This document shows, one piece after another, positions 1-64,000 of a DNA stretch of 64,000 nucleotides (the first letter of the stretch is position 1; every line of letters starts with the position of its first letter). A program made the position numbers and the translations under genes. The notes beneath the pieces are model-generated. The model worked only from the letters and a program-made list of their open reading frames with translations. It did no database searches and was not told the DNA's origin. The stretch spans positions 30,683 through 94,682 of the forward strand of contig JABHAL010000015.1 of assembly GCA_018674305.1 (NCBI GenBank). The letters are read 5' to 3'. The stretch comes from Candidatus Falkowbacteria bacterium (GTDB lineage: Bacteria > Patescibacteriota > Patescibacteriia > UBA11705 > JABHMO01).

Positions 1-10
1 TCAAGTTTAT

Positions 11-850
11 ATGGTAAATCAGGCTACAGCAAATTTATACAACTACACACCACATATTCATGGTAATTATGTTTTTTGGAAAATCTGGAATAACTGGTTC
101 ACGCAAAAATATCCAGACGAGTCGATGCTACAGGCAGAGGGAGAGGCTGGAGTTTGGCTAATTGACAACGGAGTACGCAGGCCGTTTTTTAGCAAAAGCG
201 CCTTGATTTCTCGTTATGATATTGCTAATGTAATTTCAGTGAGCAAAGCTGAACTTGAAAAGTATGAAATTGGTCATCCGATTAAATTTTCTAATTACTC
301 TATATTAGAAACTCCAATGGGCAATGTGTTTTTGCTGGTAGATAACGAACTTCGAAAGTTTGCTGACGCTGAGGTTTTAAGATTACTTGGGTACAATCCT
401 GAAGAATTTGAGTTCTTGAGTTTAAGTGATTTTGCAAAGTATGATCTAGGTGAACCAATTACTATGCAGAGTGCTTATCCAACTGGCTCATTGCTACAAA
501 ATAATCAAACCGGTGGCGTTTATTATGTTCAAGATGGATTAAAACATCCAATTATAACTAAGGATATCTTGAAGCTTAATTATCCTCAATATAATTTAAC
601 GCAAGTTTCGCCTGAGGAATTATCTAAATTTCCGAATCAGGACCCAGTTAAATTAAAAAATGGAATTTTAGTAAAGGCAGAGTCAGGTTCCGCAGTATAT
701 GTTATTTCTAATGAACAAAAAAGACCAATTGTTTCAGGTAGTGTCTTTGAAAAACTGGGATATAGATGGGAAAATGTTCATATAGTTGATGAGAAAAGCT
801 TATCAAATTTAGAATTGGGTGCTGTCGTCGACCTTGATTTTAAAAATTAA
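11..850 (+). CDS. Repeat-domain protein, probably 5'-partial (reading frame is open back to position 2); four tandem ~65-aa repeats with the pattern G-x-Y/W-x-I/V-x-N/D-G-x-K/R-x-P-I...
   Basis: Internal protein repeats (GVWLIDNGVRRPF / NVFLLVDNELRKF / GVYYVQDGLKHPI / AVYVISNEQKRPI); no recognised catalytic motif. Confidence 0.4.
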   Translation: MVNQATANLYNYTPHIHGNYVFWKIWNNWFTQKYPDESMLQAEGEAGVWLIDNGVRRPFFSKSALISRYDIANVISVSKAELEKYEIGHPIKFSNYSILETPMGNVFLLVDNELRKFADAEVLRLLGYNPEEFEFLSLSDFAKYDLGEPITMQSAYPTGSLLQNNQTGGVYYVQDGLKHPIITKDILKLNYPQYNLTQVSPEELSKFPNQDPVKLKNGILVKAESGSAVYVISNEQKRPIVSGSVFEKLGYRWENVHIVDEKSLSNLELGAVVDLDFKN

Positions 851-869
851 TGTTTAAATAAATTTCAAT

Positions 870-1658
870 ATGCTCGTATTTTCAGCAATCGTGCCACATC
901 CTCCGATATTGATTCCATCAATCGGCAAGGAAAATATAAAAAAATTAAAAAAAACCATTCACGCTTTGGACATTTTAGAGCAGGACTTAAATGATGCTAA
1001 ACCTGATACTTTGATTGTAATCACTCCGCATGGTGATATTAATTTTGATGCTTTTACTATTAATACTAACCAAAAGTATACAGCTACGTTTGAAAAGTTT
1101 GGTGAATTTTCTACCAAACAAGAGTTCAAGTCAGATCTTGGTTTCATAAATCAACTCAAAGGTGCAAATGAAGTTGAATTGCCAATCCAATTAATTTCAG
1201 AGTCAACTTTGGATCATGGCGCCTCAGTTCCCTTATACTATTTGACTCGCAAAAATCCAGATTATCGAATTGTTCCAATGACTTACAGCTTTTTGAATTT
1301 TCAAAAGCATATAGAATTTGGTGAAGTTTTGAAGGAAGCTATTTATAGTTCAGATAAAAAATATGCCATAATTGCATCTGGTGATTTATCACATCGTCTA
1401 AGTATGCAGGCGCCAGCAGGTTTTTCGCCAAAAGCCAAAGAGTTTGATAAAAAATTAATTCAACTTTTGAAAAAGAAAAGTGTTGAAGGTATCCTAAACA
1501 TGGAACCAGCATTCATCGAAGAAGCTGGTGAGTGTGGATTGCGATCGTTTTTAATTATGCTTGGCGCTATCAAGAATATGAGTTATGATTTTGAAGTATT
1601 GAGTTATGAAGCGCCGTTTGGAGTTGGGTATTTAGTGGGTTCAGTTAAATTCAAGTAA
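870..1658 (+). CDS. LigB-type class III extradiol dioxygenase-like / Memo-like protein (AmmeMemoRadiSam protein B-like)
   Basis: VPHPP...ITPHG N-terminus, DHGxxVPL, ASGDLSHR and AGECG motifs typical of the LigB/Memo fold. Confidence 0.5.
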   Translation: MLVFSAIVPHPPILIPSIGKENIKKLKKTIHALDILEQDLNDAKPDTLIVITPHGDINFDAFTINTNQKYTATFEKFGEFSTKQEFKSDLGFINQLKGANEVELPIQLISESTLDHGASVPLYYLTRKNPDYRIVPMTYSFLNFQKHIEFGEVLKEAIYSSDKKYAIIASGDLSHRLSMQAPAGFSPKAKEFDKKLIQLLKKKSVEGILNMEPAFIEEAGECGLRSFLIMLGAIKNMSYDFEVLSYEAPFGVGYLVGSVKFK

Positions 1659-1748
1659 ACCAGTTAGCACCGAATCCTCTCTAGATTGTTATTCCGGAAT
1701 GAAGTTTTAGGGTTTTATAATTTATAACAAAATATCATTTAAAAAAGA

Positions 1749-1790
1749 AAAACGCGCTTATGGATTCATTAGCGCGTTTTGTGTTTTGTA
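1749..1790. terminator. Bidirectional rho-independent terminator (aacgcgct-loop-agcgcgtt + T run)
   Basis: Perfect 8-bp GC-rich inverted repeat flanked by A-run/T-run between convergent genes. Confidence 0.7.
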
Positions 1791-1811
1791 CATTCATCAA
1801 CAATGGCAGAA

Positions 1812-2033
1812 TCAGTCATTCGTCGTCTCCTCTTGTTTTTTTTCGTATTCTTCGATTGAGACAAATACAGGAAAAAGACCTTTGGATTTTGGGAGTTCAG
1901 CGTCGTTGCGATCATACGCAATGAAGCCCGTTCTTTTTGACTGATACTCTAGATTGTCGTACATTGAGAATGGCATGTTCCCGATGAATTTTTCACCGGT
2001 TTTGGCTTCTGGATGATCTTCACTTCGAAACAT
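1812..2033 (-). CDS. Hypothetical small protein (73 aa)
   Basis: ORF only; sits downstream of the terminator; no motif recognised. Confidence 0.25.
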   Translation of the reverse strand: MFRSEDHPEAKTGEKFIGNMPFSMYDNLEYQSKRTGFIAYDRNDAELPKSKGLFPVFVSIEEYEKKQEETTND

Positions 2034-2139
2034 CTTATCCTCCTTTGATTTAGATAATACGAAGATTCCTTATAACATATCAAAATAATTGGTGTTTGTC
2101 AAGGATTAGTCCTGATTTGCTTCTAAATTTACATAAATA

Positions 2140-2168
2140 TTTGTTTTATCTGTGGGAAGTGCTATAAT
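2140..2168 (+). promoter_or_regulatory. Sigma70-type promoter with TATAAT at 2163-2168, 6 nt before the priA ATG (leaderless or near-leaderless mRNA)
   Basis: gctTATAATgaaaatATG; weak -35 tttgtt with 17-nt spacer. Confidence 0.45.
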
Positions 2169-2174
2169 GAAAAT

Positions 2175-4043
2175 ATGCAAAAAGTAGCTCAAATAATACC
2201 CCATAAAAAATTGCCTCGTAGCATGCATTATTTTGATTATTCAATTCCTAAAAATCTAGAATTAGTGCCTGGTCAAATTGTTAATGTACCATTCAAAAAG
2301 AGTGAGATGTTGGGAATTGTGCATAGTTTGAAAGATAAATCAGAATTCAAATATATCAAAGAGGTTATCAGTTTGGAACCCAAAATAAAATCTTTAGTAC
2401 CCTATCAGTTGGAATTTATTAATTGGTTTAGCCAAAATTATTATTATTCAAAAGGGTCGACTTTGGATTTGTTATTGCCACACATGCCTAAACGTAAAGT
2501 AAAGGTAGTTGATAAAAAATTAGAAATCCCAGTTTCTGAGTTGAAGGAAAATCAAGAGGTTAAGGATTTAGCTGAAAAAATTAGCAAATCAAAGACTCGT
2601 AATTTTTTATTATTTCCTTTCGATATTAATTTAAAGAGGTGTTTATATTTAAATTTGATACAGGATATTGTAGCGCAAGAAAGGCAAATTTTGATATTGT
2701 TTCCACAGGTTTACAAAGTTCATGAATTCTATGCTCACTTGAGTCCTGAATTACGTAAACAAACCGCAGTATTAACTTCTGATTTGTATACTTCCAAGGC
2801 GCGTTATTTCACAGCTTGGCAGAAAATAAAATCTGGTGAAAGTAAAATTATTTTGGGTACCCGTTCTGCGGTGTTTGCGCCATTGTCTAAATTGGGAACC
2901 ATTATTTTGGATGACGCTCATAGTGATGATTACAAGCAATGGGACCAAAATCCCCGTTATGAAACTCAAAAGGTTGTTCAAAAAATTCAGGAAATAACCA
3001 ATTGTAAATTGATTTTATCATCATTAACTCCCAGGGTTGAAGACAGTTACTTGGCGAAAGAACAAGATTATAAGTACATCTCCTTGGGAAAAAAAACAGC
3101 ATCAGAAATCAAAATTATTGATCTAAAGAGAGAGCGAGAAAAATCATTTACTTATTTGTCAGATGATTTATTGAATTCAATTAAAATAGCAAACAAAAGT
3201 TTGTTAATTGTAAATAAACTTGGTGAGTATAGTTATTTCTTTTGCGAAGACTGTGGATTTGAGGCTACTTGTCCTGAGTGTAAATTACCTTTAACGGTTG
3301 AAAATAATCAATTGTCTTGTTACCGCTGTGGTATAAAACAGTCTGTCTATTTGAACTGTCCTAAATGTCGCAGTGTGAAGTTGAAAAAGCTTGGAATCGG
3401 GTTACAGCAAATAAAAGAGCAATTGCGAAATGTTTTGGGTGCTGAAGTTTGTGATTTAACCCAGGATGAGAATAGTTCGACCGCTAAGATATTGATTTCT
3501 ACTGGTCAGCAAATTAAGACAAAGCATTTTCAAAATTTAGAGTTACTGGCTTTTGTATATATAGATAGTTTGGCCTACTTGGCTGACTTTAATTCCAATT
3601 TTAAATTGTATAGTTTTCAACAAGAATTAATTCATCGTGCCGTTGGCGCAAAAGTTATTGTGCAAACTTGTTTTCCTGAGAATCTAGCGTTTCAAAGTCT
3701 AAATCAAGGTTATGATTATTTCTATAAACAAGAGATTGATAGTAGAAAAACATTTGGCTATCCCCCATTTGCAACACTGATAAAGTTATTTTTTGATCAT
3801 CATGATAAAACAGTTTGCGAAAGAGAAGGTTCGAATTTTCACAAGCAAATTAATTCATTGATTACCCAAAACAAAGGCAAGATTAGTGAGCCATATTTAC
3901 ATTATCGACAAAAAGTTCGAAAACGGTTTCGTTGTCAAATGGCGATATTTTTACCTGAGCTTGATCTTTCAGTTGAAAATGAGATTTTAGCTCAGGTAAC
4001 AGAGCATTGGACTATTGACAAAAGCCCGATTGACCTGTTATAG
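2175..4043 (+). CDS. priA: Primosomal protein N' (PriA) homologue with degenerate ATPase motifs
   Basis: PriA-like N-terminal 3'-DNA-binding domain (PHKKLPRSMHYFDYSIP...VNVPF), Cys4+Cys4 zinc-binding insert (CEDCGF..CPEC...CYRCG...CPKC), TRSAVFAP motif; Walker A GxxGSGKT is replaced by PFDINLKR and DEEH by DDAH. Confidence 0.75.
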   Translation: MQKVAQIIPHKKLPRSMHYFDYSIPKNLELVPGQIVNVPFKKSEMLGIVHSLKDKSEFKYIKEVISLEPKIKSLVPYQLEFINWFSQNYYYSKGSTLDLLLPHMPKRKVKVVDKKLEIPVSELKENQEVKDLAEKISKSKTRNFLLFPFDINLKRCLYLNLIQDIVAQERQILILFPQVYKVHEFYAHLSPELRKQTAVLTSDLYTSKARYFTAWQKIKSGESKIILGTRSAVFAPLSKLGTIILDDAHSDDYKQWDQNPRYETQKVVQKIQEITNCKLILSSLTPRVEDSYLAKEQDYKYISLGKKTASEIKIIDLKREREKSFTYLSDDLLNSIKIANKSLLIVNKLGEYSYFFCEDCGFEATCPECKLPLTVENNQLSCYRCGIKQSVYLNCPKCRSVKLKKLGIGLQQIKEQLRNVLGAEVCDLTQDENSSTAKILISTGQQIKTKHFQNLELLAFVYIDSLAYLADFNSNFKLYSFQQELIHRAVGAKVIVQTCFPENLAFQSLNQGYDYFYKQEIDSRKTFGYPPFATLIKLFFDHHDKTVCEREGSNFHKQINSLITQNKGKISEPYLHYRQKVRKRFRCQMAIFLPELDLSVENEILAQVTEHWTIDKSPIDLL

Positions 4044-4182
4044 TTATGTTTAAATTACCCTAATTGTTCTAATTAATCTAAAATGAACAAACCCCAATTC
4101 AAACGTTTGTTTTGGAGTTGTAGCTTTGAAATTGTTTATAATAATTTCCTTTTGTGTTTATTTTATGGTTTAATATTAATAT

Positions 4183-4641
4183 ATGATTAAAGAGATCGTC
4201 ACTCATCCAGATGACAGGCTAAGAGAAAAGTCTAAAGACGTAAGTTTGGGTGAAATAACAACTGAAAAGTTTAGTCAATTAGTAAAAGATATGACTGAAA
4301 CTATGAAAAAAAAAGACGGAATTGGCTTGGCTGCTCCGCAAATTGGAGTTGGAAAAAGAGTGGCTGTAATTAATTCAAAAAATGGAGTCATTATTTTTGT
4401 TAACCCAAAAGTTGTACGGAAGTCATTTCTTAAAGATATAGATGAAGAAGGTTGCTTAAGTGTTCCAGGTAAATATGGCAAAGTTAAGCGTTGCCGAAAA
4501 ATAACTGTTCGCTTTGACGATGGCCAGGGTCAAAAAAATACAATTGTAGCCAGAGGGTTATTTGCTCGAGTCATACAACACGAGCTTGATCATTTAGATG
4601 GAATTCTTTTTATTGATAAGTTAGTCAAATCCAAAAAGTAA
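4183..4641 (+). CDS. def: Peptide deformylase
   Basis: GIGLAAPQIG, EGCLSVPG and HELDHLDG motifs. Confidence 0.9.
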   Translation: MIKEIVTHPDDRLREKSKDVSLGEITTEKFSQLVKDMTETMKKKDGIGLAAPQIGVGKRVAVINSKNGVIIFVNPKVVRKSFLKDIDEEGCLSVPGKYGKVKRCRKITVRFDDGQGQKNTIVARGLFARVIQHELDHLDGILFIDKLVKSKK

Positions 4642-4643
4642 AC

Positions 4644-5591
4644 ATGATAAATGAAAAACAAATCAAGATAGTGTTTCTGGGATCAGCAACTTTTTCTGTT
4701 CCAATTTTAATGGAATTAATAAAGCGATATACGGTTGTGTCTGTGGTAACAGAAATTGATAAACCAGGAGGTCGGGGCTTGGAAATTGTTTCGCCTCCAA
4801 CAAAAGCTTTATCTCAACAACAAGGTATTCCAGTTTATCAACCGTTAAGTCTACAGAAAAACCCAAAACTTTTGGAAAAATTAGCCGGTTTAAATCCAGA
4901 TCTCTGTGTGGTGGCAGCCTACGGTAAAATATTGCCATCCGAATATTTAAACTTTACTCGGCATGGGTGTTTGAATGTGCATCCTTCACTGCTACCAAAG
5001 TACCGAGGCGCTTCTCCGATTCAGAGCGCTTTTTTAAATTCTGACATAGAAACTGGTTGCAGTATTATTTTAATGGATGAAGGCATGGATACTGGCGATA
5101 TTTTGGTTCAAAAAAGCGTACAAATTGATCCTGATTGGGGCTATAGAAAGCTGGAGCAAAAACTGTCTTTGTTGGGGGCTCAATTGTTGGCGAAAAGGAT
5201 CCCAGATTATATTAAGGGTAATCTTAGTTTTGATATTCAGGATGATCATAAAGCAAGCTTTTGTTACAAGGTATCAAAAGAAGACGGCTTGATTAATTGG
5301 GCTCATTCTGCGAAAAAAATCATTGGAAAGGTTAAAGCATTTGAAGTTTGGCCTGGAAGTTATACATATTTCGGAAATAAAAAATTGGACATAATTAATG
5401 CCCAAATAGCAGAGATCCCCAATGAAAAGGTTGACTTGGGTAAAGTTATGAAACAAAATGGAAAAATTTTCGTGAGAACAGGTTCAGGTTTTATTGAGTT
5501 GTTTGAAGTTAGGCCTGAGGGTAAAAATAAAATGTCAGTTAAGGATTTTATAAATGGACATCAGGATTTTGTGGGTTCTGTCTTGGGGTGA
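4644..5591 (+). CDS. fmt: Methionyl-tRNA formyltransferase
   Basis: N-terminal formyltransferase domain (IVFLGS..., HPSLLPKYRGASPIQ) plus C-terminal Fmt domain; immediately follows def. Confidence 0.9.
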   Translation: MINEKQIKIVFLGSATFSVPILMELIKRYTVVSVVTEIDKPGGRGLEIVSPPTKALSQQQGIPVYQPLSLQKNPKLLEKLAGLNPDLCVVAAYGKILPSEYLNFTRHGCLNVHPSLLPKYRGASPIQSAFLNSDIETGCSIILMDEGMDTGDILVQKSVQIDPDWGYRKLEQKLSLLGAQLLAKRIPDYIKGNLSFDIQDDHKASFCYKVSKEDGLINWAHSAKKIIGKVKAFEVWPGSYTYFGNKKLDIINAQIAEIPNEKVDLGKVMKQNGKIFVRTGSGFIELFEVRPEGKNKMSVKDFINGHQDFVGSVLG

Positions 5592-7090
5592 AGTATCGGA
5601 ATCAATGTTAATAAAATTAGTAAATATCCAATACCAAGTGGATGGTTTAGATAAGGGCTGAAGCCGTGAACAATAATTAGTGAAAATAGGCCGAACATTA
5701 AACCAAGAATCAGAGCGCGAACATAGCGGTCTGTGTTTTTTTTGTGTAAATCCCAAAGTTTTTTGAAAATTGAAATTAACAAAGTTAGGTAAATGATTAA
5801 TCCTAACAAACCAATCTTCAGCAGGAAGTCTAAATATCCCCACTCAAAAGCATAAGTTGTATACCAACCATGCGGATTTTCTTCATTCAAAATTCGAGGA
5901 TCTTGACTTTGATAAGTTACAGTAGTCCCCCAGCCAGAGCCAATTATGGGATGCTTAATGATTTTTTTCGACAATTTGGGTAGTTGGCTCCAGCGACTAG
6001 AAACAGCATTGTCTGAAATTGAAATTCGATCTGTTATCATAGAGCCGGAAGTGGAAAAGCCGTTTCCGAAAGAAATTGGTATGTTGATTATAGTAATAAT
6101 TAAGGCGTAACTTAGGAGTGTTATAAACGTTAGACGAATAATTAACGCGGCTAGTCGACTCTTTTTTTGTTTGACTATAAATGTGGCGACTATTAGCAAT
6201 AAAATAAATCCAAGAAATAAACCAACCCAATAGCTTCGAGAAAGGCTAAGGATGATTGTACTAAGTAATAGGAAAAGTACTACAGATAAATATTGATTAT
6301 TTTTGACGCGGTAATTTGATTTGCCTTTGAAAAATAAATAACTTAATAATATGAAAAAGCCGATCAGAATAAAGATTTGTGATTGAGAAAATATTCGATA
6401 AAAATTATTACTGAGCAAGGTGAATTCTCCCCATCTTGTGTCTCTGCCCCAGCGATAAAAATCACGCAGTATGCTTAATTTATGTGAGAAAATAAATAAA
6501 ATGAATATTGATTTTAGGCTAATAGCAATAATGCTTGCTGTAAAAACTTGTAAAATCTGATTTAAGTGTTTTTGGGTTTTGAAAATAGTCAAAAATGGAA
6601 GGAAATATAAAAAGTATAACCAGGCATTGAAATCCAAAAAGATATCTTTTAGTGAATTTTGTCGGAACAAAGCAAATGCCAATGCCCATAAGCATATTGC
6701 TGCTAAATAGATTAACTCTTTATGACTTTTAATTAAATTTACAGTTGAGCGATAAGTCTTTTTTCGAATTGTCCAAATTAACCAAGCTAGCATAACCACG
6801 GTAAAAATCCCGATACGAATTGAAATAGCAAAATTGCCAATATTTAAATTAAACAAATGGCCCTGGGCGCCAATGAATAATTCAGTCAAAGCAGCTAACA
6901 GTCCAAGTTTTAAATCCTTTAAACTGATTAAAAAAATCACTGAAATTATTATAACGAAAACAATTGCTTGTATGTCGAAAACAATTTTATACCAATAAAC
7001 AAAAAAAGACAGTAATTCTGTCAGAATAATAAATAAAATGGTTAAGCGAAAGGTTGAGCCGAAAAACTTAAGTTTCACCATAGTTAACAA
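5561..7090 (-). CDS. Polytopic membrane protein, O-antigen ligase (Wzy_C)-like
   Basis: >10 predicted TM helices; large loop carries a NPHGWYTTYAFEWGYLDFLLKIGLLG segment resembling the Wzy_C motif. Confidence 0.4.
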   Translation of the reverse strand: MLTMVKLKFFGSTFRLTILFIILTELLSFFVYWYKIVFDIQAIVFVIIISVIFLISLKDLKLGLLAALTELFIGAQGHLFNLNIGNFAISIRIGIFTVVMLAWLIWTIRKKTYRSTVNLIKSHKELIYLAAICLWALAFALFRQNSLKDIFLDFNAWLYFLYFLPFLTIFKTQKHLNQILQVFTASIIAISLKSIFILFIFSHKLSILRDFYRWGRDTRWGEFTLLSNNFYRIFSQSQIFILIGFFILLSYLFFKGKSNYRVKNNQYLSVVLFLLLSTIILSLSRSYWVGLFLGFILLLIVATFIVKQKKSRLAALIIRLTFITLLSYALIITIINIPISFGNGFSTSGSMITDRISISDNAVSSRWSQLPKLSKKIIKHPIIGSGWGTTVTYQSQDPRILNEENPHGWYTTYAFEWGYLDFLLKIGLLGLIIYLTLLISIFKKLWDLHKKNTDRYVRALILGLMFGLFSLIIVHGFSPYLNHPLGIGYLLILLTLIPILHPKTEPTKS

Positions 7091-7527
7091 GAATAAAGTT
7101 GATAAAATGGGTTTTTTGCATTATCACAAATAAAACAACTGTGATCTAGTAGTGTTCTTAAGGTTTCATTCAAATTAATGCTTTTGTTAGAAAACTGTTT
7201 AATCGTTACATCAATAATTAAATCATCAACCTGAATCCAGTGATGAGATAGCGGATAATTGCCAAACATTCCTTTGTGAACCATTGCAGTTTCCTGCTGG
7301 TTATTGAAAATAATTCGATTCAGATATTTAGCCAGCTTTTGGTGATGCAGTTCAGCAAGGCCACTGACATGAAAAACTGAACAAGGTTCGCCCGCGATGA
7401 TTGTTTTTTGTTGATTGTCGATAATGTATTCTTCAATTGCCTGCTTTAAATCAGATAGAATTTCTAGGTTTTGTATTACATCAACAATGGGCTCATGCGT
7501 AATTTGATTTTCTTTAATTAAGATCAT
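7084..7527 (-). CDS. Hypothetical protein (147 aa)
   Basis: ORF in operon context with GT genes; no motif recognised. Confidence 0.3.
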   Translation of the reverse strand: MILIKENQITHEPIVDVIQNLEILSDLKQAIEEYIIDNQQKTIIAGEPCSVFHVSGLAELHHQKLAKYLNRIIFNNQQETAMVHKGMFGNYPLSHHWIQVDDLIIDVTIKQFSNKSINLNETLRTLLDHSCFICDNAKNPFYQLYSC

Positions 7528-7543
7528 ATTGTTATAAAAGAAT

Positions 7544-8434
7544 TTAAATTTTTGATTGAGGGCGTGGTTTAATTCTAAACATTTGAGTAATGAAGGTCAG
7601 AATATAGCTTAAAGGTTGCAGTAATAGAAGTATAACATACGACCACATAGAATGATTCTTTCGGAAATAAGTCAACATTCCTTTGTTGAATCGTTTTTGT
7701 TTTTTTAGTCCAAAGGTTTGAGCAAAACTTTTACCTTCATAATGTACAACTTCAGTGATCGGTAGGTAAACTAGATCATGTCCTAGTTCTTGGACATCTT
7801 TGCATAGTTGTAGGTCTTCCCACCAAATCCAGTAATCTTCATCCCACCCTTCCATTTTTGCCATTATTTCTTGGCGTGTGAAGACAAACGCGCCCATAAT
7901 CTGTTTGACGTATGATTTTTGTGTATAATCAAAATCCTTTTGTAGATATTTTTTCAAACATGGTAAAAATCCTAAAAAATGGTGCAGTTTTAGTAGAATT
8001 AATATTTGACTGCATAAATCTGGATTGATTTTAATATTTGGTTGAGTAGTTTTATCTCCATATAGTAAACGACAGGTGCAAATACCAACATTGGGTGTTT
8101 TTTTCATAAACGAATGTAATTTCTGAAAACTGTTTTCCAAAAGTTCCATGTCTGGATTCATAAATAAGACATACTTACCTTGACTCATTTTTAGGCCTTG
8201 ATTGTTGGCTTTTCCAAATCCTGCATTGTGCTTGTTGTCAATAATTTTCAGTTTTCCAGACTTAATCCAGGGTTTATAGTATTTATGAAGAGATTCTACT
8301 GTACCGTCCTTGGAGTCATTATCAACTACGATTACTTCATATTCAATGTCATCGGTAAACTGAAAAATTGAGTCAAGTAATCGACTCAATAAATCGCGAA
8401 CATTCCAGCTGACAGTGATGATTGATAAGTGCAT
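7544..8434 (-). CDS. Glycosyltransferase family 2
   Basis: IITVSWNVRDLL...VIVVDNDSKDGT...DMEL GT-A/DxD signature. Confidence 0.75.
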   Translation of the reverse strand: MHLSIITVSWNVRDLLSRLLDSIFQFTDDIEYEVIVVDNDSKDGTVESLHKYYKPWIKSGKLKIIDNKHNAGFGKANNQGLKMSQGKYVLFMNPDMELLENSFQKLHSFMKKTPNVGICTCRLLYGDKTTQPNIKINPDLCSQILILLKLHHFLGFLPCLKKYLQKDFDYTQKSYVKQIMGAFVFTRQEIMAKMEGWDEDYWIWWEDLQLCKDVQELGHDLVYLPITEVVHYEGKSFAQTFGLKKQKRFNKGMLTYFRKNHSMWSYVILLLLQPLSYILTFITQMFRIKPRPQSKI

Positions 8435-8493
8435 ATTTAATTAATGACCAATTGATCAATTTTCCAAATAATAATTAATTACAAAATTACCAA

Positions 8494-9714
8494 TTACTTA
8501 ATTTCCAATTTATTAAACATTAATTCAGTCATTTTCTCTACTCTAGCGCGCCATGAGTGTTTTTTGACCGCATTTCGACGTTTAGCTGTTAGTTCAGGGC
8601 TATCTTCAGCAATTGCTTGATCAATAAAATCAGAAAACTTATCATGGTCATTAGTTATATACATTAAATCCTTAAACATATCAACCCCGGCGCCTTTGGT
8701 GGTTACAACTGGTTTACCGCAAGCTAAGTATTCGTACATTTTCATTGGGTTGGTTGATTTTATAAAATTATTAATTTTATGTGGAATAATTGCGACATCG
8801 AATTTGTTAATGTAACTGGGTGCATCCTGATATTTAATTCGCCCGGTGGTAGTTATGTTTTTGTATTTGCCAAGTTTTTTATTGAATTCGTGCTTGACAA
8901 CTGGCCAGATTGGACCGCAAAGAACAATTTGTTTATCTTTGTGTTTTTTGGCAAGTGTGGCAATTAAATCAAAATCGAGTCGATCCTCTATCGTGCCAAA
9001 GTAACCAATGATTTTTCCTTCAAGTTTGTTTAATTCATTTTCCTTATCAATTTTTTCTGGATCATTAAACAAATCAAAATCCACTCCATTAGGAATCCAG
9101 TGTACGTCTTTGGTTCGATCCATTTCTTTATAAAAATCTTTGAGTTCGTCGGAGACTGTAAAAATCAAATTAGCTTTGTCCGCAATTTTTTTGTAATTAC
9201 GTCCGAGTCTACCCTTGCGCATCAATTTTGTGTATTGCGGGTGTTCAACCCAGTTATCCACAGTGTCGAAAATAAACATTTTTTCATTTAGTTTTCCAAT
9301 AAACTCAGTGAACATGGGATTGTATGACCAGAAAACTACATTATTGAGGTTCAACATTTTTTCTACACGTTTTAGTTCCCGCGCCACTTTTTTGAATGAA
9401 AATAATGAGTCGATGCTGGTGTAGGCGTAAATTTTATCAGTTCGTCTGTAACAAGCGCTGGTCAAATCACCGTAAACTATATCTGCAGTTCGGATTTCCC
9501 ACAATATATTTTGAAAATAATGTTTTACTGCTTTTTTCCAGCCGATCGGCAGAAAATCAACGCCAACTATTTTGCCGATGCGATCATCTTTTTCCAAGGA
9601 GTGTAGAATATTATAATTCCGATTTACAATGCCATGATCCCAATCAAAAAAGCTACTCATGTTGAACATGATGATATTTACTTTTTCATTGTCGTAACCG
9701 TAGATATCGGGCAT
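8494..9714 (-). CDS. Glycosyltransferase family 1 (GT4-like)
   Basis: C-terminal GT-B domain with E-x7-E-type motif (MKMYEYLACGKPVVTTKGAG). Confidence 0.75.
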   Translation of the reverse strand: MPDIYGYDNEKVNIIMFNMSSFFDWDHGIVNRNYNILHSLEKDDRIGKIVGVDFLPIGWKKAVKHYFQNILWEIRTADIVYGDLTSACYRRTDKIYAYTSIDSLFSFKKVARELKRVEKMLNLNNVVFWSYNPMFTEFIGKLNEKMFIFDTVDNWVEHPQYTKLMRKGRLGRNYKKIADKANLIFTVSDELKDFYKEMDRTKDVHWIPNGVDFDLFNDPEKIDKENELNKLEGKIIGYFGTIEDRLDFDLIATLAKKHKDKQIVLCGPIWPVVKHEFNKKLGKYKNITTTGRIKYQDAPSYINKFDVAIIPHKINNFIKSTNPMKMYEYLACGKPVVTTKGAGVDMFKDLMYITNDHDKFSDFIDQAIAEDSPELTAKRRNAVKKHSWRARVEKMTELMFNKLEIK

Positions 9715-9768
9715 ATTAGTTAAAAGTTGAAAGGTGAAAGTTGAAAGTTGTTAATCAATTTATTGAAA

Positions 9769-10833
9769 TTATTTATTCGAACTTGCTTTTTGATAAAGAC
9801 CAATCCCCTTTTGGGTTATCTTTTCGGTTGCTTGGGTTTGGCAACCTTGTTCAATCTCTTCAAGAATTTTTGCTTCTTGTTCAGAAAAAGGTTCATACGG
9901 AATATGTAAATCCTTTGTTTTGTGAAATAGTCCAATTTCGGTCATTTTAAAATCAGTTTTTGAAAATTCAGGGTGGGCAGAAAAAAATTCATCAATAGTT
10001 TTATAATTTGTCTCAATCACTTGAAATTGTTCATCAGTTTCTGAAATTCTGTCTTCTAGCTCAGGTCTATTCAATAACATTTCAATCACCTCTCCATTAT
10101 TGAATTTTAACGTCTGAACTAATGGTTTAGGAGCAAGCTCACCTTTTTGAATTGCTTGTTCAAAAGCTTGATTGCGAAGTTGATCAAACTTGGCTTGATC
10201 AACTTTTTCAACCGTTGTTGGTTCTGGGCGAATGCCTTCAATTTCGCTTAAGTCTAAACTTGCTAACTGTTCACTGGAAAAAAACGTAGAATCGTCAGCT
10301 AGGTCGCGGTCTGGAATTACGTAACCGCCATCCGCTAGGCTCTCTATTATGTTAGCGATTTTTTCTGTGGGTGTGTGTTGAAGATCTTCGTCGTTTATGA
10401 CAACTCTTCGGCCGGAAAAGTAAACATTGAAATTTTCAGGCATGTTTTCTTTTTCAGTTGCATCGCCGGCAATGAAAGTTATCTTTCTTGGTTTACTTTT
10501 GTACTGAAATTCAACTGTTAACTTTTCTCCAGGTGCAACTTGTTTTTCGCTTGTCGAAATAGGTTCATCTGTTAATGCTTCGATAGCTTGTAAATCCCAA
10601 GCTAGTCTTTCTGCTTGTGCATAACCTGGGTCAACCAAAGTCCCTTCATCCAAATCAGTTGATTCAACAAGATATGGTATTTCTGAGTTATTAGCTCTCA
10701 TTGGGCAGGTTCCAGCACTGAATACAAGTTTCTTTTTAAATTGAAATCGTTCAGGGTCAGTAAAAAATTGATTCAGCCTTTGGGACAGATCAGGTTTGAC
10801 TTCTCTTTCAGGGTTTATCTGCTCGATTGACAT
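9769..10833 (-). CDS. Hypothetical acidic protein (354 aa)
   Basis: ORF with good coding periodicity; no motif recognised. Confidence 0.4.
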   Translation of the reverse strand: MSIEQINPEREVKPDLSQRLNQFFTDPERFQFKKKLVFSAGTCPMRANNSEIPYLVESTDLDEGTLVDPGYAQAERLAWDLQAIEALTDEPISTSEKQVAPGEKLTVEFQYKSKPRKITFIAGDATEKENMPENFNVYFSGRRVVINDEDLQHTPTEKIANIIESLADGGYVIPDRDLADDSTFFSSEQLASLDLSEIEGIRPEPTTVEKVDQAKFDQLRNQAFEQAIQKGELAPKPLVQTLKFNNGEVIEMLLNRPELEDRISETDEQFQVIETNYKTIDEFFSAHPEFSKTDFKMTEIGLFHKTKDLHIPYEPFSEQEAKILEEIEQGCQTQATEKITQKGIGLYQKASSNK

Positions 10834-10856
10834 AGATTAATTCTTCGCAAATAGAG

Positions 10857-11315
10857 TTAATTGTTGGGAGTACCTTTCAAAATCCTGGTAATTTCATCTT
10901 CTTGTCTGGCTCTTTCTTGTTCTTGTAATTTGTTTAATTCTGGCCAGAATAGTAAATCGTCTTTGTCTATAAAAAACATTGCACCATCATTCAACACTGT
11001 TCCTCCATGTTTTGATGAACCATTATATTTACAAAGAATACCAAATTCATTTGATGTTCCCATAACTGTAACAGTGGCACCTTCCTTGATAATACCCTCA
11101 TCGCTAGTTCCGTGTCCGGTTTTACCTCGGACAATTTTAACCCAGGGTAATTTAGTTTCAAAACCAAAGTTCGCCGATCCTCCAAGGACTGGAATTGTAA
11201 ATTTATCCCCAGGTTTTAATTCTTTTTTCTCGGCTTTTTTAAAAGAGGCAAAGTCAACAATTGTAGAGTTTTGAGGGCCTTCTTGTTCTGTGAGGTCCTT
11301 TTTTTCTTTATTCAT
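10857..11315 (-). CDS. Hypothetical protein (152 aa)
   Basis: ORF; no motif recognised. Confidence 0.4.
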   Translation of the reverse strand: MNKEKKDLTEQEGPQNSTIVDFASFKKAEKKELKPGDKFTIPVLGGSANFGFETKLPWVKIVRGKTGHGTSDEGIIKEGATVTVMGTSNEFGILCKYNGSSKHGGTVLNDGAMFFIDKDDLLFWPELNKLQEQERARQEDEITRILKGTPNN

Positions 11316-11322
11316 AGTTCTG

Positions 11323-12306
11323 TTAATTTAAATATAACTTCGTTTCCAACGCATAATTACGATCTGAATACTCCGCGTCACTATTCTTATTTTCATTAAT
11401 AACTTTTTGGGCGGTGTTAACTTTTGCGGATAGATTATCAATGTAAGCCAAAGCAAATGTTTCAGGAATCATAGGCTTTACTGGACTGCCGTATTCTAGT
11501 TTTTCGTGATGACCAAGAACAAGATTCAAAACTTTTGCTCTTAGCTCTGTTGGGAAGTTTTTTATTTTATCAATTTCTTTGTCAATTGAAATTACACCAA
11601 GAGAAATATGGCCGGCTAAATTTCCTTCAAGGGTTCGATAAATCGTGTGATCGATGGCCAACTCCTGCATTTTACCAATATCATGCAAAAGTATTCCTGT
11701 AATTAATAAATCACGGTTGAGATCTTCGAAGTCAGTTAGGATGCTGTTGCCGAGGTTTAACATTTCAACAACGTGTTCCATAAGACCACCAACGTAGGCA
11801 TGGTGAATGTTTTCAGCTCCAGGTGCTAATTTGAATTTTTCTGCAAAAGATTCTTCCTTGAAGAATGATTCAACAAGGCTTTTTAGATATTTCCCTTTGA
11901 TTAATTTAATATTAGCTTCAACAGTTTGCCAAAGTAATTCTTGATCTTTTTTTGATGTTGGCAAAAAATTAGATAAGTTAAAATCATCGGCTTGTTGAAG
12001 GAATGTGATTTTTATCTGTAGTTTATTGCGGAACTCGTCTATTGTGCCAGACAGTTCGACAACTTGTCCAAGTTTTGGCTCTTGGCAGTTTCCAAGATTA
12101 GATTCCCAGATTTTTCCCATTATTTCGCCGGTTTTATCGCCCAGCGTTAGGTCTGTGTAATCTTTGCCAGCAGAAGTTTTTCCGTTGCGAATACTTTTTA
12201 CAGCGAATTGTTCGTTGACTAATTTGTCTCCAGTTTGCAAATCTTCAATAAAATGTTTTCCATCAGAATTGCCATTTAGTGCTGAGACGAGTGAGGATTG
12301 GTTCAT
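11323..12306 (-). CDS. YhaM-like 3'-5' exoribonuclease / OB-fold plus HD-domain phosphohydrolase
   Basis: N-terminal OB-fold region followed by an HD motif (HHAYVGGLMEH...LLHDIGK). Confidence 0.55.
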   Translation of the reverse strand: MNQSSLVSALNGNSDGKHFIEDLQTGDKLVNEQFAVKSIRNGKTSAGKDYTDLTLGDKTGEIMGKIWESNLGNCQEPKLGQVVELSGTIDEFRNKLQIKITFLQQADDFNLSNFLPTSKKDQELLWQTVEANIKLIKGKYLKSLVESFFKEESFAEKFKLAPGAENIHHAYVGGLMEHVVEMLNLGNSILTDFEDLNRDLLITGILLHDIGKMQELAIDHTIYRTLEGNLAGHISLGVISIDKEIDKIKNFPTELRAKVLNLVLGHHEKLEYGSPVKPMIPETFALAYIDNLSAKVNTAQKVINENKNSDAEYSDRNYALETKLYLN

Positions 12307-12335
12307 AAAATCTAAATTGTTATATTGTTACATTG

Positions 12336-12893
12336 TTATACTGTTCCACCTTGGCTATTTTCACTGAAGACTATTGCTTCATATTTATAAAATTTTGTAG
12401 ATTTATCCGTCCAGCAAGTTTCACCTAGTCCAGCTTTTTGACAAAGCGTACCAAGGAACTTTTCTTTGCTAGATAAGCTTTCCCATACTTGTGGTAAATA
12501 AGTTGCTTTGTGTGGTCCTTGTTGGATAATCACGCCGTGTTTGCCTGCTTCAATATCTTCGAGTTGACATTCTTTGGCTGGAGTTAAAATAGAGATTTCG
12601 ATTTTAATTTCATCAAGTTCTTCAACAGAAACTTCTAGAAATCGGACATCCCTAGTGGCTGAGGCAACTGCGTTGTCGGCAATTGCGTCCCAAATACTGG
12701 AAACCGGCTCAATGTATCCAATGCAACCGCGTAATTCTTTTCCTTTGTGAAGCGAAACAAAAACACCCGCTGATTCTAGATAATTTGAATCAGGGCAATC
12801 CTGTTCAACTTTCTTGCCATCTTTTACAATATGAACTAATACTTGCCTGGCATAGCCAAGAAGTTCACTTTTTTGTTCATCTGTGAATTGCAT
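12336..12893 (-). CDS. AMMECR1-domain protein (AmmeMemoRadiSam system protein A-like)
   Basis: Hallmark LRGCIGYIEP motif. The ORF-track start at 12914 is a TTG; the first ATG is at 12893, just after a TATACT/TATAAT box (leaderless-type start). Confidence 0.8.
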   Translation of the reverse strand: MQFTDEQKSELLGYARQVLVHIVKDGKKVEQDCPDSNYLESAGVFVSLHKGKELRGCIGYIEPVSSIWDAIADNAVASATRDVRFLEVSVEELDEIKIEISILTPAKECQLEDIEAGKHGVIIQQGPHKATYLPQVWESLSSKEKFLGTLCQKAGLGETCWTDKSTKFYKYEAIVFSENSQGGTV

Positions 12894-13091
12894 ATTATAA
12901 TTTAAGTATAGCAATTTAAGTTAAAGAGTTCAAATGAAAAATAACCACTTGTGATTGTCGAGATTCCGGATCGTAGTCCGGAATGACGCTTGGGGGTGTT
13001 TTGAGGCATTGGGTAAAATCTGGAAGGACACTTTTGGTAACAGTTTTTTATGTTTGAATCTTCTTCTTTATTGTTATTCCATTCCTGGCTT

Positions 13092-13123
13092 GCCTGCCTA
13101 CCGTAGTTTTAACGAAGGTAGGA
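13092..13123. repeat. 31-nt hairpin element (cctacc-gtagttttaacgaa-ggtagg), member of a family also found at 63465-63495
   Basis: 26/31 identity to the reverse complement of 63465-63495, with a compensatory double change in the stem. Confidence 0.5.
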
Positions 13124-13153
13124 CCCGGAATCTAAAGCGTCTAAAGCGAATTT

Positions 13154-14188
13154 TTAAGATAAAAACATTCCATCACCAAAACTGTAAAAACGATATTTTA
13201 GTTTAATTGCTAATTTGTACAGTTGAAGTGTTTTTTGTCGGCCAATAAATGCGGAGACAAGCATTAGCAAACTAGATTTTGGTAAATGAAAATTGGTGAT
13301 CATGGCGTCGATGAATTTAAACTTATATCCGGGGTGAATGTAGATATTAGTTTTAAGATTTAAGTTTTTAGTGTTTGCTTTTTTGCTGGAAAAAATTGTC
13401 TCTAATGTTCGAACTGAGGTTGTCCCCACAGCAATAATTCGCCGACTTTGTTGTTTAGCTTTTTCTAAACTCTTAATTGTGACAGAGTCAACTTCAATGT
13501 ACTCGGTATGTATTTTGAAGTCTTCAATATTTTCAGTGTTTACTGGCGCAAAAGTTCCTAGGCCAACATGAAGTGTTATGAACTCCAATTGCACTCCCCT
13601 ATTTTTTAATTTTTTCAATAATCTGTTTGTGAAATGCAAGCCAGCTGTTGGCGCTGCAGCTGAACCATCTTTTTTTGCGTAAACAGTTTGGTATTGATCT
13701 TTGATCTTTGCCCCTTGCCCTTTGATCTTCCGAATGTAATGAGGTAATGGCACTTGCCCGATTTTGGCTAAAATGGCTCTAAATTTAGGACCTGCAAAAT
13801 TGAATTTTAAGAGCCAGGTTTTTTCACTAATCTTCTTAATCACCCCTGCTTGTAGACCATGTTCAAATCGCAGTTTTAAGCCGATTTTAGGCTTTCTGGT
13901 GCCCAACATTGCTTGCCAAATGTCGGTATCTTCTTGTTTTAATAATAATGCTTCAGCTTTTCCCCCAGTAGATTTATTGCCAAGTAAACGAGCTGGAATT
14001 ACTTTAGAATTATTAAATACCAAAACATCACCAGTTTGAAGGTATTTGTCTAAATTAAAAAACTTGTCATGAATGATTTTATCTTGATCTTTGTTATAAA
14101 CCAAAAGTCGTGAACTGTCTCGCGGTGAGGCTGGTTCATTGGCTATCAGTTTTGGTGGAAGATTGTAATTGAATAAAGATGTTTTCAT
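13154..14188 (-). CDS. queA: S-adenosylmethionine:tRNA ribosyltransferase-isomerase
   Basis: N-terminal YNLPPKLIA..., VGTTSVRTLE and the overall QueA layout. Confidence 0.9.
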   Translation of the reverse strand: MKTSLFNYNLPPKLIANEPASPRDSSRLLVYNKDQDKIIHDKFFNLDKYLQTGDVLVFNNSKVIPARLLGNKSTGGKAEALLLKQEDTDIWQAMLGTRKPKIGLKLRFEHGLQAGVIKKISEKTWLLKFNFAGPKFRAILAKIGQVPLPHYIRKIKGQGAKIKDQYQTVYAKKDGSAAAPTAGLHFTNRLLKKLKNRGVQLEFITLHVGLGTFAPVNTENIEDFKIHTEYIEVDSVTIKSLEKAKQQSRRIIAVGTTSVRTLETIFSSKKANTKNLNLKTNIYIHPGYKFKFIDAMITNFHLPKSSLLMLVSAFIGRQKTLQLYKLAIKLKYRFYSFGDGMFLS

Positions 14189-14270
14189 GGTTTTAGTATA
14201 AAGGACAAACTAAAAAGTTTCAACAGTGTTTGTTCGGTGCAAAGATGTCTCGCTTCCCGATTCACTTTGT

Positions 14271-14311
14271 GAAAATAAAAAAAAGGACAACCTTGTGTTA
14301 CAAGATTGTCC
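14271..14311 (-). terminator. Rho-independent terminator of the helicase gene
   Basis: ggacaaccttg/caagattgtcc hairpin followed on the minus strand by a T8 run. Confidence 0.7.
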
Positions 14312-14320
14312 TTGGTTTGT

Positions 14321-17230
14321 TTAAGCTTCGAGTTCCTCCATGATCTCGAGAGCTTCGTTTTCAAATTTGTCAATTTTTTCAGATAGCTGAGTAATTTTCT
14401 TTTCAGCGTTTGTCCAGGCTCGTTGATGTTCGAGTGTTATCCCGTTGCCATCATATGCCTTTTGGTAGTCGACCATAGCTTGATCACGAATTGCAATTTG
14501 CGCTGTGATTTTGGCTCTGGTCATTTCCGTTTGTTCAATCAACCAGTCAGCACGAGCTTGCGTTTTTCCAGTGGGAATAACGGGCTCGTTGGTTTCAACC
14601 ATTGGCTCAGCCATGTCTTTCTTGAATTCTTTCCGTCGCCGAGCATTACCCTTATCAGACTTTTTCCTGGGTGTCGCCGCCGTGTTGCTTTCAAAATCGT
14701 TATTGAAACGACTGCCAGAACTTGGCATGTGGCGGATCGGATAAATCGTCGGTAATGGACGAATGGGTCTGGGCATAGGTTGAGTTCGCGTTATAGAACG
14801 TCTGAAGATCCCAGATAACGCATTTCGAAATGAGATGTTACCAGGTTCACTAACGCCATTAAAGTTAACATGACCAGTTTCAAAACCATTCGGTTGAACA
14901 GGCGCATGCCCTTCTGGAATTCGTGACTTCGGAATTTTCAGGCTGATACCCTTTTCTTTTGCTAACTCAACGGTGTATACACCAGTTCCTAGAATCAGTC
15001 GAGAGTATTCATCTCGTGCAGTACTTATGCTGGAGTAGCGTGAAGTACCAACAATTGCTCGGATAACGATTTGATTATGTCTTTCAATATCATCATCCAA
15101 GTCTCCCAACTGATTGTACGCCAGTCTGTCGATGAATGAACTTTCAAGGCTGGTCAGTAGTTCAGGTGTAAGATGTTTATCTGGAATTCTGTCGTCATTG
15201 TCTTCTACAACGAAAAGATTTTCCATTCCTAAACCTGGATAGTACCAGCTGATATTCACACCGCCGTAGGGACTACAGCTTGCATTGTGAATATATGGTT
15301 CACTAAAAACAGTTTCCAGATCCTGCATAGTCAGGAACACACCTTCCATATTGTGGAACGTTCCGTTTCGTTGGGTTCGGATAGTATGAACCGAACCATA
15401 CATAGGTAGGCGTTGTCCGCTTTTTCTACATACTGAAGTTTTGGACAGTTCCACTGTGTCAATACTCCAGCCGCTTCTTTGCTCACGCAGAATTCCACGT
15501 TGATTGGCTAATTCCATTGCATCAACCTTGATCAGAAGCTGTTTAAAGTTAGCTTCTAATTCGGGGGTGATTTCCGGAAGGTCCTCTTGGAATCGGAATA
15601 GCGGAATTTTAAGTGCCCGGAGAATGCTGCTGACTGCAATCAGCGTGCTATCCACAGACTTGTAGTAAATCCCATGTTCAATTGCCCAGCTTCGGTATTC
15701 GCGCTTCAGTCCAAAGACGGAAGTTCCGTCCTGATGATTCTTGCGAATATAGCCAAAGCTTTCCAGTGCATGAATTACGATGTTGTATTTAGTCAGTAAA
15801 TCATTGCATGGAACAATGAATTCGTCGATGTCGTACTTACCATCACGGTTTAGCATGGAGTACAAGCTTGAGGTGGCGGCGCAAACCATAACTAGCGGTA
15901 ACAATTCATTACTCGACTGAGCAAGATGTTCACCCCAGATTCTGGCCACCGGGAACTTTTCAACTTTCTGACCGTAGTCAGTCAGTTTATTGTCCCTGGA
16001 AATTAGACCTCGCTTGACTAGCATAAGCCAAACCTGGCGATATCGATCATGATCAATTCCACCAATAGGATCCAACTCATCCAAGTCAATTTCCATTCTT
16101 GCACAAGTCAGAGCAACCTGTTCGAGGTCACCAGCCAGTACAAATTCCGGAACCACAGGCTTTAACGTGTGGTAGTCAACCTCATATTCAGTAAGAATGT
16201 CGATTTGACCACCAACAACGCGACCGTGCACACGTCCACCCATTTGTAGGATGAAGTTGGAATCAAGCGCTCGCTTTTCCAGCGCTTTAACTCCTGTGTA
16301 CTTGTCCACCACTTCAGTGAACATTTCATTATGAATCACGACCCAGTCCAGTCCCTGAACATTCAGGGAAGAAGAACCAGCAATGGTCATAAATATAATG
16401 AACGGTTTCTTGACTTCACCACGCATGTACTTGTACAGCTTGTCTGCTGACTCGCCACCGTGGTAGAAATCAGTGTGTAGAGTTGAATTCCCATCATATT
16501 TTCTGGCCATCTTCTCGCACATGGCGCGGGTTGGTAGAAACACTACCATGCCACGCTGTCCGGAAATGACCTTGTCCAGATTGCCCATGTCATCGAGAAA
16601 GTACTCAACCCAGGGTTTTCTGGTGTTAATGCCAAGACCGTACCGTTGATAGGTAAAAAGATGACAGTTAACAGTTGCTTCTTTACCAGGTTCTACATGT
16701 TCACATTCAATTATCTGGCGGGTGCCAAAGTAATCAAGGTAAACAGTTGAATCGATGGTCGCACTCATCCAGCTTACTTGAATTTTCTTGTACTTGGCTA
16801 GAGCCATAACAAGTTCCAGATGTTCACTGGTTTGATGCACTTCATCGATGATCACTACATCACCGCCGTCATTCTTGATGATTCCGGCTTTGAGATAGTT
16901 CATGGCTACTCCAGTAGTACAGATGACCACTGGGCACTGCCAAGTGTAGGATGTTGCTTCATCTTCACTGGTGACAATATCGTATTGAAATTTGTCACCA
17001 AAATGTTGTTGGCAAATGTCGCGCAGAAAAACAGTTTTTCCTACGCCGGTGCCAGCTACAATTCCAAACGATTCCTCGAGTTTTCCCAACTCGAGGAGCT
17101 TTGTGGCAAAGGTTTTTCTGAGATAGGTCTCGATTGGACCGTTCTCAAAGATTGCCTTCACAGTTCTAGTGTGGGCTCTCATCGGAGCTACGATCCAAAT
17201 TCGATTGACCTTGCTCATCTTTTCCTCCAA
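14321..17230 (-). CDS. DExH-box (DEAH/RHA, HrpA/HrpB-like) superfamily 2 helicase, 969 aa with a long C-terminal extension; compositionally GC-rich
   Basis: Motif I AGTGVGKT, motif II IIDEVH, motif III SAT, motif VI QMGGRVHGR; HA2-like segment FPVARIWGEHL...VCAATSS. About 45% GC by eye against about 33% in the flanks. Confidence 0.7.
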   Translation of the reverse strand: MEEKMSKVNRIWIVAPMRAHTRTVKAIFENGPIETYLRKTFATKLLELGKLEESFGIVAGTGVGKTVFLRDICQQHFGDKFQYDIVTSEDEATSYTWQCPVVICTTGVAMNYLKAGIIKNDGGDVVIIDEVHQTSEHLELVMALAKYKKIQVSWMSATIDSTVYLDYFGTRQIIECEHVEPGKEATVNCHLFTYQRYGLGINTRKPWVEYFLDDMGNLDKVISGQRGMVVFLPTRAMCEKMARKYDGNSTLHTDFYHGGESADKLYKYMRGEVKKPFIIFMTIAGSSSLNVQGLDWVVIHNEMFTEVVDKYTGVKALEKRALDSNFILQMGGRVHGRVVGGQIDILTEYEVDYHTLKPVVPEFVLAGDLEQVALTCARMEIDLDELDPIGGIDHDRYRQVWLMLVKRGLISRDNKLTDYGQKVEKFPVARIWGEHLAQSSNELLPLVMVCAATSSLYSMLNRDGKYDIDEFIVPCNDLLTKYNIVIHALESFGYIRKNHQDGTSVFGLKREYRSWAIEHGIYYKSVDSTLIAVSSILRALKIPLFRFQEDLPEITPELEANFKQLLIKVDAMELANQRGILREQRSGWSIDTVELSKTSVCRKSGQRLPMYGSVHTIRTQRNGTFHNMEGVFLTMQDLETVFSEPYIHNASCSPYGGVNISWYYPGLGMENLFVVEDNDDRIPDKHLTPELLTSLESSFIDRLAYNQLGDLDDDIERHNQIVIRAIVGTSRYSSISTARDEYSRLILGTGVYTVELAKEKGISLKIPKSRIPEGHAPVQPNGFETGHVNFNGVSEPGNISFRNALSGIFRRSITRTQPMPRPIRPLPTIYPIRHMPSSGSRFNNDFESNTAATPRKKSDKGNARRRKEFKKDMAEPMVETNEPVIPTGKTQARADWLIEQTEMTRAKITAQIAIRDQAMVDYQKAYDGNGITLEHQRAWTNAEKKITQLSEKIDKFENEALEIMEELEA

Positions 17231-17295
17231 AATTAGAATAAATTTTCAAAAAACAATATCATAGAATTATAGCATTAATATTCAGTTTTGTCAAT

Positions 17296-17330
17296 ATAAA
17301 AAAGAGGCTTTTTTAGAGCCTCTTTTTTTA
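17296..17330. terminator. Rho-independent terminator (aagaggct/agcctctt) usable in both directions
   Basis: Perfect 8-bp stem flanked by an A-run and a T-run, lying between convergent and divergent units. Confidence 0.7.
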
Positions 17331-17349
17331 TCTAAATTTACTTTTGAAT

Positions 17350-18660
17350 TTAGGTCATGGCAAGTATAGCAATAAGAATCACAAAAAGGATTGCGCTAAT
17401 AATAACTATATCTAATAATACTGATACAAAAGCTCTCCATCCACCTTTGCTGGCAAAGATTGCTGGAACTCCAAAAATCAAGAATAAATAAATCAGAAAC
17501 AAGACAATTACACCAATTAGAATCATTGACTCAAAACCGTCGGGCAAAACTTTATGCCAACGAATATCATCTAGCCAGTTTAATGCATAAGTTAAAGCAA
17601 ATAAACACAGAGAGGCAACAAAAGCCCAGGTTAAATATTGTCCATTAAAAAGATTTATTTGTGAATCATGATCTTTGGGTTTGTGTGTTGGTTCTACATG
17701 TGGCTTATCCATTTTTGGTTTTCTGTCACTGAAGTGTCGGTTCAAGAAATACAGTCCGACAATTAACAATATTAAAATTATAATTGTAGTTAAAATGCGA
17801 CCAAGGTTCAGTCTTAGCTTAGACGTTGCATATGTACCAGGAACATTAAAAGTTTCGTCTGGTGCTAGATCCGTTCCTTTCTTGTTAATTGTACCAGAGT
17901 AACCGATTCTTCTTGAAGCTTCATCAAGACTTTTGTTTGAAAAGCTGGTTGCTCCCAATCCAGCTGATTCGCCAACTGTCATCATATCAGTATCATAATT
18001 TACAGTTGTCTTTTGTCCACGCATTTCTAAATCTGCATCAGTGCTAATTGCCACGTTTAATTCCTTGATTCTGACGGGAGCTTTTAGATTATTAAAATTG
18101 AACTTAAATAAACCTCCCCACTTCTCTTCAACATAACTCTTGGAATAATATGATAGAACAACAGCTCCTTGTTTGTCTGGTGCAACCGTTTGTTCAAGGT
18201 TAATCAAAATGGAATCACCATTAGTTTGTGATTTTAGTTTAAAATATTTGGCACTGCCTTTTGAATTACCGTAATAATAGCGATTGTTTTGGTAATAGTT
18301 TGGGTCTGAATATTTTTTACAATCGTTAGCTTTAGTTTCTTTATTGTAAACTGATTCATCGCAAACTTGGGGTAGAACTTGTTGATAAGTCATTAGTTCA
18401 TATAGCTGATCGTCTGAGGAAAATTTCAACTCTGATAAATCATTGTCAGAAAAGTTTGTAAAAGCAATTCTGGCAGTGATAACTGCTTCACCATTACCAC
18501 GCATAGTTACAGAATAGTTGTGCTTTTGACCAAAAATGATACCACCAACAGAACTGTCAGGTGATGGTGGAACTGGCATAATTTCAATTTCTTGGGCTAA
18601 AGTCAAAGCAGGACACAAAAGTAGGAGCAAAATAAAACTTGAAACAAAAAGTTTTTTCAT
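17350..18660 (-). CDS. Exported protein with N-terminal signal peptide and C-terminal TM anchors (hypothetical)
   Basis: MKKLFVSSFILLLLLCPALTLAQE signal peptide; 3 C-terminal hydrophobic helices. Confidence 0.4.
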   Translation of the reverse strand: MKKLFVSSFILLLLLCPALTLAQEIEIMPVPPSPDSSVGGIIFGQKHNYSVTMRGNGEAVITARIAFTNFSDNDLSELKFSSDDQLYELMTYQQVLPQVCDESVYNKETKANDCKKYSDPNYYQNNRYYYGNSKGSAKYFKLKSQTNGDSILINLEQTVAPDKQGAVVLSYYSKSYVEEKWGGLFKFNFNNLKAPVRIKELNVAISTDADLEMRGQKTTVNYDTDMMTVGESAGLGATSFSNKSLDEASRRIGYSGTINKKGTDLAPDETFNVPGTYATSKLRLNLGRILTTIIILILLIVGLYFLNRHFSDRKPKMDKPHVEPTHKPKDHDSQINLFNGQYLTWAFVASLCLFALTYALNWLDDIRWHKVLPDGFESMILIGVIVLFLIYLFLIFGVPAIFASKGGWRAFVSVLLDIVIISAILFVILIAILAMT

Positions 18661-19109
18661 ACATTGGATTTAATGATTTTTTGACAGTTATTTAAAATAT
18701 TTTTGCCGGACATAGTATCATCATACTCCTTCCCTATTTTTTCAAATATGACTTGATGGTCTGGTGAAATTAAAATCACCGCTGGTTTACTGGTGATATG
18801 ATCTTTGAATTTGGTTTTTAGTTTAAAATAATCAATCACAGAAAATTCAGTGTCTGATAAAATTGGAAACTTTAATCTGAGAAAAGTTTTAAGTAAACTA
18901 GATTTAAACTTAGTGTCCGGTGAAATTGCTAGAGGTTTTATATTCGAGGAAGTAAACTCATTAATTAAGCTGTTAACTTCAACTAATTGCCTTTTGCACA
19001 AATTACACCAGGCTCCACGAAAAAAGATTAATAGTAAATAATCTGATCCCTGGTATTGTTCAAAATTTAATATTGAATCGTCGTTGTTTTGTAGTTCTAA
19101 GTTTTGCAT
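18657..19109 (-). CDS. Thioredoxin-fold redoxin (AhpC/TSA-like thiol-disulfide oxidoreductase)
   Basis: GAWCNLC CxxC motif in a thioredoxin-like context; 4-nt overlap with the downstream exported protein gene. Confidence 0.55.
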   Translation of the reverse strand: MQNLELQNNDDSILNFEQYQGSDYLLLIFFRGAWCNLCKRQLVEVNSLINEFTSSNIKPLAISPDTKFKSSLLKTFLRLKFPILSDTEFSVIDYFKLKTKFKDHITSKPAVILISPDHQVIFEKIGKEYDDTMSGKNILNNCQKIIKSNV

Positions 19110-19290
19110 TATAAAAGGTGTGAGATTATAGTTGTAAGTTAATAGTTTAAGTATAGCAGTAAATTCAGAACTTTTGTAGCCTTGACAATGAGGGATTATT
19201 GTGATAAGTTTATTTTACTAGTTTAAGGTAATGAAATTGAATAGTAATTGATTCGCTGAAATTGAATTTTAACAAGATGGAGGGATTACA

Positions 19291-19536
19291 ATGTCAAACT
19301 TTACAGTTGTTTTAAAGCAAGACGAACCTGGTTTTTTTGTGGATGTACCTGCTTTGCCAGGATGTAATACTCAAGGCCGAAATGAAGAAGATGCAGTAGT
19401 TCAGGCTAAAGATGCAATCGTTGCCTGGTGTGATCATGCAACAGAACTAGGAGTTAAGATCCCAACTAATGTCCAGGTTAACCTTGCCAATTATAACGGC
19501 AATGTTTCACTGCATGTTGTGAGTGTGGATGTATGA
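19291..19536 (+). CDS. hicB: HicB-family antitoxin-like protein (UPF0150 N-terminal domain only)
   Basis: FVDVPALPGC...EEDAVVQAKDAI matches the HicB_N fold signature; GGAGGG ribosome-binding site; no hicA partner found. Confidence 0.6.
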   Translation: MSNFTVVLKQDEPGFFVDVPALPGCNTQGRNEEDAVVQAKDAIVAWCDHATELGVKIPTNVQVNLANYNGNVSLHVVSVDV

Positions 19537-19542
19537 AATCCA

Positions 19543-19575
19543 AAAGCCCGAGAACAAAGTTCCGGGCTTTTATAT
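19543..19575 (+). terminator. Rho-independent terminator after hicB
   Basis: aagcccg...cgggctt hairpin followed by ttttat. Confidence 0.6.
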
Positions 19576-19602
19576 TTGGCAGTTGTTTTTTGGTACTTGT
19601 AA

Positions 19603-19758
19603 CTTTTAACAACAATCATCCCAGTCAACCACACCATCAAGTTCTTTAAGTTTTTCTTCGTATTGCTTTAAGCAGTCTTCACAGCAAAAATTAACATCAT
19701 GTTTAGCGATGATTTTTTCATCTTCAATTTGTTTCTCGCAAGTAATGCATTTCTTCAT
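19603..19758 (-). CDS. Small Cys-rich protein (51 aa, MKKCITCEKQIEDEKIIAKHDVNFCCEDCLKQYEEKLKELDGVVDWDDCC), TRASH/MYM-like zinc-binding candidate; not in the ORF track
   Basis: Own translation of the minus strand; C-x2-C-x16-CC-x2-C spacing. Confidence 0.3.
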
Positions 19759-19826
19759 ATTGAATTGCAATAATATTCAATTTAATTATATCCTAGAATA
19801 GGTAAGAATGCAATTCATTCTCTCTG

Positions 19827-19855
19827 TTGACAAAGTTATACTTGTGTGCTATAAT
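19827..19855 (+). promoter_or_regulatory. Consensus sigma70 promoter (TTGACA-17 nt-TATAAT)
   Basis: ttgaca at 19827-19832, 17-nt spacer, tataat at 19850-19855. Confidence 0.7.
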
Positions 19856-19889
19856 ATTCTAATGATATTTGAGGTATATTTGAAGCGAC

Positions 19890-20099
19890 ATGGAGGTCAC
19901 TGTGAAAAAGGGAACAAAGTATATGCTGCAGTATGCTATGAATTTGAACATTCCTGCTGGTGGATCAACTGGCAACATGGAGATGAAGTATTTTCGAACT
20001 TTTATTGGCCTGTGTTGGTTTGTCATTCGTGACAAAGTTGCCTGCGCGGCGCTTAAGGCTGGTAGAGTCCGAGTCATCACAATCAAAAAAGACAAGTGA
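19890..20099 (+). CDS. Small ORF (69 aa) inside the promoter-to-terminator unit. An alternative 56-aa leaderless Cys/His-rich ORF runs 19862-20032; the unit could instead encode an sRNA
   Basis: GGAGGT ribosome-binding site before ATG/GTG; the stop abuts the strong terminator; no homology recognised. Confidence 0.25.
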   Translation: MEVTVKKGTKYMLQYAMNLNIPAGGSTGNMEMKYFRTFIGLCWFVIRDKVACAALKAGRVRVITIKKDK

Positions 20100-20106
20100 A
20101 AAACAA

Positions 20107-20141
20107 AGAGACGCGAGTTATCACACTCGCGTCTCTTTCTA
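20107..20141. terminator. Strong bidirectional terminator (12-bp stem agagacgcgagt/actcgcgtctct)
   Basis: Perfect 12-bp GC-rich inverted repeat; T-run on the minus side, serving gene 20150-20941 and the plus-strand mini-unit. Confidence 0.8.
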
Positions 20142-20149
20142 TATTAAAT

Positions 20150-20941
20150 CTATTTCTTCTTCTTTGTTACAGTTTTCTTTTTTGGAGCTGTTTTTTTAGT
20201 AGCTGCTTTCTTTGCTGCCGGTTTCTTTTTTGGAGCAGCCTTCTTGGTAGCTACTTTCTTTGCAGTAGGTTTCTTTTTTGGAGTAGCCTTCTTTTTTGTT
20301 ACTGCCTTTTTCTTTACTACAGCTTTCTTTGGAGCTGGTTTTGAAGGTGTTGCCTTTACTTCTGAAGACGGAGGAGAATAAGGTTTTGGTTTTTGTTCTT
20401 GGTAAGAAGATCGTCCACCTTGGTCACCACGTGAAGGTCTTGAGTTTTGTCCTTGATAAGAAGATCGTCCGCCTCGTCCACCACGTGAAGAGCTTGAATT
20501 TCGCCCTTGATATGAAGATCGGCCACCTTGTCCGTATGCGGGTCTTGAGTTTTGTCCATGATAAGATGATCGTCCGCCGTGACTTTGTGGGCGTGAGTAA
20601 GATTGGCTTTTGATCCCAAGTGCCTTTAGAATTTGGTCTAATTTAGCATTCAGAGTTTCAAAATCAGGTCTTGATCCACCTGCTCCACCTGAACCGCCAC
20701 TTGAGTCGCTTCTTTTTATACCACCAAAACATTTATTACAATAAATTGGCTTATCACCGCTTGGGTTGAAAGGCACTTCACAGCGCTGTCCACAAGCAGC
20801 ACAAACCGCCTTGAATAAAGGACGGTCAGAGTTTTTTCTATTTTCTTGGAAACATTTATCACAGAAAACCGGTTTGTCTCCAGAGGGTGTAAACGGAAGT
20901 TCACAACTATTTCCGCATTTATCACATTTTGCATTAAACAT
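20150..20941 (-). CDS. Nucleic-acid-binding protein: two CxxC...CxxC zinc ribbons, an RGG/SY-QG-N-SRP low-complexity repeat region and a Lys/Ala-rich histone-H1-like tail
   Basis: CDKCGNSCELPFTPSGDKPVFCDKCF and CAACGQRCEVPFNPSGDKPIYCNKCF; GGRSSYQGQNSRP repeats; C-terminal AKKAATKK repeats. Confidence 0.6.
   Translation of the reverse strand: MFNAKCDKCGNSCELPFTPSGDKPVFCDKCFQENRKNSDRPLFKAVCAACGQRCEVPFNPSGDKPIYCNKCFGGIKRSDSSGGSGGAGGSRPDFETLNAKLDQILKALGIKSQSYSRPQSHGGRSSYHGQNSRPAYGQGGRSSYQGRNSSSSRGGRGGRSSYQGQNSRPSRGDQGGRSSYQEQKPKPYSPPSSEVKATPSKPAPKKAVVKKKAVTKKKATPKKKPTAKKVATKKAAPKKKPAAKKAATKKTAPKKKTVTKKKK
20390..20620. repeat. Imperfect tandem DNA repeats (~39-nt unit, about 5 copies) encoding the GGRSSYQGxNSRP region
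   Basis: Recurrent ...gatcgtccgcc...gtccttgataagaagatcgtcc... units visible in the sequence. Confidence 0.55.
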
Positions 20942-20962
20942 AAAAATAAAATATTCTTATAG

Positions 20963-21163
20963 TTACTTAATTATTTGTTGTACTCGACCTACTTCACCTG
21001 TTGTTAAGCGGACTTTTATACCTCGGTGATGTTCAGCTGAGGAGGTAAGTATATCCTTTATCACCCCAGATGTCAATGGCCCGCCTTTTTGGTCTTGTTT
21101 GAGGACAATAGCTACCTCAAGACCTGGGTGAAGATTGCTTCGTAAGGTGCCTGGATTTTCCAT
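20963..21163 (-). CDS. YwbE-family small protein (DUF2196-like)
   Basis: GVIKDILTSSAEHHRGIKVRLTTGEVGRV signature. Confidence 0.55.
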   Translation of the reverse strand: MENPGTLRSNLHPGLEVAIVLKQDQKGGPLTSGVIKDILTSSAEHHRGIKVRLTTGEVGRVQQIIK

Positions 21164-21165
21164 AT

Positions 21166-21732
21166 TTAATTGAAAAATTTAAAAACTTGATTAACCTTTT
21201 TGTTAATCTTGTTTTTTTGTTTTTGGTTAAATTCAAAACAGTTGTCAATCATATAGCCTTTTGTTTTTAATCCACAAAAACCTAGAGTATTTTTTGTAAC
21301 GGTTTTTAAGGCTCGATTTTTAGCAATTAGCTTTTCATAAATTGCTGGACCACCAGTGGTTACAATAACGGCCGCTTTTCCTTTTAGTAATCCAACCGGT
21401 CTTTTTCCAATATAATGAAAAGCAAAATCCTTAGTTAAAACTTTATCAAAAAAACCTTTCAGGATTGCAGGACTACTATTCCACCAATTGGGAAATATCA
21501 CAATGATTTTTTTGTTTTCTTTAATTAATTTTTGCCATGATTTCACTTGAGCTGAAATTTTTGATTCGGGTCTGGTATAAAGTTCGTTCGATTGTAAAAT
21601 AGGATCAAAATCTTCTTCATACAGATCTAGTAGCTTATAGTCGTTTTTTTTATTCTTTAATAGTTGTTCTATTTTTTCTAAAATGAAACCATTATGACCT
21701 TTTTTATCTGGATGCGCGTAAATAATTAACAT
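21166..21732 (-). CDS. Flavodoxin-like fold NAD(P)H-dependent oxidoreductase (NQO/azoreductase-like)
   Basis: MLIIYAHPDKKGHNG...IVIFPNWWNSSPAILKGFFDKV Flavodoxin_2 pattern. Confidence 0.6.
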   Translation of the reverse strand: MLIIYAHPDKKGHNGFILEKIEQLLKNKKNDYKLLDLYEEDFDPILQSNELYTRPESKISAQVKSWQKLIKENKKIIVIFPNWWNSSPAILKGFFDKVLTKDFAFHYIGKRPVGLLKGKAAVIVTTGGPAIYEKLIAKNRALKTVTKNTLGFCGLKTKGYMIDNCFEFNQKQKNKINKKVNQVFKFFN

Positions 21733-21809
21733 TTGCTCTGTTTGTTATTAAAAAGATGCTAGCTTACACTAACATCTTCTATTTTACCTTAAATTTTGTG
21801 TAAAATCAA

Positions 21810-23375
21810 CTAGTTGGTGTCATTAAGTTGTTTTTTTGGTGCAACTTTGACCTTTGGTTTTATTTTAATTAGACCAGGCCCTTGCTGTACGGGTTGAACT
21901 TTAATATCAACTTTAGGAAAAACACTACTGCTGCCGTCATTGGTGAACTCTTTGTTTGGTGAATCACTAATTGTGCTACCACCTTGATCATAGGGTTCAG
22001 TTTTCGGTGCATTAATTTCTTTGGGATTGAACTTAGCTTCAACAGTAGGCTTTACTTCCTTTTTTTGGGGATCCCACTTAGTTTCGTCATAAGCTGGTAG
22101 CATTTGTTTTTCTTTTCTGATTTCGTGAACCTTTCGTTTCTGATTATCTTTCATAAGATCCTTTTTCTCGTTGATTTTTCTCAATAATTCATCTGCAGCA
22201 ACATCACCGCTTTCAGCCTTGGTAGTTAATTCTAATTTCTTGGCTTTAAGTATTTTAGCTTTTTCGATTCTGCGTCGGGCATCATTTTTTGCTGTGCTTA
22301 TGGTGGATTTTAGTTTACTGGATAATTCTTTGGCTTTTCCGGCTTGATCAAGAATCTTATGACGTCTTTCTAATAACTTTTCTTTCAACTCATCATTTTT
22401 AGCTTGAACATGGGCCATGTAATTCTTTACTTTGGCAGCACGTTCGCGAACATCAATTTTTTCCATTTTTTCTCCAAGTTTTCTGTGTCTTTCGGCAATA
22501 GCTATATCAAAAGCCTTTTTGTTATCTCCAAATTTATCTTTTAGTTTATCAATAAATTCTAAATCGTTTAAAGGTTTAAGATTACTACCTTGTTTTGCTT
22601 CAAATATTTTGCGTAAACGTTCAGCTACTTTTTCTGGATCGTTATTGTCAACCTTTTCCATAACTTCTTTCATGTTTTCCAAATGTCTTTCGCGGGTGGC
22701 TTTAATTTTTTCATAAGCTTTGTTTGTCACTTGGTTTTCCAGTTTTTCAAGAATTTTATGGTGCAAGTACTGTTGGTGGGTAAATTTATCTTGAAGGTTT
22801 TTCAATTTTTCCGGATCTATATCGAAACTTGTGATTTTGTTTTTAATGTAAGTTACATATTCTTGAGCTTTCTCAATGTCTTTAACTGCTTTAGCTTTTA
22901 ATTTTTCATTATCACTATTTTCAATAACGTATTTGGCTCGAGCAACTTTTTGATTAGCGTAGGTAAATCGCTTTTCTGCAGCTTTAGCGGCATCAAAAGT
23001 TGTAGCTAAAGAAATAGCTTGTTTGGTATTTTGCCACCAACGACGCCAGCGGGAAGTTGTTTGAACATTTGCGTTAACCTCTAAGTCCTCAACTGTTACT
23101 TCATTATCAATTATCGCTTCTTCAGAAACTATTTCTTCTATTACTAAATCATCATATTCTGCTGGTAAAACAATTTCTTCAGTTGGTAAAGCACCGCCTT
23201 CAGTTGATCCGCTTATATTTTCAGCCTCCATAACTTCAATTGTTGTGTCATGATTGACATCCTCTGCTTCGCCTTGAATATCGCCGATCTGTATAAATGC
23301 GCTTTGTGCTAAAGTTGGAGAAGCTATACAAAGCATTACCAAAATGATTAAAATTCGACTAAGATTAGATAACAT
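21810..23375 (-). CDS. Secreted K/E-rich coiled-coil protein (hypothetical)
   Basis: Signal peptide (ILVMLCIASPTLAQS) followed by a long charged helical region. Confidence 0.45.
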   Translation of the reverse strand: MLSNLSRILIILVMLCIASPTLAQSAFIQIGDIQGEAEDVNHDTTIEVMEAENISGSTEGGALPTEEIVLPAEYDDLVIEEIVSEEAIIDNEVTVEDLEVNANVQTTSRWRRWWQNTKQAISLATTFDAAKAAEKRFTYANQKVARAKYVIENSDNEKLKAKAVKDIEKAQEYVTYIKNKITSFDIDPEKLKNLQDKFTHQQYLHHKILEKLENQVTNKAYEKIKATRERHLENMKEVMEKVDNNDPEKVAERLRKIFEAKQGSNLKPLNDLEFIDKLKDKFGDNKKAFDIAIAERHRKLGEKMEKIDVRERAAKVKNYMAHVQAKNDELKEKLLERRHKILDQAGKAKELSSKLKSTISTAKNDARRRIEKAKILKAKKLELTTKAESGDVAADELLRKINEKKDLMKDNQKRKVHEIRKEKQMLPAYDETKWDPQKKEVKPTVEAKFNPKEINAPKTEPYDQGGSTISDSPNKEFTNDGSSSVFPKVDIKVQPVQQGPGLIKIKPKVKVAPKKQLNDTN

Positions 23376-23432
23376 AGATTCTTATTGTTATTAATTATCT
23401 TCGTAATTCATTATACCATGAATTACGAAAAT

Positions 23433-23461
23433 CAAAAGAGAGCAGTTACTGCTCTCTTTTG
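23433..23461. terminator. Rho-independent terminator (agagagcag-tta-ctgctctct + T-run)
   Basis: Perfect 9-bp stem; T-runs on both sides. Confidence 0.7.
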
Positions 23462-23480
23462 TATAGAATTTCTTTAAGTT

Positions 23481-24620
23481 CTATCTACTTGCTCCGGTAT
23501 AAGCGATTGCTCTCATAATTGACCAGTGATGTGAAGTGCTTGGTACATAACCATATACACCTTTGAAGCTGCCAATGGCGGCTCTTTCACTATCAAGGTT
23601 TCTAACAACATTTCTGATGTTGTAGCCTATATAGTACAAGGCCCATTCATCGTAAATGTTATTAAAGTCTGGCAAACGTTTGTAAACTTTTGTGAAGTCT
23701 ACAAGAGCAGTTTGTTCAGCGCTGATCTGCCTTTGAGTTGGCTTATGGCTGGTCAATATTAGATCAATATCATACCAGTCTGTTGTTGATGCCGGTACTC
23801 GACCATATATGTCGAAGTAGTCACCAACTACACCTTTTCGGTCACGGACAGACATACCAGTAGAGTTTGTTGTACCGTAAGCAATAAAGTTAACACTTTG
23901 CCATTCCCCATCAGTTGCTGGCACATCTCCAGTTAATGCAATAAAGTGTTCCAATCCCTCAGCCTCATTATCTGCATTGATAACAGCAGCCTGAGTTGGT
24001 ACTACCTCTGAAACAGTTTCGGTTGTTAATTCAACTCCAGTATCTGTAGTCACAGTTTCAGTCGTTGTAGTAGTTGTAGTAGTACCTCCATTACCTCCAC
24101 CATTGCCACCACCACCTGCAGTGATGGTAAATGTGCTGTTTGTTGGAGTTGGGGTGTAACCGTCACCACTATGAGTTCTAACCGCTACCACGCCGGCTGT
24201 TGCTGCGCCTGATCCTGTTGTATAGCCAAATGTCCAGGTAGTACCTGATCCACTCATTGCAGTGTAAGCTTGAGTCGCTACTGCATCTTCCGTGATGTAA
24301 ATGTCAGGTGTTCCTGAAACCGCAGAGCCGAATGTTGCGGTAATTGTAACTGCGGTATTTGGAGTGATTGTACAACTGCTAGAACATGAAGCGTATGTGA
24401 TTGCCAATGTCGGAGTTTCCTCTGTCCAATAACCATAACCATATCCATATTCAGAAGCTACACCATAACCATAACCATAGCCAGAGTCTTGTGTCGCAAA
24501 GGTTGTATAAACTGTACTCAAGTCAAAAACTGTTACTAAAGCTACTATCATAACTAAAGCAACAATTACCTTTGCTATTGTTTTCTCACTACTAAAAAAT
24601 TTTCCTATTTTTTTTTCCAT
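23481..24620 (-). CDS. Membrane-anchored surface protein with GYGYGY repeats and poly-Thr/Gly linker (hypothetical)
   Basis: N-terminal TM helix; SGYGYGYGVASEYGYGYGY; GGGGNGGGNGGTTTTTTTTETVTTD. Confidence 0.45.
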   Translation of the reverse strand: MEKKIGKFFSSEKTIAKVIVALVMIVALVTVFDLSTVYTTFATQDSGYGYGYGVASEYGYGYGYWTEETPTLAITYASCSSSCTITPNTAVTITATFGSAVSGTPDIYITEDAVATQAYTAMSGSGTTWTFGYTTGSGAATAGVVAVRTHSGDGYTPTPTNSTFTITAGGGGNGGGNGGTTTTTTTTETVTTDTGVELTTETVSEVVPTQAAVINADNEAEGLEHFIALTGDVPATDGEWQSVNFIAYGTTNSTGMSVRDRKGVVGDYFDIYGRVPASTTDWYDIDLILTSHKPTQRQISAEQTALVDFTKVYKRLPDFNNIYDEWALYYIGYNIRNVVRNLDSERAAIGSFKGVYGYVPSTSHHWSIMRAIAYTGASR

Positions 24621-24836
24621 TTTGGTAAATTTTAAGATTAATCAATTTAAACCATTCGACCTTTAAGCAGTTTGCTTAATGATTATGGTAATATGGATTC
24701 ATCTATATGCTTAAGGTTGGATCCTAATAGAAGATTATATATTACCAAATGTATTATACCATTTTTCTTATTATTCTAAAAGTTTTAATAGTATGTATGT
24801 GGATAAACTATATGTTGTAAATTGAAGTTATTGTTT

Positions 24837-25535
24837 TCATTTTTCGAAGGATTTTTTTTTAATTAAGGTAATAAATAAAGTTGAAACTCCAATCACAAGA
24901 AAATAGTAAGCATAAATAGCCAAAAATTCAGCAAATAGTTTTTTATCAAAAGCAATAGAAATAGGAATTATTATTAGAAGTATGGTGGCTAAAATAAAGC
25001 TCCATTTTTCATTTTTCGTTGACAGTATCGTTCTTAAAGCAAAAATTAAAATTAGGAAATCAAAAAAAGTTGCTTGAATATAGAAACATAATGCTAGGAT
25101 TATACTAATAATAATAATTTTTATATTCGAGGATTGTTTAGTTTTATCAATAGCAAATACTGTTGCAATAAATTTAACAAACATTTTATATGAATTTATG
25201 CAAAATCTAGGTAACAACCTCAAGAAAAAAATCTTAATAAAAGTAAGAGAATTCTTTAATATTGTTTTTGTGGTAAAATTTGATGTATTTTTTATTAAAT
25301 TATCATTAGTTTTATGAAACTTAAATGAAGTAAATGTTTTATGAAAATTATTGATTATGAATAATAAAAACAAACTAAAAACGCATATATGGAATGCTGG
25401 CCAATTAAAATAAGCCTTCCATGATGAAAAAAATAATGAACCAAGAAAAGCTGTCAAATAAAACAATAAAATATATGAAAATAGGTTGCCCACATCATTT
25501 AGAAAAAACTTGATTACACTTTTTAATTTAAACAT
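24837..25535 (-). CDS. Polytopic membrane protein (hypothetical)
   Basis: About 6 hydrophobic helices; no motif. Confidence 0.35.
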   Translation of the reverse strand: MFKLKSVIKFFLNDVGNLFSYILLFYLTAFLGSLFFSSWKAYFNWPAFHICVFSLFLLFIINNFHKTFTSFKFHKTNDNLIKNTSNFTTKTILKNSLTFIKIFFLRLLPRFCINSYKMFVKFIATVFAIDKTKQSSNIKIIIISIILALCFYIQATFFDFLILIFALRTILSTKNEKWSFILATILLIIIPISIAFDKKLFAEFLAIYAYYFLVIGVSTLFITLIKKKSFEK

Positions 25536-25539
25536 AGCC

Positions 25540-27168
25540 TTATTTAATTTTATAAAGAAGTAAGTTCTTAGTATCTATTATTTTTTCAATATCCTCATCC
25601 TTCTCCATCCACAAATAATCTTCCCACTCTAATTCCTTGGCTAATATAATATATTTTATATTTAATTCATCTTTTTTCAATAATTGTACTGGAGCTTTAT
25701 ACTTTATCCAATCTTCAATAAAATTGCTGTCATTAGCTACATTATTACTATAAATATTTCCAATCTCAATATTTGTTCCTATAATCACTGGACATTCAAA
25801 ATATAAATTTGCTGGATTTGCAACTATCCTACCAATCCAATTGAAACTCATATACATATGCCAGGGCAAAAACAAAGTATTCCCATCACAGTCTTGTTCC
25901 AGTAAATATTGATCTACTTCTTGCCAATCTGGAGGATACCTAGCGGGATTAATCTGTCCATAGCCAGCCCCAAACAAAGGTAATGACTGAAAACAGACCA
26001 AAAAGATTAAAGTTGTTATAAAGACTGTTTTATAACTTTTAAATACTTTACTTTGAGTTAAACCATATACACCACACGCAAACCAAACTGTGTACACCAA
26101 AACAATTAGACTTATCCACTTGGCTGTATCTCTCATCCCTTTATAAAACGGGAAATTATCAAACATGAATTCAGTAATTTGTTTAGTTATTGGGAGACGA
26201 ATACCAACAGCTAAAGTGATAGCAACTATCCACATGATTATCAGGCCGATAGCTATTTTTTTAGTTTTTGGATCTTTGAATAATCGCCAGACACCATAAA
26301 TTAGTAATGGCACTAGCATTATAAAGGCTACTCGAAAATTAGTATTAGTAGCAATATCCAAATAACGATGCTGTTCACTACCCCAAAAGCCTGATAATAA
26401 AATAACATTAAGCAGTGCATCTTGCCCCGTCTCACCAGCAGTTCTGAAAAAAAATAGATGTTCTTTGGTAATTGTTTGACCAATAAAATCTTGATCCAAG
26501 GTTTTGGTTGCAAAAACTCCGATTATCCAGTTCAAGTTAATCACAATGCAAATTAGCAGTGACCATAAAACTATTTTTTTTAATTTTTGTTTGTTCAATA
26601 TATTTTTCGGAATCCGAAAAAGATATAGCAAGAAAAAGATAATTCCTACTAATCCTATGAAAAATAAAAAATGTGCTGAAAAAACTAAACTAAAGGAGAA
26701 ATAAATTGCTGCCTTGAATAAATTTTTTATTTGATTCGATTGAACTAACCTGATTAAATGGGAAAAACCAAAACCAAACAAGGCAAAAGCTAACAAGAAA
26801 TGCAATTGGCCATACATTAGCCGATCATATACAAATGGATTTACTAAAGTCAATAAACTGGCCAACCAAACAACAAACTTATTGTCAAAAAAGTTTCTAG
26901 TTATACTTCTACCACTCAAAATAATAGCTGCCAAAACTCCAGTAATAAATAGTTTTTGAATAAAAGCTATTGGTAAAATAAGTGACAATATTTTCACTAT
27001 TGAATTTAACAGAAAAGACTGCTTAAAAAAATCAACCGTTATTTGCGGACCCCAAGCAAGGTCAGTTAAAAATACAAAACCTGGTTTTAATAATATTGGA
27101 ATAACAATTACCAAAATAGGAACAGCATACCAAGTCAAATCTGAAATTTGATTTTTTTGTTTATTCAT
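25540..27168 (-). CDS. Polytopic membrane protein with C-terminal soluble domain (GT-C-like candidate). The start is moved to the ATG at 27168, 2 nt after the upstream stop
   Basis: >10 TM helices; ATG (MNKQKNQ) immediately after the stop of the rSAM gene. Confidence 0.4.
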   Translation of the reverse strand: MNKQKNQISDLTWYAVPILVIVIPILLKPGFVFLTDLAWGPQITVDFFKQSFLLNSIVKILSLILPIAFIQKLFITGVLAAIILSGRSITRNFFDNKFVVWLASLLTLVNPFVYDRLMYGQLHFLLAFALFGFGFSHLIRLVQSNQIKNLFKAAIYFSFSLVFSAHFLFFIGLVGIIFFLLYLFRIPKNILNKQKLKKIVLWSLLICIVINLNWIIGVFATKTLDQDFIGQTITKEHLFFFRTAGETGQDALLNVILLSGFWGSEQHRYLDIATNTNFRVAFIMLVPLLIYGVWRLFKDPKTKKIAIGLIIMWIVAITLAVGIRLPITKQITEFMFDNFPFYKGMRDTAKWISLIVLVYTVWFACGVYGLTQSKVFKSYKTVFITTLIFLVCFQSLPLFGAGYGQINPARYPPDWQEVDQYLLEQDCDGNTLFLPWHMYMSFNWIGRIVANPANLYFECPVIIGTNIEIGNIYSNNVANDSNFIEDWIKYKAPVQLLKKDELNIKYIILAKELEWEDYLWMEKDEDIEKIIDTKNLLLYKIK

Positions 27169-28744
27169 TGTTATATTTTTTTTCTTTTTGTTTCTTTCTA
27201 AGCATTGTGACATCAAACCGACCATAATATATTGACCGGAAGACAAGCTTAATAACACTAATAACGATCTTTAAAGTATATAATAAACTGTCTTTTGAAT
27301 AAACTTTATAAAACACTTCCCAAGGTCTAAAAACATATCGTAAAATCTTGTTTTTCAAAAACTTTTTTGTCGCAAATCCAACTAGGTCGTCAAGTTCTTT
27401 ATTACTCAAATGTCTAGTTCTAACCTCAGCTGACAAAAAATTTGAAATCAATCTAGCATTTTGACTATTTGGATCAATCATAGCATCAAAGTTTAGTAAC
27501 TTTTCTTCTCTCATTATTTTATACAATGGAGCATCAGGATATGGTGTCAATTTGTAAAAAGCTGCATAATCAACACCACAGGACAAAGCAAAATTAACTG
27601 TATCCATTATTTTTTCCTTAGTTTCATATGGAAAGCCAAAAATTGTAGTGATCACAGTCCACATTCCAATCTTATTAGCATATTGCAAAAGTTCTTTAGC
27701 TTGAGCAAGATCAAAAGGTTTGCCAATAAACTTTCTAATCTCATTATTACCTGACTCAATACCAAAAGTAATTCTATAACAACCAGCCCTGCGCATCAAT
27801 AACAAAATTTCCTTATTCAATGTCCAATGAGCAATCCCATTTGGTGTTGACCAGTAAATTTTCAATCCACGATCAATAATCCCCTGACAAATTGCTTTGA
27901 ACCTATGTGGATCAACGCTAATACTATCATCAAGAAATGAAATTTCCTTAATACCAAAGTTTTTCTGCAAATATTCAATTTCATCAAGAACTTGATCAGG
28001 TGTTTTACCTCGCCACTTGTGTCCCCAAACAGTTTTTACTGAACAATAAATACAGTCCATTGGACAACCACGACTGGTTGATAACTGAAAAGACGGCGTT
28101 TTCATTTGATAATCCTCATTAAAGGTAATATATCTTTTCATGTCCAAGGAGGCATAATCCAGAATTGGTAAAGTTTTTATATCCAAAGGTTCACGAACAC
28201 CTGTTTTGATCGGTTTTCCTTTATTATTCCTATAAGCAATCCCAGGTACATCCTGAATAGATTGATTTTCTGAATATTTATTTAATAAATCCAAAAATGT
28301 TAATTCACCCTCACCTATCACAACTAAATCAACATTTTTGTCAGTTAAAGTCTCTTGCCAGAAATTTGTGGCATGAGTACCACCAAAAATAACTTTTACT
28401 TCAGGATTTATCTTCTTGGTAATACTAGCTATACTATGTGAATCCATAAAATACCTAGTAAACACACAAGAAACACCAACTATATCTGGCTTACTTTCTC
28501 TAATCTTCTTTTCAATCTCTGTATCATCAACACCTATTCTCACACTGTCATTGGCTAATCTTTTTCTAATCTTTTCCTTGGTAAACATGAAATCCTCTAT
28601 CATTATATTTTCATAACCATGTTTTTTTACATAACTTAAAACAGATAAAAGATTAATTGGAAATGAAACCGCTCCAGCATTAGAATCTTCACCATAATGC
28701 GTTAACGGTGGTTGTATTAATAAAATTTTTAAATCTTTTTTCAT
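27161..28744 (-). CDS. B12-binding (class B) radical SAM enzyme
   Basis: N-terminal cobalamin-binding Rossmann region (KILLIQPP...) and TSRGCPMDCIYCS CxxxCxxC motif. Confidence 0.8.
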   Translation of the reverse strand: MKKDLKILLIQPPLTHYGEDSNAGAVSFPINLLSVLSYVKKHGYENIMIEDFMFTKEKIRKRLANDSVRIGVDDTEIEKKIRESKPDIVGVSCVFTRYFMDSHSIASITKKINPEVKVIFGGTHATNFWQETLTDKNVDLVVIGEGELTFLDLLNKYSENQSIQDVPGIAYRNNKGKPIKTGVREPLDIKTLPILDYASLDMKRYITFNEDYQMKTPSFQLSTSRGCPMDCIYCSVKTVWGHKWRGKTPDQVLDEIEYLQKNFGIKEISFLDDSISVDPHRFKAICQGIIDRGLKIYWSTPNGIAHWTLNKEILLLMRRAGCYRITFGIESGNNEIRKFIGKPFDLAQAKELLQYANKIGMWTVITTIFGFPYETKEKIMDTVNFALSCGVDYAAFYKLTPYPDAPLYKIMREEKLLNFDAMIDPNSQNARLISNFLSAEVRTRHLSNKELDDLVGFATKKFLKNKILRYVFRPWEVFYKVYSKDSLLYTLKIVISVIKLVFRSIYYGRFDVTMLRKKQKEKKYNNE

Positions 28745-28745
28745 A

Positions 28746-31463
28746 CTATTCATCTTTTTTACAACACACAACATACACTACCAACATACCCAGTGCAATT
28801 ATTGATATTAATCCTCCAAAATAAAACACATTTTGTGGCCAAAATTCCAAAACAACTAATCTTGTTGGGCCAAGTACTGAATCATCCAATTGCCAACTAT
28901 TAGCATAACCATTTGCCAATCTAACCGGCGCTAAATTACCTTCATCACGAGAAAATACTTTTGTGAAAAAGTTTTGTTCTTTATCAGTTTCATATGTTTT
29001 TATAGTCCAACCTGAGTTATAACCATTGTTAAAAACTAAACTATAAATACCATCCAACTTAGGAACCTCTACAACATACTTGCCAGGATTTAGTTTAGCA
29101 AATTCTAAACCTTGATCATAATCTGGTTGAATATTTTCTTGATTATAAACAAAAAGCAAATTGTTCACAGGTATAGCATATATTGAATGTCCTTCAGCAT
29201 TCTTAATATCTACAGAATAAATATCTTTTTCAAGATTAAATTTACCAAAGTCAATCCAATCACCAGACATAACAACATCACTTCTAATTACTTTATCGTC
29301 AAGACTTAAATATACAGGTGCTTCTAAACCTGCTTCATTCAAATTAAAATATATTTCATACTCACCCGTATGAACAATCTCTAATTTGTAATCATCCAAA
29401 ACAACATTTTCCGTGTTGTAATTTACTTCTCTTTTTAGTCTAGCTTGTTCCTCTGAATCACTGATTTCTGTAGCCTCTTTTAATTCTTTATTGAACTCTG
29501 CTAATTTATCAATATCTGTATTATTAGCAATTACTTCAACTGCATATTCTCCATACTGACCAGCTTCAGAAAAATGAATTACAGGTTTAAAGTTATTATT
29601 ATATTCAGAAATATCCAAGTAAGAAATCAAAGAACCCATATCACCATCAATAACAATATCTTTATTAGCAATGTACAAAAACGGTGTAAAATCATTATAT
29701 TCGTATAAATCAATATTCTCACTTAAACTCAGCAAGTTCAAATCCTTATTATTCATTAAATATTCTTTTTGTTGTGAAATATTCCAAATTCTAGCACAAC
29801 TAAAATGCGGTACTATATCCGTGCGGAAATAAACATACTGAATATTTAAAATCTGTAACATTTTTGAATACAACTCTGAATTTTTTGCTTGACATTGAAA
29901 ATCTCGAAAACCTTGCAACAACTTCTCACCCATTTTATTACTAAATCCTTGATCAACCACAACATTAAATGGTGCAAATATTTGATTCACATCAACACCC
30001 TGGCCATCTAACTGATAATCATTTGGTACAAACGCTGGTGAAAAAGAAATTGGTTGAGCCAGAACCTTGGCACCTTCAAGATTCTCATCTAGATATTCAT
30101 AAACTTCTTCCAAATCTGGATTTAACTGATAAACATCAATATGATCTTTATTTTTTTTAGTTAAAACCTCTCGTCCTATATCTCCTAAATACCAGTATGG
30201 CAAACTCCAGACAAGCAAAATTATAATCAAAACACTTTTAGCAATTTTCTTATTTACCTTTTTTAAATCTTCAAAAATCAAAGTAAATCCGTACGCAAAA
30301 ATTATTGTTAAACAAAACAACACACCAGGAATATAATGCTGCGCAGATCTGAACATAGCATAAGCAGAAAAATGTTGTACTAACCAAAGCACAAAATCAC
30401 CAAATGGCGGGTTTCCACTTGTAGCAAAAATCATGAAGATAACAAATGTAAATAACCAAAATAAAATATCCTTATTAAACTTCTTTTTTATCGTGACATA
30501 AAGAAAGGTTCCAGCCAAAGACAAATACATTACAGCATACCAAATTGGCAAAATCACATTTGACATCGTAGCTGTAAACATGTGTCTATCAAAAAAACCA
30601 GTACCGACTAACATCTGCCAAACCTTTGGAGCAGACTGAATATTTTTCAAAGCAATACCAGCAAAACCTTTCTGAGCTTTCAAGCCTGATAAATAACCAA
30701 AATCAGCAATCATTGGCACAATCCAATAAGCGTTTAAAAACAAGGAAAAAACTCCAACAAGTATTAATCGTTTAATAATCTGCCAATCTTTTTTCAGCCA
30801 AGCATACCAACTACAGTATAAACAAAACATTACTACCACAAATACAAATTGTTGAATTGAGATCATCAAGGCAGTAATTAGAACTGCTGAAGTTAGCAAA
30901 TATATCTTGCGAGAACTGTTAATCAAATAATGGAACGACAAAAAACACCATGGCCAAAGAGCATAGGCCAAAAACTGACTCATAGCTCCACCAATAAATT
31001 CAGAAAACAGGAATGGTGAAAACCCATACAATAAACCACCAACAAAAGACATTAAACCAAGATTTGCTTCCAATTTATAGTGTTTAAGCAGCCTTCTTAA
31101 ACACAGATACATACCAAAAGCTGCTAAAGTCATTGTAAAAATCAATAAAAACTTAGAAAAGTAATTACCATCCAAATCAAGCAAAGAAAATGGCCCAACC
31201 AAAATAATTCTTAACAATTTCACTGGCAAGGTCAAAGACATAGCAGAAAAACCTAAAACAGAATCTTTCCAAAGATAAAAGGAAGAATAAACTTGATTAG
31301 ACAGAAACGAAGCCATGTTCGGTACTGACCAATCCCAATTATGTCCAACTGTACCCACAGTGCTAAGTAATTTTCTTATCGAAAAAACAGCCATTAGCAC
31401 ATATAAACAAAAGGCTGACACAATTTGAACTTTATTTTGTAGAAACAATTTTTTCAATTTCAT
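28746..31463 (-). CDS. Large (~900 aa) polytopic membrane protein with big extracytoplasmic C-terminal domain (GT-C / YfhO-like candidate)
   Basis: About 14 N-terminal TM helices then a ~450-aa soluble region; start uncertain (31463 or 31496). Confidence 0.4.
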   Translation of the reverse strand: MKLKKLFLQNKVQIVSAFCLYVLMAVFSIRKLLSTVGTVGHNWDWSVPNMASFLSNQVYSSFYLWKDSVLGFSAMSLTLPVKLLRIILVGPFSLLDLDGNYFSKFLLIFTMTLAAFGMYLCLRRLLKHYKLEANLGLMSFVGGLLYGFSPFLFSEFIGGAMSQFLAYALWPWCFLSFHYLINSSRKIYLLTSAVLITALMISIQQFVFVVVMFCLYCSWYAWLKKDWQIIKRLILVGVFSLFLNAYWIVPMIADFGYLSGLKAQKGFAGIALKNIQSAPKVWQMLVGTGFFDRHMFTATMSNVILPIWYAVMYLSLAGTFLYVTIKKKFNKDILFWLFTFVIFMIFATSGNPPFGDFVLWLVQHFSAYAMFRSAQHYIPGVLFCLTIIFAYGFTLIFEDLKKVNKKIAKSVLIIILLVWSLPYWYLGDIGREVLTKKNKDHIDVYQLNPDLEEVYEYLDENLEGAKVLAQPISFSPAFVPNDYQLDGQGVDVNQIFAPFNVVVDQGFSNKMGEKLLQGFRDFQCQAKNSELYSKMLQILNIQYVYFRTDIVPHFSCARIWNISQQKEYLMNNKDLNLLSLSENIDLYEYNDFTPFLYIANKDIVIDGDMGSLISYLDISEYNNNFKPVIHFSEAGQYGEYAVEVIANNTDIDKLAEFNKELKEATEISDSEEQARLKREVNYNTENVVLDDYKLEIVHTGEYEIYFNLNEAGLEAPVYLSLDDKVIRSDVVMSGDWIDFGKFNLEKDIYSVDIKNAEGHSIYAIPVNNLLFVYNQENIQPDYDQGLEFAKLNPGKYVVEVPKLDGIYSLVFNNGYNSGWTIKTYETDKEQNFFTKVFSRDEGNLAPVRLANGYANSWQLDDSVLGPTRLVVLEFWPQNVFYFGGLISIIALGMLVVYVVCCKKDE

Positions 31464-32592
31464 ATTTAAAATTGTTGGAAAATTTTTGCCAATCACACTT
31501 ATCTTTTACGATTTCCGCTGCCCTATCCGCAATTCTGGTTAATTTTTCTGTATTATTATTTTTTATAATTTTTTGAATCTGCTGACTTTGCTTATTTGTA
31601 TTTTTTGTATCAATAATAAAGCCACTTTCCTGATCAGTGATAAACTCAGAGTTTGCCCCAACATCTGTAGTTATTATCGGCCGCCTCATTGACATGGCTT
31701 CTAACAAAACCAATGGTGGCATATAGTTTGTATACAAATAAGGCAATAAAACAAAGTTAACTTTGGCAAACTCGCCTGGAAAATCATCACAATATCCTAA
31801 CAATTCAACATTCCTTATCTGATAACGTTTAATAATTCGTTTAATTAAATCTTTGGTAGCTGGGAAATATTCCGGCCAAGCTAATATTTTAAACTTTGAA
31901 CTTTTCAGTTTACGAGCTATATTAATTATCTTTAATGGTCCTCGTCGTAAATCCAAAGCACCAAAATACAAAAATTTCACTTCATCATCCAATTTATTTT
32001 CTGGTAAATCTTTTTCAGGTATCTCTTTAATACCAGGATAACAAATTTGCACCTTCTTATTATATACTGGTTTAATATAATTTTTTAAATATTCACATGA
32101 AGCAATCACTTTATCAACATAATTTAACTTTTTCAAAAAAAACTTTTTTGTTTTCAAACCATCAAACACTGCGTGAAAAACTTCAAACAAAGTATTATCA
32201 ATATTACGGAAAAAATTCTTTGATGGATAAATTATATTGAAAAAATTCAACTTTAATACATTATAAAAATTTGATTTTGGATAATTAATATGCGTTAAAT
32301 AAAAAATGGCAGGAATACCTAACTTTTTTCTAACCAAACCTGTCAGTGCTCCCCAAAATGGTGTACCACTACTTAAAATAACATCTCCAGTATAATCACC
32401 TTTTTTATACTTAAATATGCTTTTTATAATATGATAATTTTGCCAAGATGACATTGGACCAACATTTTCAGTAATAATCTCATAACTATGTCCTTGCTTT
32501 TCCAAATCTTCTGCAAGCTGAACCAACTTCTTGGCATCGCCACCAAGATTTTCCCCCTTGATTAAAAATGGTTCAAATAAAAGTATTTTCAT
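31432..32592 (-). CDS. Glycosyltransferase family 1 (GT4-like)
   Basis: LLPYLYTNYMPPLVLLEAMSMRRPIITTDVGANSEFI EX7E motif. Confidence 0.75.
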   Translation of the reverse strand: MKILLFEPFLIKGENLGGDAKKLVQLAEDLEKQGHSYEIITENVGPMSSWQNYHIIKSIFKYKKGDYTGDVILSSGTPFWGALTGLVRKKLGIPAIFYLTHINYPKSNFYNVLKLNFFNIIYPSKNFFRNIDNTLFEVFHAVFDGLKTKKFFLKKLNYVDKVIASCEYLKNYIKPVYNKKVQICYPGIKEIPEKDLPENKLDDEVKFLYFGALDLRRGPLKIINIARKLKSSKFKILAWPEYFPATKDLIKRIIKRYQIRNVELLGYCDDFPGEFAKVNFVLLPYLYTNYMPPLVLLEAMSMRRPIITTDVGANSEFITDQESGFIIDTKNTNKQSQQIQKIIKNNNTEKLTRIADRAAEIVKDKCDWQKFSNNFKYEIEKIVSTK

Positions 32593-32594
32593 TC

Positions 32595-33932
32595 TTATTC
32601 TCTTTTTAAGATATTGAATCTTCTAAGTGGTTTAAAAATATATAGCATAATTGCATCCAAACTGTATGAAAATATATCATATCCAACAGTATTTAAACGC
32701 AAACTAATCAAATCCAACCACAGTTTATGAATTCTTGCTTTAAATAACTGGTTCAACTTGATATTCACTGGATATATTCCATTTACATACTTTTTCGCTT
32801 TCAAAAACTTAAAAAATGTTTTGTACGCAACTTGCCAGTGATAATCCTCTGTTCTTTTTAATAATTTTTTACCATCAACTCTTTCTAAAAGATATATTAA
32901 ATGCAATAAATCAATCATTCTTAACTTATGCACTTCGAAAATAATATGAGCCACTTGAATCAGTAGTGCATCCTCATCACTTGATGTATCAAATTCAATA
33001 TCATGAACTAACTGTTTCTTTTTATTAACAAAAACTTTTTCTTTATCAATATAAATCACACCTCGCCAACTGATTTGCTGATGCAAATGAACAGTGACAA
33101 ATTCCCCCTTACTTTTATATCTCCAAATTTCCTTATACTTTTCATTACAGTTATCCCAAAATTTAATTTTAGAAACTTTTTTCTGTTTCCAACCTAATTG
33201 TTTTAATTCTTTTCTAAAGTTGCCAAAATCCTGTTCATTTTTAAACAAAACATCTATATCATGACCAACATAAGCCTGATCTTTGTGCGCTTTGAATAAA
33301 ACAAATTCAAAATTTTTGTTCAATTTCTGGAGAAGTTTAAGAGTTTCTTTATATGCTCTTTGCGCTTCCTCAATTATAACATGTTTTTGATTTGAATACT
33401 TGTGACTAACTCCGTACAATCCACTATCACTTAACTTCTTTTGCTCTAATAAATCATAATCTATTTCATCAATTACTAACTTCTCCACTTCAGCCTTATC
33501 CAGCTCTGCATTTATTCTAATAACCGGCACTATTTTTTCTAATAATTTATATAATCTAGCTCTTTTTTCATATTCTTTCAGTGTTAATTCCTTTTTTCGC
33601 TTACATATTGTTTCATATGATGCGTCAAGCAGAAAAACCTTATCAAAACCTGGCAAGAAAAAATGCATTAACTTAAATATTATCCTAACAAAAATGTCAG
33701 ACTTTACTAAAAAATCTGGCATCATCACAATCGCTGAATCATAATATCCCCTATCACATATCAAAACACGATTATTATTCCCCCAAACCTTTAGAGCCAA
33801 AACAAAATTATATCTTGCCTGGCCTGGTCGATAATATTCAGCTATTTTTAATTTTTGATTAAATTGGTCAACCAAGTTCTTTGCTAACGTAGTCTTTCCA
33901 GTACCATCATAACCAATAATATTTAAATTCAT
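32595..33932 (-). CDS. P-loop kinase-like domain (dNMP/thymidylate-kinase-like) fused to an uncharacterised ~270-aa C-terminal domain
   Basis: IIGYDGTGKTTLAKNL Walker A at the N-terminus; C-terminal half has no known motif. Confidence 0.45.
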   Translation of the reverse strand: MNLNIIGYDGTGKTTLAKNLVDQFNQKLKIAEYYRPGQARYNFVLALKVWGNNNRVLICDRGYYDSAIVMMPDFLVKSDIFVRIIFKLMHFFLPGFDKVFLLDASYETICKRKKELTLKEYEKRARLYKLLEKIVPVIRINAELDKAEVEKLVIDEIDYDLLEQKKLSDSGLYGVSHKYSNQKHVIIEEAQRAYKETLKLLQKLNKNFEFVLFKAHKDQAYVGHDIDVLFKNEQDFGNFRKELKQLGWKQKKVSKIKFWDNCNEKYKEIWRYKSKGEFVTVHLHQQISWRGVIYIDKEKVFVNKKKQLVHDIEFDTSSDEDALLIQVAHIIFEVHKLRMIDLLHLIYLLERVDGKKLLKRTEDYHWQVAYKTFFKFLKAKKYVNGIYPVNIKLNQLFKARIHKLWLDLISLRLNTVGYDIFSYSLDAIMLYIFKPLRRFNILKRE

Positions 33933-33942
33933 ACATTACTAA

Positions 33943-35004
33943 TTACTGATTCTCAGGAGTTACAGCTTTTTTTTGCGAATCTGTAAATCGTTTAATAAAA
34001 TAAAAAATTGATTTCTTTTTATATAATCCTTGTTCAATAAACAGTTGCTGATCAGATAGTTTACGATTTTTTTGGATCCTTCTTCTTTTTTTGTAATTAG
34101 CTGGCAGATGAAGAAAAAACCACATAATTCCTTTCAAAATATTAATACCTGAAGTCCAATTACCCTTAAAAAGTAAATAAAAGGCCAAACCATTCCACAA
34201 AAAAATATGTTTAGGCAAAATTCTGACTAAATATTTAAAAGATAAGTTTTTGTACAAAGTTAAAATGTAATTTTTGCAACCATGGAACCGAACCAGTTTG
34301 TTATTAAACTTTTTGTCAGTAATATCCTTAGTAGCTGAATAATGATGATACACAACTGACTCTGGACAAAAAACAACCTTATAATTTTTTAACCAACAAC
34401 GCCAACCAAGGTCAGTTTCTTCCACAAAAATAAAATAGTCTTCATCAAATCCTTCTGCAGCCTCAAATGCCTGGCGAGTAATAAACATTCCAGCTGACTT
34501 GGCTGCTAATATTTCTTTGACCTGATCATATTGTCCATTATCCGGTTCACCATACTCAGCAATTGAAATTAAAAAACCTAGCGAACCTAAATACTCTCCA
34601 ACATAATCAATGCTCTTTTTATCTTTTAAGAATAATAATTTGCACTGCAATGCGCCAACCTTTTCATCTTGTTCAAAAACTTTATCAGCATTGATAAGCC
34701 AGTCAGCTGTTACTTCTGTATCATTGTCCAAAAATCCATAAACCTGACCTGTGGCTATTTTCACACCCTCATTTCTAGCCTTAGCAGGACCAAAGTTTTT
34801 TTCAAGTTGAACAAATTTAATTTTTGCTAGATTTTTAACAAAAGTCTGCTCAATATGCTGCACGCTACCATCAGTAGAATTATTATCAACAATTATGATT
34901 TTAAAATTCTGATAATTACTATTTAAAACAGAACGTACCGTTCTTTCCAAGTACTCTTTTCCATTAAAGTTAACAATTACAATTGAATATTTAATTTCTC
35001 TCAT
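33943..35004 (-). CDS. Glycosyltransferase family 2
   Basis: YSIVIVNFNGKEYLERTVRSV...IIIVDNNSTDGS, DxD. Confidence 0.75.
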   Translation of the reverse strand: MREIKYSIVIVNFNGKEYLERTVRSVLNSNYQNFKIIIVDNNSTDGSVQHIEQTFVKNLAKIKFVQLEKNFGPAKARNEGVKIATGQVYGFLDNDTEVTADWLINADKVFEQDEKVGALQCKLLFLKDKKSIDYVGEYLGSLGFLISIAEYGEPDNGQYDQVKEILAAKSAGMFITRQAFEAAEGFDEDYFIFVEETDLGWRCWLKNYKVVFCPESVVYHHYSATKDITDKKFNNKLVRFHGCKNYILTLYKNLSFKYLVRILPKHIFLWNGLAFYLLFKGNWTSGINILKGIMWFFLHLPANYKKRRRIQKNRKLSDQQLFIEQGLYKKKSIFYFIKRFTDSQKKAVTPENQ

Positions 35005-35875
35005 AATTTTTATAAAATGACATATTTAGATCCTGATATTTATTTTCTGCAGAAAGTGGAATGCATTTAGCATCAACCTGGTATGAATAATTTGCTTTTT
35101 CAAAAATTTGCAGAAATGAACTCAGTTTAGACTTGTCCTCATTAATATTATGATGGTATTCAATACCATATTTTTCAACCATACCAACTTGACCTGCTTG
35201 CTCCAAATCCTGCAAAACCTCATTCTCTGCCCCTTCAATATCCATTTTTAAATAATCAATTTTTGATAATTTCTGATTACTGATAAAATTGGCAAATGAA
35301 ACACAACTCACCTCAATCTTATCACTTGAAAACTGTTGGTGTTCAGTCATTCTCTCCTTTTTTGTACTCATAACTAAAGAACCTGGAGTTTTCTTGTCAA
35401 CATAAAAATCAATTTTCCCATCATGATCAGATATTGCCCAATTAAATAGATAAACATCTTTTAATTTGTTTTTTTCAACATTATATTTCAACAATTCAAA
35501 TGTAGCTGGATCAGGCTCAAAACTATAAATACTACTGTTAGGATATAACCACTTGAAAAATAGTGTGGCCATACCAATATTTGCACCGCAATCAAAAATC
35601 ACTGGCCGATCATTTTTTGTAGAAAAATAGTATTCATTGCGATAAAAAATATCTTCATACAAAAATTTTATATTCTTGTATTCAAAAGCTTTGAAATGCA
35701 AGCCAAAAATTTTCTCAGTATTAAACTTAAACCAAGTAGCATAAGTTAAATATTTGAAATTTATCCTTAACCAGGCACACAAGATTCTAAATTTATTCCT
35801 ACCTGAATGACCTGAACTTGTCAAATAGGCAAAATTTCTAATGGCAATATAAGTTGTAGGAAATAATCTTCTCAT
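34991..35875 (-). CDS. FkbM-family SAM-dependent methyltransferase
   Basis: VIFDCGANIGMATLFF motif. Confidence 0.7.
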   Translation of the reverse strand: MRRLFPTTYIAIRNFAYLTSSGHSGRNKFRILCAWLRINFKYLTYATWFKFNTEKIFGLHFKAFEYKNIKFLYEDIFYRNEYYFSTKNDRPVIFDCGANIGMATLFFKWLYPNSSIYSFEPDPATFELLKYNVEKNKLKDVYLFNWAISDHDGKIDFYVDKKTPGSLVMSTKKERMTEHQQFSSDKIEVSCVSFANFISNQKLSKIDYLKMDIEGAENEVLQDLEQAGQVGMVEKYGIEYHHNINEDKSKLSSFLQIFEKANYSYQVDAKCIPLSAENKYQDLNMSFYKNYERN

Positions 35876-35917
35876 AATTATTGATTTAATATTTTTCTGT
35901 TTCCTCTATTAACCCAA

Positions 35918-37024
35918 TTAACTTTCATTAACTTTCTTCTTATCCTCTTCAGTCACATTCATAGCAAAATCTTTATTCACAAACTTAGCAATCTTCTTTA
36001 AAGGTTTATAAAAATTGTAATGAAAAATTGAATTCAAAGTACTGGCAAAAATACCTCGCATACCAGCTGGAAAACTTAGAATCTGTTTTTCCCAAATACT
36101 GTCACACTTTTCACAATTTTTATTGTAACTAAGATAAGTATTATTCAACATTGATTCACGAAAAGCCACCATCTGATCACTGTTCCAAAGTTGCTTTAAG
36201 TTATGCTCTGGGAATTTACCAAGTTTATTATCACCAAAAAAATCAGAGGTGCAGGCGATCAAATGACCATCCCATTGAATATGCATTGAACTCCACAGGT
36301 ATGAACATGGTGAAAACTCTTTACCTAATTCTTTGGCTTCAAATTTATCTGTATCACTGAGAAAATTGCCCCAAGTACTTGGTCTTCGCATTTGAATACA
36401 GTCAATTGGCAAATCCTTGAAATTTTGCATAAACTGTTCTCTGTTTTCTTGATAAATCTTGTCCCCTTCATCATCCATAATCATAACTTGCAAATCAGCA
36501 ACAGTTTTTGCACCAAGTTCTTTTTTTATTTTCAAAAAGTTGATCACATTTTCTAATGATTTTTCAAAATTAGCATTTACCCTAACTTTTTCATAAACTT
36601 CCTTGGTTACACCATCAAAAAAAAAATTTATCCAGTCTAAATCTGCTTCTAAAAGTTTGCGAGAAATTTCTGGTGTTAGTAAAGTACAATTTGTAGAAAT
36701 ATAAACTGCAATTTTATTATCCTTGGCATACTTAACCATTTCAGGAAACTTTGGATGCAAAAGTGATTCACCAGAAATACATAAGATTATAAACGAAACA
36801 AATGGCTTCGCTTCATCAATAATCTTTTTGTATAAATCAAAATCCATATAGCCAGGATTTGGTTGACCAATAATTGAATTTGGACACATGATACATTTCA
36901 GATTACAAACATTAGTTGGCTCAATCCAAAGAGCGGTTGGCAAATATTTCAATCTGGTCTTTTTTCGTTTATAACTCCAATGCGCTCGTGGCATGGCTAT
37001 TAAATTGTTTATTTTTTTAATCAT
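35918..37024 (-). CDS. Radical SAM / SPASM-domain protein (paralogue 1). Start moved to the ATG at 37024, which overlaps the upstream stop (ATGA)
   Basis: EPTNVCNLKCIMCPN CxxxCxxC; C-terminal Cys cluster (CSYLW...WDGHLIACTSDF...CEKCD). Confidence 0.75.
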   Translation of the reverse strand: MIKKINNLIAMPRAHWSYKRKKTRLKYLPTALWIEPTNVCNLKCIMCPNSIIGQPNPGYMDFDLYKKIIDEAKPFVSFIILCISGESLLHPKFPEMVKYAKDNKIAVYISTNCTLLTPEISRKLLEADLDWINFFFDGVTKEVYEKVRVNANFEKSLENVINFLKIKKELGAKTVADLQVMIMDDEGDKIYQENREQFMQNFKDLPIDCIQMRRPSTWGNFLSDTDKFEAKELGKEFSPCSYLWSSMHIQWDGHLIACTSDFFGDNKLGKFPEHNLKQLWNSDQMVAFRESMLNNTYLSYNKNCEKCDSIWEKQILSFPAGMRGIFASTLNSIFHYNFYKPLKKIAKFVNKDFAMNVTEEDKKKVNES

Positions 37025-38396
37025 TGTCTTGATGTATCTCCTCTGGTTAATAATGATAAACCTGTTTTTATAGAATATTTTAGATTTTCCCAAGAAGAAA
37101 TGTCTTGAAAAAATCTGCGAATCAAATAACTTGGTCGGAAATAAAATTTAAAATATGCTTTTTTACGAAAATCTTCTAATTCTTGCAAGTTAAAACCTTC
37201 TGGCACATAAAATGGCCATGAACCATGAAAGCCTTCGCCAAGTTCGCCTCGCGCATATTGATCAATTGTATCGATTGAAATTTTATTTTCAGACTTAGCA
37301 GTTTCAAATAATGCAGCACCTGGTAATGGCAAGGAAATATGCACGCCAACAATATTGTATCTAGCAGTTTTATAAAACTGCATTGTTTTTTCAATATCTT
37401 CTCTAGTTTCTGTTGGAAAACCAAGCATTAGAAAAGCATTAACATTAACCCTATTTTTGTTACATAACTTTGCAGCTTTGACAATTGCTTCTGTACTTAA
37501 ATTTTTCTTAATAATTTCATTTCTAATTCGTTCACTACCAGATTCAACTCCAAGCGTTACTTCAAGGCAACCAGCCTTTTTCATTAATTTTACAATATCT
37601 TCATCAAGCATATCTGCCCGAGTAATAGCCGTCCAGGTAATTTTCATTCCTCTCTTTAATATTTCCTGACAAATACCAATAATATGATCCTTTTTCAAGG
37701 TTAAAGTATCATCAGCAAACATAAAGAAAGTTTCACCTTGTTTATAAATCTCTTCCATTTCATCCAAGATTTTCATAGGATCACGAAAGCGCATTTTGTC
37801 ACTTAGTGCTGGCCGAGAACAGAAGACACATTTAAACGGACAACCTCGACTAGAAAAAATATGTGCACCTTTTTTGTACTTTACATGTTGAAGTTTTTCT
37901 CTTGCTGGAAATGGCAAAGAATCCAAATCCTGCACAGGAACTCCTTGATAAAATTTCTCCACAGGCTGATTAGTTTTCATTTTGTTAATAATTGCTGGCA
38001 AAACAGTTTCTGCTTCACCAGCAATACCAACATCAAATAAATGAGCAAAGCGATTGATAAAATCATTATCAGCACTGATATGTGCTCCACCCAATATAAG
38101 TTTAATTTCTGGGAAATTTTGCTTTATAAATTCAGCAGCCTGCACAGTGCCGCGAAGATTCGCTGTCATGGTAGTAAATCCAATTACTCGCGGCCGTTTT
38201 TCAGTAATTATATTTTTTAATCGGTTTAAATCAATATTTTCCGCTCCAATATCTAAGATCTCTGCTGAAACATGTTCTTTTTCCAAACTACTGGCCAAAT
38301 ACAAAACTCCCAGTGGCGGATGTTCCACATCCATAGTTTCTGGTCCACCCTCTTTATTAAAATAAATCGGCGGGTAAATGAATAGTATATCTAGCA
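37021..38396 (-). CDS. B12-binding (class B) radical SAM enzyme. Start moved to MLDILFIYPP; the upstream 5' extension is GC-rich non-coding
   Basis: Cobalamin-binding N-terminal domain; SSRGCPFKCVFCS. Confidence 0.8.
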
Positions 38397-38513
38397 TAAT
38401 TTTTCTTTTCCGTCTATAGAGCCACCCTGGGGGTTTTGGGGTGAAATTGAGCCCATGAAAGAACCCCAAAGCATACTATTTGTTACGGCGAATTTGAAAC
38501 CCCAACACTTTTT

Positions 38514-38539
38514 GTTACTTTTTGGTGTCAAAAAGTAAC
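38514..38539 (-). terminator. Hairpin (gttacttttt-ggtgtc-aaaaagtaac) downstream of the SPASM gene
   Basis: Perfect 10-bp inverted repeat in the 80-nt gap that breaks the operon. Confidence 0.45.
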
Positions 38540-38548
38540 AAAGTTTTA

Positions 38549-39667
38549 TTAAAACTTAAACTTACACATAGCACAACATCTAAAACATGCCGGGGTGATG
38601 TGCTTGTTTTTAATTAACTCTCTAAATCGCTTGGCTTTCTTAGACTCCCAAGCTTGTTTAATAGTGCCCTCTTTCACATTACCAATAATTATCCCCTGAC
38701 AAAGTTCAATATCTCCATTCTGTCGGATAAATATTTGCCAAAATGGTGAATCGCAATATGATTTATCAGATAAGGGTACACCTTCATAATATTTTTGCAA
38801 ATCACCAGGATCTTGTACATTAACTTGGAACTTGGCCTTCTTCTGCATCTTTTCCAAACCAATAGTTTTGCTTTTTAACTTTTCTATCTGCTCTTTTTCA
38901 AAATAATTTTGTTGTTCAATTGGCATGCCCCAAATATCCTTGCCAGATTTGAACTTATCAGCAAAAATATCATTTTTTCTTTTTAATCCTTCTGGATAAT
39001 AGAAAAATTGACTAACTGACCACTCATCAATCCCCTGCGCTGCTCCAATATTATAAACAGTATCAAAATCATCCAAAGATTCTCGAGAAATTACAGTTCT
39101 GAGATGAATATTAGGAAAATTTTTCCAACCTCTTTGCTTTTTGATTTCTTTAATCCCTGAAAGAGCTTGATCAAACACATTATCAGCTCCACGCACTTTA
39201 TTATGCGTCTTTGGTAGTCCACTATCTAAAGAGACGGCTAAAAACTTAAGCTTTGAATCAATAATCTCCTTAGCTTTAGCTTTTAAAATCGTTCCATTGG
39301 TTGTAATTGAAGTTACCAGTCGATTTTTATTAGCATGTTTAATTACTTCAAAAATATTTGGATAAAGTAGTGGTTCGCCACCAACTAATTGAATAGTTGA
39401 GCCAAAATCCTTGGCTTCATCCAAAGCTTTCTTCACTAATTCAACATCTAAGTCAATTTGATTGCTTTTTTCCAAAAATTTACGCCGTGATTCACTAACA
39501 TGACACATTGGACAGTTCAAATTGCATCTTTCAGTGATAAAAAAAGTTATCTGCACCGGAAATTCAAATTTATAGTACTTTTCTTTTTTAAAATAGTCCT
39601 TTTTTAAATAATTAAAAAAAGTTTTTGGGTTAAATAGTGATATTAATATCTTTTTCCTTATATTCAT
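38549..39667 (-). CDS. Radical SAM / SPASM-domain protein (paralogue 2)
   Basis: ITERCNLNCPMCHV; C-terminal CDSPFW...NGDIELCQGI...CFRCCAMC. Confidence 0.75.
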   Translation of the reverse strand: MNIRKKILISLFNPKTFFNYLKKDYFKKEKYYKFEFPVQITFFITERCNLNCPMCHVSESRRKFLEKSNQIDLDVELVKKALDEAKDFGSTIQLVGGEPLLYPNIFEVIKHANKNRLVTSITTNGTILKAKAKEIIDSKLKFLAVSLDSGLPKTHNKVRGADNVFDQALSGIKEIKKQRGWKNFPNIHLRTVISRESLDDFDTVYNIGAAQGIDEWSVSQFFYYPEGLKRKNDIFADKFKSGKDIWGMPIEQQNYFEKEQIEKLKSKTIGLEKMQKKAKFQVNVQDPGDLQKYYEGVPLSDKSYCDSPFWQIFIRQNGDIELCQGIIIGNVKEGTIKQAWESKKAKRFRELIKNKHITPACFRCCAMCKFKF

Positions 39668-39669
39668 AA

Positions 39670-40560
39670 TTATTTTCTTCCAAAAATTAAATTCAACTGC
39701 GCTGCAATCTTAGACTTATTAACAAAGTCTTTCTCTTCCATCTTCCACCATTTTTCATTACTTAAATATTTATTTAACAGAATTTGAGAAATTTTTACTA
39801 AATGTCCATTATAAATAACCTGTTTCTTATCAAAGTCATGACTTTTAAACTTTTTTTCTAAATCTTCTTCAGCATAATGCCTTAAATGACCAACCTTTTT
39901 GTCATTATAATAGTACATTGGCCAAAGAAATAGCCAAACTCTTTTGTATGTATTTGGTACAACAATATAAATAACATCATTACTAACTCGACACAGTTCT
40001 GAGATTGCCTTCTGATCATCAAACAGATGTTCCAGAACTGAAATTGAAGCTGTAAAATCAATTGCTTTACTTTTCAAAGGTAACTTCTCTACTGTAGCCA
40101 CAAAAAAGAAACATTTATCACCAACACCTTGCTGCTCAGCATATTTACTGGCCTTGATCATTCCTTGCAACGAAATATCAGTTCCAAGACAGTGTCCATA
40201 TTTCTTGGCTTGCTCAATTACTGTATAAGCAGTACCACCAACACCAAAATCACAAAAAACTTTATTCTCTTTTTCAATTTGATTTTCAGAAGCCAAATCC
40301 AATCGCTTGATCATGCTTTTGCGCCAATTTTCTAATTTATATTCAGGCAATTCTGTATACTCTTTATCAAAATATTTACTTTGTGCATCTAATTGTGATT
40401 TTTGATCATCTTTTACATCTGAAGGCAAAAAAACTGGTACTCCCTCAACTACTTCATATTCCCGCTGACAACTTTTACAAATTAATTTGCTATCAAAAGA
40501 TAACTGACCACCACAGTCAACGCACTGAAAATAATGAATAAATTTTTCTATATTCTGCAT
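39670..40560 (-). CDS. Class I SAM-dependent methyltransferase with N-terminal Trm112-like zinc ribbon
   Basis: CVDCGGQL...CKSCQ ribbon; FGVGGTAYT motif I. Confidence 0.65.
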   Translation of the reverse strand: MQNIEKFIHYFQCVDCGGQLSFDSKLICKSCQREYEVVEGVPVFLPSDVKDDQKSQLDAQSKYFDKEYTELPEYKLENWRKSMIKRLDLASENQIEKENKVFCDFGVGGTAYTVIEQAKKYGHCLGTDISLQGMIKASKYAEQQGVGDKCFFFVATVEKLPLKSKAIDFTASISVLEHLFDDQKAISELCRVSNDVIYIVVPNTYKRVWLFLWPMYYYNDKKVGHLRHYAEEDLEKKFKSHDFDKKQVIYNGHLVKISQILLNKYLSNEKWWKMEEKDFVNKSKIAAQLNLIFGRK

Positions 40561-40649
40561 ATTTGTTTTTGTATTTTCTAACTAACCTTTATCAACTTTC
40601 CTTCTTTTTCATTAGTTTTAATCAACTTTATTAACTTCCCTGCCCTTCT

Positions 40650-41669
40650 CTACTTACTAACCCACCACGGTGATTTGTAATGAAAATTATACTGACAATT
40701 AACACATATTGGAATATGTCCAAACTCTTTTTTAAGATGATTTTGTCTAATCAATTCTAATCTTTGTCCTCCCCAAACTTCCATGATCGTTTGACTGTTA
40801 ATATCACCTAACTCAACTTTAGCTTCATAATCATTACAACAAAGTGGTACTTTGCCATCCCAATTAATAACCATATCCATCCAAAGCAACCGACAAGGAT
40901 CTCGTAGCAAACTTTTTTTGTAAATAAATTCTTTACTCTCAATATCACCAGTCCAATTGTGAATCAATGAAACTGAAACACCATCAACCAAACCTTTCCA
41001 TTCCTGAATATACCTTTTCACTTCATGTTTATTATCATCACTTTCCACAAAACTTAAATATATTTTTGTTGTAGAGTTTTTATCATTACGAAGCCGCACA
41101 AAATTCAAAATATTTTTCTTTGTGCTATTAAAATCCAGATTGCATCTTATCTTTTTGTAAGTTTCTTCACTAGCAGCATCAAAGGAGATATAAACTTCAT
41201 CAATGCCAGATTCAAGCAACTCTCTAGCTTTATCAGAGTTTAATAATGAAGCATTAGTATTGGTTGTTACTCTTTTCAAACCTGCTTGTTTGGCATATTG
41301 AATTCTTTCAATAAAATCCTTATCCATTAATGGTTCGCCAAAACCATACACAGTTACATAATCAATACTGTTCCTTGCACATTGATCAATAATCTTTTTA
41401 TACAAATCCAGAGACATAAAGCCAACCTTTCTTTGCATTTTTCCGTGTGGGCAAAACGAACAGTTAGCATTGCAAGCATTAGTATTTTCAATCATCACTC
41501 GATGAGGTTTCTTTGCAAACTTTTCTATTTTCTTTTTTATTTCCTTTTGATACTTAGCCTGATAGATTTTACTATTTACAATAAATTCACGAGACAAAAT
41601 AAAAGATATAAACCTTTTCAAGGCTCTATTATATATTATTAAATCAAACATTAAATCACGTTTACGCAT
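40650..41669 (-). CDS. Radical SAM / SPASM-domain protein (paralogue 3)
   Basis: ENTNACNANCSFCPHG; C-terminal CRLLW...WDGKVPLCCNDY...CVNCQ. Confidence 0.75.
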   Translation of the reverse strand: MRKRDLMFDLIIYNRALKRFISFILSREFIVNSKIYQAKYQKEIKKKIEKFAKKPHRVMIENTNACNANCSFCPHGKMQRKVGFMSLDLYKKIIDQCARNSIDYVTVYGFGEPLMDKDFIERIQYAKQAGLKRVTTNTNASLLNSDKARELLESGIDEVYISFDAASEETYKKIRCNLDFNSTKKNILNFVRLRNDKNSTTKIYLSFVESDDNKHEVKRYIQEWKGLVDGVSVSLIHNWTGDIESKEFIYKKSLLRDPCRLLWMDMVINWDGKVPLCCNDYEAKVELGDINSQTIMEVWGGQRLELIRQNHLKKEFGHIPICVNCQYNFHYKSPWWVSK

Positions 41670-41671
41670 AT

Positions 41672-43645
41672 TTATTCGTAGTAAGCTTTTTCAATATGAG
41701 CGCCATTCTGTTCACTAAACCTTTCTTCAGCATATGGCCTACAATTTGCAGTCAACCGGTCTAATTCTTCTTTATTATTTTTTAAATATAATATTTTTTC
41801 TTTAACATTTTCTAATGATGGATCAATCAAAAACCCAACTTCAGGTGTTATCATAAATGGCAAACAACCTCTATTCGATGAAATTAACGGACGACCAGAT
41901 GAAAATGTTTCTAATACAACTCTTGCAAAACCTTCTTCATACTGTGATGGCAAAGCTACAGCATCGGCAGAGCCATAATATGGTGGTACTTCTTCTGGCG
42001 ACTTTCTACCAACAGCAAAAATATTTGACTGCTTCTTACCTAATTCTTTGATCTCTTCTTCCATTGGCCCATCACCAACAAATACAAAATTAATATCTAT
42101 TTCTTCTTTGGCGATATCAAGCAAAACCTTTGCACCTTTCTTTTCAATCAAACGACCAACAAAGGTTATTGTAAATCGATCAGGAATACCAATCTGTTTT
42201 CTAGCTTCTTGTTTATTGTAAGGTTTGAAATTATCCTGATCACACCATTGAATATATATATCCAAAATTTCAGCCGGTAATTTGGCTTTTAGTAAATCCT
42301 GACGAGATGGTTCTTCCAAACAGAAAACCATAGTAAATCTTTTCAAAATCCAATGACAAACCTTTGTTAACCATCCTTTTCCAAAACCATAAATCGCATG
42401 CATACTACCAATCAAGCGAACTTTGAAAAGTCGAGATAATAAATTGGCACAAAACGCTGCTGCAAAACCATGAGCATGGATCACTTGCCATTTGGCTTTT
42501 TTACCTGCAAACAATCGATAGAAAAAAGTAAACACAAGCAGTCCTGGTACTAAATAAGCAAATTGTAGCGGGGCAAACTTTTCAAATCGATGAAAAAGAG
42601 TTTTGCCAAACCATGGGATACGATAAATCGTTAAATTTTCAGCAGTTTCTTTGAATTTTGCTTTGACTCTGGTTGTCAGAGGTTTATAAGTAATAATTGT
42701 CACTTGCCAATTCTGTTTAAGAAGATAACTTTGCAAATCTGCAATATGAGTTTCCACACCACCAGTATTTGGCAATAAAAATGGTGATAAAATTAATACT
42801 TTTTTTGGCTCTTTTGATTCCATATTATTTGTTTTTTTATGTCTGAAAATAAATTTAAGTCCAACTAAAAAGCGCAATCCATACATTCCCAAAGTTGAAA
42901 TCGGCTTAATCAATAACTTTTTCCATTTCCCTTTTTCAATAAAAATCCCCAAGAACCGATAGTACAAACCGAGCTGTTTTTGCAAATCAGGATCAGTCAT
43001 CCCCCACTTGGCAATATATTTATCAAAACTTTTTGCATAATACCCCTTTTTCTGTAAATAACTTTTTAATTCTATTTCTGACTCATTATGATCAAGTGCT
43101 GTTTTAATCAGAGCTGTTTTTCCTTTTTGTCGAAGTTTTTTATCCAAATCCCAATCTTCTGGTCCTGTGAAGTTCAGATCAAAACCACCAACTTCTTGAA
43201 AAGTTTGTTTTTTTATAAATCTTGCACAGTCAACAACTGTACCATCATAAAAACTTCTTTCAAATCGCCTGATTTGACTTAGGAACTTATCACCCATAAC
43301 AACCTCAGGCACATACAAACCAACAATTGCCGTATCTTTTTTTATTAACTCGACACATTCTGTAATTACTTCTGGTCGAAGGATCATATCAGCATCCAAA
43401 TACATAAAATACTCACCTCTGGACTGATCAACACCAAAATTTCGCTGCGCTGATCGTTCTGGACCTTGATTAAAAACTTTTTCAGTGTACTGTTTCGCAA
43501 TTGCAGCGGTTTTATCATCAGAATTATTATCAACCACAATAATTTCAATTAAATGCTTGGGATAAGTTTGATCTCTTATTGAACGAAGACAGTTCTCAAT
43601 ATGTTTTTCTTCATTCTTGGTTGTGATTATAGCTGAGACAAACAT
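41672..43645 (-). CDS. Bifunctional GT2 (N-terminal) – GT1 (C-terminal) glycosyltransferase fusion
   Basis: IITTKNEEKHI...IIVVDNNSDDKT at the N-terminus; GT-B EX7E-like region (GRPLISSNRGCLPFMI) at the C-terminus. Confidence 0.7.
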   Translation of the reverse strand: MFVSAIITTKNEEKHIENCLRSIRDQTYPKHLIEIIVVDNNSDDKTAAIAKQYTEKVFNQGPERSAQRNFGVDQSRGEYFMYLDADMILRPEVITECVELIKKDTAIVGLYVPEVVMGDKFLSQIRRFERSFYDGTVVDCARFIKKQTFQEVGGFDLNFTGPEDWDLDKKLRQKGKTALIKTALDHNESEIELKSYLQKKGYYAKSFDKYIAKWGMTDPDLQKQLGLYYRFLGIFIEKGKWKKLLIKPISTLGMYGLRFLVGLKFIFRHKKTNNMESKEPKKVLILSPFLLPNTGGVETHIADLQSYLLKQNWQVTIITYKPLTTRVKAKFKETAENLTIYRIPWFGKTLFHRFEKFAPLQFAYLVPGLLVFTFFYRLFAGKKAKWQVIHAHGFAAAFCANLLSRLFKVRLIGSMHAIYGFGKGWLTKVCHWILKRFTMVFCLEEPSRQDLLKAKLPAEILDIYIQWCDQDNFKPYNKQEARKQIGIPDRFTITFVGRLIEKKGAKVLLDIAKEEIDINFVFVGDGPMEEEIKELGKKQSNIFAVGRKSPEEVPPYYGSADAVALPSQYEEGFARVVLETFSSGRPLISSNRGCLPFMITPEVGFLIDPSLENVKEKILYLKNNKEELDRLTANCRPYAEERFSEQNGAHIEKAYYE

Positions 43646-43652
43646 ATATCGT

Positions 43653-45113
43653 TTATTTGCGATTTTTAAAATCAGCCAAATGACTAAACACCTTTTTTGC
43701 TGAAGTTAATAAATATTTAATATCATCCATACTTCTTATTGAAAATAACTTTCGAACAATAAATTGAGGGCTCATCCAAGCTTTATATAGTTGCTGTGTG
43801 AAGTTTTTCACATCCTCTGTTGTTAATTCGCTTTTCATGACCTGTTCACGCTGATCAAACCGATCGTAATCTTTGAATCTAAGTAGATCGTTTTCCTTAC
43901 AGTATTTATAAAGTGGTGTGCCGGGATATGGAATTACAACTGTGGCCTGAAGAGTGTCAACAAGACCGCCCTGAAATAGTTTTTTGGCCAAATCGATAGT
44001 ACGCTGAGCATCGACCTTGGTTTCCCATGGATATCCAATCATGGCCGTAATATGAGGTTCAAGTCCGGCCTCTTTACAAATTTTTAGGCCGGGTTCAATT
44101 TCCTCTATTTTTAAATTTTTATCAATTTTATCTAAAGTTACTTGATTCGCAGATTCTAATCCGAATAAAACAAATCTAAAACCAGCTTTTTTCATTAAGT
44201 GCCATATTTTTATATCATCAATTCCATTAATCCGCATATTGCAACTCATGACCACCTTTTTATTTAAGCCACTCTCTATCATACCATTGCAAAAATCAAT
44301 TAGCCAATCGCCAATTGGTAAACTGCCAGAATCCTCCATGATTTCTTTAACACCCAGAGAAACTAAATGTTCAACTTCATCCAAAGCTTGCTCAGCGGTT
44401 CTGGTTCTAAAAGATTTACCAGGGAAAAAAGTAGTCCAAGAACAAAATGTGCATCTTCCCCACCAACAATCTCGACCACTCATCATATAGGAACCTGGTG
44501 TATGTTTGAAATTACCATTCTTTTCTGAATAAAGTTTCCATTTGGTTAATTCTCGATCAATCATTGGTAAATTAGTCAATTTATTCTCATGTAAATTGTA
44601 TTCTCCACTATTTGTGACTTTCCTTTCTTCTTTGAAATAAATACCAGGCGTTAGTGAAGCACCTTTACTTAAATGATTAGCAATGCCAAGAAGCATAAAA
44701 TCAAAATCACCACCAACGATAACATAATCAACTAAGCATTTTTCAAAAGATTCCAAAGGTCGAGCTGTTGCATGGTCTCCCATTAAAACAATTTTTGAAT
44801 CTGGTAAGCTTTTTTTTATTTCATCAATTATTTGCCAATGTTTTTTCACAACTGGTGTTTTGGTTTCAATAGCAATCACATCCGGCTTTTCAGCAATCAA
44901 TCTCATTAGCCAGTCATTATAACTTAACTCTTCAGCAATTCCATCATCCCAAAAAACCTCAAACCCCTTTGACTGTAACAAAGTTCCTGCATACGCAGGA
45001 ATCATTGGGTAAATATAGGTTGGACTATTGAACCATTGAAATTGCCGATTCTGAGTCAGTAAGGGTACGCCCTTGGGCGATTCTAATGGAGGAAAGGATA
45101 TTGAAATTTTCAT
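43653..45113 (-). CDS. B12-binding radical SAM enzyme with unusual Cx4CxxC cluster spacing
   Basis: Cobalamin-binding N-terminal domain (VIAIETKTPVVKK...); SGRDCWWGRCTFCSW. Confidence 0.7.
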   Translation of the reverse strand: MKISISFPPLESPKGVPLLTQNRQFQWFNSPTYIYPMIPAYAGTLLQSKGFEVFWDDGIAEELSYNDWLMRLIAEKPDVIAIETKTPVVKKHWQIIDEIKKSLPDSKIVLMGDHATARPLESFEKCLVDYVIVGGDFDFMLLGIANHLSKGASLTPGIYFKEERKVTNSGEYNLHENKLTNLPMIDRELTKWKLYSEKNGNFKHTPGSYMMSGRDCWWGRCTFCSWTTFFPGKSFRTRTAEQALDEVEHLVSLGVKEIMEDSGSLPIGDWLIDFCNGMIESGLNKKVVMSCNMRINGIDDIKIWHLMKKAGFRFVLFGLESANQVTLDKIDKNLKIEEIEPGLKICKEAGLEPHITAMIGYPWETKVDAQRTIDLAKKLFQGGLVDTLQATVVIPYPGTPLYKYCKENDLLRFKDYDRFDQREQVMKSELTTEDVKNFTQQLYKAWMSPQFIVRKLFSIRSMDDIKYLLTSAKKVFSHLADFKNRK

Positions 45114-45124
45114 ACTTTTTAAAA

Positions 45125-46096
45125 TTATCGTAAACTGATTTTTATTTGTTTTTTAAATAAACCTTTTATAAAATTACTTCCGTAAGCAATATGGGTTCCG
45201 AAAATATATGGCAAAGCCACAAATGCTACTGATCTTTTTTCATGCTTTCTAATATCAAAAAAAGCTTTAATTAACGCTAGTACATAAATAAATAAACCTG
45301 CAATATATGGCCATAGTAGCCATTCAATTTGCAAACTGACTATCAAACCAACTACAATATAAACTAGAAATAAACTTGGTAAGAAATACTTAAACCTCCT
45401 TGAAGTTTTAGGGAATTTTCGAGCAAAATGACCTCTATGCAAACCATAAGCGCCAACCTGTTTCATATGTCGCCAAAAACCTTCGCGACGATGATGATAA
45501 ACTAAAGCTTCTGGTAAATACAGTATTTTTTTACCAGTTTTTTTGATCAGCTCCAAACAGAACAGAGTATCCTCTCCTGGCCAATAATTACTATCAAAAC
45601 CACCAACCATTTCAAAGACATTTTTTCTGACTGACAAATTAACACTTGGCCAATCGTCAACAAATCTTTTTTCACCAATTGGCACATATCTTTCCGGACA
45701 CCCGCCAGACAAAGGACTTAAAAAAACTGCGCCAGAAACTTTTTGTTGAAAACTATTGTGCTTAGGTGTAATCGCTGGACCACCTACGGCAACAATTTCC
45801 TGATCAGCAAACTCAGCATCTAACTTTTTAAGGAAATCAATGTTTGGATAAGCATCATCATCAATAAAAATTAAAACTTCTCCCTGAGCTTCTTTAATTG
45901 CCAAACTTCGTTTCATTGCTGGACCTCCAGGGCCTGTTGCTACTTGCTTTGTTTTTGTCCAGGTTTCTGAACTGGATTCGTCAGGGAAAATTATAATTTC
46001 ATAATCATCGCGGTTAATTTTAAGGATCTTTGGAATTGATTCCCTAATATACTCATTGATTTTCTTAACCGGAACTATGAAGCTATATTTTATCAT
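45125..46096 (-). CDS. Glycosyltransferase family 2 with C-terminal TM helices
   Basis: FIVPVKKINEYI...IFIDDDAYP; 2-3 C-terminal TM helices. Confidence 0.7.
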   Translation of the reverse strand: MIKYSFIVPVKKINEYIRESIPKILKINRDDYEIIIFPDESSSETWTKTKQVATGPGGPAMKRSLAIKEAQGEVLIFIDDDAYPNIDFLKKLDAEFADQEIVAVGGPAITPKHNSFQQKVSGAVFLSPLSGGCPERYVPIGEKRFVDDWPSVNLSVRKNVFEMVGGFDSNYWPGEDTLFCLELIKKTGKKILYLPEALVYHHRREGFWRHMKQVGAYGLHRGHFARKFPKTSRRFKYFLPSLFLVYIVVGLIVSLQIEWLLWPYIAGLFIYVLALIKAFFDIRKHEKRSVAFVALPYIFGTHIAYGSNFIKGLFKKQIKISLR

Positions 46097-46099
46097 ATA

Positions 46100-47389
46100 T
46101 TATCTACCTATACCGAAATAATTAAATCCAAGATCTTTCATTTCTTCAGGCTCAAAAATATTTCGACCATCAATTATTACATCGCCCTTCATAATTGAAC
46201 GCAAAGCTCGAATATCAAGTTGTTTGAATTCATTCCAATCAGTAATAATCAAAAGTGCATCACATTCTTTAGCTGTATCATACGGACAGCTCGAATAATA
46301 AATATTAGGAAATATTTTTTTAGCATTAGTTACAGCTACTGGATCATAAGCTCTGATATTAACATTGTGTTCAATTAATTTTTTGATAATACTCACAGCT
46401 GGGGCAGATCTAATGTCATCAGTGTTCGGTTTGAAGGCCAATCCCCAAAGTCCAATGGTTTTTTGTGATAAATCGGATATTTGATTTTTTAACTTTCCGT
46501 ATAAAATTAATTTCATTTCTTCATTTACTTCTTCGACTTGATTTAGAATTGTAAAGTTGTGATTGTTTACTTGCCCTATTTTAATCAAAGCTTGTACATC
46601 TTTTGGAAAACAAGATCCACCATAACCACAACCAGCATGCAGAAATGATTGTTTACCAATTCTCTTGTCAAATCGAACACCTTCTGAAACTTTTTTTACA
46701 TCAGCACCTACTTTTTCACAGATTAACGCAATACTATTTATAAACGAAATACTCGTAGCCAAAAAAGCGTTTGATGCATACTTGATCATTTCTGCACTTT
46801 TTAAATCTGTGATAACAATTGGACAATTTAATGGCTCATATATTTTTTTCATTTTTTCAATTGCTTGCTTACCATTATCACTACCCAAAACAATTCTGTC
46901 AGGTTGTATGAAGTCTTGAATAGCTGAACCTTCACGCAGAAATTCTGGATTAGAAATTACATCAAATTCTCCAGCATAGTATTTTTTTATAATTTGTGAA
47001 ATTAGGTTACCTGTTCCTATTGGTACTGTACTTTTATTGATAATGATTTTATAACCATTTATACTTTTACCTATCTCATGAGCAACTGCTTCTACATATT
47101 GTAAATCAGCTTCACCATTTTCCTTTGATGGAGTCCCAACAGCAATATATATTATTTCTGTTTGTTCAATGTTTTCCTTTAAATTTGTATGAAACTTTAA
47201 CCTACCAGACTCAAAATTTCTTTTTACTAAATCTTCTAATCCTGGTTCGTAGATTGGAATAATTCCATTTTTCAAATCTTGAATTTTATTTTCATCAATA
47301 TCAATACAAGTGACAATATTTCCTAGATCTGCCAAGCATGTACCTGTCACTAAACCAACATAACCTGTCCCTATTACAATAATTTTCAT
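46100..47389 (-). CDS. ugd: UDP-glucose 6-dehydrogenase
   Basis: [19 protein letters not shown]-binding fold and catalytic GGSCFPKD. Confidence 0.85.
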
Positions 47390-48333
47390 ATACCTGTAAC
47401 TATATTCTTAAAATACTCAATAGTGTTTATTAAACCTTGTTCAAGCTGAATGTTTGGTTCCCAATTTAATTTATCTTTGGCTAAATTTATGTCGGGCTTT
47501 CGTTGAAGTGGATCATCCATTGGTAATGCTTTGTAAATAATTTGGCTAGTTGAGCCTGGTAGTAATCTTAAAACATTTTCAGCCAACTGTTTTATAGTAA
47601 ATTCAACAGGATTACCTAAATTCACAGGCCCAATAAAATTTTGTTCATTGTTCATCATTAAAATCATACCATTAATTAGATCATCAACGTATTGAAAAGA
47701 TCTTGTTTGAGAACCATCACCGTAAATTGTCATTGGTTGATTTTGTAATGCTTGAACAATAAAATTAGAGACTACTCGCCCATCATTTGGATGCATATTT
47801 GGACCATAGGTGTTAAAAATCCTAATTATTCTAATATCTATCTTGTTTTGCCTATGATAGTCCATAAATAAGCATTCTGAAGCTCTCTTGCCCTCATCAT
47901 AACAAGATCGAATCCCAATTGGATTGACATGTCCCCAATATGACTCTGTTTGAGGATGCACACTTGGATTACCATAAACTTCTGAAGTTGATGCTTGCAA
48001 AATTCGAGCATTTACTCGTTTAGCCAGTCCGAGCATGTTAATCGCCCCTGAAACACAAGTTTTTATAGTTTTGATTGGATTGTATTGATAGTGAACCGGT
48101 GACGCGGGACAAGCCAAATTGTAAATTTGATCGACCTCCAACCAAATCGGATTGGTAATATCATGACGAATAAATTCAAAATTTTCATGACTCATCAACT
48201 TATAAACGTTGTCTTTTCCACCAGTGAATAAATTATCCAAACAAATGACATCATCACCTTGCGATAATAATCTCCTGCAAAGATGTGATCCTACAAAACC
48301 AGCCCCCCCTGTTACCAAAATTCTTTTTCTCAT
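47386..48333 (-). CDS. uxs: UDP-glucuronate decarboxylase (UDP-xylose synthase)
   Basis: [23 protein letters not shown] and the UXS-characteristic [16 protein letters not shown]. Confidence 0.75.
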
Positions 48334-49289
48334 AAATCTGTATCAAAATTATTTTTTTTCTTAATTATATATAAAGGTCTGTTGTTAACCTCTTGATGAA
48401 TATTGCCAATATACAAAGCAATTAGACCGATACTACACAGAAATACACCCATCAAAAATAAAATCAGAATAGATATTTGAGCCATATTAGAGAAGTGCAT
48501 TTCTAAAGGGTCATGCAAAAAATGCATCTCAACCAACATAAACATTCCAACGAGAGAGGAAAAAATAGTTATAATGACGCCCAAATAACCTGCTAGTTTT
48601 AAGGGAAATAAACTATGAGTGATAAAAGAATTAAAAGCTAACTTCATTAACTTACAAAATCCGTAGTTCGCCTTGCCTGCAAATCTTTTGTTAGCCGTAA
48701 ACTTGACGTACTCTCTCTTGAATCCAAGCCAATCGATCAAAACTCTAGTTATCCTATTTTTTTCATTAAATTTATTAAACTCATCTATTACTTGTCTATC
48801 AATCAAACGAAAATCGGTTTCTCTAGGAAGAATTTTCGTTTCACTTATTAAGTTCATGATTTTGTAAAAGAAAAATGATCCTGATTGTTTAATCCACCCT
48901 TCTCCCTTGTTTTTTTCTCTAATACCAACCACAATATCATTGTTTTGTTGCCATTTATTTATAAATTCAGGGATTAGTGCAGGTGGATGTTGTAAATCAG
49001 CATCGACTATTATAGCGCAATCACCTTTTGACTGTTTTAACCCCGCGGAAGTTGCCAATTCCTTTCCAAAATTTCTAGAAAATTCAATATATTTGATGCG
49101 ATTATCTGACTTTGATAGCTTTTTCACAATATTAAATGATTGATCTGTACTACCATCATTTATAAAAATAAATTCAAAATTGAAGGGCAATGGTTGGATT
49201 ACTTTTGTTAATTCAAAATAAAGCTTTTCCAAATTGGCTTCTTCATTATAAAGGGGAATTATTAAGGAAATTAATTTATTGTCTGACAT
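48330..49289 (-). CDS. GT2 polyprenyl-phosphate sugar transferase (DPM1/GtrB/ArnC-like) with C-terminal TM helices
   Basis: [15 protein letters not shown]...[10 protein letters not shown]; 2 C-terminal TM helices. Confidence 0.7.
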
Positions 49290-50544
49290 ATGATTTTTGG
49301 TCTTTCTCTAATTCGTATCTATAATAAATATAAGTAGCAACTAAAATAACAAACATTGAAGCCAACATAGCATAAATAACCTGAGTGATTGTTTGATGAA
49401 AGAAAAACAACAAACTAATTTGTAGTAATAAACCTACAACAAATATATATAAAATTTTAAATTTTGAAACTGCCAAAAAATAGCGAGAATAAAGATTGAC
49501 AATTGAAAACATCATCATGGCGATTCCAAATAAACCGATATATTTAGCGATTCCTAAATATTTTGAACCAACTAATACTTTAATAATCAAGGTTGGCCAG
49601 AAAAAATACACTAAAATTATACAAACTGAGGTCAAAACAACCAAGAATAAAGTATTTTTCAGCAAATTCCTCTCACTTCCTTCTTTCTCGGCCCGAGAAA
49701 TCATTGGAAAGACGACTGTAGCTATTACTCCTGTAATAAAAAATATGACCTTGCCGATAATTGAAATCGCTCCATATTGACCAGCTTCCTCTGGTGATAA
49801 AAAATATTTTACTAATAATACGTCTGCATTATAAAATAACCCTAAACACAAAGTAACTACAAACGTCGGCATTAGGTATATTAACATTTCTTTGGAATCT
49901 TTCAATTTTCCGGCTCTGGGCCTGATATATTTACGGATCGGAAATAAGCTGATTAAATACCCAAAAACCGCTGCCAGACTAACACCACCAATCACACCGC
50001 TTAATCCAAATGACAAACAAACAAAGGAAATCGCAAACAAAATCTTCGTTATTACGTTTACAACGCCAAGCCACGACATTGCAAAAAAATTTTCCGTACC
50101 ATTCATTATCCCTTGGTTAACCGCCGACGGAAATGAAGCTAAAAATAAAACTCCGAGAATAACCACCGGCCAAAAACTATCCAATTTTAAGAATCCAGCA
50201 ATTAGCGGACTTGCTGATATAAAAAGGATAAATATGACAAAACTCCAAAATATTAAAACTTTTGTGAATGAATTAAATAACTGAGAAATTTTTTCAGGAT
50301 GATTCTCAGCTTTGAAGTCAGCTGTATATTTAACGATCATGGTAATCAACGTAGCCGCTGGAACAGAAACAATGTACATTAACGAGATCAATGCTTCAAA
50401 CTCTCCAAAAGTCTTGACATCCAACATCCGACTCATAATCAAATGAAATAAAAAACCTCCGGCACTGGCTATCATAGTACCAACAAAATATATAAAACTA
50501 TTGCTAAGCAATTTACTTTTTTTGACTAGCGCAATCGGATTCAT
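49276..50544 (-). CDS. MOP-superfamily polysaccharide flippase (Wzx-like)
   Basis: About 12 TM helices, no soluble domain; operon position after the GT and sugar-nucleotide genes. Confidence 0.55.
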   Translation of the reverse strand: MNPIALVKKSKLLSNSFIYFVGTMIASAGGFLFHLIMSRMLDVKTFGEFEALISLMYIVSVPAATLITMIVKYTADFKAENHPEKISQLFNSFTKVLIFWSFVIFILFISASPLIAGFLKLDSFWPVVILGVLFLASFPSAVNQGIMNGTENFFAMSWLGVVNVITKILFAISFVCLSFGLSGVIGGVSLAAVFGYLISLFPIRKYIRPRAGKLKDSKEMLIYLMPTFVVTLCLGLFYNADVLLVKYFLSPEEAGQYGAISIIGKVIFFITGVIATVVFPMISRAEKEGSERNLLKNTLFLVVLTSVCIILVYFFWPTLIIKVLVGSKYLGIAKYIGLFGIAMMMFSIVNLYSRYFLAVSKFKILYIFVVGLLLQISLLFFFHQTITQVIYAMLASMFVILVATYIYYRYELEKDQKSYVRQ

Positions 50545-51324
50545 TTAACTATTTTTAATAAATTCAATTATTAATTTCTTCACCCTATCAGCATTTTCCC
50601 TCATTGTGGCAAAAACCATTTCTAGCGTAACGGGCTCTTCACCCTCTTTCCAGCAATCATAATCTGTTGACATAGCAATTGACTCATATGGAATTCCAAG
50701 TTCATTAGCTAAAATTACTTCTGGCACAGTACTCATATTAATTACATCAGCCCCTAAGGCTCTAAACATATGACTTTCAGCTTTTGTTGAAAACCTTGGG
50801 CCCTCAATTGTGACCATAGTCCCCTTTTCGTAAAACGAATAACCCAGGTTATGTGCTATTTTAATTAATTTTTGTCTTAATTCTAAATTAAATGGTTCTG
50901 CCATTGGCGTATGAACTACTGTGTCTTCATGAAATGTTAAATTGCGATGTTTTGTAAAGTCAATAAATTGATCAACAAAAACAAAATCCCCAGGTTTAAT
51001 TTGCTCACGAAGTGAACCACATGCTGTTGTTGCTAAAATATGTGTACAACCTTGATCCTTCAAAGCCATAATATTCGCCCTGTATGGAACTTTGGTTGGC
51101 ATGATCGTATGACCTTTGCCATGTCGAGCAATAATCACAACCTCATGCTGCCCAATTTGACCAGTTGTTAATTTACTTGAAGGTTTACCAAACGATGTTT
51201 CAACCTCAAGTTCTTGATAATTTTCTAGCAACTTCGGGTCGTCAAGACCACTTCCCCCAATGATTCCAAATTTATGCATATAGCTCAAAAAAGAGATTAA
51301 GTGGATAAGAGACTGAGGACACAA
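50545..51324 (-). CDS. mtnP: S-methyl-5'-thioadenosine phosphorylase (PNP family 2)
   Basis: KFGIIGGSGLDDP...ARHGKGH...TTACGSL motifs. Confidence 0.8.
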   Translation of the reverse strand: MCPQSLIHLISFLSYMHKFGIIGGSGLDDPKLLENYQELEVETSFGKPSSKLTTGQIGQHEVVIIARHGKGHTIMPTKVPYRANIMALKDQGCTHILATTACGSLREQIKPGDFVFVDQFIDFTKHRNLTFHEDTVVHTPMAEPFNLELRQKLIKIAHNLGYSFYEKGTMVTIEGPRFSTKAESHMFRALGADVINMSTVPEVILANELGIPYESIAMSTDYDCWKEGEEPVTLEMVFATMRENADRVKKLIIEFIKNS

Positions 51325-51341
51325 AAATCTAATACCAACTT

Positions 51342-51707
51342 CTAATTAATACGTTTTTTATAGTTTAATATGAATTCATTGATCCCGATAAGCAAACCTG
51401 CATATTCTTTTTCTAATTCTTGATAAACTTCTTCTGAAACATAATTCAACTGAAAAGAAACTAACAAATGACTTCGTGTCTCTTCCAGCTCTCCCCTTGC
51501 AATGTATAAAACTCGAATTTTATCTTTAAAATGAAATCTACCATGACATTCTGCAATATTTGCAATAATTGAATTTGCTGCTCTTCTTAATTGTTGCGTC
51601 AAAGAAAATTTTTCTTCTTTAGGGAAATCTGCTGTAAGTTCATAAATCTGTAATAAAAGCTTATTACCTTTTTGCCATACACGCAACTCCTTAAATGAAA
51701 CTCCCAT
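51342..51707 (-). CDS. Four-helix-bundle protein (TIGR02436-type, as found in 23S rRNA intervening sequences)
   Basis: ELRVWQKGNKLLLQIYELT...QLRRAANSIIANIAE signature. Confidence 0.7.
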   Translation of the reverse strand: MGVSFKELRVWQKGNKLLLQIYELTADFPKEEKFSLTQQLRRAANSIIANIAECHGRFHFKDKIRVLYIARGELEETRSHLLVSFQLNYVSEEVYQELEKEYAGLLIGINEFILNYKKRIN

Positions 51708-51767
51708 ATTTAAAATGTAATTTATCTTATTCCTCTCAATCTCTTTATCTCTGAATCTCTATTCTTA

Positions 51768-52289
51768 TCACTCTGAATCGTACGAAACTAAATGTTTTAA
51801 ATTATATTTTTCAAACTTTTCTCGTCCACCAAGAAACGGAAGGTCAACAATTAAACTTACACCGATAATATCACCACCTAATTTTTCAACCAATTCAATT
51901 GAAGCGCCCAATGTTCCTCCGGTAGCTAATAAATCGTCAACGATTAGAATCTTTTCACCAGGTTTAATTGTGTCTTCATGCATTGTCACTGTATCTGGGC
52001 CATATTCTTTCATGTAAGAAGTTTCAACAGTTTTGTATGGCAACTTACCCTTCTTGCGAACTAAACACACGCCAACGCCCAAATTATAAGCCATAGGTGT
52101 CCCCAAAAGAAATCCTCGTGCATCAAGAACCACAATTTTATCAATCTTTTCATTTTTAAATGGCTCAATCATTTTATCAATCACATAACGAAAAGTTTCG
52201 CCATCTTCAAGCAGAGTGGTTATGTCTTTAAAATTAACACCAGCAATTGGCCAGTCAGGAACTTCGCGGATTTTAGATTTAATGTCCAT
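51768..52289 (-). CDS. apt: Adenine phosphoribosyltransferase
   Basis: PRPP-binding ILIVDDLLATGGT and full-length Apt similarity. Confidence 0.9.
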   Translation of the reverse strand: MDIKSKIREVPDWPIAGVNFKDITTLLEDGETFRYVIDKMIEPFKNEKIDKIVVLDARGFLLGTPMAYNLGVGVCLVRKKGKLPYKTVETSYMKEYGPDTVTMHEDTIKPGEKILIVDDLLATGGTLGASIELVEKLGGDIIGVSLIVDLPFLGGREKFEKYNLKHLVSYDSE

Positions 52290-52423
52290 AAATTTTATTT
52301 AGTGATTTATCAATGATATTTTATCACAAATAAACACATCAAGGCAAACATAATTCAATTGACAATTGATTAAATTTGTGCAAAAATACAATATTAATGA
52401 ATTTTAACAACTGGAGGAATATA

Positions 52424-53224
52424 ATGAAACTGGCGATCATCTCTGATGTCGGTGGAAATCTTGTTGCCTTGCAAGCACTATTTGCAGACCTACACAAACA
52501 TAAAGTTAATGCGATCTTGTGCCTGGGAAATACTATTGGTTATGGTCCAAACCCACGCGAGTGCTGGGAATTGACCATGGAACGAAGAATGGTTCTCACT
52601 CGCGGCGAAATGGAACATTGGCTTGGTCAAGGCATTTATCCACCAAATCAAACACCACAGAAATATCTTTTTCTGGAATTTACTCAAAAGGCCCTAATCC
52701 AAAAGCAACTGGATCAAATGTCTCAAATGACAAAAGTGAAAAAGATCCCCTTGGACAACAAAAAGGGTACGACTGGTCAATCGTTGCTAATGGGTCACTC
52801 AAGTTTACTTGCGAATGAAGTTGGTCAATCAGTAAATACCACCGGCCGTATCTATACGGAATTTGAAATTCTAGACAAGCACTTTCAAGAAGCTAATATT
52901 CTACTTCTTGGCAACAACACTTTTCCGATCTTTATGTCATCACGGGGTCGGTACGTTGAACGTACCTGCGATAAATTCAATCAACGTCACCATTTGCACA
53001 GTGATCATAAATATCTGATCAACCCTGGTGCAATTGGCCGTCCCATGGATGGACATGTGCTCAACAGTCGAGAGATGATGCCTTTCACCTACGCAATTCT
53101 GACAATTGAAGATAATGACGTCAGTGTTGTTTACTATCGCGTTCACTATGACCCGACTGAACACTTGAAGGCTATGACTGAAAAAGGTTTTCCGCCTGAG
53201 TTCATTCGTAAATTCACAGGTTAA
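52424..53224 (+). CDS. Calcineurin-like metallophosphoesterase homologue with substituted metal-binding residues (probable pseudo-enzyme); GC-rich
   Basis: IISDVGGN (expected DxHGN), LGNTIGYGPNP (expected GDxxDRG), LLGNNT (expected GNHE); GGAGG ribosome-binding site before the ATG at 52424. Confidence 0.5.
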   Translation: MKLAIISDVGGNLVALQALFADLHKHKVNAILCLGNTIGYGPNPRECWELTMERRMVLTRGEMEHWLGQGIYPPNQTPQKYLFLEFTQKALIQKQLDQMSQMTKVKKIPLDNKKGTTGQSLLMGHSSLLANEVGQSVNTTGRIYTEFEILDKHFQEANILLLGNNTFPIFMSSRGRYVERTCDKFNQRHHLHSDHKYLINPGAIGRPMDGHVLNSREMMPFTYAILTIEDNDVSVVYYRVHYDPTEHLKAMTEKGFPPEFIRKFTG

Positions 53225-53256
53225 AACAACTACAACGGATCTCACAAGGTCAACTT

Positions 53257-53295
53257 ACCTGCCGAAGCTCAACAGAGCAAAGGCAGGTTTTTTAT
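53257..53295 (+). terminator. Rho-independent terminator (acctgcc...ggcaggt tttttt)
   Basis: 7-bp stem plus T6. Confidence 0.7.
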
Positions 53296-53438
53296 TTTCA
53301 GTTTTCGATGAATGTTTGATTATTCAAGGCCTGTGTTTTGTGTTTAATGTTACGTGTTATGTGTTACGTGTCTCGTGATAACGACTTGTCCACATTGCTC
53401 AACTAATTTAAAAAGGTTAGAATTAAATAAGAACAGCA

Positions 53439-53678
53439 ATGGAGGAAGTTATGGATGCTGAACTAAAATCCCTTCAAAGTGCGGACTGTCCTTTGCATGG
53501 ATGTCCAGGACTTCTAATGACCAATGGCAGTAAAAAGACATTACAATGCCATGTCTGCAAAACACCCATCTCTTCGGTTGAGGACTGGAGAGACAAAAGC
53601 TCCAATAGTACTCTTCACCAAACGAAAGAGGCTCGACTGAACCGACTAAACTACAAACGCCAACATTGGCTTCCTTAA
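53439..53678 (+). CDS. Small zinc-ribbon protein (C-x4-C ... C-x2-C), GC-rich; start 53439 or 53451
   Basis: CPLHGC...CHVC; GGAGGA ribosome-binding site; followed by a terminator. Confidence 0.35.
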   Translation: MEEVMDAELKSLQSADCPLHGCPGLLMTNGSKKTLQCHVCKTPISSVEDWRDKSSNSTLHQTKEARLNRLNYKRQHWLP

Positions 53679-53689
53679 ACAAACACAAA

Positions 53690-53717
53690 GGCGTGAAACA
53701 TCACGCCTTTTTTATTT
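53690..53717 (+). terminator. Rho-independent terminator (ggcgtga-aaca-tcacgcc + T-run)
   Basis: Perfect 7-bp stem followed by tttttt. Confidence 0.7.
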
Positions 53718-53750
53718 ATCAAAAAAACACCACGTTTTGTGATGTTTTCT

Positions 53751-53825
53751 TGGCAGGGGCGCCAGGACTTGAACCCGGTCTAAAGGTTTTGGAGACCCTT
53801 GTGCTACCATTGACACTACGCCCCC
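53751..53825 (-). tRNA. tRNA-Trp (anticodon CCA), 75 nt, CCA-encoded
   Basis: Manually folded: acceptor GGGGGCG/CGCCCCU, D GUGU/GCAC, anticodon stem AGGGU/ACCUU with loop CUCCAAA, T-arm CCGGG-UUCAAGU-CCUGG, discriminator G, CCA. Confidence 0.8.
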
Positions 53826-53870
53826 ATAAGTGTGTAAACAGAATATCAAAAATTATTCATTTTTACAAGA

Positions 53871-55028
53871 CTACATCGATAGAATCTTTTTGATATATTC
53901 TTCGAGATTATAATTCTTCACTTTTTCTAAACAACGCTCAGACATTTGTATGTACTCCTCCTCGGAAACTGAATCAACCTTAGCCAAAACCTGACTCAAA
54001 GAGCTTTTATCTTTTGCTTGAAAAAGCCAACCTGTCCGCTCAGGTTCAACCAATTCTCCAGCCCCACCAACATCCGCCACAATTACTGGCAAGCCATAGG
54101 CATAGGCTATGGAAATAACTGTTGGTGAATTCTCATAACAAAGACTCGGAACAATTAAATATGATGCCTGAGCAAAGACCTTTTCCAACTGCTCCTTTAT
54201 TAATCGACCATGCAGTTGAACATTGCCTCTTTTTAAATCGGACTTCCCCAAACTTCCATCACCAACAATATGCAATTTACCTTTCTGGGGTTTTTCTTGC
54301 CAAAAATTTACCAGCCATTTAATTCCTTTATGTTTTTCCAATTGGCCGACAAATACATATTCTGAGTTTTTTTGACGCTCAAACTTTTTCTTTAAAACGG
54401 AATCTACTGGATTTCGAATAACCACTTTATGTGAATTAGCAAAAAACGACTTTTTTTCATAAAAGTGTAGTAACCACTTTGAAGGGCTTATCACAACATC
54501 GGGGCTGGCAAATAACCTACGACAAATACTGGTATATATATTAGCAAAGGGTCCTTTTACCATTAAACTATTTTCTTTGCCATGCAAAATCAAACCCGAA
54601 GGAACTGACAATTGAACATCATGCAAAACATGAAAATGCTTTATTTCCAACTTTTTGATTAACTTAGGTAGCAGAAAACTAATTCCCATTAAGTTGTGAG
54701 TGATAACCAATTCTGGTTTTTCGCGAATCAATATTTCTTTAACAACTTTGGAGGCCTTGAAATTGTAAAGATTAATTACTTGCCAAATTAATCGCAAAAC
54801 AAAGTTATATTTCGACGCGTCAGTATAATAAAAAAGATTCAGGGGTCTGAATCGATAAATCTTAACTGAGTTTTCCTCACTAAAACTAGCCTCTTTATTA
54901 GGGTGAGTTGTAATTACAACAACTGAGTGCCCTGAACGTCGAAGGCCCAGCACTGTTTGCTCAACCACGACCTCTGCTCCACCTCTGGCGTATGGTTTAT
55001 ATAGATTGTTGATTAAGCAGATTTTCAT
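53871..55028 (-). CDS. Glycosyltransferase family 1 (GT4-like)
   Basis: MKICLINNLYKPYARGGAEVVV...; C-terminal GT-B EX7E region. Confidence 0.75.
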   Translation of the reverse strand: MKICLINNLYKPYARGGAEVVVEQTVLGLRRSGHSVVVITTHPNKEASFSEENSVKIYRFRPLNLFYYTDASKYNFVLRLIWQVINLYNFKASKVVKEILIREKPELVITHNLMGISFLLPKLIKKLEIKHFHVLHDVQLSVPSGLILHGKENSLMVKGPFANIYTSICRRLFASPDVVISPSKWLLHFYEKKSFFANSHKVVIRNPVDSVLKKKFERQKNSEYVFVGQLEKHKGIKWLVNFWQEKPQKGKLHIVGDGSLGKSDLKRGNVQLHGRLIKEQLEKVFAQASYLIVPSLCYENSPTVISIAYAYGLPVIVADVGGAGELVEPERTGWLFQAKDKSSLSQVLAKVDSVSEEEYIQMSERCLEKVKNYNLEEYIKKILSM

Positions 55029-55032
55029 CTTT

Positions 55033-56196
55033 TTATTTAAGCAACTTATAATAAATTTTTTCCAATTTATCAGTCACAACTGACCAACGATATTTCTTTT
55101 CTACTGATTCTAAACCACTTTTTCCAAAGCTTGTAATCTTGTCAGGATTTTGAAATAAGTAATTAATTTTATTTGCAATATCTCTGCTGTTCTTAGGTTC
55201 AACCAATATTCCATTGATGCCTACGTCAACTACCGATCGAACTCCTTTTAAATTTGAAGCAATTAAGGGTTTCCCACAAGCCATAGCTTCAATCAATACA
55301 ATGCCAAAGGCCTCTGAACTGTTAATAGATGGTAAAATAAAAACGTCCCCTAAGTTAAAATACTTAACCATTAAACTAGGTTCAACATAACCTGAAAATT
55401 TGACTTGCTTCTCGAGTCCTAACCTTTTAGACAATTTTTCAAAGTCAGCCTTCAAGTTTCCACCACCAACAATTAAACATTTAATTTGTTCGTCTTCAAT
55501 TTGAGAAAAAGCCTTAATTAGAAAGTTCACTCCCTTAAAATAGTGCGATGCCCCCAGCCCACCAACAAACAATACTATTTTATCATCCGCAGACAGTCCG
55601 TGCAATTTTAGTAATTCATGATCTTTTTGCTCTGGTTTAAACAACTTTGGAACCCCAAAAGGTATCTCAGCAAACTTATCTATATTTTTGAAATAAAAAT
55701 CTTGAATTCTTGAATTTTCAACATAATCTTCCGAAGAAACAATTATTTTGTCAGCTGATGACAATATAAAATCTAGAAAAAAAGTTCGACAGAGAACTTC
55801 GTAAACCTTTCGCCAACCAGTAAGATTAACGTCCATGTGGTAAGTCAAAACCAATTTCATTTTTGAACCACGAAGCTTTTTCAGAATAGCTACAAAAACT
55901 GAACTACCAAACAATGGATAATGAAAATGAACAATATCAAAACTCCACAACCTCCATAATAGCTGGGGTAGAATTGCCCCAAGTCCAATCTTAATAGGAG
56001 TAAATAAGGTTTTTACTTTGTACTTTTTTTCACTGTTCTGTCCTTTGTGTTTAGGCACAAATACGGTGACATCATGCCCTCGTTTAATAAGTTGTTCAGC
56101 ATAAGAGTGAGCAACCATAGCAATACCGCCAGCTCGAGGAGGCAAAAGACATACCACCTGGGCAATTTTCAATTTTGATTTATTCAATGATTCCAT
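55033..56196 (-). CDS. Glycosyltransferase family 1 (GT4-like)
   Basis: IAQVVCLLPPRAGGIAMVAH...; GT-B fold motifs. Confidence 0.75.
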   Translation of the reverse strand: MESLNKSKLKIAQVVCLLPPRAGGIAMVAHSYAEQLIKRGHDVTVFVPKHKGQNSEKKYKVKTLFTPIKIGLGAILPQLLWRLWSFDIVHFHYPLFGSSVFVAILKKLRGSKMKLVLTYHMDVNLTGWRKVYEVLCRTFFLDFILSSADKIIVSSEDYVENSRIQDFYFKNIDKFAEIPFGVPKLFKPEQKDHELLKLHGLSADDKIVLFVGGLGASHYFKGVNFLIKAFSQIEDEQIKCLIVGGGNLKADFEKLSKRLGLEKQVKFSGYVEPSLMVKYFNLGDVFILPSINSSEAFGIVLIEAMACGKPLIASNLKGVRSVVDVGINGILVEPKNSRDIANKINYLFQNPDKITSFGKSGLESVEKKYRWSVVTDKLEKIYYKLLK

Positions 56197-56764
56197 CTAT
56201 TTGTTGATTATCATTTATTGCATTCTCTATTATAGCGTTTTGTATTACGTTGTCATTAGATTTTCGTTGATCCTTGATGTATAGTGGCTCACAGCTCTCG
56301 AAAAAATCATCCGCCAAGACTGTGCAAGTATTAATAAAGTATAGTGGCCGCTCTCCTTCAGTAATTGCAAGCTTCTGTTCATCAAAATAATGTTGAATAA
56401 TACACTCACTTTGATCATTTTGTCTCAAAATTTTAATATAAGAATAAGTAATACTTGATTCACTTGTTGCTCCTCTATCACTTATTTCAAGTATGCTTTT
56501 TTGTTCACACTTTTCAAACGCTTCAGTAAAACATTTTTTAATTTGGTCATTTCCGCTTCCCTTGTATTCGTCCGGACCTAATCTTTCATACCAAATCCCA
56601 CAACTCTTTTCTGGTGCATTATAAAAATGTTCGACTGGCATTGCTTCAACAAACCGAAAAGATTTCTCTAGTTGTAACTGAGATCCAGGATAAAGAAACT
56701 TCATGTATAAACCACCCAATACGATAGCAACAATTATAATTGACCAAACAATCTTACTGAACAT
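56180..56764 (-). CDS. N-terminally membrane-anchored hypothetical protein
   Basis: One N-terminal TM helix followed by a soluble domain. Confidence 0.35.
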   Translation of the reverse strand: MFSKIVWSIIIVAIVLGGLYMKFLYPGSQLQLEKSFRFVEAMPVEHFYNAPEKSCGIWYERLGPDEYKGSGNDQIKKCFTEAFEKCEQKSILEISDRGATSESSITYSYIKILRQNDQSECIIQHYFDEQKLAITEGERPLYFINTCTVLADDFFESCEPLYIKDQRKSNDNVIQNAIIENAINDNQQIDGIIE

Positions 56765-56767
56765 AAA

Positions 56768-57847
56768 CTACCAAATAATTATAAATTTCATAAACTTGAA
56801 ATATAGGTCTGTAATTGGATTTCCAACCCATTTTAGCAAAGGATTATTAATCTCCATAAAATCCAAGCGCCCAACCAGCTTAGCAAACAATTCGCCATCT
56901 GACAATGCTCTCTTTTTATGCACTTGTTTTCGACGTTCAAATATATATTTCCAGGTTTTTGGCCTTAAAAAATAAAAATAAATCTTTAATTTACTGTAAA
57001 ATGTGTTATTTAACACCGAGAAAAACAACAAGCCTAAATCCATAACTAACATTATAGGGAAAAGTAATAACAAGGTCAACCACTTATAATAAATTAACAT
57101 TATTAAATAACGATTGCGTTCCATAAAGTAGAACATTCGAACACTGCGGGAAAATTCATATTTATGATAAACTATCGACTTGGTCGCTAAAACTATCTTA
57201 TAACCAGCCAAACGAACTTTTAAACTGACGTCAATGTCATCATGATACATATATAGTTCTTCGTCATAACCAATAATTTTTTCTAGAACTTGTTTTTTTA
57301 TTAAAAATGAACAACCGCTGGCATAACCAGGAATTTCCTTAACAGTAATTCCTGAATCATTAGGCCTATCAACTTCTCCATAACCATCAGTAAAACCAAA
57401 TCCAAGATAATGCAATTTATTCCCTACAGAGTTGATCTTTGGCTGCTTCCATTCAGCTTCAGTTTCTGGATACAAAAATATTTTTGACTGTACCACTCCA
57501 ATTTGACTATCATTCTCAGCAGCTTTGACTAATTCATTTAGCCAATCTTTACCAAACTTAGTATCCATGTTGGCAATGACCACATATTCACAGTCATCAA
57601 GTAAAGCTTGCTTTATTCCCACATTATTTGCGGCGGCGTAATTACCATCATAGCGAGGTAAAATTTTTGCCGTAGGATAGGCTTTACTTATAAAGAGCCT
57701 AGACTCCTGACTTGTTGCATTATCAACTATATAAACGTTAACAAATTGACTGTCATAGGTTTGACCCTCTATACTGGTCTGACATTCAGCCAAATACCGA
57801 TTAACATAATCTTTGTAATTTACTAAAACAATACCAACCTTTTTCAT
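56768..57847 (-). CDS. Glycosyltransferase family 2
   Basis: VGIVLVNYKDY...VYIVDNATS, DxD; C-terminal TM. Confidence 0.75.
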   Translation of the reverse strand: MKKVGIVLVNYKDYVNRYLAECQTSIEGQTYDSQFVNVYIVDNATSQESRLFISKAYPTAKILPRYDGNYAAANNVGIKQALLDDCEYVVIANMDTKFGKDWLNELVKAAENDSQIGVVQSKIFLYPETEAEWKQPKINSVGNKLHYLGFGFTDGYGEVDRPNDSGITVKEIPGYASGCSFLIKKQVLEKIIGYDEELYMYHDDIDVSLKVRLAGYKIVLATKSIVYHKYEFSRSVRMFYFMERNRYLIMLIYYKWLTLLLLFPIMLVMDLGLLFFSVLNNTFYSKLKIYFYFLRPKTWKYIFERRKQVHKKRALSDGELFAKLVGRLDFMEINNPLLKWVGNPITDLYFKFMKFIIIW

Positions 57848-57913
57848 ATAACAATAAGATAAAGGAGTCGGAAGAAAGCTACAAAAGATAACAATAAAAA
57901 TTTTATTATCTTT

Positions 57914-58270
57914 TTATTCTTCATTTTCCTTTGATTCAACTTGTTTAAATGCTTTTTCAATAGCAACTTGCTGAACCACTCGACTTAGTTTTTTTTCGTA
58001 CCTTTGCAGTCGTAAATTATATTTGAAAACAATATAAAACAACAAAACAATTCCTAAATATATAAGTAAATCTACTCCCCGACCAACACCCAAAACAAAA
58101 GCGGCCCACGATAATAATTCCGGAAAGAAATTAATCACTCCTACTGCTCCCCAGAAAAATAGCCAAAGAATAAACAGCCAACTGGACATTTCCTTGTGCA
58201 ACAATCTAATTACTGCCTTTATAACAACAACAATAATTATTATTAATATTAAAAATTGAAATAAAGTCAT
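57914..58270 (-). CDS. DUF2304-family small membrane protein (typical partner of DPM1-like GT2)
   Basis: 3-4 TM helices plus a charged C-terminus; 4-nt overlap with the upstream GT2. Confidence 0.55.
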   Translation of the reverse strand: MTLFQFLILIIIIVVVIKAVIRLLHKEMSSWLFILWLFFWGAVGVINFFPELLSWAAFVLGVGRGVDLLIYLGIVLLFYIVFKYNLRLQRYEKKLSRVVQQVAIEKAFKQVESKENEE

Positions 58271-58941
58271 AATTTATTAAACAATTTAGCAATTAACAAC
58301 CTCCACCCCATGCGCATTTGTGGTTTCACTGATTTATTACCAGTTGCCACAGAATATTCAACTTTTATGGGGACTTCTTCGAATCTTAATCTATTCTTTG
58401 CAATCAAACTTAAAATTTCACTACAGTGCGCAAAATCATCATGCTGCCAATCAATTTTTGAAATAATACTAGTTCTAAATGCCCTTAAACCACTTTGTGG
58501 ATCAGTAAATTCTAATTGCAATAACTTTCGACTAAATATCTTGGCTAACCAAAGAATAATTCGTTTTTTTAATGGCAAGTTAGATTTGTGTTGCAAAAAC
58601 CTAGAACCAATAACAACGTCCACATCTTCGTTCTCTAAAACCTTGAGCATAGTATCAATGTCCTCAATTCGGTGTTGACCATCAGCATCAAAATGAACAA
58701 CTACATCAAAACCCAGACGCATAGCAATCTGAGTTCCAGTTCTGAGTGCAGCACCTTGCCCTAAATTGATTTGATGTTGTGCTACTATAATCGGTAATTC
58801 TTTTACTGTTCCCAATGTTTCATCATCACTACCATCATCAACTAAAATTACATTCTTAAATCCCGATTGTAACAACTTCGTCAGCACAACCTTAATTCTA
58901 CCTCCTTCATTAAAAGCAGGAATTACGATACAACTTTTCAT
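58267..58941 (-). CDS. GT2 (DPM1-like, soluble) glycosyltransferase
   Basis: CIVIPAFNEGGRI...ILVDDGSDDETL...DADGQH. Confidence 0.75.
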   Translation of the reverse strand: MKSCIVIPAFNEGGRIKVVLTKLLQSGFKNVILVDDGSDDETLGTVKELPIIVAQHQINLGQGAALRTGTQIAMRLGFDVVVHFDADGQHRIEDIDTMLKVLENEDVDVVIGSRFLQHKSNLPLKKRIILWLAKIFSRKLLQLEFTDPQSGLRAFRTSIISKIDWQHDDFAHCSEILSLIAKNRLRFEEVPIKVEYSVATGNKSVKPQMRMGWRLLIAKLFNKL

Positions 58942-59048
58942 ATATAAAAAATATAAATAGCAAGTGGTGAGTTTAAGCTCACTACTCGTATTTCTGTAAA
59001 TTTAAGTGGACTTTAATAATGTAACAGTGTAGCAATTTAACAATTTAA

Positions 59049-60053
59049 CTATATATCTGTACTAAATGTTAATAGATCCTTATGCGCACGTGTGTAGTCA
59101 ACCGTTTTTTGTAAACCATCGCTCAAAGTAACCACTGGAATCCAACCAAGTTCTTCTCTAACCTTGGTGATATCAGGTAATGCTAATTCACGCATAAATT
59201 CTTTCTCTTCTTTAAATACAATTTTAGACTTTGAACTGGTAAGCTCAATTATCTTTTTTGCTACATCTACAAGTCTGTAAACGTCAGTACTACCAACATT
59301 AACTGGATCAAGCACCGGTGTTTCCATTATTTTTAGACAGCCCTCAACCACATCACTTACAAAACATAAAGATGTTTCAAATTTTTCATCTCCAAAAATA
59401 ACTAAATCCTTATTTTCAAGTGCATTAGAAATAAAATCTGGTAGCATCTGATCATCATTTAATAACATTTTAGGCCCATAGGTCCTAAAAATTCGCACAA
59501 TCCGAGCATCAACATTGTGAGCCTCTTGATAGGTTTTAACAATGGTCTCAGCATAACGCTTACCTTCATCGTAACTAGCCAATGGAGACAACATATCAGC
59601 TACCCCTCTGTAATCTTCCTTGACAAATTCACCTTTTTTTACATCTCCATAAACAACTGAAGAAGATGCTTGCAAAAACTTTGCTTGATATTTAACTGCC
59701 AACTCTAGAGCATTTACCAATCCAGTTGTTTGAGCTAGAACAGTATTGATCTTTAGCTTTTCGAAATTCTTAACAGACATTGGACAAGCAAAATTGTAAA
59801 CTTCTTTGATTCCAAAAACCTTGATCTCAAACTGATCCAAGTCTTTATTGTTTTCCAAATCAAGGCCCTTTGTAAAATCATGGTTAACAAACTTAAAATT
59901 CGGTGAGCGTAAAAGATGATTAATATTACCTTCACCACTTGTGCTAAAATCATCAACACAAATCACATTAGCATCTGATAAAAGTCTTTCGCACAAATGC
60001 GAACCAATAAAACCAGCGCCACCTAACACAAGAACATTTTTTCTTTGAGCCAT
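59049..60053 (-). CDS. NAD-dependent epimerase/dehydratase, divergent UXS-like SDR
   Basis: VLVLGGAGFIGSHL, YDEGKRYAE, GPKMLLNDDQMLPDFI. Confidence 0.65.
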   Translation of the reverse strand: MAQRKNVLVLGGAGFIGSHLCERLLSDANVICVDDFSTSGEGNINHLLRSPNFKFVNHDFTKGLDLENNKDLDQFEIKVFGIKEVYNFACPMSVKNFEKLKINTVLAQTTGLVNALELAVKYQAKFLQASSSVVYGDVKKGEFVKEDYRGVADMLSPLASYDEGKRYAETIVKTYQEAHNVDARIVRIFRTYGPKMLLNDDQMLPDFISNALENKDLVIFGDEKFETSLCFVSDVVEGCLKIMETPVLDPVNVGSTDVYRLVDVAKKIIELTSSKSKIVFKEEKEFMRELALPDITKVREELGWIPVVTLSDGLQKTVDYTRAHKDLLTFSTDI

Positions 60054-60199
60054 ATAAAATCGAGTAATCAGTAATTTGTAACTAGTAATTAGTAATAATT
60101 AAAAATCACGCTCACTACTCACTCCGTATTAATTATATCTATATTTTATCGTAATTATCTTAATTTAGCAACTATTTATAAATCATTATAAACTCGCTT

Positions 60200-61867
60200 T
60201 TACTCTAAATTTTGCAATTTATAGAGCTTATACACACTGTCAATTTGACTCGGCTCAACCAACTTTAAGCCTAGTCCTTGAAGCTTTCTATCGTTAATGT
60301 AATCAATATCTTCTTCCCCAAGTAAATTTAAATAATAAACCGATTGTGCATTAATAACTTTCTTCAAATCAGTAAAAATCGTATAATCCAAATTAAAATC
60401 TATTACTCTATATTTTGGAAACAATAATTTATCTGTCCTATCAGTAATCACAATTGAATCTTCAAAAATCAAACCTTGAACTGTTCTCGCGCGATCATGA
60501 TAACTTTGCAAAACTATTTTCTGATCAATCAAGCCATCACCTGGCGTTTGATAAACTAAAGCAAATGAATAACCTATCAAACAAAAAACAACTACCCCAA
60601 CTATCAAATTGCTCCAGATCTTTTTCAAGGGAAGTTTATTAATTTGAACTAGTAAATATGCAATGAACGGAAGAATTATAATGTTCAAAGGCAACCAATA
60701 ACGCATATATGAACTACCAATTGTATTATTTTCTAAAACCATTTTGTCTACAAACTGCCAGCTACCATAATAAATTATTAAAATGACAAAAACAACTAAA
60801 CTGCCAATTAAATAAACTAACTGAGCTGTTACTTTTCTGTTTTTCAACCATTGCCTTAACCAAAAAATTAAACCGCAAATGAAAACTCCCACATATGGCC
60901 AAAACATCAAAACAAAATAGTTCATAATATTACCCAGAATTCTAGTTTCATAAAAACCAAACGGGATGAATAATAATTTCAAAAAACCAATTACACTGCC
61001 GGATTGTCCGATTTCAATTTCTGTTGGTAGCTTCGACAACAAGTCTAAGTTAGAAGTAGTATTAAAATAACCAAAACTGAACATTGAACCATAGGTTTGC
61101 CAGTTAAATCCCAGTAAAAGCGCAACTGGAACTATTCCACCAAGAATAAAGTACAACAATCGAGTCCAATTGAATTTGTTTTTATAAGCAATAGTTATAA
61201 CTAAAAGTAATGCCAACACCCAGACCAATTCAGACAAACGCACAATTAAGGCTAAGCCAACAAGAAGACCACTTAATGCTGAATAATGCCATTTATATTT
61301 TTCCTCCCCTTGAAGAACAAAGTAATACAGACCAACAATAAGCAGGCTTGTAAAAAGAACGGTTGGCAACATTACCAAACTGGCATAATACCAAAACGAA
61401 GCTAGGCTAAATAACAAAATTGCCGACAAAAAGCCTGTTTGCTCATTAAAAATACGACTAATTAATTTATAAAAATAAAAAACTGCAATCACTGCAGCTA
61501 GTGGGGTTATAAATCGCACTAAGGTTAGTCCAATAATTTTACCAATCAATCCCAAGATTATAACAAACCCTAAAAATGAAACTGGTACCACATCACCGGA
61601 GTTAGGTAAAACATTGGCACTTCTCGGATGAATTATAGAACTTAACTCCTGATTTAAAGATTCAACTTTTTTAAAATTACCATTATCAACAAAATGCTCA
61701 ATAAAATAATTATTAGCCATAGCATCTGGCCAACTAAATATTAGCTGTCCAGTTGATTCTTGTCCCGGCAAAGTTGCCGTAACCAAAAACCAGGAATATA
61801 CAACAAAAAAAACAATTGTTAGAACAATTATAATTGATTTATAACTTATATATTTCCGTATATTCAT
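60200..61867 (-). CDS. Polytopic membrane protein, GT39/ArnT-like (GT-C) candidate
   Basis: About 12 TM helices, an early periplasmic loop with acidic residues, and a C-terminal soluble domain. Confidence 0.4.
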   Translation of the reverse strand: MNIRKYISYKSIIIVLTIVFFVVYSWFLVTATLPGQESTGQLIFSWPDAMANNYFIEHFVDNGNFKKVESLNQELSSIIHPRSANVLPNSGDVVPVSFLGFVIILGLIGKIIGLTLVRFITPLAAVIAVFYFYKLISRIFNEQTGFLSAILLFSLASFWYYASLVMLPTVLFTSLLIVGLYYFVLQGEEKYKWHYSALSGLLVGLALIVRLSELVWVLALLLVITIAYKNKFNWTRLLYFILGGIVPVALLLGFNWQTYGSMFSFGYFNTTSNLDLLSKLPTEIEIGQSGSVIGFLKLLFIPFGFYETRILGNIMNYFVLMFWPYVGVFICGLIFWLRQWLKNRKVTAQLVYLIGSLVVFVILIIYYGSWQFVDKMVLENNTIGSSYMRYWLPLNIIILPFIAYLLVQINKLPLKKIWSNLIVGVVVFCLIGYSFALVYQTPGDGLIDQKIVLQSYHDRARTVQGLIFEDSIVITDRTDKLLFPKYRVIDFNLDYTIFTDLKKVINAQSVYYLNLLGEEDIDYINDRKLQGLGLKLVEPSQIDSVYKLYKLQNLE

Positions 61868-61889
61868 ATATGAATCATCATAGCAAATT

Positions 61890-61928
61890 TGGCGAAAAAA
61901 TCAAAAGCGACCATAAGATGATCGCTTG
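61890..61928 (-). terminator. Terminator hairpin with T-run on the minus strand
   Basis: aagcgaccat/atgatcgctt stem (one mismatch) followed by a T-rich tract. Confidence 0.5.
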
Positions 61929-61934
61929 TAATTT

Positions 61935-62177
61935 CTATGAAAATTCTGGGGGTCCGTGACCAGCTCCACCGAACATGCTTTCTTCAGTTAGTATACTACC
62001 CATAGCAGGGCCAATTGGATGACCTTCCTTGTCAAGCATTTGAAAGCAACCCAAGCAAACCTCCTTATCAATTTCAGGTGCACCCACCTCTGCGTAAAAT
62101 GTTGCTTCAAATCCACAACCTTTACATTTCACATTTTTGCCAGGCCCGAGATTTTCACCAAATAAGCCTTTTTTCAT
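61935..62177 (-). CDS. Small zinc-ribbon protein (CxxC...CxxC), GC-rich; start placed at MKKGLF
   Basis: CKGCGF...CLGC; about 42% GC; terminator downstream. Confidence 0.35.
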   Translation of the reverse strand: MKKGLFGENLGPGKNVKCKGCGFEATFYAEVGAPEIDKEVCLGCFQMLDKEGHPIGPAMGSILTEESMFGGAGHGPPEFS

Positions 62178-62237
62178 AATTTGCTCCTTGTGATTTACCT
62201 GCATTCAAAGCATAGCAAAATCACTTCAATTTGACAA

Positions 62238-62278
62238 TAAAAAAACTCTGCCTTGATATTATCAAGAACAGAGTTGTA
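62238..62278 (-). terminator. Rho-independent terminator (aactctg...cagagtt) with T-run
   Basis: Imperfect long hairpin followed on the minus strand by ttttttatt. Confidence 0.55.
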
Positions 62279-62289
62279 AATTCATATCA

Positions 62290-62571
62290 CTAAACGCTAA
62301 TCACAATTTTTCCAGCTGTGACTTGACCATTTACCCATCGGTTATCACTTTTGTCCCAGCGCAAATTGTGTCTACGGAAAAATCGTTCATTTACAGCCTT
62401 TTCAACTCGGCCAACAAGGAATGTTGGGACTCTGTTGATTCGGCCACAGACCACAATCAAGTCAGCATCCTCAGGAACGTCCTCAGCCGAGGAAAATCGT
62501 TTGATGATGTCAGGCCTGATTGTTAGTACCTTCTGACTTCGCGGAAAAGCATAAAATTCCAATCGATTCAT
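62290..62571 (-). CDS. Hypothetical protein (93 aa from MNRLEF), GC-rich
   Basis: Strong AAGGAGG ribosome-binding site 8 nt upstream of the ATG at 62571 (the ORF-track start at 62652 is rejected). Confidence 0.45.
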   Translation of the reverse strand: MNRLEFYAFPRSQKVLTIRPDIIKRFSSAEDVPEDADLIVVCGRINRVPTFLVGRVEKAVNERFFRRHNLRWDKSDNRWVNGQVTAGKIVISV

Positions 62572-62683
62572 TTGCGTCAAACCTCCTTTGTTGGTTATTA
62601 ATAACGCGTTAATAGAGTAACAAACAAGCCTCAATTTGTCAAGAGTAAACAAAAAATACAGCTTAATTTGCCATATTTTTTGC

Positions 62684-62839
62684 TTACTTTGTTTCTTTGT
62701 GCGAAGTATGAATTTTACATTTCTTGCAATATTTCTTCAGTATCAATTTTTCCTTTATCTTTTTCTTATTGCGTCGTGAATGATAATTTATACTTCGACA
62801 CTCTGAACATTGTAATTTGATCAGATTGTCTTGTGACAT
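62684..62839 (-). CDS. rpmG: 50S ribosomal protein L33 (51 aa: MSQDNLIKLQCSECRSINYHSRRNKKKIKEKLILKKYCKKCKIHTSHKETK); missed by the ORF track
   Basis: Own translation of the minus strand; zinc-ribbon CxxC...CxxC and KLxLxKYCxxCxxHTxHKETK match bL33. Confidence 0.85.
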   Translation of the reverse strand: MSQDNLIKLQCSECRSINYHSRRNKKKIKEKLILKKYCKKCKIHTSHKETK

Positions 62840-62867
62840 AGATTGTTAATTATTTTATTATGCTAAA

Positions 62868-62896
62868 AGTGTAGCTTAATTCAAAAAGATTGTCAA
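62868..62896 (-). promoter_or_regulatory. Sigma70-like promoter for rpmG (TTGACA-17 nt-TACACT)
   Basis: Minus-strand ttgaca (62891-62896) and tacact (62868-62873). Confidence 0.45.
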
Positions 62897-62909
62897 CCTC
62901 TTATTAACT

Positions 62910-62980
62910 GGCTGCGCCATTCGATATGTCCGTTGGAGCTTTACGCGAAAACGGAAGCTCCGACTCATGGAGGAGCGAAG
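62910..62980. repeat. Left copy of the 40-nt direct repeat (ggctgcgccattcga|agctccgactcatggaggagcgaag), interrupted by a 31-nt hairpin insertion (62925-62955)
   Basis: Identical to 63305-63344 except for the inserted tatgtccgttggagctttacgcgaaaacgga. Confidence 0.7.
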
Positions 62981-62990
62981 TTACAGTTTC

Positions 62991-63248
62991 CTATTTTTTA
63001 ATAAAACGTTTATTTGTAAATGCAATACCCGATGCAGTTTTAAGATATGTTTCGAAGTTCAAAGCCATTATTTTATCATCAAATGCACAATAAAATTTCA
63101 ATTTCCAAGGTTTGTATTTATTCGTATATTTACTTCTTCCATCATTATGGTGCTTCAGTCTATCAAAAACACTAATTTCTGTAAATCCCTTATATAAATA
63201 TCCATGATTTATACTTTCAATCAAATAAACAAAATAGGGTTTTTGCAT
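62991..63248 (-). CDS. GIY-YIG nuclease family protein (YhbQ/UPF0213-like, 85 aa)
   Basis: YFVYLIES...GYLYKGFT...RLKHHNDG...PWKL motifs. Confidence 0.65.
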   Translation of the reverse strand: MQKPYFVYLIESINHGYLYKGFTEISVFDRLKHHNDGRSKYTNKYKPWKLKFYCAFDDKIMALNFETYLKTASGIAFTNKRFIKK

Positions 63249-63304
63249 ATAGATACGGCCCTTCTTCGCGTTAAGCTACGAAGGACATTCTTCGCTTTTT
63301 TTAC

Positions 63305-63344
63305 GGCTGCGCCATTCGAAGCTCCGACTCATGGAGGAGCGAAG
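63305..63344. repeat. Right copy of the 40-nt direct repeat flanking the GIY-YIG ORF, abutting the tRNA-Thr 3' end
   Basis: Exact match to the two halves of 62910-62980. Confidence 0.7.
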
Positions 63345-63346
63345 AA

Positions 63347-63422
63347 TGGAGCCGACGGAGGGACTCGAACCCACGACCAATAGTTTACAAAACTACTGCT
63401 CTACCAACTGAGCTACGTCGGC
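63347..63422 (-). tRNA. tRNA-Thr (anticodon UGU), 76 nt, CCA-encoded
   Basis: Manually folded: acceptor GCCGACG/CGUCGGC, D GCUC-AGUUGGUA-GAGC, anticodon stem GUAGU/ACUAU with loop UUUGUAA, T-arm GUGGG-UUCGAGU-CCCUC (one U-U mismatch), discriminator U, CCA. Confidence 0.75.
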
Positions 63423-63448
63423 CTGTTTTTTGTAAATTGCAACAATCT

Positions 63449-63561
63449 CACGACCAATAGTTTATCTACCTACGTTAAAACTCCGGCAGACAGGCAAAAC
63501 TACTGCTCTACCAACTGCTGCGTCCTCCGAAGCTTTATGCGAAGGCGGAAACTACGTCGGC
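63449..63561 (-). pseudogene. Truncated 5' copy of tRNA-Thr (positions 1-51) interrupted by two ~31-nt insertions (D-stem, 63518-63549; anticodon between nt 35/36, 63465-63495)
   Basis: Segments GCCGACGTAG / CAGTTGGTAGAGCAGTAGTTTTG / TAAACTATTGGTCGTG identical to the intact gene; the T-arm and 3' half are absent. Confidence 0.5.
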
Positions 63562-63624
63562 GAAACTGTATGACGATAATAACAAATCAACTGTAAATAG
63601 TCAAGTGTGAATAAACCCTTTGAG

Positions 63625-63670
63625 AAAAGAAAAGGCAAGGATCGATTTAATCCTTGCCTTTGGGTTTATT
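63625..63670 (-). terminator. Rho-independent terminator (aaggcaagga-loop-tccttgcctt)
   Basis: Perfect 10-bp stem 6 nt after the GNAT stop, followed by a T-rich tract on the minus strand. Confidence 0.65.
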
Positions 63671-64000
63671 TCCAGAAACGAACAAACAACTGACATTGAT
63701 CATTTTTCAATTCACATTTATCCCAACAGTCAGTTCGCATTTTCTCAGCCGAACAAATACAGGTAGCCCGGTGAATATTTTCCGGGAGATCCCAGAAGTC
63801 TGGATTAGAAATCCCTAATCCTTCGTTCATCTTCATAACAATAGGATTAGTCGTAGTTGATAGAACATTCAAGTGTTCACTCTTTTCTATTAACTTCCTT
63901 TTTATCAAGATTCCCACACCGTGTCTTCTGTAATCAGGATGAACCCACATTGAGCCAGATTCATACCAATTCCCTTCAAGTGGCCACAATGTGATATGAC
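63666..64000 (-). CDS. GNAT-family N-acetyltransferase, C-terminal part (gene continues beyond the window end)
   Basis: VHPDYRRHGVG acetyl-CoA-binding motif A; the ORF is open at the window edge. Confidence 0.55.
   Translation of the reverse strand, partial: HITLWPLEGNWYESGSMWVHPDYRRHGVGILIKRKLIEKSEHLNVLSTTTNPIVMKMNEGLGISNPDFWDLPENIHRATCICSAEKMRTDCWDKCELKNDQCQLFVRFWK

What the first reader, a model, noticed from the sequence alone, without database searches (positions are those of the whole stretch)
2175..4043. PriA homologue with both ATP-binding (Walker A) and DExH catalytic residues substituted
The protein keeps the PriA N-terminal 3'-DNA-binding domain, the Cys-rich zinc insert and TRSAVFAP. 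At the position of LLAGVTGSGKTEVYL it has LLFPFDINLKRCLYL (no GKT). At the position of VIDEEHDSSYKQ it has ILDDAHSDDYKQ (catalytic Glu replaced by Ala). Motif VI arginines are also partly replaced (HRAVGAK). This predicts a helicase-dead PriA that could still recognise forks or recruit other factors.
Basis: partly seen in the sequence, partly recalled or inferred. Interest (0 to 1): 0.5.

Follow-up and report, generated by a model that had tools for sequence, protein, structure and literature searches.

The report
ATPase-dead PriA (pseudohelicase) in CPR bacteria
This gene is the bacterium's own replication-restart protein PriA, which has lost every residue needed to burn ATP but is still strongly conserved; this state was known from Deinococcus and is here found to be widespread in a group of tiny uncultured (CPR/Patescibacteria) bacteria.

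Summary
ORF 2175-4043 (+, 622 aa) is a full-length PriA orthologue. It passes the TIGR00595 cutoff, its AlphaFold model matches E. coli PriA at TM 0.83, and it sits in the priA-def-fmt slot. Its P-loop is erased (PFDINLKR for GxxGxGKT), motif II reads DDAH, motif VI is gone, and part of lobe 2 is deleted.

It is not a pseudogene. dN/dS is 0.07-0.11, the same as the neighbouring def and fmt. All eight zinc cysteines, the 3'-end pocket, the "GTR" motif and the aromatic-rich loop are conserved.

It is not a one-off. At least 136 clusters at 50% identity share the dead state (MAGs labelled Falkowbacteria, Kuenenbacteria, Buchananbacteria, Parcubacteria). Sister CPR lineages (Torokbacteria, Moranbacteria) keep canonical motifs in the same syntenic slot. 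Loss of constraint is confined to the two RecA-like lobes.

The best reading is an ATP-independent fork sensor and helicase-loading adaptor, like the experimentally characterised Deinococcus radiodurans PriA pseudohelicase, but of independent origin. No biochemistry was done, and a second priA elsewhere in the genome could not be excluded. Verdict: new member of a known kind, moderate interest.

The parts
2175..4043 (+). priA orthologue, 622 aa, predicted ATPase-dead (pseudohelicase)
   Evidence: ORF. TIGR00595 254 bits, above cutoff. PDB PriA 1e-52. AF2 pLDDT 91. Foldseek 8fak_H TM 0.83.
2175..2480 (+). 3' DNA-binding domain (aa 1-102), including F20-D21-Y22, equivalent to E. coli F16-D17-Y18 (nascent leading-strand 3'-end pocket)
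   Evidence: Pfam PF17764 3.8e-16. D21, Y22, G33, G47, W84, Y89 and S92 are invariant in the 35-sequence clade. Y22 is 99% and D21 77% in 136 degenerate representatives. The role of D17 is from PMC5175346.
2481..2552 (+). Short linker (aa 103-126) where E. coli PriA has its winged-helix domain; the WH domain is absent
   Evidence: Lower pLDDT (71-88) and no secondary structure. Close match to the WH-deletion PriA 6dcr. The canonical orthologue P0195 also lacks WH.
2616..2639 (+). Remnant of Walker A / motif I: P148-F-D-I-N-L-K154-R155 in place of GxxGxGKT
   Evidence: Alignments. No P-loop anywhere. Across 136 degenerate representatives the position is K 50% / R 15% and the Thr position is random, versus K100/T100 in canonical PriAs.
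2856..2882 (+). GTRSAVFAP (aa 228-236), a conserved lobe-1 motif that is retained
   Evidence: G228 and R230 invariant. G96/T94/R89% in degenerate representatives.
2910..2921 (+). Degenerate motif II: D246-D247-A248-H249 in place of D-E-x-H
   Evidence: The catalytic-Glu position is D28/Q19/E13/N11% in degenerate representatives versus E100% in canonical ones.
2931..2960 (+). Aromatic-rich loop (motif IIa), Y253-K-Q-W-D-Q-N-P-R-Y262. It is retained and is the best-conserved segment of the clade
   Evidence: K254 92%, Q255 77%, R261 91%, Y262 85% (+F 14%). The E. coli ARL is K328...R334, Y335, and it wedges at the fork junction (PMC5175346; PMC10175261).
3231..3386 (+). Cysteine-rich region (aa 353-404) with four CxxC pairs (two Zn sites)
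   Evidence: Cys 357/360/366/369/382/385/395/398, all invariant in both clade alignments. CRR conservation ratio, degenerate/canonical, is 0.89.
3075..3758 (+). Former helicase lobe 2 (aa 301-528, interrupted by the CRR). Motif V is degenerate (ISTGQQ for IGTQM), with a deletion of about 13 aa before it. The motif VI remnant is ELIHRAVGAK (aa 484-493, nt 3624-3653), with a 4-aa deletion
   Evidence: The motif V Gln is 20% versus 100%, and motif VI is mostly gaps. Lobe identity ratio is 0.59-0.64.
3759..4040 (+). C-terminal domain (aa 529-622)
   Evidence: Pfam PriA_C 21.9 bits, below the 26.9 cutoff, but covered by the structural match. Conservation ratio 0.98.
870..1658 (+). LigB/Memo-like gene, a conserved upstream neighbour (synteny marker)
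   Evidence: Pfam LigB 3.9e-44. Present upstream of priA in 14 of the 15 related GTDB loci; the 15th, L015, begins inside priA. Also upstream of the canonical orthologue P0195.
4183..4641 (+). def (peptide deformylase), a conserved downstream neighbour
   Evidence: Pfam Pep_deformylase. Follows priA in 14 of the 15 loci; L016 ends inside priA.
4644..5591 (+). fmt (methionyl-tRNA formyltransferase), a conserved downstream neighbour
   Evidence: Pfam Formyl_trans_N/C. Synteny as for def.

Best explanation
The gene is the organism's orthologous priA, and it has become a pseudohelicase. The protein keeps the PriA architecture without a winged helix: 3' DNA-binding domain, two RecA-like lobes, a Zn-binding cysteine-rich region and a C-terminal domain. 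It has lost the residues that bind and hydrolyse ATP.

The most likely mechanism has three steps.
1. [quoted passage not shown]
2. The former helicase lobes, CRR and CTD hold the lagging-strand template. The retained aromatic-rich loop sits at the fork junction. This copies the ATP-independent fork-recognition step seen in the E. coli PriA-fork structure.
3. The bound protein acts as a landing platform that brings the replicative helicase DnaB back to the fork, either directly or through an unknown partner.

No strand unwinding by PriA itself is expected.

Shown here: domain and residue retention, motif loss, purifying selection, positional orthology, and clade-wide distribution. Inferred: absence of ATPase activity, fork binding, and DnaB recruitment.
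For: Identity and fold:
- TIGR00595 scores above its cutoff.
- PDB PriA 1e-52, with K154 aligned to E. coli K230.
- AF2 pLDDT 91.1, pTM 0.89.
- The top Foldseek hits are all PriA; fork-bound 8fak_H gives TM 0.83/0.80.

ATPase loss:
- There is no P-loop, DExH or GRxGR anywhere in the protein.
- In 136 degenerate versus 28 canonical representatives: Walker A Thr random vs T100; catalytic Glu D28/Q19/E13/N11 vs E100; motif III Thr A35/T19 vs T100; motif V Gln 20% vs 100%; motif VI lost.
- There are deletions before motif V and at motif VI.

Retained function:
- dN/dS is 0.073, 0.079 and 0.111 for three pairs within the clade, against def 0.086 and fmt 0.091. Every domain has omega 0.02-0.18.
- The eight Cys are invariant, and D21/Y22 are invariant in the close clade.
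- ARL K92/Q77/R91/Y85 and GTR 89-96%.
- Mean pairwise identity, degenerate/canonical: 3'BD 1.08, CRR 0.89, CTD 0.98, but lobes 0.59-0.64. The relaxation is confined to the motor.

Orthology:
- LigB/Memo - priA - def - fmt order holds in all 15 GTDB loci, as far as each contig reaches.
- Canonical P0195 lies in the same slot, WecG-LigT-radical SAM-...-LigB-AMMECR1-priA (compare L001).
- An NJ tree built without the motif columns has a canonical root and one block of about 125 degenerate sequences.

Precedent:
- D. radiodurans PriA lacks ATPase and helicase activity but binds ssDNA, forks and DnaB (PMC4504706).
- E. coli priA300 (K230R) is near wild type in vivo (PMC5778457).
- Fork recognition and CRR pivoting were visualised in a PriA/PriB/fork complex whose description mentions no added nucleotide (PMC10175261).
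Against: - No biochemistry was done; ATPase loss is inferred from sequence only.
- A Lys is still present at the Walker A position (K/R in 65% of degenerate representatives), and an Asp at the first motif II position (75%). The two co-occur (odds ratio 8.7). Some residual nucleotide or phosphate contact cannot be excluded, though a structural salt bridge or shared ancestry explains this equally well.
- In this particular protein the catalytic Glu is replaced conservatively by Asp.
- Only 64 kb of the genome, plus 8 kb further upstream, could be inspected. A second, intact priA elsewhere is not excluded.
- The partner protein is unknown: no dnaB, dciA, ssb or other primosome gene is in the window.
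- The tree is a simple NJ tree and is prone to long-branch attraction.
- dS for two of the three pairs is about 1.1-1.2, which is close to saturation.
Confidence: 0.7

Rival explanations
1. The protein is still an ATPase or translocase that uses a non-canonical nucleotide site built around the surviving Lys154 and Asp246/Asp247.
For: K154 aligns with E. coli K230. K/R at this position is kept in 65% of degenerate representatives and D246 in 75%, and the two co-occur (OR 8.7, p 4e-7). The catalytic Glu to Asp change is conservative. The literature mentions a proposed second, weaker nucleotide site in E. coli PriA whose location is unknown (PMC5778457).
Against: All three P-loop glycines and the Thr are replaced by bulky or charged residues. 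The motif III Thr, motif V Gln and both motif VI Arg positions are unconstrained or deleted across the clade. The catalytic position itself drifts freely (D/Q/E/N). E. coli K230R alone abolishes activity, and the far milder Deinococcus changes already give zero ATPase. The co-occurrence statistic is not corrected for phylogeny.
Confidence: 0.06
2. The gene is a decaying relic with no remaining function.
For: Branches are about 50% longer than for canonical relatives. PriA identity falls faster than that of neighbouring genes at larger distances.
Against: The 600-680-aa ORFs are intact in well over 100 diverged clusters. dN/dS is 0.07-0.11, equal to def and fmt. Many residues are invariant, including eight Cys. 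The fold is predicted with high confidence. The identical ORF occurs in at least 23 contigs.
Confidence: 0.02
3. The protein has been re-purposed for a role other than replication restart, for example as a structure-specific DNA-binding factor in recombination, repair or regulation. Alternatively it is only a fork-targeting subunit, and another motor (RecG, PcrA/UvrD/Rep, or a second canonical PriA encoded elsewhere) does the unwinding.
For: A pseudoenzyme can acquire new partners. The rest of the genome could not be searched. The window contains no primosome genes. In E. coli, helicase activity is needed for some restart routes such as PriA-PriC (PMC5778457), so some other activity may have to substitute.
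Against: It occupies the same syntenic slot as canonical priA of sister CPR lineages. The elements kept are exactly those that PriA uses for fork recognition: the 3'-end pocket, ARL, CRR and CTD. The Deinococcus precedent retains DnaB binding.
Confidence: 0.17

Closest known systems
Deinococcus radiodurans / Deinococcus-Thermus PriA pseudohelicase (Lopper, Boone & Morrow 2015, PLoS One 10:e0133419; PMC4504706)
   Same: [quoted passage not shown] The same functional logic is proposed here: fork sensor and loader without a motor.
   Different: The origin is independent. The loss maps inside the CPR, with canonical CPR orthologues in the same synteny. The degeneration here goes further: the whole glycine-rich loop is erased while the Lys is kept (Deinococcus has Lys to Arg within a recognisable motif), motif VI is deleted, lobe 2 is shortened, and there is no winged-helix domain. 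Nothing has been measured for this protein.
Escherichia coli / Klebsiella pneumoniae PriA helicase (PDB 8FAK, 6DGD, 4NL4)
   Same: Same overall fold (TM 0.83 to 8fak_H). Shared features are the 3'BD with F-D-Y pocket, the ARL K/Q/R/Y residues, a CRR with eight Cys, and the CTD. The engineered K230R/A/D mutants are helicase-dead yet support restart.
   Different: The query lacks the winged-helix domain and all ATPase motifs. PriB and DnaT, the E. coli partners, are said not to be well conserved across bacteria, so the downstream partners must differ. Overall identity is about 25%.
Canonical short PriA of other CPR lineages (e.g. P0195 'ACD_63', P0167 Candidatus Torokbacteria, P0331/P0359 Moranbacteria)
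   Same: Similar length (650-680 aa), no WH domain, the same ARL signature (YKQWDQxP.Y) and the same genomic slot.
   Different: These keep GxxGxGKT, DEEH/Q, GSATP, GTQM and GRxxR. The query has lost them and is about 50 aa shorter, mainly in lobe 2.
Actinobacterial PriA (NCBIfam PRK14873 group)
   Same: From my memory of UniProt annotation only: mycobacterial PriA carries a caution that it has no detectable helicase domains. If correct, that would be another lineage with a non-helicase PriA.
   Different: This was not verified here, and two literature searches found nothing. The query scores far lower on the PRK14873 models (95 bits or less) than on the PRK05580/TIGR00595 models (254-301 bits), so it is not of that type.

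Membership tests
PriA (primosomal protein N', replication restart protein) | N-terminal 3' DNA-binding domain | tested here: met
   Pfam PF17764 59.1 bits against a cutoff of 22.7. The F-D-Y pocket aligns with E. coli F16-D17-Y18.
PriA (primosomal protein N', replication restart protein) | Whole-protein equivalog model score | tested here: met
   TIGR00595 priA 254 bits against a cutoff of 230.35. The PRK05580 sub-models score far below their cutoffs.
PriA (primosomal protein N', replication restart protein) | Bilobed SF2 core with a Cys-rich Zn-binding insert in lobe 2, plus a C-terminal domain (fold) | tested here: met
   AF2 pLDDT 91. Foldseek ranks 1-9 are all PriA, TM up to 0.83. Eight Cys in four CxxC pairs. 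Pfam PriA_C scores below its cutoff (21.9 vs 26.9).
PriA (primosomal protein N', replication restart protein) | SF2 ATPase motifs I (GxxGxGKT), II (DExH) and VI (QxxGRxGR) | tested here: not met
   None is present anywhere in the protein. Aligned positions read PFDINLKR, DDAH and ELIHRAVGAK. Pfam DEAD scores below its cutoff, and there is no Helicase_C hit.
PriA (primosomal protein N', replication restart protein) | Winged-helix domain between the 3'BD and the helicase core (E. coli-type architecture) | tested here: not met
   Only a 24-aa linker is present. The domain is also absent from the canonical CPR orthologue P0195, so it is not universal to the family.
PriA (primosomal protein N', replication restart protein) | Orthologous genomic position (priA-def-fmt) | tested here: met
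   def and fmt lie immediately downstream. The same order holds in all 15 related loci, as far as each contig reaches. Canonical P0195 has the same upstream neighbourhood. That priA-def-fmt is a common bacterial arrangement is from my own knowledge.
PriA pseudohelicase (as defined for Deinococcus-Thermus) | Natural loss of consensus in Walker A and Walker B in an otherwise intact, conserved priA orthologue | tested here: met
   loss; constraint.
PriA pseudohelicase (as defined for Deinococcus-Thermus) | No ATP hydrolysis and no duplex unwinding in vitro | not testable with these tools
   Requires purified protein. Shown for D. radiodurans PriA.
PriA pseudohelicase (as defined for Deinococcus-Thermus) | Retained ssDNA and fork binding, and physical interaction with DnaB | not testable with these tools
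   Only indirect support: conservation of the 3'BD pocket, ARL, GTR, CRR and CTD.
PriA pseudohelicase (as defined for Deinococcus-Thermus) | Common descent with the Deinococcus-Thermus degenerate PriA | tested here: inconclusive
   No Deinococcus sequence was available for a joint tree. The nearest relatives are canonical CPR PriAs in the same synteny, and the tree root is canonical. This argues for an independent loss.

The most novel reading that the evidence does not exclude
Loss of the PriA motor is not a curiosity of one MAG. It is the fixed, ancient state of a whole major branch of the CPR/Patescibacteria: Falkowbacteria, Kuenenbacteria, Buchananbacteria and many 'Parcubacteria' MAGs, which from memory roughly correspond to GTDB class ABY1. 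There may also be several further independent losses. That would mean replication restart in these reduced-genome bacteria runs with a PriA that is purely a structure-specific fork sensor and loader. It would also provide more than 100 deeply diverged natural pseudohelicases whose conservation pattern defines the minimal, ATP-independent core function of PriA.
Probability: 0.5. Interest if true: 0.55.

Novelty: new member of a known kind. Interest (0 to 1): 0.45.

Why it matters
[quoted passage not shown] This finding adds a second, apparently independent and much larger set of natural motor-less PriAs, in a radiation that makes up a sizeable part of bacterial diversity.

It supports the view that fork recognition and helicase loading, not unwinding, is the indispensable PriA function. 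It also offers a ready-made evolutionary 'mutagenesis' data set. The 3'-end pocket, the aromatic-rich loop, the GTR motif, the zinc fingers and the CTD stay fixed while every ATP-site residue drifts. These organisms lack the E. coli-type winged-helix domain, so the finding also raises the question of what partners load DnaB in them.

Practically, annotation pipelines label these proteins 'primosomal protein N' (superfamily II helicase)', which overstates what they can do.

Tried and rejected
- **Frameshift or fragment:** rejected. The ORF aligns end to end with canonical short PriAs, the flanks are full of stops in all frames, and the identical ORF occurs on many contigs.
- **Hidden P-loop elsewhere:** none found in any frame.
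- **Second priA in the window:** tblastn with four canonical PriAs found only this gene.
- **dN/dS from near-identical alleles (L001, L022, L023):** uninformative. There were zero synonymous differences and a single K219I change. I replaced this with more distant pairs.
- **Cluster-member look-ups for taxonomy:** few names were returned.
- **GTDB scan:** it used a single clade-specific peptide pattern, so it found only degenerate loci. It cannot speak to the co-occurrence of a canonical copy in the same genome.
- **Literature searches** for PriA with CPR/Patescibacteria, and for actinobacterial PriA motifs, found nothing relevant.
- **PADLOC scan** of the GC-rich helicase-like ORF and three other Pfam-poor ORFs found nothing significant.
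- **Nucleotide pocket in the AF2 model:** I could not inspect it, because model coordinates are not exposed to the scripting tool.
- **Joint tree with Deinococcus PriA:** not possible, because I had no Deinococcus PriA sequence.
Full report
**1. What is there**

The window holds an intact ORF at 2175..4043 (+) of 622 aa. Its in-frame upstream extension is only 16 codons before a stop. The flanks are dense with stops in all frames. tblastn with the protein itself and four canonical PriAs finds no other PriA-like sequence in the 64 kb. The exact protein is deposited as 'primosomal protein N' [Candidatus Falkowbacteria bacterium]', and its longest contig is 448,736 bp. It is called on at least 23 independent contigs, always followed by def and fmt. 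Sequencing or assembly artefacts are therefore excluded. G+C is about 32-35% around the gene.

**2. It is PriA**

- Pfam finds the PriA 3' DNA-binding domain well above its cutoff. PriA_C and DEAD score only below their cutoffs, and there is no Helicase_C hit.
- NCBIfam's priA equivalog TIGR00595 scores 254 bits against a cutoff of 230.35, but the alignment begins at profile position 13, just after the Walker A.
- phmmer against PDB sequences hits only PriA (1e-52 to 2e-50). Query residue 154 aligns with residue 230 of E. coli PriA, the Walker A lysine.
- An AlphaFold2 model built on a 35-sequence clade alignment is confident throughout (mean pLDDT 91.1, pTM 0.89, no segment below 50).
- The top nine Foldseek PDB hits are all PriA. 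The best is fork-bound E. coli PriA 8fak_H (TM 0.83/0.80, rmsd 5.0 A). The apo structures 4nl4 and 6dgd and the winged-helix-deletion construct 6dcr give TM of about 0.71.
- The segment between the 3'BD and lobe 1 is a 24-residue linker, so the winged-helix domain of E. coli PriA is absent.

**3. The motifs**

| Element | Canonical PriA | This protein |
|---|---|---|
| Walker A | L-L-x-G-V-T-G-S-G-K-T-E-V-Y-L | L145-L-F-P-F-D-I-N-L-K154-R-C-L-Y-L |
| Motif II | D-E-E-H | D246-D-A-H |
| Motif V | IGTQM | ISTGQ |
| Motif VI | Q-V-x-G-R-x-G-R-x-x-x-x-G | E484-L-I-H-R-A-V-G-A-K, with four residues deleted |

- In the Walker A all three glycines and the Thr are replaced, and only the Lys remains.
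- About 13 residues before motif V are missing.
- Regular-expression scans find no [AG]xxxxGK[ST], GK[ST], DExH/D or GRxGR anywhere in the protein or in the other two frames.
In DExH the catalytic base is the second residue. The catalytic Glu corresponds to Asp247, and Ala248 occupies the variable position.
- Retained features are G228-T-R-S-A-V-F-A-P236, the aromatic-rich loop Y253-K-Q-W-D-Q-N-P-R-Y262, and eight cysteines in four CxxC pairs (357/360, 366/369, 382/385, 395/398).
- By the alignment, K254, Q255, R261 and Y262 match E. coli ARL residues K328, Q329, R334 and Y335, and D21 matches D17. E. coli studies tie the ARL to DNA-coupled activity and to a wedge position at the fork junction. 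They tie D17 to recognition of the nascent leading-strand 3' end (PMC5175346; PMC10175261).

**4. It is a clade property**

- In the first database search, about 40 relatives of 600-680 aa share the degenerate state and their own conserved versions of the motif regions (LLFP...K, ILILFPQ, DDAHSxDYKQWDQNPRY, SSLxPR). All more distant hits are canonical.
- A profile of the clade was searched against 1.84 billion cluster representatives. The top 150 all scored above 415 bits. Of 137 new 50%-identity representatives, 108 lack motifs I, II and VI together, about 10 keep only DEEH, and about 20 are fully canonical.
- A further search seeded with the more divergent degenerate group gave 53 degenerate, 52 canonical and 1 mixed among 106 new clusters.
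- Source names for degenerate members are Candidatus Falkowbacteria, Kuenenbacteria, Buchananbacteria, Parcubacteria and 'Patescibacteria group'.
- Source names for canonical close relatives are Candidatus Torokbacteria, Moranbacteria/Moraniibacteriota, 'Parcubacteria group' and ACD aquifer bins.
- From memory, the degenerate names belong largely to GTDB class ABY1. I did not test this.

**5. Orthology and direction of change**

- All 15 species-representative loci recovered from GTDB genomes carry LigB/Memo-like - priA - def - fmt, as far as each contig reaches. All are degenerate. That is expected, because the scan pattern was the clade-specific DYKQWDQNP.
- The canonical relative P0195 (GVTGSGKT, DEEH, GRTGR) lies in WecG - LigT - radical SAM - ... 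- LigB - AMMECR1 - priA.
- The window organism has WecG/NUDIX - LigT - radical SAM - ClpB - ... - LigB/Memo - priA upstream (L001), with AMMECR1 nearby at 12336..12914.
- Canonical P0040 also has WecG and LigT upstream. This is positional orthology.
- P0195 also shares the ARL signature (YKQWDQHPLY) and also lacks a WH domain.
- A neighbour-joining tree built with the motif columns removed and rooted on Firmicutes-type PriAs infers a canonical root. It shows a single block of about 125 degenerate sequences plus a few degenerate sequences among canonical ones (parsimony minimum of six changes). Mean root-to-tip length is 1.28 for degenerate versus 0.86 for canonical sequences.
- The tree is crude, so the number of independent losses is uncertain. 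The direction, canonical to degenerate within the CPR, is well supported.

**6. It is still under selection, and the relaxation is confined to the motor**

| Comparison | dN/dS | dS |
|---|---|---|
| PriA, P0017-P0024 | 0.073 | 0.75 |
| PriA, P0020-P0021 | 0.079 | 1.23 |
| PriA, P0017-P0020 | 0.111 | 1.10 |
| def, same pair of contigs as P0020-P0021 | 0.086 | 1.19 |
| fmt, same pair of contigs | 0.091 | 1.11 |

- These are Nei-Gojobori estimates. Each domain, including both former RecA lobes, has omega between 0.02 and 0.18.
- ATP-site positions across 136 degenerate versus 28 canonical sequences:

| Position | Degenerate | Canonical |
|---|---|---|
| Walker A Lys | K50/R15 | K100 |
| Walker A Thr | random | T100 |
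| Catalytic Glu | D28/Q19/E13/N11 | E100 |
| Motif III Thr | A35/T19/S18 | T100 |
| Motif V Gln | 20% | 100% |
| Motif VI | mostly gaps | present |

- DNA-side and structural positions in the degenerate set: motif Ia Pro 96%; G-T-R 96/94/89%; ARL K 92%, Q 77%, R 91%, Y 85% (+F 14%); motif III Pro 94%; 3'BD Tyr22 99% and Asp21 77%. The eight Cys are invariant in both clade alignments.
- Mean pairwise identity in the degenerate set relative to the canonical set is 1.08 for the 3'BD, 0.89 for the CRR and 0.98 for the CTD. It is 0.60 for lobe 1 and 0.59-0.64 for lobe 2.
- This is the signature of a pseudoenzyme. The scaffold and the ligand (DNA) surfaces are kept and the catalytic site is released.
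- K/R at position 154 and Asp at position 246 co-occur (odds ratio 8.7, Fisher p 4e-7, not corrected for phylogeny). A retained Lys-Asp structural salt bridge, stepwise decay, or a residual ligand contact would each explain this.

**7. Mechanism proposed**

- From established PriA biology, fork recognition involves the 3'BD pocket holding the leading-strand 3' end. HD1, with the ARL, sits at the junction. CRR, HD2 and CTD form a pore around lagging-strand ssDNA, and the CRR pivots to expose a partner-docking surface (PMC10175261).
- ATPase-dead E. coli PriA (K230R/A/D) still assembles primosomes and behaves nearly like wild type in vivo, although some routes need the helicase (PMC5778457).
- D. 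radiodurans PriA has no ATPase or unwinding activity, binds ssDNA (Kd about 215 nM) and forks (Kd about 109 nM), and interacts with DnaB (PMC4504706).
- The elements preserved in the CPR clade are the ones used in those ATP-independent steps.
- I therefore propose that this protein is a motor-less, structure-specific fork sensor that recruits the replicative helicase, directly or through an unidentified partner.
- The loss of ATPase activity, the DNA binding and the partner recruitment are all inferences.
- As an aside, the AF2 model resembles the fork-bound conformation (TM 0.83, rmsd 5.0 A) more than the apo conformations (TM about 0.71, rmsd above 8 A). AF2 conformational preferences are not reliable evidence, so I give this no weight.

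**8. Rivals**

- A non-canonical ATPase is unlikely (about 6%). Every ATP-site position drifts, and the P-loop glycines are replaced by Pro, Ile and Leu.
- A functionless relic is excluded by the selection data (about 2%).
- Re-purposing, or dependence on another motor or a second canonical priA elsewhere, cannot be excluded with 64 kb of sequence (about 17%). Positional orthology argues that this is the lineage's priA.

**9. Comparison with what is known, and novelty**

- The concept of a natural PriA pseudohelicase is published for Deinococcus-Thermus (2015) and is cited in the field's main review as the sole exception.
- I found no paper in the searchable library connecting PriA degeneration with CPR/Patescibacteria. 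Public annotations call these proteins 'primosomal protein N' (superfamily II helicase)'.
- The CPR case appears to be an independent loss. It is more extreme, with the P-loop erased, motif VI deleted and lobe 2 shortened, and it covers a very large and diverse clade.
- I classify it as a new member of a known kind, with moderate interest (0.45).

**10. Limits**

- No biochemistry was done.
- There was no access to the rest of the genome.
- The tree is a simple distance tree.
- dS is near saturation for two of the three pairs.
- The taxon names are those given by depositors. Several TPA bins titled 'uncultured Gammaproteobacteria' clearly carry CPR-type loci.
- The recollection about actinobacterial PriA is unverified.

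Noticed in passing
window 14321..18660 (-): A 969-aa ORF with only weak DEAD/AAA_14 Pfam hits and a marginal Cas3 PADLOC hit (E about 1e-3), followed by a 436-aa ORF with no family hit. Both lie in a patch of raised G+C (0.405-0.425, against about 0.32 around it). This may be an acquired island with an uncharacterised helicase-like protein.
   Followed up: partly
window 870..1658 (+), 12336..12914 (-); L001 3388..4440; L021 1421..5017: The three components of the 'AmmeMemoRadiSam' trio (LigB/Memo-like, AMMECR1, radical SAM) are scattered around priA here. They are contiguous just upstream of canonical priA in L021. The Memo-like gene is the most conserved neighbour of priA across the related loci (42-80% identity).
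   Followed up: partly
window about 27100..62000 (-): A very long same-strand cluster of surface-glycan genes: many GT2/GT4 glycosyltransferases, UDP-glucose dehydrogenase, epimerases, a Wzx-like flippase and a PMT_2 protein. It is interleaved with six radical SAM enzymes (three B12-binding at 27161-28774, 37021-38469 and 43653-45113; three SPASM at 35918-37093, 38549-39667 and 40650-41669) and methyltransferases. This is unusual chemistry for a small-genome CPR organism. GC skew is strongly negative throughout.
   Followed up: no
window 2160..2177 (+): An extended -10-like element, TGCTATAAT (TATAAT at 2163-2168), ends only 6 nt before the priA ATG (2175). There is no Shine-Dalgarno sequence at the usual distance. 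priA may be translated from a leaderless or near-leaderless mRNA. The consensus scan did not list this site, because no -35 element was found.
   Followed up: no
window 4015..4044 (+): The best promoter-like match of the region (TTGACA-18-TATAGT with TG, 11/12) lies inside the last codons of priA, about 140 nt upstream of def. This suggests def-fmt may have their own promoter.
   Followed up: no
window 21810..27258 (-) and 28746..31496 (-): A run of large ORFs (521, 379, 232, 572 and 916 aa) with no Pfam family at E<=1e-3 or 1e-4, and no PADLOC hit for the 916-aa ORF (the only one of these scanned).
   Followed up: partly
window 1812..2033 (-): A 73-aa ORF antisense to the priA upstream region. 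It is called as a gene in two independent assemblies and has no Pfam hit.
   Followed up: no
L002, L008, L009, L012, L013, L014 (GTDB genome contigs): TPA metagenome bins titled 'uncultured Gammaproteobacteria bacterium' carry CPR-type Memo-priA-def-fmt loci with degenerate PriA. The record titles look like placeholder or wrong taxonomy.
   Followed up: partly
window 20150..20941 (-): A 263-aa protein with two copies of the recently defined treble-clef zinc finger zf_Tbcl_2 (PF23477, 9e-29). Its function is unknown.
   Followed up: no

What the first reader, a model, noticed from the sequence alone, without database searches (positions are those of the whole stretch)
13092..13123. Family of ~31-nt hairpin elements (6-bp stem, 14-15-nt loop with G-N-A-G...UUUA) with compensatory stem changes, present 50 kb apart
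The anticodon insertion 63465-63495 read on the minus strand (tctgcc-ggagttttaacgta-ggtaga) matches 13092-13123 (cctacc-gtagttttaacgaa-ggtagg) at 26/31 positions. The stem differs by a compensatory double change and a G-U to A-U change, the signature of a conserved RNA/DNA hairpin. The D-stem insertion 63518-63549 and the insertion splitting the left direct repeat 62925-62955 are a second related pair (tccgtt-ggagctttacgcgaa-aacgga versus tcctcc-gaagctttatgcgaa-ggcgga, 22/31 identical). These are not regularly spaced, so not CRISPR, and are too short for a known IS. They look like a MITE/REP-like or retron/intron-derived hairpin family.
Basis: seen in the sequence. Interest (0 to 1): 0.6.

Follow-up and report, generated by a model that had tools for sequence, protein, structure and literature searches.

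The report
Mobile 30-nt hairpins tied to GIY-YIG nuclease
The short look-alike hairpins are real copies of a tiny DNA element found across many bacterial phyla that inserts itself into the loops of other hairpins (including tRNA genes), and it is tightly linked to a miniature nuclease gene that sits just after tRNA genes, a pairing I could not find described in the searched literature.

Summary
The window (a Candidatus Falkowbacteria genome) holds five canonical copies and three variants of a ~30-nt element. Each has a 4-nt leader (CYTG), a variable 6-bp stem and a conserved core (G-N-A-G-Y...R-C-G-N-A).

Collection scans that left the stem interior unspecified found more than 120 further copies in at least 12 phyla and in viral contigs. 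Of these, 120 of 125 had complementary stems, with 51 distinct stems in all.

Filled and empty site pairs show precise insertion without target duplication. Insertions sit in one orientation, in unpaired parts of other hairpins: the element's own internal loop (GN^AG) and apex, tRNA loops, and other palindromes. Some lie in-frame inside genes.

No Rfam family matches. No Y1/RAYT transposase is nearby. The only neighbour that recurs beyond generally abundant families is an 80-85-aa Slx1/UPF0213-like GIY-YIG nuclease.

Searching from that protein alone, 46 of 98 loci carry the hairpin within 200 nt upstream. In 46 of 87 loci a co-oriented tRNA lies within 400 nt upstream.

Best reading: REP-like satellite elements of a tRNA-3'-end GIY-YIG cassette. 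The nuclease's role as mobiliser is inferred, not shown.

The parts
13093..13122 (+). Element A (the finding): CCTG leader, stem CCTACC/GGTAGG, core GTAGTTTTAACGAA. It lies between queA and an AMMECR1-family gene.
   Evidence: Sequence; covariance model 45.1 bits, E 1.6e-11; Pfam for the neighbouring genes.
13081..13131 (+). Outer palindrome ATTCCTGG...CCCGGAAT. Element A (with CTTG before it) sits in its loop. An uninterrupted relative, ATTCCGGA-TCGTAG-TCCGGAAT, lies at 12963-12984.
   Evidence: Read directly. It fits the general enrichment of insertions in the apical loops of pre-existing hairpins.
62910..62980 (+). Left copy of the 40-nt repeat. This is the 5' part of a long-apex family member (X') and lacks the 3' stem. 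It is interrupted by element B at GA^AGCT.
   Evidence: The uninterrupted copy is at 63305-63344.
62925..62955 (+). Element B: TATG-TCCGTT-GGAGCTTTACGCGAA-AACGGA. A 31-nt insertion nested in X', in the same orientation.
   Evidence: covariance model 32 bits, E 2e-7.
62991..63248 (-). 85-aa GIY-YIG nuclease gene of the Slx1/UPF0213 type.
   Evidence: Pfam GIY-YIG, E 4.6e-13. NCBI names the identical protein 'GIY-YIG nuclease family protein [Candidatus Falkowbacteria bacterium]'. AlphaFold2 model pLDDT 92. Best folds are UPF0213 and the Slx1 nuclease domain. A close homologue (L016) matches SLX1 by sequence at E 1e-5.
63259..63289 (-). Element B'': AATG-TCCTTC-GTAGCTTAACGCGAA-GAAGGG. It is in the same orientation as the GIY-YIG gene and ends 10 nt before its ATG.
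   Evidence: covariance model 32 bits. The same position is seen in other loci.
63307..63349 (+). Long-apex family member X: CTGCG-CCATTC-GAA-GCTCC-GACTCATGGA-GGAGC-GAA-GAATGG. It is antisense to the tRNA. Its last three bases are the complement of the tRNA's CCA end.
   Evidence: covariance model 15.1 bits, E 0.04. The same tRNA-abutting antisense element recurs in many protein-seeded loci and in L258 and L260.
63347..63422 (-). Intact tRNA-Thr(UGU), immediately upstream of and co-oriented with the hairpin and GIY-YIG cassette.
   Evidence: ARAGORN; Rfam tRNA 71.9 bits.
63449..63561 (-). 5'-partial pseudo-copy of tRNA-Thr (about positions 1-52). It carries A' in the anticodon loop and B' in the D arm, and so serves as a natural filled site next to the empty site in the intact tRNA.
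   Evidence: Alignment by eye to the intact tRNA. ARAGORN and Rfam do not call it.
63465..63494 (-). Element A': a clean 30-nt insertion between G35 and U36 of the pseudo-tRNA anticodon (GTAGTTTTG^TAAAC), with no target duplication.
   Evidence: covariance model 39.2 bits.
63518..63549 (+). Element B': a 32-nt insertion in the D-arm region of the pseudo-tRNA, antisense to it.
   Evidence: covariance model 33.2 bits.
53254..53287 (+). Variant copy CTTA-CCTGCC-GAAGCTCAACAGAGCAAA-GGCAGG followed by a T run. It probably serves as the terminator of ORF 52376-53224.
   Evidence: Covariance model 18 bits, E 0.005; sequence.

Best explanation
**What it is.** The 31-mers belong to a widespread family of about 30-nt DNA hairpin insertion elements. 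Each copy has four parts:
- a 4-nt leader, consensus C-Y-T-G;
- a 6-bp stem of free sequence;
- a conserved core, G-N-A-G-Y ... R-C-G-N-A. This forms a 3x3 internal loop (GNA opposite GNA) closed by G-C and Y-R pairs;
- a 4-5-nt apex. Some copies have a longer upper stem instead.

**What is shown.**
- Copies are inserted precisely, with no target-site duplication and in a fixed orientation.
- They land in unpaired parts of existing hairpins: the GN^AG internal loop and the apex of other family members, loops of tRNA genes, and unrelated palindromes.
- Most copies are intergenic. Some lie in-frame inside genes; the main type is 30 nt and is stop-free in 4 of 6 frames.
- The elements cluster in a conserved cassette: a tRNA or tmRNA-like gene, then an antisense element whose stem contains the CCA end, then an inverted copy of CCANCCTTCGC, then a sense element, then about 7-35 nt, then the ATG of an 80-85-aa GIY-YIG nuclease gene.
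- The window also lies near an ORF-less derivative of this cassette in the same genome.

**What is inferred.** The solo 30-nt copies are non-autonomous satellites of this cassette. The Slx1-like, structure-specific nuclease would recognise the conserved internal loop on extruded or single-stranded DNA. It would make the cuts that free the element and open target loops, and host ligation or repair would finish the job. The hairpin next to the ATG has a GGAGG-like 3' stem and may also throttle translation of the nuclease.

**Likelihoods.** A real, structured, insertion-derived family linked to the cassette: about 0.85-0.9. The GIY-YIG protein as the mobilising enzyme: about 0.5. The chemistry of integration is unknown.
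For: **Structure and covariation.**
- Stem-blind pattern scans of viral and genome collections returned hits whose unspecified stem bases pair in 120 of 125 cases, 83 of them perfectly.
- There are 51 different stems.
- Pair counts on 134 distinct copies: 90% paired, 212 double-change cells against 63 in shuffles, and slid controls 39-50% paired.

**Insertion nature.**
- Filled and empty pairs occur in the window for the tRNA anticodon, the D arm and the 40-nt repeat, and in L129.
- Precise in-silico excision restores an intact outer element in 14 of 149 insertions. Two further raw matches did not span the junction and were discarded. The control rate is 4 of 582.
- All restored outer elements are in the same orientation as the insert. 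Eight insertions are at GN^AG and five at the apex.
- Flanks form a stable hairpin with the junction in the apical loop in 19% of cases against 6% of local controls.

**Spread.** Patescibacteria, Bacteroidota, Planctomycetota, Cloacimonadota, Spirochaetes, Dependentiae (TM6), Verrucomicrobiota, Omnitrophota, Chloroflexota and Proteobacteria, at GC 32-63%.

**Link to the nuclease.**
- GIY-YIG is the top recurrent protein family in 120 hairpin-seeded loci. No Y1 transposase is present.
- All six members of the FExYLKxGSGxAF subfamily (five loci plus the window) have an element within about 150 nt.
- The reverse test used only a back-translated protein motif. It gave 105 covariance-model hits in 567 kb. 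46 of 98 loci have one within 200 nt upstream of the start, 11 of 110 within 200 nt downstream, and only about 10 hits lie farther than 600 nt away.

**Cassette architecture.**
- A co-oriented tRNA lies within 400 nt upstream in 46 of 87 loci, and all 49 such tRNAs are on the same strand.
- The inverted repeat of CCANCCTTCGC is present in 28 of 47 loci against 0.2% for shuffled probes.
- CPR relatives keep the architecture, including one placed after a tmRNA-like 3' end. That identification is by eye and was not checked with a tool.
- An ORF-less duplicate of the cassette leader lies about 6 kb beyond the window in the same genome.

**Nuclease type.**
- The catalytic residues Y, Y, R, H and E are invariant.
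- Sequence hits to SLX1.
- The model's best folds are UPF0213 and Slx1 rather than I-TevI.

**Published context.** CPR rRNA genes carry non-intron insertions that encode GIY-YIG proteins, plus short ORF-less insertions at the tops and bases of stem-loops (PMC11270868).
Against: - No experiment or polymorphism shows movement. All assemblies of this species are identical at these sites.
- The five window copies all differ, so nothing points to recent transposition in this genome.
- GIY-YIG enzymes are hydrolytic nucleases with no known strand-transfer activity, so the nuclease alone cannot explain precise integration.
- About 95% of hairpin-seeded loci show no GIY-YIG gene within about 4 kb.
- Co-occurrence at whole-genome level was not tested.
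- Elements upstream of the gene occur in both orientations (51 same, 35 opposite). This fits a landing-pad or junkyard model as well as a cargo model.
- The covariance model misses many long-apex forms, so the counts are lower bounds and the family's limits are fuzzy.
Confidence: 0.6

Rival explanations
1. The hairpins are landing pads rather than cargo. The GIY-YIG cassette homes to, or recombines at, pre-existing hairpins at tRNA 3' ends. These hairpins provide the cleavage site and short homology. The hairpins themselves spread by some other, unidentified route.
For: - Antisense elements abut tRNA 3' ends even where no nuclease gene follows (L036, L037, L069).
- The window cassette is flanked by two copies of element X.
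- Other cassettes are flanked by duplicated tRNA 3' ends (L074, L121).
- Orientation upstream of the gene is mixed.
Against: - It does not explain how solo copies enter anticodon loops, ORFs and other elements precisely and in one orientation.
- It does not explain why no other candidate enzyme recurs near them.
Confidence: 0.2
2. It is a REP/REPIN-type or IS200/IS605-type system. A Y1 (HUH) single-strand transposase encoded elsewhere in each genome would move the hairpins, and the GIY-YIG linkage would be incidental.
For: - The size is REP-like (20-40 nt) and the palindrome is imperfect with conserved mismatches.
- It has a G(T/A/G)AG motif, no target duplication and strand-specific insertion. 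It also inserts into other palindromes, as reported for some REPs (PMC3733652).
Against: - No Y1 transposase family recurs in 120 hairpin-seeded loci.
- The conserved end is CYTG, not GTAG or CGTC, and GNAG is internal.
- The element is about 150-fold concentrated just upstream of the GIY-YIG gene. That figure is my own estimate from the counts.
Confidence: 0.12
3. It is a host-selected structural or regulatory motif rather than a mobile element. Possible roles are a protein-binding site, an mRNA 5'/3' stabiliser, a translational operator of the nuclease gene, or a tRNA-processing signal. It would be kept by selection and spread with its gene.
For: - A sense copy ends 7-12 nt before the ATG in many cassettes and has a GGAGG-like 3' stem.
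- One window variant carries a T run after a gene.
- A copy lies directly after a phage major-tail-like gene.
- The core is nearly invariant across phyla.
Against: - Copies occur in both orientations, although the core is asymmetric.
- They interrupt a pseudo-tRNA, other copies and ORFs.
- Only 4% are followed by a T run.
- No Rfam match was found.
- A regulatory role at the nuclease gene is compatible with mobility and is not an alternative to it.
Confidence: 0.1
4. They are small RNA-level intervening sequences, like archaeal bulge-helix-bulge introns or RNase III-excised intervening sequences. They would be tolerated in tRNA and rRNA genes because they are removed from the transcript.
For: - The window insertions are in an anticodon loop and a D arm.
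- CPR rRNA genes hold many short unexplained insertions at stem-loops (PMC11270868).
Against: - The interrupted tRNA copy lacks its T arm and 3' acceptor strand, and an intact tRNA-Thr lies beside it.
- The organism is bacterial.
- There is no bulge-helix-bulge motif.
- Most copies are intergenic or translated in frame.
Confidence: 0.03
5. The resemblance is chance similarity in AT-rich DNA.
For: The elements are short, and only four copies were originally noted.
Against: - The reversed-sequence control gives 1 hit against 153.
- Covariance-model E values are down to 1e-11.
- More than 120 independent copies have paired stems.
Confidence: 0.01

Closest known systems
REP / REPIN elements with RAYT (TnpA-REP) transposases
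   Same: - 20-40-nt imperfect palindromes, dispersed and mostly intergenic, occasionally inside genes or inside other palindromes.
- They flank the gene of the enzyme thought to move them (the REPtron layout).
- No target duplication.
(PMC3733652)
   Different: - The conserved terminal tag is CYTG, not GTAG or CGTC.
- The conserved G-N-A-G lies inside the hairpin.
- The linked gene is an 80-aa GIY-YIG nuclease, not a Y1/HUH transposase.
- The cassette is fixed to tRNA 3' ends.
- The same core is shared across more than 10 phyla, whereas REPs are lineage-specific.
IS200/IS605 family and its palindrome-associated derivatives
   Same: - Asymmetric element with a short leader next to a hairpin foot.
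- Strand-specific insertion without target duplication.
- A hairpin that may sequester the ribosome-binding site of the enzyme gene.
The family traits are from my own knowledge.
   Different: - No TnpA or TnpB was found.
- No fixed tetranucleotide lies 5' of the insertion point.
- The element is one 30-nt hairpin, not two distinct ends.
Cyanobacterial small dispersed repeats (SDR; 'Very small mobile repeated elements in cyanobacterial genomes', Elhai et al. 2008)
   Same: Elements of only 21-27 nt that appear mobile, form hairpins and are found nested in one another. No enzyme is known. This description is from my own knowledge; the paper is only cited, not held, in the library.
   Different: - Different sequence and hosts.
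- Here a specific candidate enzyme and a conserved cassette are identified.
Mitochondrial GC clusters of yeast, double-hairpin elements of fungi, and Rickettsia palindromic elements (RPE)
   Same: GC-rich palindromic mini-insertions in AT-rich genomes. They can nest, sit in rRNA or tRNA regions, or be translated in frame in proteins. This description is from my own knowledge.
   Different: - These occur in organelles or a single genus.
- They are 30-150 nt with other consensus sequences.
- RPEs end in CGTC (PMC3733652).
- None has a documented link to a small GIY-YIG gene at tRNA ends.
Non-intron insertion sequences in CPR rRNA genes (J Bacteriol 2024, PMC11270868)
   Same: - The same bacterial radiation.
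- Insertions that are not group I or II introns encode GIY-YIG proteins.
- Many short ORF-less insertions are reported, mostly at the tops or bases of stem-loops of a structured-RNA gene.
   Different: - That work concerns rRNA genes.
- In the passages I read, it does not mention a 30-nt hairpin family, its consensus, nesting, or tRNA-end cassettes.
- Whether its short insertions include this family was not tested.
Slx1 / UPF0213 (YhbQ-like) GIY-YIG nucleases
   Same: - The window protein's model superposes on Slx1 nuclease domains (TM 0.64-0.71, rmsd 2-3 Å, 27-32% identity) and on UPF0213 BH0048.
- A close homologue (L016) hits SLX1 by sequence at E 1e-5.
- Slx1 cuts branched and stem-loop DNA (PDB entry titles).
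   Different: - It is only the 80-aa catalytic core, with no RING or Slx4 partner.
- It has a distinct C-terminal motif, FExYLK(T/S)GSGxAFAK.
- No NCBIfam model covers it.
- Its activity is untested.

Membership tests
REP / REPIN-RAYT | Short (20-40 nt) imperfect palindrome present in many dispersed copies | tested here: met
   Hairpins of 30-32 nt. There are 8 copies or variants in the 64-kb window, at least 2 more in the next 10 kb, and more than 150 in the fetched loci. Per-genome copy number was not measured.
REP / REPIN-RAYT | Conserved GTAG (or CGTC) tetranucleotide at one terminus (PMC3733652) | tested here: not met
   The terminal leader is C(83%)-Y-T(95%)-G(96%). G-N-A-G is internal, after the 6-bp stem.
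REP / REPIN-RAYT | Associated Y1/HUH tyrosine transposase (RAYT) gene flanked by the repeats | tested here: not met
   No such family recurs in the 120 hairpin-seeded loci. The flanked gene is GIY-YIG. A RAYT elsewhere in these genomes cannot be excluded.
MITE | Terminal inverted repeats matching a parent IS, plus a target-site duplication | tested here: not met
   Filled and empty pairs show no duplication. The element is a single 30-nt hairpin. The 'parent' cassette has no transposase of a known IS family.
IS200/IS605-type single-strand transposition | Insertion 3' of a fixed tetra- or pentanucleotide, and a TnpA Y1 enzyme | tested here: not met
   Bases 5' of the insertions vary (GA, GT, GG, AT, TTT, TTG...). 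No TnpA was found. Strand specificity and the lack of duplication do resemble this family.
CRISPR array | Regularly spaced direct repeats separated by unique spacers | tested here: not met
   Copies are irregularly placed, on both strands, with different stems.
Intrinsic terminator | GC-rich hairpin followed by a T run, at gene ends, in the sense orientation | tested here: not met
   Only 6 of 152 copies have a run of at least 4 T within 10 nt. One window variant (53254-53287) does.
Known structured RNA families (Rfam 15) | Match to a curated covariance model | tested here: not met
   Only the tRNAs reach gathering scores. Nothing relevant appears at E up to 10 around the elements.
tRNA introns (group I or bulge-helix-bulge) | Interrupts an otherwise complete, functional tRNA gene and carries the ribozyme core or a bulge-helix-bulge motif | tested here: not met
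   The host copy lacks its T arm and 3' acceptor strand. It is not called by ARAGORN or Rfam. The 30-nt insert has no such motif.
GIY-YIG nuclease superfamily, Slx1/UPF0213 branch (the linked protein) | GIY...YIG motifs with catalytic Tyr, Arg, His and Glu, and the alpha/beta GIY-YIG fold | tested here: met
   Pfam PF01541, E 4.6e-13. Y8, Y19, R30, H34 and E66 are invariant. Model pLDDT is 92. Top folds are BH0048 (UPF0213) and Slx1.
GIY-YIG homing endonucleases (I-TevI / Seg type) | Catalytic domain joined to a sequence-specific DNA-binding domain, encoded in an intron or free-standing in phage, with homing to a cognate allele | tested here: not met
   The protein is the 80-85-aa catalytic core only. 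Fold similarity to I-TevI is weak (E about 1.6). A YhbQ-like GIY-YIG protein from L074, not the window protein, scores below cut-off on the NCBIfam group I intron endonuclease model. Homing was not testable.
Nuclease as the mobilising enzyme of the hairpins (functional claim) | The enzyme binds and cuts the element and its target, and mobility depends on it | not testable with these tools
   Only genomic linkage was shown.

The most novel reading that the evidence does not exclude
This would be a previously unrecognised class of prokaryotic mobile DNA. A minimal, structure-specific Slx1-like GIY-YIG nuclease is encoded in a cassette that parasitises tRNA and tmRNA-like gene 3' ends. It would act as the 'transposase' for 30-nt hairpin elements. 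These elements insert into single-stranded loops of DNA hairpins, including structured-RNA genes and protein-coding genes. They occur across more than 10 bacterial phyla, including the CPR, and in their phages. It could also explain the unexplained short insertions in CPR rRNA genes.
Probability: 0.35. Interest if true: 0.85.

Novelty: new variant of a known kind. Interest (0 to 1): 0.72.

Why it matters
Tiny palindromic repeats such as REPs, small dispersed repeats and mitochondrial GC clusters are common, but only REPs have a candidate enzyme. Here a 30-nt element has several unusually clear properties:
- an insertion rule: loops of hairpins, one orientation, no duplication;
- a nearly invariant core across phyla;
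- a specific, very small candidate enzyme of a nuclease family not known to drive transposition in bacteria.

If the link is causal, three things follow.
- It adds a new enzyme class to bacterial mobile DNA.
- It offers an explanation for short insertions in the tRNA, rRNA and protein genes of CPR bacteria.
- It provides a compact structure-specific nuclease and substrate pair that can be tested directly with oligonucleotides.

Even if the link is not causal, the tRNA, hairpin and GIY-YIG cassette is a conserved architecture that is not annotated in Rfam or NCBIfam, and current annotation ignores it.

Tried and rejected
- **Rfam.** The search at gathering scores, and at E up to 10 around all copies, returned only tRNAs.
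- **The repeat finder.** At default sensitivity it did not pick up the family, because the copies are too short and divergent.
- **Alignment of other assemblies of the same species.** These were aligned to look for empty sites, but all are identical.
- **The search for related loci.** I replaced it with a back-translated motif pattern.
- **BLAST against GenBank phages.** The 31-mer gave only partial hits at chance level.
- **First hairpin-enclosure statistic.** Counting any pairs that bridge the junction did not discriminate (58% against 55%). I replaced it with a stricter test requiring an apical loop and a stable fold.
- **Pairing of core positions 2 and 14.** This was tested and is not consistent, with 65 of 134 copies unpaired. 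The region is an internal loop, not a continuous helix.
- **Stems templated by the target sequence.** I considered this for the tRNA-abutting copies, whose stems contain CCA, and rejected it. Stems of insertions with known empty sites show no match to their flanks (L129).
- **Template switching by microhomology.** Rejected, because the junctions share no microhomology.
- **Literature searches.** Searches for the motifs, and for GIY-YIG combined with REP, hairpin or tRNA, found no description of this family. The library holds open-access papers only, so this is absence of evidence.
Full report
**1. Observation**

| Copy | Coordinates | Sequence |
|---|---|---|
| A | 13093-13122 (+) | CCTG-CCTACC-GTAGTTTTAACGAA-GGTAGG |
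| A' | 63465-63494 (-) | CCTG-TCTGCC-GGAGTTTTAACGTA-GGTAGA |
| B | 62925-62955 (+) | TATG-TCCGTT-GGAGCTTTACGCGAA-AACGGA |
| B' | 63518-63549 (+) | CTGCG-TCCTCC-GAAGCTTTATGCGAA-GGCGGA |

Three of the four copies are demonstrable insertions, because an uninterrupted version of the host sequence lies nearby.
- A' splits the anticodon (GTAGTTTTG^TAAAC) of a 5'-partial pseudo-copy of tRNA-Thr (63449-63561). The intact tRNA-Thr lies at 63347-63422.
- B' splits the D arm of the same pseudo-copy.
- B splits the left copy of a 40-nt repeat, whose right copy (63305-63344) is intact.

None of these insertions has a target-site duplication.

I found a fifth canonical copy, B'', at 63259-63289 (-): AATG-TCCTTC-GTAGCTTAACGCGAA-GAAGGG. 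It ends 10 nt upstream of an 85-aa ORF. The 40-nt 'repeat' is itself a long-apex member of the family: CTGCG-CCATTC-GAA-GCTCC-GACTCATGGA-GGAGC-GAA-GAATGG at 63307-63349.

**2. More than chance**

- A scan for the loop motif flanked by at least 5/6 stem pairs gives 153 hits in about 1 Mb (window plus fetched loci). The same sequences reversed give 1 hit.
- I scanned public collections with patterns that fix only the core and the outermost stem bases.
  - Viral contigs gave 5 of 5 (B type) and 3 of 5 (A type) hits with complementary stems.
It gave 125 matches, of which 83 have 6/6 and 37 have 5/6 stem pairs, although the four inner stem positions were free.
- The copies carry 51 distinct stems.
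- On an alignment of 134 distinct copies, the lower 6-bp stem and a Y-R pair in the core covary (U-A in the A type, C-G in the B type). There are 212 double-change cells against 63 ± 14 in shuffles, and no shuffle of 500 reached the observed value. Slid controls pair at only 39-50%, against 90% observed.
- Core positions 2 and 14 do not pair consistently. The core is therefore a GNA/GNA 3x3 internal loop closed by G-C and Y-R pairs, with a 4-5-nt apex.
- A covariance model (R1), run over the window with filters off, finds the five copies at 32-45 bits. The next hits are a variant at 53254-53287 (18 bits; followed by a T run after an ORF) and the long-apex element (15 bits). The five window copies were 5 of the 134 training sequences, so this is slightly circular.
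- No Rfam family matches.

**3. Host and spread**

The window is identical to contigs of MAG GCA_018665965.1 and to many Logan and ENA assemblies. NCBI names the identical small protein as coming from Candidatus Falkowbacteria, so the host is a CPR/Patescibacteria bacterium with 34% GC.

Hits come from:
- many Patescibacteria lineages and Bacteroidota;
- Balneolaceae, Ignavibacteria and Cloacimonadota;
- Planctomycetota, Verrucomicrobiota, Kiritimatiellia and Lentisphaerae;
- Omnitrophota, Spirochaetes and TM6/Babeliales;
- Chloroflexota and several Proteobacteria.

Host loci range from 32 to 63% GC. The core is nearly invariant across all of them.

**4. Insertion behaviour**

- **Leader.** The four bases before the stem are C(83%)-Y-T(95%)-G(96%). 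T and G were fixed by the search pattern for most copies, but C-Y was not. The filled and empty pairs show that the leader belongs to the insert.
- **Nesting.** In-silico excision of leader plus hairpin restores a complete family member in 14 of 149 distinct insertions. Two further raw matches did not span the junction and were discarded. The rate at displaced control positions is 4 of 582.
  - The restored outer element is always in the same orientation as the insert.
  - Eight insertions are at G-N^A-G (the internal loop) and five are at the apex.
  - Element B in the window follows the first rule (GA^AGCT).
  - L129 holds an empty and a filled copy of the same outer element side by side.
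- **Own-loop resemblance.** The anticodon site, GTAGTTTTG^TAAAC, resembles the element's own loop.
- **Other hairpins.** The joined flanks fold into a stable hairpin with the junction in the apical loop in 19% of cases, against 6% of local controls. Element A itself sits in the loop of ATTCCTGG...CCCGGAAT. An uninterrupted relative of that palindrome lies 110 nt away.
- **tRNA genes.** Elements are about eight-fold enriched within 150 nt of tRNA genes. Several abut the tRNA 3' end in antisense orientation.
- **Coding sequence.** Only 25% of copies lie inside long ORFs, against 66% of random positions. Those that do are read in stop-free frames. Examples are ...LSDEVLTESD... and, in antisense, P-A-S-V-K-T-T-A-G-K inserted between aminoacyl-tRNA-synthetase-like motifs (judged by eye) in L061. 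The A type is exactly 30 nt and is open in 4 of 6 frames.
- **Terminators.** Only 4% of copies are followed by a T run.

**5. What travels with it**

I clustered all ORFs of the 120 hairpin-seeded loci. The family found in the most loci is a small GIY-YIG protein (10-11 loci). It ranks ahead of response regulators and ABC ATPases, which are abundant in any genome. No Y1/HUH transposase, reverse transcriptase or other transposase recurs.

The GIY-YIG proteins fall into two groups.
- The group with the C-terminal motif FExYLK(T/S)GSGxAFAK has an element within about 150 nt in 6 of 6 cases, the window included.
- The YhbQ-like group generally does not.

For the reverse test I scanned metagenome contigs with a DNA pattern back-translated only from that protein motif (120 loci, plus 2 viral loci).
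- R1 found 105 hits at E<0.01 in 567 kb.
- 46 of 98 loci with enough sequence have an element within 200 nt upstream of the start codon.
- 11 of 110 loci have one within 200 nt downstream.
- Only about 10 hits lie more than 600 nt from the gene.

By my estimate from these counts, this is a local enrichment of roughly 150-fold.

**6. The cassette**

- In the protein-seeded loci, 46 of 87 genes have a tRNA within 400 nt upstream. All 49 such tRNAs are on the gene's strand. They are of many identities, and spacers are mostly 65-150 nt.
- The spacer is stereotyped, in this order:
  1. The tRNA's CCA forms the first three bases of an antisense element, CCANCC-TTCGC...GCTTCG-GNTGG-CARG.
  2. Farther on lies an inverted copy of CCANCCTTCGC. 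A match of at least 10/11 is present in 28 of 47 loci, against 0.2% for shuffled probes.
  3. A sense element directly follows that inverted copy, and usually ends 7-35 nt before the ATG.
- The 3' stem of the sense element is often GGAGG-like.
- The window has exactly this layout on its minus strand: tRNA-Thr, X, GCGAAG-AATG, B'', 10 nt, ATG.
- The spacer folds as two hairpins, at -34 kcal/mol and z = -2.5.
- CPR relatives of the window protein keep the layout. One follows a tRNA-Lys. Another follows a CCA-ending 3' sequence that I judged tmRNA-like by eye, without a tool check.
- About 6 kb beyond the window's right end, the same genome has an ORF-less duplicate of the cassette leader and tail. 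It is about 85% identical over about 110 nt (my estimate from the alignment) and retains the last codons of the gene. It lies next to a tRNA 3' fragment that carries yet another hairpin in its T loop.
- Some cassettes are flanked by duplicated tRNA 3' ends (L074, L121).

The cassette therefore looks like a duplicative unit with deletion derivatives, and the solo 30-nt hairpins are its smallest relatives.

**7. The protein**

- Pfam assigns it to GIY-YIG (E 4.6e-13). No NCBIfam model covers it.
- The catalytic Tyr, Tyr, Arg, His and Glu are invariant.
- The nearest solved sequences to a close homologue (L016) are SLX1, a structure-specific endonuclease (E 1e-5), and UPF0213 proteins.
- An AlphaFold2 model (pLDDT 92) superposes best on UPF0213 BH0048 and on Slx1 nuclease domains (TM 0.64-0.71, rmsd 2-3 Å). 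It matches I-TevI only weakly.
- It is the bare catalytic core. Any sequence or structure specificity must come from this domain and its short C-terminal helix.

**8. How it most likely works**

Shown:
- a structured, covarying hairpin family;
- precise, duplication-free, orientation-specific insertion into unpaired parts of hairpins;
- tight, asymmetric linkage to a tRNA-end GIY-YIG cassette.

Inferred:
- The nuclease recognises the conserved GNA/GNA internal loop on extruded or single-stranded DNA.
- It cuts at the element's boundaries and in target loops, and host functions complete integration.
- The ATG-proximal hairpin also limits translation.

I put about 0.85-0.9 on the first block and about 0.5 on the nuclease being the mobiliser. 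How the strands are joined is unknown. GIY-YIG enzymes hydrolyse DNA and are not known to transfer strands.

Rivals:
- The hairpins are landing pads for a homing cassette (0.2).
- A Y1 transposase encoded elsewhere moves them (0.12).
- It is a purely regulatory or structural motif (0.1).
- They are RNA-level intervening sequences (0.03).
- Chance similarity (0.01).

**9. Comparison with known systems**

- **REP-RAYT.** The system works most like REP-RAYT: small imperfect palindromes around the gene of their presumed enzyme, with insertion into other palindromes (PMC3733652). It fails two defining REP features that I tested: the terminal GTAG or CGTC tag and the Y1 transposase.
- **Other tiny repeats.** It resembles cyanobacterial small dispersed repeats, mitochondrial GC clusters and Rickettsia palindromic elements in size, nesting or in-frame insertion. 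Those comparisons rest on my own knowledge.
- **CPR rRNA insertions.** The nearest published context I found is that CPR rRNA genes contain non-intron insertions encoding GIY-YIG proteins, plus short ORF-less insertions at the tops and bases of stem-loops (PMC11270868). The passages I read do not mention this hairpin family.
- **Literature searches.** Full-text searches for the motifs, and for GIY-YIG with REP, hairpin or tRNA terms, found no description. The library is open-access only.

**10. Verdict**

I class this as a new variant of a known kind: miniature palindromic mobile repeats, but with a different partner enzyme and a conserved tRNA-linked cassette. If the nuclease proves causal, it would be a new class of mobile element.

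Limits of this work:
- There are no polymorphism or activity data.
- The covariance model under-detects long-apex forms.
- Genome-level co-occurrence was not tested.

Noticed in passing
window 63449-63561 (-): A 5'-partial duplicate of tRNA-Thr (about positions 1-52, with no T arm or 3' acceptor strand) lies directly upstream of the intact tRNA-Thr. A 5' rather than 3' tRNA fragment is unusual for integration scars. It may record a past recombination at this cassette hotspot.
   Followed up: partly
L003:3285-3440 (same genome, about 6 kb beyond the window's right end): An ORF-less duplicate of the GIY-YIG cassette: antisense long-apex element, spacer, B-type hairpin, and a tail that keeps the last codons of the gene. 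It lies upstream of hisS. Just before it is a tRNA 3' fragment, GGGTTCAG[35-nt GC-rich hairpin insert]AGTCCC...CCA, which is a T-loop insertion.
   Followed up: partly
window 12963-12984 and 13081-13131: A second small palindrome family, ATTCCGGA...TCCGGAAT. One copy is empty (loop TCGTAG). The other carries element A in its loop. A tandem ctaaagcg-t-ctaaagcg lies at 13133-13149.
   Followed up: no
window 62684-62839 (-): A 51-aa ribosomal protein L33 gene is called in the NCBI MAG (L004:10410-10565, Pfam Ribosomal_L33). It falls below the ORF-length cut-off I used for the window. It lies just downstream of the cassette.
   Followed up: no
window 20160-20592 (ORF 20150-20941, -): Two internal tandem-repeat blocks, with 15/18-nt and 54-nt periods, lie inside one ORF. 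This suggests a repetitive low-complexity protein.
   Followed up: no
L061:4615-4644 (Patescibacteria MAG JBBUDV010000020.1): An antisense A-type element lies in frame in a 576-aa ORF fragment. It adds PASVKTTAGK between motifs I judged by eye to look like a class I aminoacyl-tRNA synthetase (...DTWFSSALWPFATLGW / FYPTNVLSTARDII...). This would be a 10-aa insertion in an essential enzyme.
   Followed up: partly
L024, L049, L082, L113 (L024/L049/L082: Falkowbacteria MFGJ01; L113: source not checked): The same element, CTTG-TCCATC-GAAGTTTTAACGAA-GATGGA (TCCAGC stem in L113), sits in the loop of a repeated palindrome, CACCCTGAA...TTCAGGGT. Copies of that palindrome flank a YhbQ-like GIY-YIG gene in L082. 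It is a composite repeat unit.
   Followed up: no
L258:360-560: A relative of the window cassette sits directly after a CCA-ending 3' sequence (GGACGCGGGTTCAATTCCCGCCATCTCCACCA) that I judged to be a tmRNA-like 3' end by eye. No tool was run on it. If correct, the cassette targets tRNA-like 3' ends generally.
   Followed up: partly
L006:1083-1113, also L007/L008/L010 and L009: B-type elements occur in small viral contigs (5.7-9.7 kb). In L006 the element lies 2 nt after the stop of a major-tail-like gene (PHROG 584, E 1e-9) and before a terminator-like hairpin. No match was found in GenBank phages of cultured hosts.
   Followed up: partly
L022:1659-1688 and 4907-4936 (Ignavibacteria MAG): Two identical 30-nt elements, CCTG-CCCGCC-GTAGTTTTAACGAA-GGCGGG, sit in unrelated flanks on one contig. 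This is the kind of pair expected from recent copying, unlike the five divergent copies in the window.
   Followed up: no

Follow-up and report, generated by a model that had tools for sequence, protein, structure and literature searches.

A probable single-gene operon for a small basic protein in Candidatus Falkowbacteria

A short plus-strand transcription unit of Candidatus Falkowbacteria, located in the 64,000-nt stretch of DNA that was analysed here (the window), is very probably a single-gene operon for a small protein of 65 aa, and the family of this protein occurs in Patescibacteria and in phage-like gene arrays. Judged by sequence comparison, the open reading frame (ORF) at 19902-20099 is coding, conserved and under purifying selection. 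The candidate can, therefore, be struck from the possible new classes of RNA, since it is a plain small-protein gene. The gene is already present in public annotation as a hypothetical protein. What is new here is its membership in a family that is missing from curated libraries and that typically forms an autonomous unit of promoter, gene and terminator.

According to the mechanism that we propose, transcription would start about 7 nt past a consensus extended -10 sigma70 promoter. A leader of 40 nt would bring a GGAGG sequence 5 nt ahead of the GTG at 19902, from which 65 codons would be read. The transcript would end 5 nt past the stop codon at a bidirectional terminator, which the unit would have in common with a convergent zinc-finger gene. 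The features are listed in Table 1. All dN/dS values given below stem from a single genome pair, the window and a related, syntenic Falkowbacteria genome (ENA ERZ24794647, designated L016).

Table 1. Features of the transcription unit, with positions in the window
Feature	Position	Strand	Basis or remark
-35 hexamer TTGACA	19827-19832	+	12/12 consensus score together with the -10 element; same in L016
Extended -10 element TGcTATAAT	19847-19855	+	Sequence and consensus scoring; same in L016
Predicted 5' UTR, 40 nt	19862-19901	+	Transcription start inferred from its distance to the -10 element
Shine-Dalgarno sequence GGAGG	19892-19896	+	5 nt upstream of GTG 19902
Coding sequence, 65-aa basic protein	19902-20099	+	GTG start, TGA stop at 20097-20099; homologues, dN/dS and NCBI annotation
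Bidirectional intrinsic terminator	20105-20138	both	14-bp stem, 6-nt loop, T-rich tail on each strand

Promoter, terminator and reading frame

The initial annotation had described a perfect sigma70 promoter and a terminator, with no plus-strand gene further downstream, and sequence and scans confirmed this. The TATAAT hexamer (19850-19855), preceded by the TG of the extended element (19847-19848), is separated from TTGACA by a spacer of 17 nt, and the sigma70 promoter reached the full score of 12/12. The exact sequence TTGACA-N17-TATAAT is present in two copies in the 64-kb window, compared to 0.05 copies expected by chance. The second copy is found on the minus strand (17294-17266). The unit promoter, which had been regarded as the best in the window, is thus joint best with this second copy and not the sole best, despite its perfect match to the consensus. 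The minus-strand copy (17266-17294) also reads TTGACA-17-TGcTATAAT and precedes a helicase-like gene of 969 aa, whose TTG start (17230) lies 36 nt downstream; the motif TGCTATAAT is common to both consensus promoters of the window. Inverted repeats of operator type were not found in the promoter region of the unit. Transcription would start near position 19862. We infer high expression of the 65-aa protein gene, and the small protein itself is probably also highly expressed.

The hairpin that begins 5 nt after the TGA stop codon has 7 G-C pairs in its stem. It was the most stable terminator-like hairpin in the whole-window scan, with -22.7 kcal/mol on the plus strand and -24.7 kcal/mol on the minus strand. 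The earlier description as the strongest terminator was correct in this respect, but the stem measured 14 bp and not 12 bp. The terminator is common to the unit and to the convergent gene at 20150-20941 on the minus strand, and no plus-strand gene follows 3' of the unit. In L016, one pair of the stem is changed from G-C to A-T by alteration of both sides, so that pairing is kept, and the scan of this genome called a plus-strand terminator at the corresponding hairpin.

Two ORFs had been named within the unit, a leaderless Cys/His-rich ORF of 56 aa (19862-20032) and an ORF of 69 aa with a GGAGG ribosome-binding site (19890-20099), and both are present in the sequence. We compared the frame of the second ORF to L016 and found 16 substitutions, of which 12 are at third codon positions. 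With 11 synonymous and 5 non-synonymous changes, dN/dS was 0.106. Both other plus-strand frames contain stops; one of them had an omega of 3.1, and for the other, with 16 non-synonymous and no synonymous changes, omega is undefined. Frames besides the sense ORF showed an omega of at least 2 or stop codons, with the exception of one antisense frame. The promoter hexamers and the terminator hairpin are also conserved, and the alternative ORFs are not. One ORF alone is, therefore, conserved and under purifying selection, an outcome that the initial annotation had itself named as refuting its reading of an unclear product. The leader of L016 carries an indel of 4 nt and has lost ATG 19862. Since both changes are tolerated, we read the leader region as non-coding.

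The homologues and a dN/dS of 0.11 support the view that the ORF described with 69 aa is coding, but the start had to be revised. An in-frame ATG at 19890 gives a product of 69 aa and was chosen by the gene callers of other assemblies; the index of the public assembly collection lists exactly this product (19890-20099, plus strand) in 58 blocks. The nearest purine-rich stretch is located 15 nt upstream of this ATG (19 nt in L016). The region 19888-19910, which includes both GGAGG and GTG 19902, shows no changes in L016. The nearest homologues have the N-termini MKKNAKYALMY and MSAQTKWMLVY, which match MKKGTKY as read from GTG 19902. Because the spacing to GGAGG and the N-termini of the homologues fit, GTG 19902 with a product of 65 aa is the more likely start when compared to ATG 19890, and the NCBI annotation agrees. 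MBT5338617.1 is a protein of 65 aa, annotated by NCBI/GenBank as 'hypothetical protein HN858_00055 [Candidatus Falkowbacteria bacterium]'. Its sequence is that of the window ORF read from GTG 19902, and it belongs to the 90% cluster of the ORF (P0103). The record describes the same protein as analysed here, but gives neither family nor function, promoter or terminator. The 65-aa protein includes the peptide YMLQYAMNLNIPAGGSTGNMEMK.

A family of small basic proteins

A word-indexed homology search with the 69-aa ORF returned only its own cluster, and the family surfaced by exhaustive phmmer search. Among 1.84 billion cluster representatives, phmmer found 18 matches at E<=1e-3 with lengths of 49-101 aa; the best match (E 1.6e-12) showed 53% identity over 58 residues. 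A profile search resulted in 11 matches, some of which were additional to those of phmmer. The family comprises in total about 23 diverged relatives with 31-54% identity. The GC content of the genomes that harbor members ranges from 32% to 69%, and conservation is, therefore, at the level of the protein and not of the nucleotide sequence. The family pattern is K-Y-x-L-x-Y-A-K-D-L-x-x-P-P-G, followed by F, by W-F, and by A-R-A-A-x-x-A-G-R. Nearly invariant columns of the alignment are Y11, P18, F31, A47, A50 and R55.

The pI was 8.9-11.6 in 22 of the 23 family members, and the only exception is a truncated sequence. The window protein is soluble and strongly basic, with a pI of about 10.2 and a net charge of about +9.5. 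The number of residues per family member is 0-2 for Cys and 0-3 for His, and neither of the two is found among the invariant or nearly invariant columns. The proposal of a 'toxin-like or metal-binding' product with a link to hicB found no support, as Cys and His are few and none is conserved, and the homologue loci of other lineages have no hicB neighbour. A metal-binding Cys/His protein likewise found no support, since the ligands are not conserved in the family and the Cys/His-rich frame is broken in L016.

Searches of the window protein and 20 family members with the HMMs of Pfam-A, NCBIfam, PHROGs and PADLOC gave isolated matches in single members only (E>=0.04). The family profile had no match among PDB sequences, and a literature search for small proteins of Falkowbacteria yielded nothing relevant. 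We concluded that this is a small family without a described function, which curated libraries lack. The claim that neither ORF matches a known family, thus, holds for the curated libraries, but about 23 homologues exist.

AlphaFold2 predicted the same topology in both of two runs, one with 12 and the other with 23 aligned sequences, at moderate confidence (pLDDT 74-76). The order of the elements is beta (6-12), beta (26-31), alpha (34-43), alpha (45-52) and beta (56-61). A structural search with this beta-beta-alpha-alpha-beta model gave no significant neighbour. As a tentative suggestion, the 65-aa protein may be non-enzymatic and work by binding to nucleic acid or to protein.

Loci of the relatives and possible mobility

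Self-contained units were found at the loci L008/L013, L011/L014, L012, L025/L026 and L016. These have a -35 box with the sequence TTGACA or TTGACG at a distance of 50-100 nt upstream, a Shine-Dalgarno sequence, and a GC hairpin followed by a T-run downstream. At the sequence level, an autonomous unit, that is, a single gene with its own promoter and intrinsic terminator, is present in the window, in L016 and in four further lineages. Names in the phosphoglycerate mutase cluster of L011 identify this locus as Patescibacteria.

At L010 and L021, the homologue is located within a tight array of genes on the same strand. Neighbours with PHROG matches were seen at L010, L012 and L021, and the link to phages is drawn from the neighbours on these three metagenomic contigs. 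L021 (8921-11275) belongs to the 77.8-kb JGI contig Ga0187782_10000027, in which the homologue is part of a long same-strand array with small unknown genes. It is followed by genes for an AAA/MoxR-like ATPase (phrog_1297) and for a DUF2201 VWA/metallopeptidase-like protein (phrog_1314). We regard this contig as a probable phage or other mobile element. A narrower alignment of the family found no member in the viral contigs of IMG/VR and two loci in JGI metagenomes, and tblastn against GenBank phages gave nothing significant. No conserved partner gene was found across the homologue loci. L010, L021 and L023 each have an upstream gene that overlaps the homologue; the three encoded proteins are not related to one another and gave no Pfam matches.

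Since relatives are found in phage-like arrays and also as autonomous units of Patescibacteria, the gene may be accessory and may stem from a mobile element. Phage 'morons' are autonomous promoter-gene-terminator units in prophages. The window gene resembles them in being single and small, in having a predicted strong promoter and intrinsic terminator of its own, and in having relatives in phage-like arrays. It differs from them in its neighbourhood: AhpC, the HicB-like protein, the zinc-finger protein, YwbE and the oxidoreductase look chromosomal, and the examined genes showed no prophage features. In a more far-reaching reading, which we consider doubtful, the small basic proteins would form a new family and might have a new fold; the family would move as a promoter-gene-terminator cassette between chromosomes of Patescibacteria and their phages, and the protein would be a phage-derived binder of host nucleic acid or protein that serves, for instance, in the takeover of the host, in immunity or in anti-defence. 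Genomes of Patescibacteria are small and poorly understood, and a small protein that is also found in phage-like contexts is a reasonable, non-urgent target.

Alternative products and neighbouring genes

Identity to L016 is 85-94% over the entire unit, promoter and terminator included, compared to a background of about 70-80%. The dS value of the 65-aa gene was 0.32, as opposed to 1.46 for the adjacent AhpC and TRASH genes. The low dS could be due to an extra constraint at the RNA level or to recent recombination. A dual-function RNA, serving as mRNA for the 65-aa protein and also as regulatory RNA, would explain the low synonymous divergence, and the UTR, the promoter and the terminator are well conserved too. 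However, similarly low dS values were found for DUF2196 (0.40) and for a part of the 436-aa gene (0.42), and the segment 23420-23920 is another such case. As several other segments of the region match it, the low dS is not specific to the 65-aa gene. We read it as mosaic divergence, caused by recombination or by codon constraint linked to expression, and see in it no specific sign of a function at the RNA level. Recombination or codon bias is the simpler explanation, and a conserved structure found no support, so that a dual-function RNA appears improbable. If the gene did move as a cassette, the low synonymous divergence would reflect a recent horizontal exchange of this cassette.

Mosaic divergence from L016 extends over the region 17600-24500. 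In addition to the 65-aa gene, DUF2196 (20966-21163) and the segment 18200-18500 showed dS values of 0.3-0.4, and 23420-23920 is 90-98% identical between the two genomes. The values were 1.0-2.4 for AhpC, the TRASH-like gene, the whole 436-aa gene and the 521-aa gene. The pattern points either to recombination between lineages or to some genes having strongly constrained codons. The gene order in L016 (AhpC, HicB-like, 50-aa TRASH-like, 65-aa gene, zf_Tbcl_2 protein, DUF2196) is that of the window. A Flavodoxin_2 / NAD(P)H-dependent oxidoreductase gene (21166-21732, minus strand) is missing from the otherwise syntenic L016. The alignment has a gap there at about 21124-21823, and DUF2196 directly precedes a 542-aa gene in that genome.

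The initial annotation had also considered a novel sRNA. A strong promoter and a terminator bracket the short unit, and the identity to L016 is high over its whole length with low dS, as would also be the case for a non-coding sRNA of about 280 nt with fortuitous ORFs. The Rfam scan proposed at that time was performed, and the unit matched no known RNA family. With gathering thresholds, only two tRNAs were found in the whole window. A permissive Rfam scan of 19700-20250 gave matches at chance level, mostly centred on the terminator hairpin, the best with 19.9 bits against a threshold of 70. ARAGORN did not find a tmRNA. The 284-nt transcript folded no better than shuffled sequences (MFE -76.7, mean of the shuffles -70.0, z = -1.5). 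A 42-nt plus-strand segment with the terminator hairpin alone reached -22.7 kcal/mol in ViennaRNA. Because this energy exceeds the gap between MFE and shuffles, we attributed the z-score mostly to the terminator. Single-sequence folds and two-genome consensus folds revealed no structure past the terminator, where the only compensatory pair within a helix of substantial size is also located. The substitutions cluster at third codon positions of one frame, and protein homologues with 31-54% identity in genomes of 32%-69% GC are inexplicable without translation. A non-coding sRNA is, therefore, very unlikely.

We also considered whether the 65-aa protein could be a non-canonical toxin partner of the adjacent orphan HicB-like antitoxin. 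In the window as well as in L016, a HicB_lk_antitox gene without hicA is located upstream of its gene, at a distance of about 370 bp. In the window, the antitoxin gene (19291-19536, plus strand) encodes 81 aa, and 19110-19290 contains no plus-strand ORF of at least 30 aa, so that hicA is lacking. The 65-aa protein has the size of HicA toxins (PF07927; about 60-70 aa) and a hicB-like neighbour in the window genome. It differs from them by the lack of a HicA Pfam match, by its predicted beta-beta-alpha-alpha-beta topology, which is not the HicA fold, and by a hicB linkage that is not conserved: the loci of other lineages (L008, L010-L014, L023-L025) have no HicB neighbour. In addition, the two genes are separated by two terminators and by a gene of the opposite strand. 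Between the window and L016, nucleotide identity is 61% for hicB and 92% for the 65-aa gene, so that the two do not co-evolve. Such a partnership is very unlikely.

That the product is the leaderless, Cys/His-rich and possibly metal-binding peptide of 56 aa (19862-20032) is hardly conceivable. Its AUG coincides with the predicted start of transcription, and the window sequence leaves the ORF open, but in L016 the ATG is replaced by GTG, an insertion of 4 nt follows 13 nt on and the frame has an internal stop, with 0 synonymous and 16 non-synonymous changes, and no Pfam match was found. The chance that an antisense ORF of 78 aa (20095-19859, minus strand) is the true gene is negligible: it is open in both genomes with an omega of 0.31, but such a lowering is expected from wobble positions in common with a constrained sense frame (0.106), it has a TTG start, follows immediately on the terminator that ends the convergent gene, and has a weak match as its sole promoter-like sequence, it has no Pfam match, and the homologues came from the sense translation.

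The 65-aa gene is flanked by two minus-strand genes. The convergent gene (20150-20941) encodes a 263-aa protein of unusual build, with two CxxC-x17-CxxC treble-clef fingers (zf_Tbcl_2). Four GGRSSYQGQNSRP-like repeats come next, and then a tail rich in Lys, Ala and Pro with a resemblance to histone H1. The regions of the repeats and of the tail diverge rapidly and show indels when compared to L016. As a search anchor, the 263-aa protein gave no close relatives, and its low-complexity tail swamped the contig scan and the homology search. On the other side, the gene at 19606-19770 encodes a Cys-rich protein of 50-54 aa with a weak match to the TRASH domain (E 2e-4). It is divergent from the studied unit and convergent with the HicB_lk_antitox gene, with a hairpin at about 19545-19570 between the two.
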